A stretch of 42,162 bases of DNA, from positions 1 to 42,162 of the forward strand of contig UYFQ01000638.1 in assembly GCA_900617105.1 (NCBI GenBank), read 5' to 3'. How positions within the stretch are numbered: position 1 is the first letter of the stretch; each line of letters begins with the position of its first letter. The translations under genes were made by a program, and so were the position numbers. Below the pieces are notes generated by a model. It had not been told where the DNA came from. It was given only the letters and a program-made list of their open reading frames with translations, and made no database searches. This DNA comes from Hydrurus foetidus (taxonomy: Eukaryota). Of this stretch, positions 1-42,162 are shown in pieces.

Positions 1-290
1 TGTGGTTGGATTAGTGGATAGGTATTACTCGAGAAAAACTATTTCTAAACCGTCAAAAAGCCTCAGCTGGTGACCGGTCTCGAGTTCGATCCAACCGATG
101 TTGGTGCCCTTAAATCCGCTAAAACGTCGACATTCGATGTCGCAAAAGCGGTGTATCGATGTCCCTCGCGGTCCTATCAAACAAATGTTGATTTAAAGCG
201 AAATCAGATTTTATTTTTATTTTGTAATTTATCTGGAAAAAGCGCTATAAGTGGGTAAGTCAAAATCAATAAATAACTCCCTGAATTTCT

Positions 291-2043
291 TTATACATTG
301 AGCACTTGGTCACGTAGCTCTTGGAATAGCTTCCCCTGCAGTGGCTTGGTCAGCAAATCTGCAATCATTTCTTTAGTACTCTTGTAGGTTACAATAATAT
401 GGTCTGATTTAATTCGGTCATGCAGGAAGAAAAACTTGATGTCTATGTGTCTAGTTCTTTCACTGTTGGACCTACCGTTCTTAACTAACTGAATTGTGGA
501 TAGGTTATCTTGGTAAATTAAAGCTGGACCTACCTCATACTCTTGATGGATAAGGAAATTCCTAGTCCATAAAACCTGATTACCTGCTTCAGTCATAGCT
601 ACTAGTTCTGCCTCTGTGCTAGACGTAGTATTTAATTTCTGAGTGGAACTCTTACCATATATTGCTCCCTTACCTAGTGTTATAATACAGCCAGTGTGAC
701 TCTTCTTATCTGCATGTACAGCGTATGATGCATCTATATAGGCTATAACCTTAACCGGAGTATCTACCTCTAGGGTCAGCGGCATAGCTCTAGTCTCTCT
801 GATATACCGTATAGTATGCGCTAACTTATTCCAGTCGTCGGTTCTAGGTTCTAAGACTCTTTTAGTTAGATATGCTATACATGTCAGTATGTCTGGTCTG
901 GTTCTCTTACTTAAATATAACAACTTAGCTGTTAGTGAGTGGAATCTCTCACGTTCTTTATCTTTCAATAAAGGACTGTTAAGATCGATCTTGAATAGAT
1001 TATCGTCGGCAGGTGTTCTAGACACCCCCACAATCTCTATGCAATCGTCTAACAAGTCTTTTATGAAACCTTCCATGGATATGACAACTCTGCCTAACTG
1101 CTCAAAGTTAAAAGTCATACCTATATAATTCAACACTCTACCTCTACTCTTAGTCAAGCCTGGGTATAGGTTTTCTATCTCTGAAATTATACTATCTATA
1201 CGCTTCTCATCCCTACTGCTGATCATCATATCATCAACATGGATAACTAAAGTAGTCTGAGTGGAATCTAGCTCAGTCCTATTGAATACACATATGTCTG
1301 ATGGATTTACCTTATAGCCTAACTGTGTTAAGTCTGATGATATTTTATCGTACCATAACTTAGCTGACTCTACACATCCATATAATGCTTTCTTAAGCTT
1401 AACTACTACTGTTCCTTTCTCATTTACATACTTCTGATAGGACTTGTCAATGCTAACTAATATGTTAGTCAAATATTTATTCAGTCTCATCAGCACTGCA
1501 TGGTCACCGTCTAGTGGCATATCACTGTTGAGGAATGCACCAGGAAAATCGATCGTAGCGACCGCTCGATTTTCACTAGCAGCAATTGCAGCAACAATAA
1601 ATACGCTAGTGGTGCTAACAGTTGGTGATGAACCGTTATCATATATATTTCTATCTTGTAAATGACCTCCTGCTACAAGTCTAGATTTTAGCTTATCAAA
1701 TTTACCATCTGCTGTATACTTATCTTTTAAAAACATACTGCTGGTTATGATACTTTTCCTCTGATCGTAACTAAGACTGTTGAGGTGAACTGCCTCCCAC
1801 ACATTCTTATCACACATCTGTTGTAACTCTTTTTTAATGGAATCTACGGCTATCTCGCCTAATTTCTGTACTCCTTCTGTTACGGTCATGTTCATCATGT
1901 ACTTACACATAACTGAATCTTTGTAGCTAGGTATACTTAAACCTACTAATCTCTTGTTCCATCTACCTGGCTGATGGTTTCTAGCACTACGTCTGGGTTG
2001 TTTATCTAGAATTTCCTCTGACTTGCTATTTTCTGTGGTGGGG
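291..2043 (-). CDS. Copia pol: linker, reverse transcriptase and RNase H
   Basis: Motifs KSRLVAGG, IDFPGAFL, KALYGC, IHVDDMMI, RTRPDI, YIDASYA, SSTEAE, RHIDIK and ADLLTKPL. The frame is open upstream of 1910 (QPRRSARN linker) to about 2043. Confidence 0.95.
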
Positions 2044-3673
2044 TATCTACCTCATCATCACTGTCTACACCAAATATATCATTCATTAATGCATCGGGGT
2101 CAGTTGGTGTATCGTCATACACTACATCCTCTCCTTCATTAACGTATATATCATTTGGTATGTATTCTGTTAATTGTTCGAACTCTGATTCGTAAGCTAC
2201 ATCAGAATTGCCATCGTATGAGTCAAAATTATTTGCTATCTCATGATGCACAAATTCATCTTCTGTAGGGTAACTATACGGTGTTATCATGTCAGGTGTC
2301 TGCAACTCAAATTCATCGTTGGAGTAATCATTTCCATCGTCTTCGAGGATTTGATTACTCTGTTCGAAAATAGGTTGCTTGACATTCACTGACATATTTA
2401 ATTTCCTCTCAGATGCTAACTTATCGAGGTAACTGATCACATCATCTGTCATTGGTAGGCTAGTAGCCTTTGTCCTCTTTACTACTTTTAAGTTAGCTAA
2501 CAGCAGATAGTACCATGAACCTTCTAGGTTGCCTGCACTAACTAATGCTATTGCTGCCTGTGATCTGGGTTTAGTAGAGTTGTCCACGGAATTGGTATGT
2601 ACTTGTACGTAATCACCGAAAGCGTGTTTCAACTCCTTATCTACGTTAATCTTTCTACCGTATAATTTCTCTCTGGGGCTGACGTAAGCTATACTGTTTC
2701 TAGTTGTTACTAAATTTAATCTGTTCACAACATATCTAAGTAACCAACTTTCTAGTAGCTCACTCAGTGAAAAAGGTACCGTGTTGATGATGGCACGAAC
2801 ACGTTCCTTGATCACTCTGATCTTCCTCTCAACTACAGCTACTGCTTCTCCTGCTCCAGTACTGTCTAATATAATACCTAGTGCGGCTAGCTTACTCTCA
2901 AAACTTATAGTGTTAACTGCCGACTCTCCGTCTATTCTTATCATAGTTATCTTAAATCCATACTTAGTAATGTGATGTATGTTGCTCTCTAAGTTCATCC
3001 ATAAGGAAGACTTGTTTTTACGTGAGAGTTTACATATCATCACATATTCTAAGGGATTTGTAACAGTGACTAGATAGGGTATCGAGTTCACAAACATCAA
3101 ATCTATGTACATAACCTGGTTCAGGAACTGCCTATCTACAACTGGCATCTCTTCCTCTAACTCAGTTTTGTGACTAGTTGTTTTCCCCTTAAGGGAACCC
3201 AAATCTGGTCCAAAAATATCTAATGCTCTAACTACATCTTGTGCTGTTATGTCACTCTTATCTAATTTCCCCTGACCTATTAATTTAATTAACTGTCCTG
3301 GGCTGGCGTAACCTAACTTTCTCTGATACTCTCTAGCTAACTCTGCTGACTTAACTTGTCTAGCTGTATACAGTTTCTTCTTATCCTTAACTGTCATGAC
3401 CATGATCGATTTATCGAACGATACATTCTTGTAACTGACATTTCTGTCTAAGTCGCATAGATATATGTTCGTAGACTGATCATGGACAAATCTATATACA
3501 GGTCCTAACTTAATCATCCTAACTTTGTAACAATCCTGGTCACTGTCATAGCTAACTGACTCGCTCGAGCTGACTATGTTACCGAAGGATAATATATTTG
3601 CTATACAATTGCTATCGTAGTAAACTGTTCCGAAGTCCGTCTCGCCACACTCCGTGATTATCAAGGGTTCCCC
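2006..3673 (-). CDS. Copia pol: C-terminal part of protease and integrase
   Basis: DDE-like motifs YIDLMFVN, RIDGES and VVERKIRVIKERVR, plus AFGDYVQ. The N-terminal ITAQDVVRALDIFGPDLGSLKGKT segment is typical of diatom/stramenopile copia integrases and has no clear HHCC. Confidence 0.9.
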   Translation of the reverse strand, partial: GEPLIITECGETDFGTVYYDSNCIANILSFGNIVSSSESVSYDSDQDCYKVRMIKLGPVYRFVHDQSTNIYLCDLDRNVSYKNVSFDKSIMVMTVKDKKKLYTARQVKSAELAREYQRKLGYASPGQLIKLIGQGKLDKSDITAQDVVRALDIFGPDLGSLKGKTTSHKTELEEEMPVVDRQFLNQVMYIDLMFVNSIPYLVTVTNPLEYVMICKLSRKNKSSLWMNLESNIHHITKYGFKITMIRIDGESAVNTISFESKLAALGIILDSTGAGEAVAVVERKIRVIKERVRAIINTVPFSLSELLESWLLRYVVNRLNLVTTRNSIAYVSPREKLYGRKINVDKELKHAFGDYVQVHTNSVDNSTKPRSQAAIALVSAGNLEGSWYYLLLANLKVVKRTKATSLPMTDDVISYLDKLASERKLNMSVNVKQPIFEQSNQILEDDGNDYSNDEFELQTPDMITPYSYPTEDEFVHHEIANNFDSYDGNSDVAYESEFEQLTEYIPNDIYVNEGEDVVYDDTPTDPDALMNDIFGVDSDDEVDTPPQKIASQRKF

Positions 3674-4071
3674 TGAGGGTTCACTCCATTAATAATCATC
3701 GGGGTAGCGGACGGCATAATACTATAAAATAAATCTCCACTACAAAATACTGACTCTGCTGCACATGTATCTAACAACACTTGTCTCTCTGTAAATGTGG
3801 AACTGTGTGTATATACATTCGCACTAAAAATCACAGGGTCACCCCCACAATTTTTACTGTTCAGTGGACAAAAATTCTCCAATCTGCATGCTTTATCTAA
3901 CAATGGCACAAACGCAGGGTAACCGGTCGACGTTGCAAATACGTCATGCAGTCCGGTTTCCCCACACGGAACATTTACATCCTTAGCTAGTGAATCAGGT
4001 AAAAAAACATATAAGGGACTTACTTTTCCGAGGAAGTGTGACGCGCAGGTGCGTTCTTCCTCAGGGGCTTC
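3661..4071 (-). CDS. Copia aspartic protease N-terminal part (-1 frame relative to gag)
   Basis: VLLDTCAAESVF catalytic-like motif. The frame is open from 4071 to 3661 and overlaps the gag stop. Confidence 0.8.
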   Translation of the reverse strand, partial: EAPEEERTCASHFLGKVSPLYVFLPDSLAKDVNVPCGETGLHDVFATSTGYPAFVPLLDKACRLENFCPLNSKNCGGDPVIFSANVYTHSSTFTERQVLLDTCAAESVFCSGDLFYSIMPSATPMIINGVNPQGNP

Positions 4072-5200
4072 TTACACTCGTACGCATAGTGGCCCTCCTC
4101 CCCGCAGTTATTGCACGCTCCGTAACGGGTGCCGTACTCCTGTACGGCACCACCTCTCTGTCGCTGTGGGGTGGCCTCCCTATCCCTATAGGGAGTGCCT
4201 GCCCTCGCTGTACTCTCGCTGCCGGGGGTATCGTACCCTCCCTTCTCAGCTCCCTGACTGCCTCCGCGGCCTCTGCCGCCTCTCCCACCGGAACCCGCTC
4301 TCCCACCCCGATTGGCCGCGAAAACGTTTCGCTTCTCCGAGTTCGGGGGAGCTCCTCCGTGGACGGGCCTTCCCATAAGGAAGTTGGCCGCGTCCTGGTT
4401 GGCATCACCCATGGTCTGCGGCCATGGGCGAACCTTATTTTTAAACGTATTAATATATTCTGAATAGTTTGAATTCAGTGCAGTTATAAATAAAACAGCA
4501 TGGAACTCATCTGTGTGTTCTGGCGCTTCTTCGTCTGCCAACCTGTAGGCTTCGCTCTTGACAAATAGCAGGGTCCGGCACCTACTATAGTAAGCTGCTA
4601 GGTCTTCGTGTTGAGTCATTTTATTGTTATAAAAGTTTCTAACTGCTGTAATTATGTTATTGGTTTCTCCATACCTTTTGTTGTTCATGTGTGTTGCTAC
4701 CACACATGTCAACAGACCTAGTGGATCACATTCCTCCATGGCTCTCTTCCCAGCAGGCATCTCGTTCACCCTTGTGATCGAGGCCTCTGACATTTGACCT
4801 AATATTACACCATACAGTTTTGCACAGTCTTTTATAAGTAATTCAGATGCAGCATCATATTTCTTACGTGCTGTTTTCCATCTCTCTATCGCGACAAGTC
4901 CTGCTCCCTCCGGCGGATCTTCAGGTTCCACCTGCTCCACGTAGTCGTAGAGGATCCCGTCGATACCTATAATTTCTTTGATAGTAGATTCATAAGTACT
5001 GTACATATATACTCGAAAACATTCAAGCCATTTCAACACAGATTCTGGATCTGCCGCTTGTCCTCGCGGCAAATCCAGGTAAGCACCTACCTCGGGCTTC
5101 CTACCTTTAGATATGGGTTTATGAGGCTCTCCTTGCCCTCTACCATATCGACCCCTGCCCCGCCACGGGACTGGAATCTCCCATCGCCTCGTCCTCTCAT
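4020..5200 (-). CDS. Copia gag with RGG-rich segments and CCHC zinc knuckle
   Basis: CNNCGEEGHYAYEC knuckle and an LYGVILGQMSEAS gag-like segment. The probable ATG at 5200 (MRGRGDGRFQSRG) joins the main ORF through a 1-nt shift at the C-run near 5158-5161. Confidence 0.88.
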
Positions 5201-5244
5201 CCTTGCAAAGCTTTTGCAACTTCTAGCTAATCTATCTAAGGATG

Positions 5245-5255
5245 ACTGTCGTTTA
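5245..5255 (-). promoter_or_regulatory. Non-tRNA primer binding site (TAAACGACAGT), putative self-priming
   Basis: Directly abuts the LTR end CAACA and lacks TGG. It is the exact reverse complement of minus-strand LTR motif ACTGTCGTTTA at 5387-5377. Confidence 0.75.
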
Positions 5256-5534
5256 TGTTGGAAATCTGGGCGATTTACACGGAATTTCTTCCGAGTTCCC
5301 AAACGATCCCTGCACTTCCGACTGCTAGCAACGCTTGCTCAAAAGAGAAGAAGACGTTCTATTCGGTAAGTTGGATTAAACGACAGTGACATGCTGTCGA
5401 TTACATCTAGCTAGCATAACATGAGTGCGAGGGTTGCGGTCAATGCTATCGCTGAATGTACGTACACCCGTGCATGAAAACAATCATACATCACGCAGGG
5501 TACAGGATCCTAGTCTAATCCGGATATCACAACA
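5256..5534 (-). repeat. 5' LTR of copia copy 1 (279 bp)
   Basis: TGTTG...CAACA termini. Aligns without gaps to 38755-39033 (about 24 mismatches by manual count, ~91% identity). Confidence 0.93.
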
Positions 5535-5977
5535 TCGAGTGCCCTTTGTTTGCGCTCAATTGTGGTATTACGGTTTTTTATTTTCTTCGATATCAGCCAA
5601 AATATGATCATTTTTGCACGTTTCAAGAGTAGCAGTGAAGCGCAACTCAACTTTCTTCGAGAATCGTCAACTTTGGGATATGTGAGACATTATGATCTTG
5701 ATAGATCTTGTAACTGATCTTTGGCTCAGCAGCTATTCGAGTTCAAAATCGTCCATTTTGGAGCGAAAACAGTGATTTTGACGGAGGTCAAAATTTCCCA
5801 CATGAAAACGGGGAGAAAGTTTTCCGTGATTTTAAAAGTTTTAAGTGTATTTCCGATAAATCCTAATACGAATACCACATTTAAAAGCGCAAACAAAGGG
5901 CACTCAACGGTATTCTATTGCGGAGATCCGTTGTTGTTGTGTACGGTATACGGCCAGCCGACTAATTTCAACTGATT

Positions 5978-6161
5978 AGAGTGTTTGCGCACCGGAAATT
6001 TCCGGGATCACTTTTCCGAAATGCGTCGGAGATTTGTAGATACCAGGCTATCCCGAAACTTGAGAATCTGGGCGGAGATTCGCCGGCAAAGCGGTACCAA
6101 AGTGAAAATCCCCGGAAATTCATGGGGTATTTCGCCGGAATTTCCGGTGCGCAAACACTCT
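5978..6161. mobile_element. MITE (184 bp) with 23-bp perfect TIRs
   Basis: AGAGTGTTTGCGCACCGGAAATT ... AATTTCCGGTGCGCAAACACTCT, with internal CCGGAAAT-like repeats. Related TIRs occur at 41075-41334. Confidence 0.85.
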
Positions 6162-7341
6162 AACCAGGAAATTGATACCATTTTCGGATGAGGAAATTTT
6201 GAATCATTTGACAACAGATCAGATAGAAAAAACCAAAATTTGATGCGAAAATTGACGGATTTTCATTTGATGTTATTCGTTAATATTTGCTCCAATTTAA
6301 TCCAATTAGCCCAGCCGATAATTACAATACGTCTTGTCCCCTATTCTTTGTATTCGGTTTGAGTGTACGGAGTGCAATCACACCAAATACCTCATCATAT
6401 GCACTAATACACAGCTCTCTTCACAAATTAGCAACTCCATCAATTTTTCAGTCACAGAGATTCTGATGACATCGACGTGTGCCTCTATCTTCTCCCGTTG
6501 GAATGTGATGGCTTTTGTTTGACCTACTTCTTCTGCGCAAATTTTCTACCTCTTGCGCCATCGGTACCACTTTTGGCATGCTGATGTCGAAGTCCCTTAT
6601 CGATCCTATTGAGAACTTTGGGAATTAATGCGGCAGCTATCAAACAGTCCTGAGATGTTGTATTTTCCAAATGCCTAATGTCCCACAGCTTTGCTTCAAA
6701 GCATCATCCAGAATCGATGAATCTTTCGGCCTGTAAATTTGAGGGATATCGAGCATGCAAAACATCCTATAAATCTGTGTTGAATCAGCAATAATGGCAT
6801 CCAAATTAGTGACGGACCTACGGTGACCTCGGAAATCAGTGGCTATTTGCGTTGAGGCTTGGAAGTGGAGGATAGAGATACGACATCTGAATTGAGCAAT
6901 AGTAAACGAGTGGATAACTTCTAAAGGTTGCATGCAAATTTGTGCTGATGGGTTGTCCTCCAAGATACTGGTACATATATCTGGGTACCGTATAGTTTAG
7001 GATGGTGTATACCGTAAGCCGTAAGGTGTCCGGTAGCTGTTTACCGGAGCACTTAACATTGGTGGAGCTAGGCATACCCGGGTATTGGGCACCACTATGA
7101 ACTCGAACTGTGAAGGAAAGGACACTCATTACTCATCGCAATATCTCAAAAAATATTTCGCAGCATCTAGCTGAAGAAGCAAAAGTAGAAATCAGCAGGT
7201 TCCTTGATCCGTGGCAATATCGCCAACCAGGCAAATTTTTGCGAGGTCTCTGTGTCATCGATGCAGAGATTGCAACATATTGCCGGATCTTCTAACCTTT
7301 GAGTCCTCAAGACAGTAAACCACTCGTTATATTGAGGTGAG

Positions 7342-10300
7342 ATGAAGATTAAGCGAGGTGCCTGTCTGGGAACATCGAGCCTTCCAAACGGCTTCTGTGA
7401 TATTCTTGGGGCGAAATCGAGAACTGAAGTTTTGCTGGTGCTGGAGACGTTATCGGATCAGGAAATAGCTGAGCCGGTATGATGAGATACTGTATCTCAG
7501 AATGGAGAGTTTAATATTTCTTGTGTGATCTGGATTGCGTAATATTGAGCTTAAATCACTTAGTTTGGCTTCAGCAGTTTTCGAAATCAACTTATCTTGT
7601 TTTTTTTATCACAGTTCTGATCTGCAACTATATTTGGATTACAGGTCGATCTGCACATATGCACAGAAATATTGAATCTGATTGACAGTGAGCTAGCCCT
7701 GATAGTTGAGAGTTTCAAACTCTTTTCATTAATTCCTCCTGAGCCGAAACAAAGCGATAGTCGTGCTAGCATTGAATCAATACCAGCAGCAACGCAATCT
7801 GACATATCTGATGCGAAGAAAGTGCTTGCATTCACTGCACATCTTCTACAAAATTCCTACAATAAAGAAGTCTACAACTCTGCTGAGGTAAGAAAGCCAA
7901 CTTTCTGTTACTACTTTTTTTACAACAAAATCGGAGCGGAGAATGATAACTTAACTCGTTACTGACAAACGTTTATCTACATTTTCCTCCAGTATGTAAT
8001 GATGTTTTTAAAGTCATACAATGACGACTTGGCTGTGCTTGCTTTGAAAGTTATGGCAACCCTGGCCTGCCCCCCCATGATCCACAAGTGTTTGGAAGAA
8101 AACCGACACGAGACTGCGATCCATAAAAACACTGCTTTATGCAATCCTTTTTTCGAAATAGGTAATCTAGTCCTCTGTATTCATTTTGACATCTGTCTTT
8201 TTTTGATATCTGCAACTATTCTCTTATCCTGGATATTTTCTTTATAATAGTCGAGAGCGCTTTGAAGTGCTCGCTACAGGCGTCAAGTGAAGATATTTTA
8301 CATGATGATTTTGTACTACCCATGCGGAGAAGGAGTGTCCATTTCGACTACAGAGATGTTTCCTTCACTTCCACCATACCTTGTACTAATTCGGGTACTG
8401 TTGGAGAGAGAACTGTTGTCGAGTATGAGAGTGCTGGATTTTCAATGGGGGAAGATTCGTCACTTGTTTGTATTGTCGATGACGTCAGCAATCCAAGTGG
8501 AGATTTTGGTGTTCTTTTCTCTTCTGTTGAATCGACCATGAAGGAGTCTTCTATGAAAGTCCTGCTAAATAGTGCGAAATTCGGACTAATATGGCAAATC
8601 AGACTGTTACGAATGCTGCTGAGCAAAGAAGGGAGGCGGTTATTCCTGGAGTGCGTATTTCACGCAGTGCACACTTTGCTCTGCTGCTATCTAGACGGCA
8701 CTCTACTCTCCCAATTCTTCTTGGATAAACCAGATTTTGTGAAGGATTTTTTGTGCCTGTTGAGAACGGGTCCGGGTTCTGTGGGATTTACCCCCGGGAT
8801 CGTCCCCATTTATTTGAGACAGCTTGCATGCCAGTGTCTGAGTGCAATTGTGGGGTCCAGGGATTCTACCAATGTGTCTGTGTTGGGGGGGAGATTCTCT
8901 TGGCTGCAGCACGATCTTGGTGTTAATAGGTGCGTACTATTTTAAATGGAATGGAATTGTGTTGTCTTTTTTTCTTCTTAAAATCAGAATTTTGGATTTA
9001 TTTGCTCTTTTTTTTGTTGATTATTTCGAGTGTTTATGTTGTACTGCATCTTCAACTTCGCTCGTTACTGCTGCGATTTGTCTGCCCTGTTCCAATGATT
9101 TAATTGTGTACTTCTGGCAATTGCTGGAGCATATTTTTTAAGTGGTGTGCGGTATACGCACTGCATTGATGATGCTGGCAGTGCTGCAATAGTATATCAT
9201 CACCTAAAACCTAGCATTCACGAACCAATTTACTCACTGAGCAACTGTTGTTCTAGAAACGAATAAAACGCCTGACTCTGAATTCAAATTTCTTCACCTT
9301 CATACTTAAATTTTCATTCCGGAAAAATACATTCGTTCCGAATTCATACATGCATGCCTACTTCTCTAATTTAAATTTTTCTTTAAAAAGCCTTCACTGA
9401 AAAACTTATCTCACCTTCACCTATACAAAATAAATTGTTAAAACATCCAGAGGACAGTACATGGGCCTGCTGCCGTGCGTTCTGCGCTCCGTACTGTCAT
9501 TCTTACAGCTTGAAGATGGAGACGCAGACACGCACACGACTGCTACTGCCTCAGGCACTACCACAAGTGAGTTTTGTGGGATTGATTTGGCTTCACATAT
9601 GGAAGTGGACACTACAGTTACTCAACAAGGAGGCAAGGCAGAGCTGCAGCAGTACATGGAGTCTCTTCTGTGGACGGAGAGTGTGTTGGGGCTCACAATG
9701 GCACTAATTAGTGTTACCACCGCTCTACCTGCCCTCACTGACAACGGTGTCATCTCCTCAATAGCATCTGTGCTGAGCAACAAACCGAGGAGTCAGATGT
9801 ACTATGCCACTCGATTTGGAGGCAGTGACGTCAGCAAGAATGACTTGAAGAGAGTGTCAGTGGCTAGAGTGCACATCGACTCTCTGGTAGTGCAGATCTT
9901 AGACACTGCCATCACAAACCACTCAGGCGCATTCGTAGCATTCAAAGATCAAGGAGGAGCTGAGGCAGCACTAGTGCGGCTATTGGACGAGTTGCAGATC
10001 ATGTCCGACCCTGTCTCAACTGACAGCTCTCTGCAGTCTATTGCGGAAGAAACAGCAGCTCAAGTACAGGCAAGCATGGAGACAGATGCTATGATGGTGG
10101 TGGATACGCACGAAATAACGCCACCTCCCCCAGCTCTACAAGAATCCAAATCAGAGACAGAATTAGATTCAGCTGCCATTTCAATTCCAAGTTCTGAGGA
10201 GGGGAGCTCTGAGGGTAGCGAGGAGAAAGCATCTCCAGTACCAGCTCCAGTTGCTCTGACGATAATATCCTCGGAAGCGAGAACAGCTGTGACAGAGGGG

Positions 10301-13300
10301 CAGGGGTGGCGTATCCGCTCTGTGCCTCCTGCCAGCACAGTGCTCATCCATCAGTTGCTCTCCCTCATCATATCATGGGTGCAGGATACCCAGCAGGACA
10401 GTGGAGACCACTTGCATGGACAGCTGTTGAAGGGTCCACTATTTGCTCGTATATTCGGTGTGCTATTTAGTAACGCAGCTGTACTGTCAAGTGCTCTCAT
10501 GTCACAGACTGTAGTGCTGCTGTCAGACATTGTAAACAACGATCCTGCTCCTCCTGGTATGTTGGGGCACATGTTAAGCAGCGGTATTGCAGATCTCGCT
10601 CTTCGGTCTTGTCTCGACCCACTGCTGCTCTACAGCAGCGAACTTCTCATGGGTGTATCCTGTCTCACATCCGCGTGCTGTTTGATGCAAGAGGGAATAG
10701 ATATGGTGATGCGAATCAATCCTTTCGAGCACCTATTTTCTCTCCTATTGGATGAGAAATACTACTACCCGTATTCAAAGATCTTCATGACAGAGGTGCC
10801 CAATCATTTCGGTGTCAGGTACTACACAGATGTGACTTCATCTTGTGCTTCTTTTTTGTCTGGTGGTGTTCTGTGCTGCTCCATACTGTTGGTCTAATCT
10901 GTATTATTGTCATGTATTGACTGGACGAGGATTTATGTTGATGACGCAATTCATCTAGATGCACTGTCGAATCATAGACGTATTATCTCTCATCACCTCT
11001 GTTTCTCTGCCAATCTCACTTTGTCTCTCTCTTTTCTCTTTCTTTCTCTCTTCTTTCTTTCCATTTTCCTCTTTTCTCACTTTCTCTCACTCACTCTTTC
11101 ATTATTAGTTTGGAAGACTTGATCAGGCATTACCCCACATTGCAAAACCTCTGCCTCAGTGCGCTACTCAGCAAGCTCAGTGACGTCGCAGAACTTGCCT
11201 CAAGCGCTAAAGTAATCTGCGGTCCCCAGAATGAGCCGATTCCGCAGCTGGTGTTGCACTCATCATCAGAAGGAACCGAGCAGGTAAATAATATTCAATC
11301 TACCAGCTTTCGCACAATGGTTCGCCAATTGGCAGAACAGGCAGCACATCTCATCCACATTAACATTTCTTACCTTTTATATCGCCATCCTCTTTTCTCA
11401 TTGTTGCAGCCACCAGTGCGGATGATATCAGCGCTGAACAGGGCATATGCAGTGCTTGCATGCCTCGAGCCACTTCTACAACGCAAAGACACTGTCACCG
11501 AAATGGTTGACAATGCAGAGGTCACCGGCCTGATAAACCTGCTAAGGGCTGGACTGGGCACACCCAGGTTCCTTCTCACGTCCCTTGTGTGTTCTATCGA
11601 CTCCACCCCCCATTCCATAGGGGACTGTCCAGTCATCACCGCGATATCTAGGTGCTTCGGACACATTGCAGAAGTGGAGCCGGAAAAAATCATGGTCATC
11701 ATCCTACAGGCGTTGTCTGCGAGCATCACTGACGTGCAGAAAAGACTCGAGGAGTACTGGACTATGTACGGGGATGCCGCTGCCAGCTCTATTGCTCTTG
11801 ATCTGCATCTGCAAGGACACGACAGACCAGCACCGCCAGACACCTTCAAGCTGCATCGCTTCCTGGACACGATATCGAGGAGACCGCTGCAGGATATCTG
11901 CCCAGAAGAGCTCTCAGAAGACTTGACGGCATTCGCTGACGTACTGAAATCCATAGCTGTAGTAGACTACTTGACATCCTCCCTCGCATCCGTAATACAG
12001 CCTGCGGGGGGTAAGGCACTCTCTGAAGCGTGCATCAAAGTGCTCTCCACTCCTGAGAATGTAGCCACCATCAGACTACTCGTAGATGGGATATACGTGG
12101 GGTGTCAAAGGGAAATGGCCCGAGCCAAGGGGTGCTTCGCTGATGTGAAGAAAGCGGACAAAGTGAAGAATCACCCGGTGTACAAGCTGTTGGTCATTTC
12201 TATGGACAGCATCATTGTTAAGGAGAGTGCGGACGAGAACAGCAAGAGGGTGTGCAAGATAGAGAGAGGAGCTGTAGTGGATGCCTATGAGCGCGTCTTC
12301 AGCACAACTAACATGATGCGCTATAGGGTGGATGACGGATGGGTGAGTCACTTTCGTAATGCATCATCGTCAGAGCCTCAGATACAGGTGGTGGATGTCA
12401 CGTGCAAGAGTGCAGAGATGCTGGAGATTGAAACAGCAGCAGCAGCAGCACTGTCTAGTGACAACAACAAGTCTTCTGATCTCGAGAAGTTTGCTAACAT
12501 ATCGCCCAGGAGGGGTGGTTTCATGTCTTTGTTCCATCTCTTAACATCCACAAGGTATCATCTGCTCATGTATGCATCAACACCTGCAATACTTTACCTC
12601 GCGAACCGCATTACCGCTGATTTTTATAATATCTTCCGTTCTTTCCGCTGTACTAGATACCTGTTGAGCAACATAGTGCGCACTTTTGTAACCACGTCAG
12701 CGGGTCGTCTGGCTCTCTGTGAATCTGGAAAAGCTGTGATATCTGTGCACACACCGCACTACCTCCCGATGGTGCACCAATGCATGCAGTCCATCGTGCC
12801 TCAGCTGTCTGTGTCCACTAATGCGGAGACAGCAATGGAGGCGAGACCCATCACAAAGACTACCTCTGGCAGTGAAAAGGAAGGGGAGAATGAGAGAGAT
12901 GTAACGGATGCGGATGACGAAGATATCGACCCTTCTTTCTTTGTATCTGGAGTGGTTCCCTCAATAACCGATCTGGGTCCGGAAGAGATGTACTTGATCA
13001 TTAACTCGGCTGAGTTGTGCTCCGCCCTCCTCTTCGATGACAGAAGGTATGAGGCGTCAAACCGGTATGACAAAAGGTCAGATATTGATTTCAATGTCTG
13101 TGCACATGTCCATTATTTTATAACACTATTTGCCAACTGTCTGTTTAGGGGTCGACAAGAGGTCAACAGTCTGTTGTTCTCTCACGTGCTCTACAGAGGC
13201 GATCTGCTGGAGAGAGTCATCAGCGCGACTAGCACTGTCTTCTTCTGTGCCTTAGAGTTGGAACCCGACTGCGCAATATCTCCCCCGATCGGTATAGCGG

Positions 13301-16300
13301 CACTTCTAGATACAGGTGCAGGTGTGGCTGCTGAAGAGGAGCATGAAGACGATGAGTCCATGAGTGCTGAGGAGCGCTCTGTTCTATTCGCTAAGAGAGG
13401 GCGCAGGAAAGCTCTCAAAGAGAGACGTCTCCTAGCAGTGTCTAGCATAGACGGCATCATCGACTTCTGGAAGCAGATTCTCACAGTTAGTGGACTGACG
13501 CCAAGCAATTCTGAGAGATCCCTCCAAGGCTTCGTGGATGAAGAGCACGACTTCGACCCTTACGCCTTTAAGAGAAGAACCATCGCCATACTCATGCGCT
13601 ACCTCCCCGCTATGTGGTCACATGAAGCAGTGAGCACTCTGCCCCCTTCTACTGTGCGCAACCTACTGGACCTCATGCAGGTCTCTTTGAAATCCCTTCA
13701 GGACAGCAAGTTTTTCCCTCTTCAAAGCGCAGTGTCGGAGAGAGACCGTCTGCGCACCATATCTGAGGCAGCCACTCTCGCGCTGAACAGTTCAAGAGCC
13801 AGTGCTAGAGCTAGCAGACGTGCTTTAACAGCAGTGGGTGCGAGTGATGGAGTTCAGAGCTCTTTCCGCGTGAACGAGAGCTCTGTCTCTATCCTAACAG
13901 ACATGGGTTTCTTGGCAGAAGACATACGTAGACTGGCCTCTACACTACGCACCAACAGCATCTCAATCCTCACCACACACCTTCTCGAAGTGAGTTCCTT
14001 GCCCCCTGTTACGAGTAGCGCAATCAGCGGCACTTCACTCGACTCCGGTGCTGAGGAAGTCCTACGAGCTGAGCAGACAGGCTCTTCTACAGCAGAAGCC
14101 ACAGCAGTCGCTGAGAACGCCGCCACTACTGCTGAGACTAACTCCGATGCTACTCTTATTGCTACTGCCATTGCTGATGCTGATGACACAGCACCAATAG
14201 CACTTGATGCAGAACCGTCTATGAATATTCAAGACACCACTGAGCAGCTTCCCATTGCAGTCCCAGAGGGCGTGGAAGGAGTATCCTCAGAGACGAAATT
14301 AATTGATTTCTTGTTCACTGTTGCTAAACCTCTGCCTCTTATACCAAGGCTACCCAGTGAGAAAATGTTGAGAGGCAAGACAGTACTGCAGCAGATCTTA
14401 CAGAAGGTGCTCAGCATGGTGCCTTCGTCTTGTCTGCGCTTGATAGAAAGAGGAATTGTGAGGTCGGGTGGTGAATGGGGCATTGAAGTGTCCTCAGCCA
14501 ATCAGGTGCGTTTGTATTTAGTTATGTTGCCACGAAATTTATCGATGAAAGTAAAGGACTTAGTACCCAATCAGTGGTCGGCTCGAGTTCTGTTGACTGC
14601 ATAACTCTTAATAGCGGATGCGGAGTGTACTCTTTTCTACCCGCAAGCTTGTAACATCTCTTCCTTTCATCGCAATCTCATCTCATTCCAACTCACCTAC
14701 TGCTATTCCTACCACTTCCTTCCCTACCTTCTCCTTACATGCAGGGAGTCACACGTGAAGTCACCACGGTCATGGTGTTGAATCAGATGATGCGCTGTCT
14801 GGAGCGACAGAGCTGGTCAGAGGGACTGATGAAAACTGTACAGCTCACCTGGCTATACGAACATGCTATCGGAATCCTAAAGGCTCCATCCACCGTGACT
14901 GATAAGTAAGTGGCTCTGCACTGCAAGTGTGTGTGTGTGTGTATGCGTGTGTTGTAGCGTTGTCAGCGAAATATCGACCGTACTTCGCCTCAAAGTCATT
15001 ACCTGAAACGAATCGTAATGAAGAAAATCTAAGTCATCCGCTGCTTTCTGGTCTCTTATTCCTCTTCTCTTCTTTTATCTAGCGCATCATCTCTGATGAG
15101 TAAGTGGTCACGACTGTATGGGATACTCCACGCCATCCTTCTGCTGCTCGCTGGTAGAGTGGCCTCTGCGCAGCATCCCCGCAACCACCTAGCGGGCAAC
15201 GAGATGCCCTTCCTCATATTCTCCAGAGCACCTCAATTCACCGAGCTGTACGATCTGTTGATACCCGCCCTGGAAAAATTCGCTGCGGTGGAACTGCCTA
15301 TACCTGCACCCCTATCTCCATCTATACCTACATCTACACCTGCACCTATGGGATCCAGTAACGGTGTTGCCGAGAAGAGTGCAGAACCAGTATGGAGTGA
15401 TGTCATAGCAGACCCCGAACCCGCAGTAGAAATGCGGATATCAGAAGAGACTTGTGACGACAAGACTGACGCACCCACACTGACGTCTTCTCAGAACAGT
15501 GACGCACTTATGAGTGATGCAAGCGGAGTTGCCAGTGAGAGGTTGTGGATGGGTCCGGCAGTACTCATTCTAGATTTGATGACTCAGAGCCTCTTGGTGG
15601 ACAAGACTGCATTGAAGGTGAGTGATGCACAATACACGTACATAGATACATGCACCCTTACACGAATAGACTGAATGATGAGGATAAATATAGACATGCT
15701 AATCGGGTTTCCTTGACTTTGCAGTCGGCTTAAGTCGGAATTTGTCCGTAGAACTTCAGCTACATGCTCTATACTGTCGTTGTTATCCATCAGACAGATG
15801 TGACTAGGACAGTCAGTGAGTGAGTGAGTTTTAGATATGTGAAGGAAAGTCGTGGTGCAATCCATCACGACCTTAATACAGACACCTGTTTTAATCACGA
15901 CTGCTTGTATAACCACAAGTCCATCGCATTAGATAACTTTCCTCCCCTCCAATTATTTTAGGTCGCTCTGGAAGAGTTAGAGAAGATGAGTCACATGCAG
16001 CAACTCTTCTCTGGTAACACTGCCAGGTCCAGTCAGAAGCTATCCGACCCTGTAATCGACTCTCAGAGTTCTGATAGCCTCAATGTGGTACGGCGGAAAT
16101 TCGGCGTTAGCAGTAGTAGTACTCGCAGTCTGAGTGTAAGTCAGAATCGTTCATCCTATCAAAGCGACTATGCAGTGTCTCTTGATTTCATTCAGGAGTT
16201 GAAAGATGAGTTCCTTGACAAGAAAGATAGCGTCGTATCCTACAAGAGAAAGAGAAAACTCGCAGCTGTGGATCTGGATGACACAGACGATACTAGTGGC

Positions 16301-19300
16301 GAAGATGTACGCAACCCGTACGGTATGAGGGGTAAGTTCGCCTTCCACGCATCGTACATAGCATCGAAGAAGGCCAACTCTGCTGCAGGAGAAGACATAG
16401 ATGGTGGGGTGGGAAGTAATGACATAGCCATGACAGACTCTCGTCTCCCACTAGCGGTGTGTGGGCTGAGTGCTGCGAAGAAGGAAAGATGTGTAGACAT
16501 ATGTCTCCGACTGCTCCGACAGTACTCCGACTACAAACACAAGATAGACGCACAAACTACACTCCGCGCCATGCATAAAGAGAAAGCTGCCCCCACACCG
16601 TCCCCGGCCACCCCAGCCCTCCCGACCCCCATTCCTATTGATTCCTCGTTACCCCAAGCAGCAGTGCAGCTATTGGTGCACGTTACCAGGGACAGGGATG
16701 TGCGGATGCATTTCGAGAGAAGTGGAGGGGTGCATGCACTGATCTCCACTATACCCCCTTTCGAAGGTACGTAAGTCACGCAGTACATCACATTGTACGT
16801 CATACTTCATATGATAAAATCCTCGTGACCAGAATAAAACCTTTAATTCCCATGTCCTCTTTTAGCGTCACACCGCACTCCCATACTGGCTTCTCATATG
16901 TTCCTACTACACACACTTGTACAGGGATGCCGAACCTGCTGTTTACCGTACTGCAGCACGTGCTGGAAGACCCCACACTCCTCGCAGCCTCCATGGAAAG
17001 CACTGTAAAGATGTGCTGGCTGCGATTGAGCAAGCTAAAGACCAACAAAGTCGCCTTTAAGCATCTCATAGAGATACTGGCTCCACTCATACACCGTGAC
17101 CAACAGACATTTGTGCAAGTTATGCGCACCAACATTCGACTTTTCCGTTCGGAAGGCTTGCTGTGCACTGCACTAAAGGAACCAGTGCAGCAGACAGAGG
17201 CGGAGAAGGAGGGAGAAAAAGCGAAAGAGGGAGAGGATGCTGGTCTCAAGAAACCTTCATCTGCCCTCGATGCAAAACAGACAACTGCAGGAGGGAATGT
17301 GGAGTTGAAGGTAGATGAGAGCACGGGAGAATTAAATATCAGAAAAGCTGGTGAGGGTATCACAACTAGCGACGCTAAAAAAGCGGACGAAATCGTCCCA
17401 GTTATGGAGACAGAAGGGGAGAGGTCTCATGTGAGCACGCCCAAGGTCTCTACCTCTGCCTCTATTTCGACCTCAAGTAATCTAGCCTCTACTAAGCGTC
17501 AGAAAACCGCAGGGAACAATTTCACAGCACTCCCATCTGCTTCCAGTAGCAATGCCCTTTCGAGCAACAGCATAGCAGCTGGGATCAGGACACCTGTGCG
17601 GTCATCCATGAAAGAAAGAAGGAGGAAATCACTGGAGACCGGTACCCCCAATTGTGTGCCTGTCCCAGTGACTGGTGCTCAGTCTGTGATAGAGGACCTA
17701 CTAGGCTTAGCCGTGAGTCAGTGGGCGAGATACCAAGCAGCTGTCAACTACTGCACGCACACATACGGGGCAGCTGATCAGGGTAACCTTCACACTGGTG
17801 TCACTGATGACTCTCAGTCTCACACTTTATCTCTCCCTTCAGCACCCTGCCATTTGACAATAGCAGAGATCATGCTGGTCGTTGGTGATCTGGTGTCAAT
17901 CGTGCCAGGGCTGGCAACTTGTGTGCATAGGTGAGTTGAGTTCGAGTGTACAGCGATGTCAGCGAGATACATGTGTAGTAATGTCATTCTCACTGTTAAT
18001 CGTACGTCTGTATGTCTGTTTCCCCGTGACTTTTTGCTATCCTGCCCTGACCAAAAGCCATCACCACACTACACCACAGGTATCACATAGGCAAGCCGAA
18101 TGTAGCCGTAGCCCCGGTAGGGGTGTCGATATCCTCGACCTCCATCCCTGCGACCTCCTTCGTTACTTCCACACACGCATCTGCCGACTTAAAGGCCCTG
18201 GAGAAATCTCTATGTCTGCCAACTCGACACGTTCTCACTGGACAGGCTCTGCCTTCTACCCTATTCCTCCCCTTTCTCGTGCATCGCTTGGTGATTCCTA
18301 ACACCGCCACTCGTTTCGAACTTCCTGACTCCGCATCACCTGAGACAATAGAGGAAGCGAAAATGCTCCAGTTGATAGCCAAGTGCACATCAGGCGCTAG
18401 GTATGACGAGGCGGCTAGCTACCTCCTTGCAGCTCTTGCATCCAGACCAGGAGATGGCAGGAGGAGGACTATTGAGGAACTCATATCCGCCCTGAGAGTG
18501 ACCTGCCAGCTAGACACAGCTCAACAATTGAAATGTGCCACTCAAGCTGCTAAGGTGATTCAACAATTCATCACTCCACCCGCTGACTGGGCGGCAAGGG
18601 AGACATTCTTCGTACCCTCGAGGGACCTCCTTCAAGCTTTCTCCCAGCTGAACGCACACAAGGTGCTTGATGCAGCCATCTGGGCAGTGAGCACTGCACA
18701 TCCCCTAGCCCTAGAAGCCACTATAAAGATGTGCGAACCATTAGAGACCATCATCAGGAAGGGACTGCCTTTGGTGAAGGCCAAGGGTATTACCCCTCCT
18801 GATGTTGGCACCCCTACAGACATCCCCTCAGGGAAACAAGATATTGCTGCGGAGAGCGGTGCCAGTGTCTTAGGAGTGGAGGACAAAGAGACAGTTACTG
18901 CTGATTCCTCAAAAGCAACAGACAAGGACAATGCAGTCACATCTAGTGAGCCTCCATCTGTATCAAGCATTGCCGTTGGTGCTGCTGTTGGTAAGGTTGA
19001 TGGCACATCCACGTGGGAGATGACTCCTCCTCAGGACGTGCCCATTCTCGGGTCACCCTTAAGGGAGAGAGGGGACACCATCGATTCACATGATAGTGGA
19101 AGTGCCTTGAGAGGGGTAGGGGCGGAACTGGAGCATCTGTCAGAAGACCCCCACCATCTGATGATAGGGGCGGATCAACGCATGACCAACGGTGACAGCT
19201 CTGATGAGCATGACAGTGATGATGGAGATGAGCACGACAGTGACGAAGATGATGATGAGGAGGAGGACGATGAAGAGGATGATGACGACCTAGAGGAGGA

Positions 19301-21654
19301 TGATGATGACGATGAAGAAGATCAGGATAGCGAAGATTACGAGCATGATAGAGATGATGTGCACTTTGAAGACGGTGTAAGCTCAGGGGGAGGTCGTGCC
19401 TCCTTCAACTTCAATGTGGAAGGTGTCAACGTGTCCGGTCGTCTGTCCCCTCGTGGGTGCCCTGATGATGAGGATGATGATGACCATGAACACGACAGAA
19501 TGGATGATGACGCAGGGGAAGAAGAAGACGAAGACGAAGATGCCGATAATATCTTGAACATCAATGATGATGATGACGAGATAATGGACGACATGTTCGA
19601 AATGGCTGATGATGATGAAGATCATGGAGAAGAGGATGAAGAAGAAGAAGATGAAGATGGTGAGATAATGGGTGCAGTAGGCGAGGATGACGAGTTCAAC
19701 GATCTCGAGGAGGATGACGATGCTGCTATGGGAGGTGCACATGCTATGGCTGGTGGCAGAGGGGTAGTTGACTTAGAAGATCAAGAGGGCGAAGAAGAAG
19801 GAGACGCAGATGGAGAGGGGGCGGAGGAATTAGAGGAGGAAGACTACACAGATGCGGAGAGTAGATTCCCTCCAGGACTAGCTAGACTGCTCCCAACAGA
19901 GAGCTTTGGCCGCTCTGCAAATCTTGGCGCCCACTTAATCCGTCTGCAGCAGCAGTTTCATCTTCAGGGGGGTGCTTTAAATCGTCAGCAGCTAATGGGC
20001 ATCACAGCCATGAGGGGTGGATATGGGGCAGATTTGGTGGAGAACGATGACGGAGCTCTGCAGATGCGTGTCAACGGCTATGATGGTGAACCAGTGCGCA
20101 TAGAGGTCGTGAACATTACGGGGGGGCGGGACGGTCGGTCCAGGGGCCGCACACATGTGACCAGTGGAGATGATAGAACCCAGTCCCAAATGCGTAACTT
20201 CATCACAGAAATGATGCCGGGTAGCATGATTGCGACTAGTAACATGGGAGGTGTGTCCAGAGGAGGGTCCAATCCAGTCTACCCCTTCTCCCGCATGGGA
20301 AGGCCTCATGCAACCCCCGCCCTCCCCGCTACTGGTATAGGGGCTTCTCTGCCCTTCCCCGTCACGCACCCCCTCCTGAAGGTGTCCGATCCAGGTCAAG
20401 CACGACAGCTGCAGAATGCCGGATCTGGCCGATCCGGTTCATCCAGTACCAGCGGGGGCATCTTCGGAGCCATCTTCACAGCTATTAGAGAGAGAGGCAA
20501 CCAGGGGTATGATGATGTACGTCAGGCCCGTCTGAGCGTATCCACGAGAAGGAGGGCTCTAGGCCCGTTGGTGTCTGACAGGCGGTGGGGCACGGATATT
20601 GGAGAGGTAGAAATTGTTGGATCCCGCATGCCCACCCTGCTCGCCAATGTAGGCACAGCACTTGGTGACAATCCAGAGCAGTCTAAGGAGAAAGAAAAGG
20701 AGAAGGAGCGACTAGCCGCAGCAACTCACCCTTTTCTGGCGAGACGTGTCACATCAGCTGTGGATGAAGAGCAAGAAATGGATATCATGTATGAAGAGCA
20801 GCCGGGAGGATCGGGAGACGATCACGATGATGATGACGGTGATGACGACGAAAATGAAGATGAAGATGAGGAGGCCGATGATGCAGGTGACAGGGATGAA
20901 GAACAGAGAGACAGGGAGGCAGAAGAGGAGGAGTGCAAGGAAGAAGGAGAGCTAGAAGAGACGAAAGAATGCGATACAAGTGATGCTGTGGGCAGAGGGG
21001 GAGACTCTTCAACTTCCTCTACCACGGTGTTTCCTGCAACTGCTGCTACCTCTTCATCGTCATCCTCATCGTCCCTTGAAGCAGTCCCTGTCCCTGTCCC
21101 AAGCAACTCTTATGCAAATTCCATTATCAATCAGATATTGGCCGCCACACATGTTGTCGATGATGACACGAGCGATGACTCTGCGATTGGTCATGACGCA
21201 TCTGCACCTGCTGCCGTCACCACCCAGTCGGAGGCAGTGACGGATGCAGCTGCAGCTCTCACCGTTGACATCCCTGTCCATACCTCTGACTCTGACGTCA
21301 CACCGGAGCAGTTATTCGCAACACCCATAAGCCTCTATTCGGATTCGACTTCCGAAGCACCCCTTCCAGCAGTCCCAGCTGATGTCATCCCGCCTGCTGT
21401 CCACTCAACAGCACCAGTCGTCAAAACAGGCACATTCCCTGGAGTATCCGATGAGGTCTGGGCTGCATTGCCCTTCGAAATGCAGACAGAGCTCCTAGTA
21501 TCAGTGGGCATGCAGGCAGAGGCAGATGCTCTCTTAGACGCAGAAATAACCGCTACTGGTAAGTCCACAACGCAATACAATGCTTCCATAGCTACCCTCT
21601 CCTGGACGTTTGCATTTGATACAACTTCTCGTAGTGTCTTTATCAAAAGCGCTA

Positions 21655-21692
<38 letters not shown>

Positions 21693-24600
21693 TCTCCACA
21701 TGTCTCTTTCTTTTTCCCTCTCTCACACACACGCACACTCTCTTTCTCTCACTCTCTCTCTCTCTCGCTCCCTCCCCCTCTGTATCAATCGGACACTAAT
21801 GATGACCCCTGACACCACATCTTACCTCTATTCACTTCACAACTCAACTCATCAGGTCTAGACAGGGATGTGTACTTCTCACTACCTCAACAACTGCGTC
21901 AAGAGGTGTTGCACGTGGAGGTCACTGAGAGGAGGAGGAGGGCGTCCTTTGACGAGTCTTCAACACTCCCATCCGCACCTATACCTGCATCTACCGATGC
22001 TCTTCCTGTCGACCAGGACGGTCGAGCCCTCGCATCGCAGTCCTCCTCTGTCACCTCCAGCTCCACTGCTCTCCCTGCACAATCCATCCCCATCATGAAC
22101 CTCTCCTTCGACTCTGTCTTCGCGTCAGCAGGCCTAATACCAGGAGTGACACTCAATCAGCTTCAAGCACAGACACAGCAAGCATTGGCCTCACCTGTCG
22201 CATCAGGGGTTCCACCATCACTATCAGCTGTGGGCCTTGCAGTCGCGGCTGTGGCAGCACCTGCATCTGATGAGGGATCCGAGAACGCTAGATTCCTTGC
22301 ATCTCTTTCTTTCGACCTGCGGCAAGATGTGCTACTCTCTGCTGACCCTGCATTCCTGCTCTCCCTCCCCGCCTCCGCTCAGGCAGAAGCTCGTCTGATG
22401 CGCAACGCTCATGCAGGTCGTTCCAACATACTGCACAGCTTCATGGAGCGAGACGGCTCCGAGATTGCGAGAGGCAGGCCGGTAGGGGAGTCAAGGAGAG
22501 CTCTGGACGAATTCTCTATCCCTGTGGAGCCAATCGGGTATGCAGAGATGAGAAGGCAATCAAGGGAGAGAACAGCTCTGGGCATGCTGGAAGCACAAGG
22601 CAGAGGTGGAGGAGTGTTAGAGAATATTATTCCCTTGGCTGCTCCTGTGTGTGTGGCTACAACTCTCTTCCTCACCGATGACCGGGACGCCAGAGGCAAC
22701 GACTTGCCCTTCAGCGCTGCCATGATCGTCCGTCTATTCGGGTGTATGTTGGGGGTTACAAAGGTGCGCGGTCCCCGTCCACTCCTCCGTCTACTGGCCA
22801 CAACTTGTAGGTACCGATCTTGCAGACCATGGGTGCTGCGTGCGTTGGTGTCCGTGCTGACCAAGGACTCCAACCTATTCCTGCACTCCATGAGTATGAT
22901 CATCGCTGTGCAGAGGGAAGGGGTAGATTCATCTGCTCCATTCGACAACTCCATCCACCTTGAAGTCGTAATGCTAGGCAAGCGCATTAGAGATTCTGCT
23001 ACAGCGCTCACAGATCTGTCCGCTAATGCGGTGGAGTTGAGGAGGTTCCTTAGCCTCTTGAGCTACGCTATGAAAAAAACTGACAAGTTGGTGTGGTTCG
23101 ATCTACTGGTGCGACCAGAATTCAGTGCTTACCGGATAGTTGGTTCCGTCAGCATGCGGTGCACAGACCTCAATAGACAGGAGGAGAGGGAGAAACAGGG
23201 AGAGAAGTGGCTGTTCGGATCGCTGCTCGGTCTACTCAGCGATCCTGCCACACTCAACTCCAGCCCCGCTCTGGACACTGCCCTGCACGTCATTGAAATC
23301 ATGTGTGAGCCACTCTCCCGCCTTAGCGTTGATGAGGCTAATGTGCTGGCCTCTTACCAAACACACCGATGGGTGAAGAAAGCAGTCGTGATGGATACAG
23401 CGGCTCCCGCCCCTTTGTGCGAGAAAGGACACACAATGCAAGTGTCTGGATATGCTGGCGACGGTTATGACGGAGGGTTCCACTGCGACAATTGCGTGCA
23501 GTACAGAGAGGAAGGGGAGAGGTGGCTGTGTCTCACCTGTTCCTGCGATATTTGCTTTCAGTGCTTCCCTGCACCCCTCCCATCTGTCCCTGTCGTGGCC
23601 GATGCAGCCGCTGAAGCCTCTAGCAGTAGTGGGAGTTCTGATGAATTGGCAGACGCACCCGTGTCTACGGAAGATTTGAACTCAGGACCGAGGACCAAGA
23701 AAGCTAGGAAGTCCACTGTATCCGAGAGCACAACATCCCTTCCAGAAACTTCTGCTGCAGCTGTAGATACCAATGCAACCTCCTCCTCCGCTCCATCTTC
23801 ATCCTCCTCCTCTTCATCCTCATCCTCGGTGCTCTCAGAAGCTACGATCATAGCTAACGAGGAACAGTCCCTGCTTTCGACAGTTTCCAACCCTCCTGCA
23901 GGGATTCAATTAGAGGAGCAGGGAGTGGACATTCCCTTCCCCATCCTGGGGCCCATAGAATGTCAGATACTAGCTGACCTTAGCGGGTCAGAGGCGTGTG
24001 GTGGCGGGATGGGCAAGAGGTTGATGAGGATCCTACGACCTCTTGCTCTGCACGACAAGAACTGGTATCAAATGTTACAAGCACTCAGCTTTGTGGGTAG
24101 AAAACTTGCGAAGAGTGCTTTAGAAGAGGTCCTAGCAGTGAGAGATATCCTGTCTTCTGTGGTGCAGCAGAGGGGCAATGCCCAGTCCGCCATGTCCCTC
24201 CCCCAACTCTCCACTCCTCGATCTGTCTCTGAGTTGAGGCTGTTACAGGTCTTGAGGCTCATGACTGTGCTACGCTCCAAACAGACCTCAGGGAGTCCGG
24301 CAGCAGCAGCGGCAGCGGCAGCAGCGAGGGCTGGTGCTGTCACAGATCTATCTGGCAACTCTCTTTCTTCTTCAGCCAAACCGTTGAGAGCGGGAGCAGG
24401 TACCGCGTAAATTCTGATTTTCTCCATGGCACTACGCGTCACAACAAGGCACTATGTCTTTTAAACTCACGTTCCCCGCTGTCTTGTTCCTCCACATAAG
24501 TTACCTTCTTGATCTTCAATTTTCTCCACCGTATACATATCAATTACTATCGCCTTTCACTCTGTCTTTTGACCCCTCTCCCATCTTACCTCTTACTAAC

Positions 24601-26836
24601 ATTCAGATGCAACGGAGTCTTGCAAGGAAGTGGAAGTAGTCACTAGCATGGTGAAACAAATCAATTTCGGAGATCTCTGGGTGATGCTGTGCGAATGTTT
24701 GGACCTAGTAAGGGACCTGGAGGGAATAGTGGATGTCGCTCCGGACACAGAACCCTCATCCTCCTCTTCTTCTTCTTCTTCGTCAGCTATGAAGAGAGGT
24801 AGGGCGGAGCGCTTAGAGAGGCAGAGACTATCTTCAAGTGAACTCACTCGACCCAGACCAACTGGATCCTCCATCGCTTCCTCAACCTTAGCCAGAGCTC
24901 GCTCAAGGGCAACAAGAGGGGCGGAGAGCGATGCACGTGATAACGATGGCGAGGGGGAGGAGGATGGGATGGAGCTGTCCTTGTCGGCACTGACTATGCG
25001 CTTCATGCCCCTCATAGAGTGCTTCCTCACTGTGTGCGGCACTACATCTCTGAGAGTGCCAACACCTGCTAAAGAGGTTTCCGAAGAACACTCCTCTTCC
25101 TCTTCTAGCTCTGCCTCCATGCTATCCCCCTCCTCCTCTTCTGCTAGAGGCAGTGACAGCAGCGCTCTAGGTAAGCGTAAGGCATCTGAAATCAAAGGCA
25201 CTGTTGACACTGCAGGGGCCGACAGAGAGACTGAGACAGAGCCGCCCACCGCTGCTCCCGTAGAACTCACAGAATACCAAAAGTTAGAGGTGCTCCGAGA
25301 AGCTGACGCAGCGGCCATCTCACTAGCCGTGAGGACTCTGTCCGATACGGTCCCTGGGGCCAGATTCAGGAATAATCCAGGGTATCTACTGATGCAGCTC
25401 GAGATGGATGAGACGTCCCCTGCTGCGCCACTACTGCTTCGCTTTGCAGATAGGAACAGAATACTGTTGAACATGGTGCTTAGGAACAACGTGCATCTTC
25501 TGGAGTCCTCCTTCTCCGCCTTGGTCACTGTGCCTCGCTGCAGACATCTGCTGCACTTCGACATCAGAAGGTGTGCTCCTATACTTCACTCCACTTTTCT
25601 TTCCTCTGCTTCACCGACATGATCGATATCTCTTTCCCCTGCAACATCGTCACTCCATGATTCTTATACTAATCTGCTGCTGAATAATATGCCAGGGCGT
25701 TCTTTAAGATGAAGTTGAAGAGGATGAGGCAAAGCAGCGCAAGGATTATGCACGGATCTCACCGAATATCCGTGAGAAGACAGTTCGTGTTTGACGATTC
25801 CTTCATTGCCTTCAGGAACAAAGGAGCGGACGACATGAGGAGGAGATTGTCTGTTACCTTTGCAGGGGAAGAAGGCATGGATGCAGGGGGACTCACGAGG
25901 GAGTGGTACTCAGTATTGGCGAGGGAGATCTTCAACGCCAACTACGCACTGTTCACCGCCACCTCCGACTCTGTTACCTTCCAGCCCAATGCACAGAGCT
26001 ACATAGTAGCAGATCATCTGGACTACTTCAAGTTCGTTGGCAGAGTGATCGGCAAGGCTATATGTGACGGACAGCTGCTTGACGCGCACTTCACCCGGTC
26101 CTTCTACAAGCACATCCTTGGCCAGCCAGTGAGCTACCATGACCTTGAGGGCATCGAGCCGGAGTACTACAAGAGTTTGAAACAAATTCTCACCATGCCT
26201 CTCGAGCTGCTGGGACTAGACGACAGCATGACCTTCTCGGCAGAAAGCAATGACTTCGGTCATGTGGAGACGAAGGATCTAGTGGTGAATGGTCGCAACA
26301 TATACGTCACTGACGAGAACAAGTTAGAGTACGTACGACTAGTAGCGCACCACCGCATGACCACTGCTATCCGGAAGCAGATCGACTTCTTCTTAGAAGG
26401 ATTCCATGAACTAGTCCCTCCTGAGTTGATCTCTCTCTTTGACGCTCAAGAGTTGGAGCTGCTCATCAGCGGTCTGCCTGACATCGATCTGGACGATCTT
26501 AGAGCACACACAGAGTACCACGGCTACAAGTCAAGCGACCCGCCTATCAACTTCTTCTGGACTGTATTGAGGAGCTTTTCAAAGGAAGAGAAAGCCCTTT
26601 TCCTGCAGTTTGTGACGGGCACCAGCAAGGTGCCTCTCGAAGGATTCAAAGCACTGCAAGGGGCGGAAGGCGTCAAGAGGTTCAATATCCACAAAGCATA
26701 CGGCACGCATCTCCTGCCCTCCGCACATACCTGCTTCAACCAACTAGATCTCCCCGAATATCTCACTGAGGATGCTCTCAAGGAGAAGCTTCTCATCGCC
26801 ATCAGAGAAGGTTCAGAAGGATTTGGTTTCGCATAG
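7342..26836 (+). CDS. HUWE1: HUWE1/UPL1/Tom1-family HECT E3 ubiquitin ligase (multi-exon)
   Basis: Probable ATG at 7342 (MKIKRG..) with GT-AG introns (e.g. 7478-7643, 7888-7992, 10819-11108). N-terminal armadillo-like DUF908/913-type region, UBA-like LTDMGF, long D/E tract and UBM-like repeats (VWAALPFEMQTELL, YFSLPQQLRQEVL). C-terminal HECT with GMDAGGLTREWY, FLQFVTGTSKVP and LPSAHTCFNQLDLPEY, ending EGFGFA. Exon boundaries are partly inferred. Confidence 0.93.
21655..21766. repeat. Compound (CT)n/(CA)n microsatellite in a HECT-gene intron
   Basis: tctctctc.. and acacacac.. runs seen directly. Confidence 0.9.
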
Positions 26837-28390
26837 GAATGTTAATGGTGTTATGAAGTTGGTACACGGGTGGCCAATGTGATCTCTACAGTCAACATCG
26901 GAGCTGTATTGGCTTCTAACCATATCTTGACCAGATGGTTTAGGGTTAGAGACGATGTCATCCATATTGTGTAGATTGAGATCATAAAGCCGCGCCGAAG
27001 CAAATTTCATCGTTAGGCCACAGTGTCGTCATAGATGACTGCTGCAGCACGCAAAAAGAAAAAAGCCATAGAAGACGCGATGTTCTGAAGAATTCAATTG
27101 TGTAAGAAAGACGTTTTGTTAATGAATGCACATAATTTAAATATAAATACATCGATCTCGTAATCATTCGTGATAATCCTTTCTTAACTAATGGTTGGCA
27201 AAGAAACTTTAATTCCGTACTATTTGCAATATTCAAACTATGCTGGTACTTCTCGTGCACAGCTATTCACGGCAACGTCAAACAGTTTCATCTCTCGCCT
27301 CCCAAGAGACAAGCCTCCAATATTTCTTTTTCTGTTGCAAAAGAATTCAAGGATGAATATTCCGCAGGTACAGAAATCTGCCGTGAACTATGAGTGCATC
27401 GACCAGGATAAGACAAACTCATTTTGGGGCGTCAACTACGTAATTAAGTGGAAATGCTTGCTTCCAAGAATAATCGTTGATAAGAAATATAAAATGGAAC
27501 GGACCGGTTCACATAGTGTGCAATATGATATTAATTGTCAAACAATAGCGAAAAGTCACTATCTCATCTTGACGGGTCGTCATTTCTTGCGAGTAGCTCC
27601 TTTTGAAAATAGTCTTGAGCTACGAAGCCGATTCAAATGAAGAGACAAAGGTATCAGACGGTCACGATGAAAGAAGTGGTCGTAGTCAGAAATGCACCAA
27701 GAAGCAAAACTTACCAAATTTTTCAATGTTCTGTGGATTCTCCCGTAGAATTTCCCGAGTCAAATTCCGAAGTATTTCGGGGAAGTCAGCTGGCACCTCA
27801 AAATCCTTCGAGTATTTAATTGCTGATTGAGGTTCATCGGCGTTGTTCATGACTCTCAATCACCTCATGCGGAGAGAACAACGTCAATGAAGTAGGAAAA
27901 AGAATAGGCGATATCTGACATCAGTGTGACAGTCTCGTCGAGTCTGCAGACACTTCACTTCTCATTCAATTCACAGACTTCACAGAAAAATTTCTTTCGC
28001 TTCGTCGAAACGGCGACAGTTCCGGATAATTTCGTAATATAGAAGTGCTTTCCATTTTTACGGAGGACGGAGGTCCTCCGTCGGAGGAGTGAGTTGTCCA
28101 AGTTCAGTTCGAGTTCAGGACAAGGGACAAGGGGTATTTAATATTTATTAACCCTCTTGTTCAGGAGATTGGAGTACTGCTATCTGCTAACTGCGGACTG
28201 CCGCCTACAGCAGTGGCAGCTTTCTATCTGCTTTCAGCTACCTTTGTACTGCACAAAGATTGCGGGTCGCGAGCAGCACTTTAGCATTCGAGCTGAGAAA
28301 GGGGGCGCCTACAACGCCCGCAGCTTGAGCACCACTATAACAGTATCGCGTACTGGAATACTTTCAGTCCTGTGTAGGGTATTATCGACT

Positions 28391-30195
28391 ATGTTAAGAT
28401 CTTGCAGTAACTTCTGCCTCAGATTTGCCTGCTTCCTACGTAAGGGCTCAACATTGTATTTCGAAAAATCCGGCATCGTCGTGGTAATCGATGACGAAAT
28501 CCTTGGAGAGGGAGGATTCAGCACTGTCTACAAAGCGTCATCGAAAAAAGATAATTCTAGCAAATACGCTGTGAAAAGGGTTCTTGTCCAGACTGACGAT
28601 ATTCATAAGGCAGTTTTAGCTGAAATAAAATCATTGAGCACATTTCATCATGCCAATATAATAAAAATGATAGACTCATTGGAAAATTGCGATCGCTCAA
28701 ATAATCGGGTGGTCTTTTTACTGTTCCCTCTCATGAGGAGAGGGACCTTGCGACACGTCCTTAACGAAAGAGTTGATGATCAACAGAGAAAGAATCTGGA
28801 TCTAGCAAAAATTGTGGGCGACTTTAAGGCGATCTGTCTTGCCTTCAACTATATGCATACTTTCGCTCCAGTTCGTTACATTCACCAAGACATAAAACCT
28901 GAGGTTTGTCGATCGATGCTCTACCAATCACATATGCATCAAAGGATTCTATCTATAAATCACCAACAGTAGAAAGTTTAAGACTGTGTGATAACCAGTA
29001 AAACTATTTTTCCCTCTGGTATTTAGAACATCCTTATATCTGATGACGGTACCCCACTGCTGACTGACTTCGGATCAGTGAGAGTCGCTGAAATATTCAT
29101 CGATTCGAGGAACAAGGTGAGTTCTTCTCATAGCTTGGATTCTGAAATAAATTTGTGTCGATCATATGGAGTGCTTGAAAATGTTTACTTCAAACTCTAC
29201 GGTTGATCCTTTCACTGCAATCAGCTGCAAACCTTGCAATGTAATGTAAACCTTGCAATAAAGCGATCATCTGTGCTTACTCATTGTCTCTATTACTCAT
29301 GACATGAAGGCCTTGATAATTGCGGAGGAGGCTGCTCAGTTCTGCAGTCTGCCCTATAGGGCCCCGGAACTCTTCGACCCACCCACCAACACCACACTAG
29401 ACAGCAGGTGAGCACTACCGCATAGAGATAAAGATAGAGATCAACGGATTGAGGATATGAACGACTAGAATTGTTGACAGTGCAGAGCTTCTTGATGCTG
29501 TTTTGAGAGATAAAGTGCACTTGACTGGATTGCGGCAAAGTAGGGTAGAATAGAATAGAATACAGCCCTTTGGTTGCGAAAACACAGCAACGAGAATTTG
29601 TTACGCTGCTGATACCAGAATTGTCTATATGGCTGTCACGTAACACTTATCAGTTCATGCTCCAAGTGAGACGCCACACTATGGACTTGACTTCAGTCGA
29701 TCTTACGACATGTCTCTCTGCCTGCCTTCATCCGTCTTTCTTCCTTCCAGTCCATCCATCTATAGCAGCTGCCATCCCTGGATTTCAATGCCATCGATTA
29801 CATGAATATTTGTCGTTTCTACGCAACACAGTAACTCTCACGCATGAACAATTCTCATGTATGAACTGTCTCCTTCCTCCCCTCCCTCCCCCGTAACCTC
29901 AATCAACGCATTCAATAGGACTGACGTGTGGGGCATGGGGTGCCTTCTGTACGCCTGGTGGTTCCACTACTCGCCTTTCGAGTGCGAATTCTCCTCTGGG
30001 AACATGCCGCGTGTCGTAGAATGTTCCTACACGAGAGTTCTGTCAAAAATCCCATCTCCCCCAACCCCCTCGGAAAATGATAAAATAATTATTGAATTGG
30101 TGGAATGGATGCTGGTTCACGACATGCACAAGCGGCCCTTCAGCTCCGATGTGATTGCTCGAATGAGCTCTATCTTGACCCCATCTATGGCATAG
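28391..30195 (+). CDS. STK16/MPSK1-like (NAK family) Ser/Thr kinase
   Basis: Exons 28391-28903, 29027-29116, 29310-29407 and 29919-30195 join in frame. Motifs LGEGGFSTVY, YAVKR, HQDIKPENIL, DFGS, AAQFCSLPYRAPELFDP and RTDVWGMGCLLY; Cys-rich N-terminus. Confidence 0.88.
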
Positions 30196-30527
30196 TCTGC
30201 ATCGGTTTAGTGCAGTGCCACGTACATGTCACAATGCGATACCCTCTACTTCATCATTTATTTGCGAATCTCTAAGATTACTCACGTCACTTTTTAAAAG
30301 TATTGGTTTTATCCTCGTTTACATACTATCTGAACCTTCCTGAACAACATGTGTACCGTACCGTACGTTCCTAGAAGAACGGGGGACGTCATCGAATCGG
30401 AAGCATCCATAGCCATAGCCCATAGCCATAGCCGTCGAGGAAGCCTGAAGTCAAATGTCGCTTCGATATAATGAGGCTGCATTAGGAGAATCTGCGTCAC
30501 TAAAGTAGCAGGAAGCACCGTTACATT

Positions 30528-31821
30528 ATGTCTTTCGCTCATCTTCTTCCCCCTGGTTACAAAGCCGAGATAGCTCGATGGGTTCATGAAGATTGTCCGA
30601 CGACCGACATCGGTGGGTTCGTTGTCGGAGAAAAAGTTGAGGTTGCGCATCTACTGTGTAAATCTTCAGGCGTTCTCGCTGGGGTTCCATTTGCAAATGC
30701 TGTTTTTGACCTGCTTGAACTGAAAGTAGAGTGGTTCTTCGAGGAAGGCGCCTTTCTTGATATCAACACAGTTGAGAGCAAAAAAGTTATCGTCGCACAT
30801 GTAACTGGGAAATGTCGAAACATCTTGCTCGCAGAAAGAACGGCATTGAACATTATGAGTAGAGCCGCAGGAGTAGCAACCCAAGCCCGAACGGCTGTGA
30901 CAATTGCAAGGGAAGCTGGCTGGAAAGGTTATGTGGCAGGAACGAGAAAAACCACACCAGGATTCAAGATGGTAGAAAAGTACGCCCTTGTTGTTGGTGG
31001 TGCTGCCACTCATCGGCAAGATCTCTCGCAGATGGTAATGTTGAAGGATAATCACATCTGGTCCGCAGGGAACATTCCAGCAGCAGTTCACAAAGCGAGA
31101 CAGGCTGCAGGATTTTCGATGAAAATTGAGGTGATTCGGTATAAGTTAGCAGTAGAGTAGGAGGCTCGATTGCATTCTTGGCTCTAATGTCTGCTAGCGT
31201 GTCGTATAGCTGTTGGATAATGAAATTTCTTGTTCGAGCTGAGCTTTTACCTGACGAGGATAATTCTATCGTCCAGGTTGAGTGTCAAAGTGTTGCTGAA
31301 GCATTGGAAGCGTGTGGTGCGGGCGCTGATATAATCATGTTAGACAATTTTACACATGAGACAATTGGAGCTGCTGCTGCAGAAGTCAAGGCTGCATATC
31401 CTCATGTGTTGGTAGAGGCTAGTGGGGTGAGTTGCGGAACATAAAAAGCTGACCTAGTAGTAGCTGGATTTTCCCGCTTGATATCAACACCTTGACTTAT
31501 CTGTGTGCAACATTTGATAGTATGACTGTGCTCTACTTTACAGGGTATCAGTGAGGAGGCGATGCACTTGTACATGCATCCCAGCGTAGACATAATCAGT
31601 AGGGGCTCACTAACTCAGGGTAAGGTTTCACTTTTACTCGTGTGCGAGTCTGCATCGCATCGAATTGTTGATCTGATTTCACAGAGACGTTCCAGTCCTA
31701 CGCAATATTTCCTGACAATGCTGTATTTAATGATGCACTCACATTATCTCACAATGACATATTTGACCCAACAGGTTACAGTTGCGTCGATTTCTCACTG
31801 AAGATATCGAAGTCTATCTGA
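30528..31821 (+). CDS. QPRT: Quinolinate phosphoribosyltransferase (nicotinate-nucleotide pyrophosphorylase)
   Basis: Exons 30528-31130, 31277-31426, 31544-31619 and 31775-31821. Motifs ERTALN, AGTRKTTPG, HRQDLS, MLKDNH, KIEVEC, IMLDNF, EASGGI and DFSLKI. Confidence 0.95.
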
Positions 31822-32089
31822 GCGTTTTCAGCTCGTCTTACATCTCACCACATATGCATTATCGGGAGAAGCTGCTGAATCACAGCTTCTGTTTGTCACC
31901 TCTCCTCATAAATAGTAAATTTCAACTCTACTATCAACGATTAAACAGCTCTCTTCCACTTCAAACCCGATGCATCGATCTAAATTGGGGCTACTCGAGT
32001 GGTACATTTATCATGAGAGAGGCAACTGGATAATCACATTTTACAATGGTCTTTTTATAAGGCGAACAAATGTGTAGTATAAGTCTATT

Positions 32090-33383
32090 CTATGCTAGTA
32101 ACCCCGCTCTGACGGGCGGCATATCGGGATATAAGCTGTCATTCTTGTTCGGTCCGGTTGAAACAGAGTAGCAGTCGTGCATCCAGGTGAATATAGGGGC
32201 CGATGAAGTACTGGCGTTCTGAAAATTAGGACATATCGATGAAGTAATTGAAATAGGAATCAGTGGATAGAAACATGTACAGCGACACAAAAGCGAGGGC
32301 ACAGTGTTTTTGAAGAATGTCATGCGTACTAACCAGAACAGCCGTGGCGATGTCCAGGGCTTCGAAATGACCTCCTAGGGACGTATTAAATCCGCAGCAC
32401 GCTCCGGTATGATTAACAGCCACAGAAAATGTACTAGAGGAGCAGGCCTGCTCTGTCCCTGTGGCATCCAGCACAAGAGACTTTCCGATCTTCGTGACAT
32501 GAGAGAACAATATAGAAGGTGAGGTACTTCAAACAGCATATGAGCAATTCAGTTGCAGGTTCTGCTGAGAGGGTGGGTACCTTTGAAGATGAAACGCAGA
32601 TAGGCAGCTCTTTTGCCTTCAACAGTGTCGACTCTCCTAGGTCACCGTTCACTTCGAAATCTTCAGGCATACCCGACTCACCCAAAAATACATCCACTTT
32701 CGGTATTTTCGTGCTATTTAGGGCAACGTATGTTGCAATTGAACAGGCATCTAAAGGATCCCCATCCATTTGTAACACCAAGAGATCAACACAGATGTTC
32801 CAGCAGAACTTTCCTGATATTATGCACAATTCTTTCATATTGAAAGTGTTCGAATTCACGATGAAACTTTGCAGCTGCTGAGCTATTTGAGAACCGTATT
32901 CAAGGAGCTTTCGGTCGTCAAGCTTTAAGTTGCAAGAAGGAGAAAATTCAATTCCTACGTCAAATAATCCACTATCAGGGAATGCAGCGGACGGTTCTGA
33001 TACTTCCACCTGCCGGAGAAAGAAAGATCAAGAAGTGAATCCCATCAACCTATTCATTCAGAAATTCTGATGATGATGAGGGGGAGACAAAAATGTACTC
33101 TCTCACCTTGACGGAGCATAGAATGTCAATAGAATCTGCAACTCTGAGTCGTGACGAGCCATTTACATGAGGCAGAATATTGTTTTCAATCGATATATGT
33201 CGAAAGTCTTTCAGGCCTGTAGAAGTTCATTTCCGCAACAGAAATTCAAGAATCATTGGAAGAGATCGACTCAATAGTTTTCGATAAGGAGCTTTCAATC
33301 GCACCTCTACCATCAAATCTAACATTGACGTCGCAGCCTGCTCGTATGTACTCTTTCTCAGCTGATGAAATGGTTTCAAACAT
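32090..33383 (-). CDS. RRP42: Exosome complex RNase PH-like subunit RRP42/EXOSC7 (multi-exon)
   Basis: N-terminal ISSAEKEYIRAGCDVNVRFDGR, plus LCIISGKFCWNICVDLLVLQMDGDPLDACSIA..ALNSTKIPKV and LVLDATGTEQ. GT-AG introns link the ORF fragments. Confidence 0.85.
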
Positions 33384-33790
33384 GACTTTCTTTAACGAGT
33401 AACGCGGCTGAGCTTCCACAATCTCAGATGATGTCAGCTTCGCACTGCTAACTTTGATTCTTTGGAGAATATGCACAGTTTAGTGCGTAATGCTCAGTGC
33501 TCAGTGGTGAGAGACAAGCAAGGTGATAGATCTGAGCTCAGACCGAGACCGCGATCTCACGCCGCTGTCCTCTCACCTACCGTAAGTACGGCAACACATT
33601 CCCCCGTCAAATTTTGAAATTTCTTCGACTTTTCATTTTTTTTGTGTACACAGACAAAATACTGCAGGAGATGGTTGCCTGAATGGCTACTGTCATCGCA
33701 ATTGCAAAGGTGAGAGGTTTGATCTAAAGAAATCACGAGAGTGCGTGATCTTCAGAGAGGACCGGGCCAGTAGCACCTCTAATAAAGACC

Positions 33791-36700
33791 ATGTCCAAAC
33801 AGGAAGAGGAAGAGGGATTTGGAACCTTCACTGAAAAAGAAGGCGGGAAAGAGAGTACGAAGATATTCGTCAACTCTCATGGACTCACTACAGATGAAGC
33901 TGAAATTCTTCTGAAACAGTATGGTCTCAATAGTCTACCAGAAAAGAACACTCCCCATTGGTACATATTTATATCTCTTCTATGGCAACCCATGCCAATA
34001 ATGATTTGGCTGGCAGCCATCATTGAAGCAGTCATCAGCAACTGGTTCGATATGGGCATCCTCCTTTTCATCCAGTTTGCCAATGCAGGGATCGCTTTTT
34101 ATGAGACCACGAAAGCTGGCGATGCTGTCGCAGCGCTGAAGGCATCTCTGAAGCCAGAGGCCACCGCAAAACGAGATGGAAAATGGACAAAAATGAACGC
34201 TTCCCACCTTGTACCCGGTGATCTTGTACTGCTGGCGTCAGGATCAGCAATTCCTGCTGACTGTCGCCTGAACAGTGGCACTGTCGATGTGGATCAGGCC
34301 CAACTGACAGGCGAATCACTCCCTGTGACAATGCACGAGGGTATGTGAAGTTGATCTCTTCTACCATCGAATCCTTGTCCACAAGATGACTTTTTTCGAC
34401 AACAACTACCAGAATTGGAACAAAATTGCTATCCCAAATAATTTTCCAAAATGTTGTTAATCATATGTTCTCTAAGGTGACACTTGCATGATGGGATCGA
34501 CAGTGGTGAGAGGAGAAACCGAGGGCACAGTGGAGTTCACTGGAGTTGACACTTTCTTCGGCAAAACGGCATCCCTCCTCCAGGTACGAATCACTGCAAC
34601 TAATCGTATACAATGATGTGTGAGTCGAGTCAATGAGAGTCTAATGAGCACGTCTTATACTTAACAGGGGCCAGTGGAGAGCAGCAACTTGACCAACATC
34701 CTCATCGATATCATGATCGTCCTGGTGTGTCTCTCCCTGACCATGTGCACAATAGTGTTCGTGTACTTGCTCTACTCAGACACCACCATCGAGACCGACC
34801 TCTCCTTCACTGTGGTGCTCCTAGTGGCCTCCATTCCCCTCGCTATCGAGATCGTAACCACTACGACCCTCGCACTCGGATCAAAGGAGCTCTCTAAGCA
34901 CGGTGCAATCGTTGCTCGCCTCTCTGCTATTGAGGACATGGCCGGCATGGCTATTCTATGTTCGGACAAGACAGGCACCCTCACTCTGAATCAGATGCAG
35001 CTGCAGGAGGAGACTCCCATCTACGTGGCGGGGGAGACCCAGTACTCCCTGCTACGGTATGCGGCCATGGCGGCCAAGTGGCAGGAACCTGCCAGAGACG
35101 CACTGGACAAACTGACCCTCACAGCCGTGGACATGGCATCTATGAGCACAGTGGTGCAACTCGACTACATGCCCTTCGACCCTATCGTGAAGCGCACCGA
35201 AGGCACGGTGAGAGACACAGTCACTGGCAAGGTGTTCAAGACATCCAAAGGTGCTCCCCATGTTATCGTAGGTCTCTGCAACGACATCAAGATCACAGAG
35301 GCGGTGGAGAAAGATGTCACTAGACTTGGCGAGAGAGGCATTCGGTCGCTGGCAATTGCGATGACGAACGACAAAGGCAAGTGGGTCTTCCTCGGCATGC
35401 TCACCTTCCTGGACCCTCCTAGACCTGACACCAAGAAAACTATCCAAGACGCTCGTCTCTATGGGGTAGAAGTGAAGATGATCACAGGGGACCACTTGCT
35501 GATCGCCAAGGAGACAGCAAGGGTGCTCGAGCTCGGAGATAACATCAGATCTGCGACTGGTCTGCCTCTCCTCGACCCTGTCACCAAACTCAAACCTGAG
35601 AACTTGGGCAGAGATTACGGAGACCTCTGCCTCTCCACCGATGGATTCGCACAGGTGTATCCGGAACATAAGTACCTCATAGTAGAGTGTCTGAGGGAAC
35701 TTGGGTACAAGGTTGGAATGACCGGGGACGGTGTCAATGATGCACCCGCTTTGAAGAGGGCTGACGTTGGAATTGCAGTGTCAGGATCCACCGATGCGGC
35801 ACGAGCAGCTGCTGACATCATCCTCACACAAGAGGGCCTCTCTACCATCATCGATGGCATTCTCATCTCCCGCTGTATCTTCGTGCGTATCAGGAACTTC
35901 ATCACGTACAGAATATCCGCTACACTGCAATTATTAATTTTCTTCTTCATCGCTGTGTTCGCCTTCAAGCCGATTGACTACCAACCCGCTGTGGACCCTG
36001 ACTCCGCTGACTGGCCTACTTTCTTCCACATGCCCGTTATCATGCTCATGCTCATCACTCTTTTGAACGACGGTAAGTCAATCAGAGAGATTAGATTATG
36101 TACCTGACTCCACGACTGACTTACTTACCCACTCACTTTTACCATTAGTCGTCCAGCACCTAACCTCACCGCTCATTTAATGTTCCCATACACACTAACT
36201 GTTATTACTTATATTGCATTGCAGGCACCCTGATCGCCATTGGGTATGATAATGTGATCCCACAGAAGACCCCTGAAGTGTGGAACTTACGCGTACTGTT
36301 CTTCCTGGGAGCAGTGCTGGGTGGTGTGGCTTGCCTCTCCTCTCTGCTGCTGCTCTACGCCCTGTTGACCAGTTGGGATGACGGCAGTTTCTTCCAATTT
36401 CTAGGACTGGGGGGACTGTCTTACGGCCAGATCACCACCTCCATCTACCTAAAGGTCTCTATCTCAGACTTCCTCACCCTCTTCTCCGCGAGGACAGGAG
36501 ATGACTGGTTCTGGACATCCTATCCCGCCCCGATTCTATTTGGTGCCGCCTGCTTCGCCCTTACCAGCTCCACTGTCATCGCCTTGTCGTGGCCTTCGTC
36601 CACCATCGATGGCGTGTACACGTTGGGACTTGCCCGCAGAGCACCGTACCAGTTGGCCGTGTATATTTGGATCTATTGCATCATCTGGTGGTTCGTCCAG

Positions 36701-37179
36701 GTGCGTCCGTCTATCTCTCTGACCGTCTATTCGTCTATCCGCCTGTCTATCTTCTAGTTTGTCTATTAATGTGCCTGTCTGGCTGTTCGTCTATCTGTTA
36801 TTGGGCCTGTCTCTACGTGTGTCTGTCTATCTGTCTGGTAGCATGTCTGTTTGTAATGAAGTCATCCAAGACTCCTGCAACAAGAATCCATAGGTTGGGC
36901 ATGAGATCCATCTTTGGTGCAGTGAGCGTCATTCTCCAAGTGTCTTCAACTTTTACCCTTTCCATCATCTCTACTCTACCTTATTATTTCTTCGACTTCC
37001 TTCTCATTTTCTTTTCTTAGGACTCTATCAAGATCATTTCATTCCGATTCATGAAGTACTTCAATCTGTTCGGCATCAACGACACTGGAGCCGTCGTGCT
37101 CAAGCAGTCTACTCTGGACTTCATCGAGAGAGAGTCGCACTCCGACTCAGCTCACTCCCCTCTGCTGGGCAAGCACTAG
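33791..37179 (+). CDS. Plasma-membrane H+-ATPase (P-type IIIA)
   Basis: Exons approx. 33791-34340, 34477-34583, 34667-36073, 36224-36700 and 37021-37179. Motifs LTGES, CSDKTGTLT, KGAP, DPPRPD, MITGD, TGDGVNDAPALK and ITLLNDG. Confidence 0.95.
36705..36852. repeat. Degenerate (TCTR)n tetranucleotide repeat in the last H+-ATPase intron
   Basis: Repeated gtct/atct/gcct units. Confidence 0.7.
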
Positions 37180-38754
37180 AAGAAAACTAATCCAAACAAT
37201 CCAATTTAATTATTCTATTCTGCAGAAGCACCCACCTGCCTGCATGTAATGTTGACACACAATATTACTACCCTCTAGAAGTCACGCCCTGAAGATAGGC
37301 AGCTGTGTCGCACTGCACTACACTGCACCTCTGGCACGCACAAAGTGACAATATGAGTCGCTTACTTTTGTAGAGCACTACCAGAGATAACTATCTAGCC
37401 AACTATCCATCTATCTATCGCTCTATCTATGTTTGTTTCCGTCTTTCTTCATCTCTATATATCTCGCGTGTCGAGAAAAAATCAGTGAATCTTTCAATTC
37501 GATTTTTTCTGCTGCCTACTGGACCCCTCCACTTCTAGATTGGAGAGTGCAAATCAGTGAGTTTCTCTTTCCCGCAACACTGCGGGAGTGAGATTATTAA
37601 ATTAGTCACTGAGTGAGTTAGTGAGTGATATAACCTGTTGTGATAAAATACTTAACATGAGTCCAATCCAATCCAATCCGAGTCAATTTTATTCAGTGTC
37701 TTTCATCTACAGATTATTAAATTTAATTCTCTCTACGGTACCGCATTTTACTTTGCTTACTTCTAGCTCCCAATAGGAAGTTAGGGACGAAGAGGAGTCC
37801 CTCGAAGTGATATCACAACATCTAATGTCCCGATAGCACTCACCATAATCCCTTTAATACGCCACATACGTATACAGCAGAGAAGATTATTATTGACTTT
37901 CAGCATACGATGAGCTGCACTTGGTGTGGTCTACTTGTGTCACACTGCCGTATCGGCAAATTGTCGACAGTGTCTTGATATCTGTAACACTGCATTGTAG
38001 TTCAATAGATGTGCGCATTTTCGGTGAGCATGAAGTAGCATTAACTCTGCAGTCAGAAGCGCTTCAGGATGCAGCGAGGAGGGTGTGAGTGCCATGGACG
38101 AAGTACCTCACTGGTGTGAAGCGAAACAGAAGGAGAATGAAATGGAACAAAATGAAAATGATAAGAGACCTTCAGCTATACCACTATCCCTTGGAAAGAT
38201 ATAACCGAAGGCTGACGCTCTATGCATTGAGCCAGCAGGTTTGCGTTTTAAACGGAAAGATGGCTGTCGAATTCTTTATTCTTTACTTCTTCTTTTTCTT
38301 CCTTCCTTTTCCTTTTTTGAACCATCCCCTATTAGCCTTTCTTTCAGCCTCAATTGCACCGGCACTCCCTTCATGGTCTTTGTGCTCTTTTAGACTCGCT
38401 GCATAATTACACTGTGTAGTAAATTACGGTTATATTTATCCGGATTAGACCGTGAATTACCGAAACTACTCAGACAGAATAATCATTACAACTGCGTACT
38501 GCCTTTACAGTTTCCCACTGTCTTGATGTTTAAGTTATACTAAAATCAAAACTTTCCAATTATTTGACTTGTTTTATTTACTCTCTGCTTATTTATGAAT
38601 CTGCATGAAATTATTGCTGTTGAAAACACTGAAAATATTAACAATAATGAAGAAGATAAATCCTCGACTAACTTAGCTAATAGATCGGCCGAAACCTCAT
38701 TGTTCAGTATAGTACGCAACTGTGACATTAGCGGTGGACGTGTCGCACCCAGTC

Positions 38755-39033
38755 TGTCGTAAAGCTGGCCGATTTACACGGAATTTTCTCCGAGTTCCCA
38801 AACGATCCCTGCACTTCCGACTGCTAGCAACGCTTGCTCAAAAGAGAAGACAACATTCTATTCGGTAAGTTGGATTAAACGACAGTGATGTGCTGTCTAT
38901 TACATATAGGTAGCATAACATGAGTGCGAGGGTTGCGGTCAATGTTATCGCTTAAAGTACGTGCACCCGAGCCTGAAAACAATCATGCATCACACAGGGT
39001 ACAAGATCCTAGTCTAATCCGGATATCCCAACA
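38755..39033 (-). repeat. 3' LTR of copia copy 2 (279 bp)
   Basis: TG...CAACA termini; colinear with 5256-5534. Confidence 0.92.
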
Positions 39034-39042
39034 CACCCCCAT
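39034..39042 (-). promoter_or_regulatory. Polypurine tract (ATGGGGGTG) preceding the 3' LTR
   Basis: The minus strand reads ATGGGGGTG immediately before LTR start TGTTGGG. Confidence 0.8.
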
Positions 39043-40128
39043 GATGTTCATTGTTTGAATAAGTGAATATGCCAATTAGCATATGCTTGTATAGTAAACA
39101 TAGTGGTTATTGGTCATTATATTTCACACATCATTCAGATAGGGAACTTAGTTTTAGGGTATAATAAACAGTAAATTTTCTTAAAAATATTTTTCACGGA
39201 ATTTTTTAATATTGACAAGTTGCATCGTGAAATAGTATAAGAATAAAACATGGGTGGCTGAATAAGTGGATGGGTATTACCGGAGAAAAACTATTTCTAA
39301 TGAGGTAAAAAATAAAAAAAACGTCTCCTCATGGACGGTCTCGAGTTCGATCCAACTAATGTTGGTGCCCTTAAATCCACTTTAACTCTAGCATCCGATG
39401 TCGCAGGAGCGATATATCGATATTTTCAATGGTCCTATCAATTAAATGTTGATTTAAAGCGAAATCAGATTTTTTTTTTATTTTCTATTTTAACTGGAAA
39501 AAACGTTATATTATGTGGATGAGTCAAAATCTATAAATGACTCCCCTGGATTTCTTTATGCATTGAGCACTTGATCTCGCAACTCTTGAAGTAGCTTCCC
39601 TTGCGGCGGCTTGGTCAGCAAATCTGCAATCATTTCTTTAGTACTCTTGTAGGTTACAATAATACGGTCGGATTTAATGCGGTCATGCAGGAAGAAAAAC
39701 TTGATGTCTATGTGTCTAGTTCTTTCGCTGTTAGTGCTACCATTCTTGGCTAACTGAATCGCGGATAAGTTATCGTAAATTACACCTGCACCTACTTTAT
39801 ACTCTTGAGGGATAAGGAAATTCCTAGTCCATAAAACTTGATGACCTGCCTCAGTCATAGCTACTAATTCTGCTTCTGTGCTAAATGTAGTATTTAGTTT
39901 CTGAGTGGAGCTCCTCCGATAGATTGCTCCCTTACCTTGTGTTATAATGAAACCAGTGTGGCTCTTCTTATCTGCATGAACAGCATATGACGCATACATA
40001 TAGGCTATAACGTTAATTGGAGTGTCTACCTCAAGGGTCAGCGGCATAGTTCTAGTTCCTCTGATGTACTGTTTAGTATGAACTAACTTTTTCCAGTCAT
40101 CAGTTCTGGGTTCTAGTACTCTTTAGAG

Positions 40129-41070
40129 CTGCGTGGGAGCTAGGGTTTGGACGAGCGACCCTATTGCCTACATAGGGCCCCCTTCTTAGGAAACCCTAGA
40201 TAGGGCCCTACATAGGGTGAACGTACACGTACTTACGTACGTACAGGTGTTCGTACTTACGTACGTGCACGCACAAGCTACTGAGGCTGTTATAGCTTTA
40301 TTCTTTACTTAATTTTTTCTCCAAAAAGAGTTTGTTTGCTACATCCTTTTATTTAGGTTCGCATGAAAAATTTAGTCAACCTACAACTTATTCTTCAAGC
40401 TGTTCCGCTGCACAACTCTAGAACCTGTGAAATCGTGACTGCATATGCGACATCTGTAGATATTGCTTCCGGATGCAGTCTTTCTCAAAATGAAGCAGTA
40501 CCTGTCGATGAGACCACTTGGCTGCACAATATTTGGATCAGCATCCCGAGGAGTTTCCTTGGAAAGAGGGTCAATGATGTTGCGGCTGACGTAATTGTTC
40601 ATTCTCACAAGCAAGAAGTTATTGACTCTCTTCACTAAGGGGGTGGGATACCACTCTGTATAGCTCTCAGCTGGAAGCTTCGGAGGCACAACCCTTCTCG
40701 CTAGACCACACTGTATGACTCCGTACCGCACGCACTATCAGACCCCTCCGACTCTCTCCTTGGTTCGAACCTGGAACTTTTTTGACATTAGTGTAGTCCA
40801 CTATAACACTCTCAACGAATTATCCCATGTTTGGGGGTTCGGACCCGCGAGTAGCGCCAGGTCGTTTCCGGTGAACAGACCGCTATACCAGTCACCCATT
40901 GGTTTCGTAATGAAGCCCAGAAATGTCAAATACAGACTAATGCTAAGGTCTACTTTCAAAATTAATAATTAGTATGGTGACCCTACGTCAACTCCTGACC
41001 CTAGATAGGGCCCTAGATAGGGGATTTTGGGTTTACCCTATCTCGGGCCCTATCCCTAGCTCCCACGCAG
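40129..41070. mobile_element. Non-autonomous hAT-like DNA transposon (942 bp)
   Basis: 17-bp perfect TIR CTGCGTGGGAGCTAGGG and 8-bp TSD CTTTAGAG (40121-40128 and 41071-41078). Subterminal CCCTA(G/C)ATAGGG palindromes occur at both ends. Confidence 0.88.
40381..40602 (-). pseudogene. Truncated transposase N-terminus with BED-finger-like motif
   Basis: DRYCFILRKTASGSNIYRCRICSHDFTGSR resembles the CxxC..F.G part of a BED finger; the His ligands are missing. Confidence 0.55.
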
Positions 41071-41074
41071 CTTT

Positions 41075-41334
41075 AGAGTGTTTGCGCATCTGAAATTACT
41101 GAGACTCTGCGGACCCTGGATCTTTCTGATTCCCCGAGATTTTCCGTGTTTTGCAGATTTCTTTTTAGAATACCGTGATTCTCTCGCAAATTTGCGAAAT
41201 CAAATTGTTGAGATCCCGTGAATCTCTGCAGGGGATTTGCGAGATTCTCGTAAATTTCGAGATTGTGGGGGTCAGACCGGGAAAAAGGGGGTCAGAATCT
41301 CTGTAATTTCTAATTTCCAATGCGCAAACACTCT
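41075..41334. mobile_element. MITE (260 bp), TIR family shared with 5978-6161
   Basis: AGAGTGTTTGCGCAT...ATGCGCAAACACTCT. Inserted in copia RT; comparison with copy 1 (ACTCTTTTAGTT) implies a 3-bp TTT duplication. Confidence 0.85.
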
Positions 41335-41870
41335 TTTTAGTTAAATATGCTATACATGTCAGAATGCCAGGTCTGGTTCCCTTAGTTAAATATAACAACT
41401 CAGCTGTTAGTGAGTGGAATCTCTCACGTTCTTTATCGTTCAATTAAGGACTGTTATTATCGATCTTAAATAGATTATCGTCAGCAGGTGTTTTTGACAC
41501 CCCCACAATTTCTATGCAATCGTCTAACAAGTCTTTAATAAAACCTTCCATGGATATAATAACTCTCCCTAACTGCTCAAAGTCAAATGTCATTCCTATA
41601 TGATTCAGTACTTTATCTCCACTCTTAGTTAAGCCTGGGTATAAACTTTCTATTTCTGAGATTATGTCATCTATATGCTTTTCATCCATACTGCTGATCA
41701 TCATATCGTCAACATGAATAACTAATGTAGTCTGAGTGGAGTCTAGCTCTGTTCTGTTCTATTGAATACACATATATCTGATGGATTTACCTTATAGCCT
41801 AGCATTCTTAAATCTGATTAAATTTTATCATAGAATAACTTAGCTGACTCTACGCATCAATATAATGCTT

Positions 41871-42161
<291 letters not shown>

Positions 42162-42162
42162 T

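Follow-up and report, generated by a model that had tools for sequence, protein, structure and literature searches.

Predicted self-priming of reverse transcription in a divergent clade of Ty1/copia retrotransposons

The window analysed here is a stretch of 42,162 nt from the Hydrurus foetidus assembly GCA_900617105.1 (contig UYFQ01000638.1), and it carries parts of two copies of a Ty1/copia retrotransposon, designated copy 1 and copy 2. This element very probably primes its reverse transcription in a Tf1-like manner, with the first 10–11 bases of its own RNA. The putative primer-binding site, TAAACGACAGT (5245..5255, minus strand), directly abuts the end of the LTR with zero spacer and without TGG. 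The exact complement of this site, the predicted self-primer ACTGTCGTTTA (5377..5387, minus strand), lies inside the LTR at the inferred start of R. The sequence basis of this reading comprises the pairing itself, its flush position at the LTR end, its persistence in a clade of relatives that spell it with different letters, and an initiator-like motif at its edge. Self-priming had been put forward in the first-pass annotation of the window, and covariation in 11 of 11 testable relatives, together with pairing that starts at the initiator-like motif, argues for it.

Copy 1 is a Ty1/copia element on the minus strand of 5534-1, with only its 5' part inside the window. Its 5' LTR (5256..5534, minus strand) is 279 nt long and reads TGTTG...CAACA. 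The LTR edges were set independently, by comparison with the second LTR and by the loose ends of contigs in sequencing runs, which fall at 5256 in four of four runs and at 5534 in three of four (among the matches listed). A 55-nt leader separates the LTR from the gag ATG at 5200. On the minus strand, gag (4020..5200; one CCHC zinc knuckle) is followed by the first portion of pol, which includes the protease motif LLDTC (3661..4071), the remaining protease and integrase (2006..3688), and the reverse transcriptase (HVDD) with RNase H (YIDAS, EAEL, YQDN, ADLLTKPL) at 291..2051 (Pfam RVT_2, E 7e-22). Integrase upstream of RT is the copia order, and the assignment to Ty1/copia is borne out by TG...CA LTRs, a purine tract ahead of the 3' LTR (seen at copy 2), and the order gag, PR, IN, RT, RH with an RVT_2-type RT. 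The integrase part of copy 1 (2006..3688) matched no Pfam family and no chromodomain. Since pol of copy 1 aligns to close relatives in three frames and gag shifts frame near its 5' end, copy 1 is probably broken and immobile on its own. Its 3' LTR would be expected just before the window start, outside the window. Neither copy has both of its ends inside the window, which leaves no flanking pair in which a target-site duplication could be read.

The family is very abundant, with 103–1664 contig records over 451 nt in each of four sequencing runs; the two environmental runs with coverage came from biofilm and freshwater sediment. No variant at 3% or more was seen in either pairing arm among the run contigs, an invariance to which we gave no weight because large parts of the LTR vary just as little. 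The listed RNA runs contain only small shares of the window and were not used as evidence. In the subfamily of the window element, gag has a frame of its own that overlaps the pol frame (at 4071-4020 in the window), gag homologs end in SSEK and pol homologs have about 1200 aa, vs. a single long frame in the relatives L004, L006, and L013. A longer Gag beginning at an in-frame ATG within the LTR was considered and rejected, as there is a stop in the window frame and most homologs begin with MRGRG or similar.

The self-primer motif corresponds to LTR positions 148–158 (5387-5377) and is preceded by TC, hence its A is the A of a TCA. The surrounding TCACT (5385..5389, minus strand) fits the initiator-like TCAH(+1)W described for diatoms (PMC4686930), with a predicted start at 5386 (H) or 5387 (A). 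Re-derived coordinates agreed with the first-pass description of a post-LTR site lacking TGG, an exact 11-nt LTR complement at 5387-5377 that begins at the A of a TCA context, and pairing that ends at 11 nt on the downstream side; it ends there on the upstream side as well. The 11-mer occurs at three window sites only (5245, 5377, and 38876), with zero one-mismatch copies. None of 2000 dinucleotide shuffles reached 11 nt (mean 5.2, maximum 10).

Copy 2 (41873-38755 in total extent) is a second decayed copy ending in a 3' LTR (38755..39033, minus strand; 91% identical to LTR 1), in which the motif is intact at 38886-38876. This LTR (39033-38755) was recognized as a 3' LTR by the purine tract before it, ATCATGGGGGTG (39034..39045, minus strand), which abuts it, and by flanking DNA after it; no primer site lies alongside. 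Most relatives likewise have GGGGTG or GGAGTG just ahead of the LTR. The decayed 3' part of copy 2 (RT-RNase H; 39254..41873, minus strand) is broken by an insert of about 1.2 kb of other sequence (40124-41327), after which the copy ends at a 290-nt AG/TC microsatellite (41871-42161). The first-pass annotation had counted the motif of copy 2 in favor of self-priming. Its offset of 121 is correct, as is the block of 33 unchanged nt (LTR positions 146–178), but both carry little weight: with 24 mismatches in 279 positions between the two LTRs, an 11-mer would stay unchanged with a probability of ~0.37 (0.914^11), and the 3' LTR of copy 2 has no adjoining primer site. A longer unchanged block (LTR positions 184–245) also exists elsewhere in the same LTR pair. 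We rejected this conservation as an argument for self-priming.

The copy 1 LTR abuts a MITE-like element of ~370 nt (5535-5910) with terminal inverted repeats of ~35 nt (5537-5569 and 5871-5905, 89% alike). In other copies from the run contigs, the left repeat of this element runs a few bases further, and copy 1 seems to sit within the tip of the repeat. Elsewhere, the window contains a large HECT E3 ligase gene over several frames (8190-26836, plus strand; DUF908, DUF913, HECT) and, at 34665-36107, a frame that codes for a P-type ATPase.

Related DNA was taken from one JGI contig, from 21 eukaryote-type contigs filed within prokaryote MAGs, and from further contigs of those MAGs. Overall, 27 loci had an RT profile score above 380, and 13 of them, equal to 11 distinct elements, contain the LTR-gag junction (the near-identical pairs L003/L004 and L005/L006 were each counted once). 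The other 14 loci (L002, L008, L009, L011, L012, L015, L016, L017, L018, L020, L021, L029, L096, and L123) were dropped before the count, their junction lying off the contig. The RT of the 11 testable relatives is 38–56% identical to that of the window element. Many relatives are collapsed single-LTR assemblies. The purine tract served to place the LTR start (beyond the contig in L095, approximate in L022), and the LTR end was the CA giving the longest match at no more than 90 nt from the gag ATG, a rule that the shuffles of the relatives followed in the same way as the real sequences. Seven of the 11 chosen ends read AACA, the mirror of the TGTT start. A gag scan of metagenome contigs confirmed one of 114 candidate stretches, three scans of viral contigs yielded no relative, and the RT profile had no match among solved structures.

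Several features of this material were recorded in passing. Eukaryotic retrotransposon contigs (L002-L022) are filed within prokaryote MAGs, two of which (G002 and G013) gave 68 and 69 RT-profile matches. By eye, the DNA upstream of the L022 LTR (L022:1300-1790) resembles a portion of the L097 region in reverse complement, with two families side by side and head to head. A stretch in the 5' part of the long frame ahead of gag-pol in L015 (L015:1-1000) looks like what we take to be a SET domain.

All 11 testable relatives carry, in their own LTR, an exact complement of 9–16 nt to their own post-LTR sequence, located 62–221 nt upstream of the LTR end. The covariation between the LTR motif and the primer site that the first-pass annotation had named as a check on its proposal is thus present in every testable relative. 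The complement measures 16 nt in L004, 15 nt in L007, L010, and L022, 14 nt in L001, L006, L013, and L094, 10 nt in L095, and 9 nt in L014 and L093. In eight relatives, the observed length was reached by 0 of 2000 shuffles; in the short-match relatives, it was reached by 5 (L095), 12 (L014), and 19 (L093) of 2000. In these three, the exact pairing is just 9–10 nt long and its edge lacks an initiator; by eye, their pairing extends past a one-base bulge. The primer sites themselves are unrelated among the elements (3.7 of 11 bases agree on average, 7 at most), and none starts with TGG. When a site was compared with the LTR of another element, the match averaged 4.2 nt with a maximum of 9 nt (n = 156); the maximum, the L093 site against the L014 LTR, equals L093's own match.

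In an IQ-TREE reconstruction of 27 RT-RNase H rows (midpoint-rooted, built from these rows without named references), the 12 elements together with L021, which has no testable junction, form one clade with support of 99/96. The addition of L097, a long-branch neighbor with its own 11-nt LTR match (2 of 2000 shuffles), lowers the support to 83/58. A FastTree reconstruction of 45 rows, likewise midpoint-rooted and without named references, recovered the same clade. Under the same rule, ten RT elements outside the clade gave matches of 3–10 nt; the 10-nt match, in L102, lies 1442 nt distant and was reached by 6 of 300 shuffles. Of the outgroup elements, only some (L099, L119, and L120) had a clear tRNA-type site. 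Members of the clade score 61–101 bits on RVT_2 with no SH3 or rve matches, vs. 140–197 bits and SH3 in three outgroup copia; L097, L117, and L121, outside the clade, are likewise low on RVT_2 (41–49 bits). The LTRs of the window element and L001, when compared, showed no similarity. As the trait is common to a deep clade in which the two compared LTRs are so dissimilar, it looks inherited within the clade, and the LTR/leader exchange from a Tf1-like donor that had been suggested at first is not needed as an explanation.

The edges of the duplex are also regular. On the 3' side of the primer, pairing ends at the LTR edge or one base inside it in 13 of 13 elements. At the 5' pairing edge, YCA was found in 9 of 12 elements against 0.63 expected, a pattern first spotted by eye and then tested. 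The fuller TCAHW, with its A at, or one base ahead of, the first paired base, was found in 8 of 12 against 0.19 expected (P ~1e-12). The motif is a loose one: TCAHW occurs in 67.9% of upstream regions of P. tricornutum (PMC4686930), and as a diatom motif it may not be that of the window's host. The first paired base is the H of TCAHW in five relatives and the preceding A in the window element, L004, and L022. Since five relatives pair from H, the predicted +1 may be 5386, not 5387, and the primer 10 nt long, if the published diatom reading holds. In agreement with a 10-nt primer, HKRQ is kept in five gag homologs with called frames through the primer site, and the residue after it is either S (two homologs) or A (three). 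Indirectly and at the protein level, this implies that the 11th base of the site varies among them.

The proposed mechanism can be outlined as follows. Transcription would start at 5386 or 5387, and the capped 5' end of the RNA would fold onto the primer site, closing a loop of ~120 nt. The RNA would then be cut just past its last paired base, probably by the RNase H of the element as in Tf1, and the 3' OH so freed would lie opposite the first base of U5; for Tf1 this cleavage was reportedly shown by Levin in 1996, and RNase H motifs are present in the element studied here. The reverse transcriptase would then extend the primer into U5 and produce minus-strand strong-stop DNA. The mechanism is ascribed to the high-copy family of copy 1, not to the broken copy 1 itself. 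In predicted folds begun at the putative +1, the primer duplex had a probability of 0.89–0.99, and in the window element the motif was paired with a probability of 0.96 in a fold begun at the motif. A local hairpin, CGACAG-catgtca-CTGTCG (5401-5381, minus strand; GACAG/CTGTC kept in copy 2), extends across the predicted start into the primer motif. This hairpin would be relevant solely to RNAs started upstream or to the 3' LTR copy; with 20 upstream bases included, the primer duplex still beats it in the fold (0.97). Of the side duplexes of Tf1, the U5-end duplex was detected at p ≤ 0.05 in 2 of 13 elements and the leader duplex in 0 of 13; in most elements the side duplexes do not rise above chance, and the three-duplex pretzel was not recovered. 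A single duplex seems sufficient here, vs. Tf1 with its two side duplexes.

The lack of Tf1-type side duplexes in the 13 elements, along with the presence of the motif in both LTRs, would also agree with priming by the same LTR motif from another molecule or end, either the 3' end of the transcript, where the 3' LTR supplies a second R, or a short RNA begun within the LTR, and neither would need an RNase H cut. We regard this route as quite improbable: the upstream limit of pairing is the initiator-like motif, with no extension into U3, which fits an RNA 5' end, and a 3'-end primer could pair farther upstream than is observed. Covariation, for its part, reveals selection on pairing and not the purpose of pairing, so the duplex could be a conserved RNA structure for packaging, dimerization, or translation control, with priming by another route; fungal GalEa copia are described as carrying a hairpin of unknown role at the place expected for the primer site (PMC5445492). 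A purely structural role is nevertheless distinctly improbable, given that one arm begins in all elements at the first post-LTR base, the place required for the end of a primer, that the other begins at the predicted +1, and that the window element has no TGG site between the LTR and the gag ATG.

As a source of a conventional primer, a tRNA half or another host small RNA was also considered. The complement in the window element, A-CU-GUC-GU-UUA, resembles the anticodon loop of tRNA-Asp(GUC), and this likeness would favor such a primer. Priming by half-tRNAs is documented in the copia elements Osser, Bryco, and Bianca (PMC6317226). Rfam gave no match at 4900-6000 and ARAGORN found no tRNA over the window; moreover, twelve unrelated sites would each require a host RNA plus a chance match in the element's own LTR, and the probability of this reading is very slim. 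That the 11-nt match is mere chance has negligible probability: eleven bases are short and the second copy contributes little, but 0 of 2000 shuffles reached this length for the window element and the pattern recurs with other letters in 11 relatives.

Beyond self-priming in the window element, we incline, with some reserve, to a wider reading, according to which a large, deep-branching copia clade of aquatic microbial eukaryotes wholly dropped tRNA priming and uses the capped first 10–16 bases of its own RNA in a single duplex with no pretzel, either independently of Tf1/sushi and plant TAR or in continuation of a state that predates tRNA priming. An additional large clade of copia in which primer and site covary freely would indicate that the switch from tRNA can be clade-wide and stable, and the copia RNase H would have to cut an RNA-RNA duplex without a pretzel scaffold. 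Benachenhou 2013 speculates that the ancestor of LTR elements self-primed and that priming by tRNA is a late arrival (PMC3601003), a proposal to which the clade is relevant. Should diatom CoDi elements fall within the clade, a transformable diatom offers a direct test. The paired motif should also predict the transcription start of each family, and annotation tools that require a tRNA site would probably misjudge the elements of this clade.

Self-priming has been experimentally shown in gypsy elements of fission yeast, and the Tf1 primer is 11 nt long. As in Tf1/Tf2 of Schizosaccharomyces pombe and the Tf1/sushi group, including plant Tcn1, the site of the window element lies right after the 5' LTR and can pair with the 5' end predicted for the element's own RNA; it abuts the LTR and complements the element's own LTR sequence, not a tRNA 3' end. 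Tf1/sushi elements, for which self-priming and the pretzel are described in 10.1101/2022.12.06.519325 and PMC5341516, are chromoviruses with the Ty3/gypsy order and a chromodomain integrase, whereas the window element has the copia order, an RVT_2-type RT, and no chromodomain match. In addition, the duplex of the clade is 9–16 nt long, and the three-duplex pretzel was not detected. The mechanism is Tf1-like, yet the element is not a member of Tf1/sushi.

Among copia, the clade resembles the divergent CoDi elements of diatoms (CoDi1-7, lineages CoDiI/II; GyDB CoDi-A to D), as defined by Maumus 2009 (PMC2806351). The atlas clusters nearest to the integrase of the window element are mostly Bacillariophyta, with 1–4 labelled members each. 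By the markers given in Llorens 2009 (PMC2774666), which are not diagnostic, one CCHC and no chromodomain differ from CoDi-A (zero, chromodomain present) and CoDi-D (two) and fit CoDi-B or C. The clade is probably CoDi-related, a plausible but unproven assignment that draws on these markers and atlas clusters. Primer sites, priming, tRNA, and Tf1 go unmentioned in the main text of Maumus 2009, and the words 'primer' and 'priming' are absent from that of Llorens 2009; in the open literature (subscription journals, Repbase, and theses were outside the scope), we found no paper in which CoDi or stramenopile copia were proposed to self-prime. Fungal GalEa copia with the Conserved Hairpin Site also have no tRNA primer site (Donnart 2017, PMC5445492). 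By that description, however, both GalEa arms lie downstream of the LTR, their sequence is conserved, and no LTR complement was found, whereas the window clade has one arm in the LTR and a sequence free to change.

Within copia, a precedent exists in the plant lineage TAR. The first-pass annotation, which described copia as normally primed by tRNAs or tRNA halves, had missed it: Neumann et al. (2019) predicted self-priming for 89% of 203 TAR elements from an LTR match of at least 10 nt to the post-LTR sequence, citing an earlier proposal for Houba and Osr-1 (PMC6317226). As in TAR, the post-LTR sequence of the clade matches its own LTR. In contrast to TAR, known from plants and with Gag-Pol in one frame, the clade comes from aquatic metagenomes and has an RVT_2 profile unlike that of three typical copia; judging by the description of TAR, the two may have separate origins. 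The window element is consequently not the first copia case, and with it the mechanism is extended to a divergent and widespread clade.
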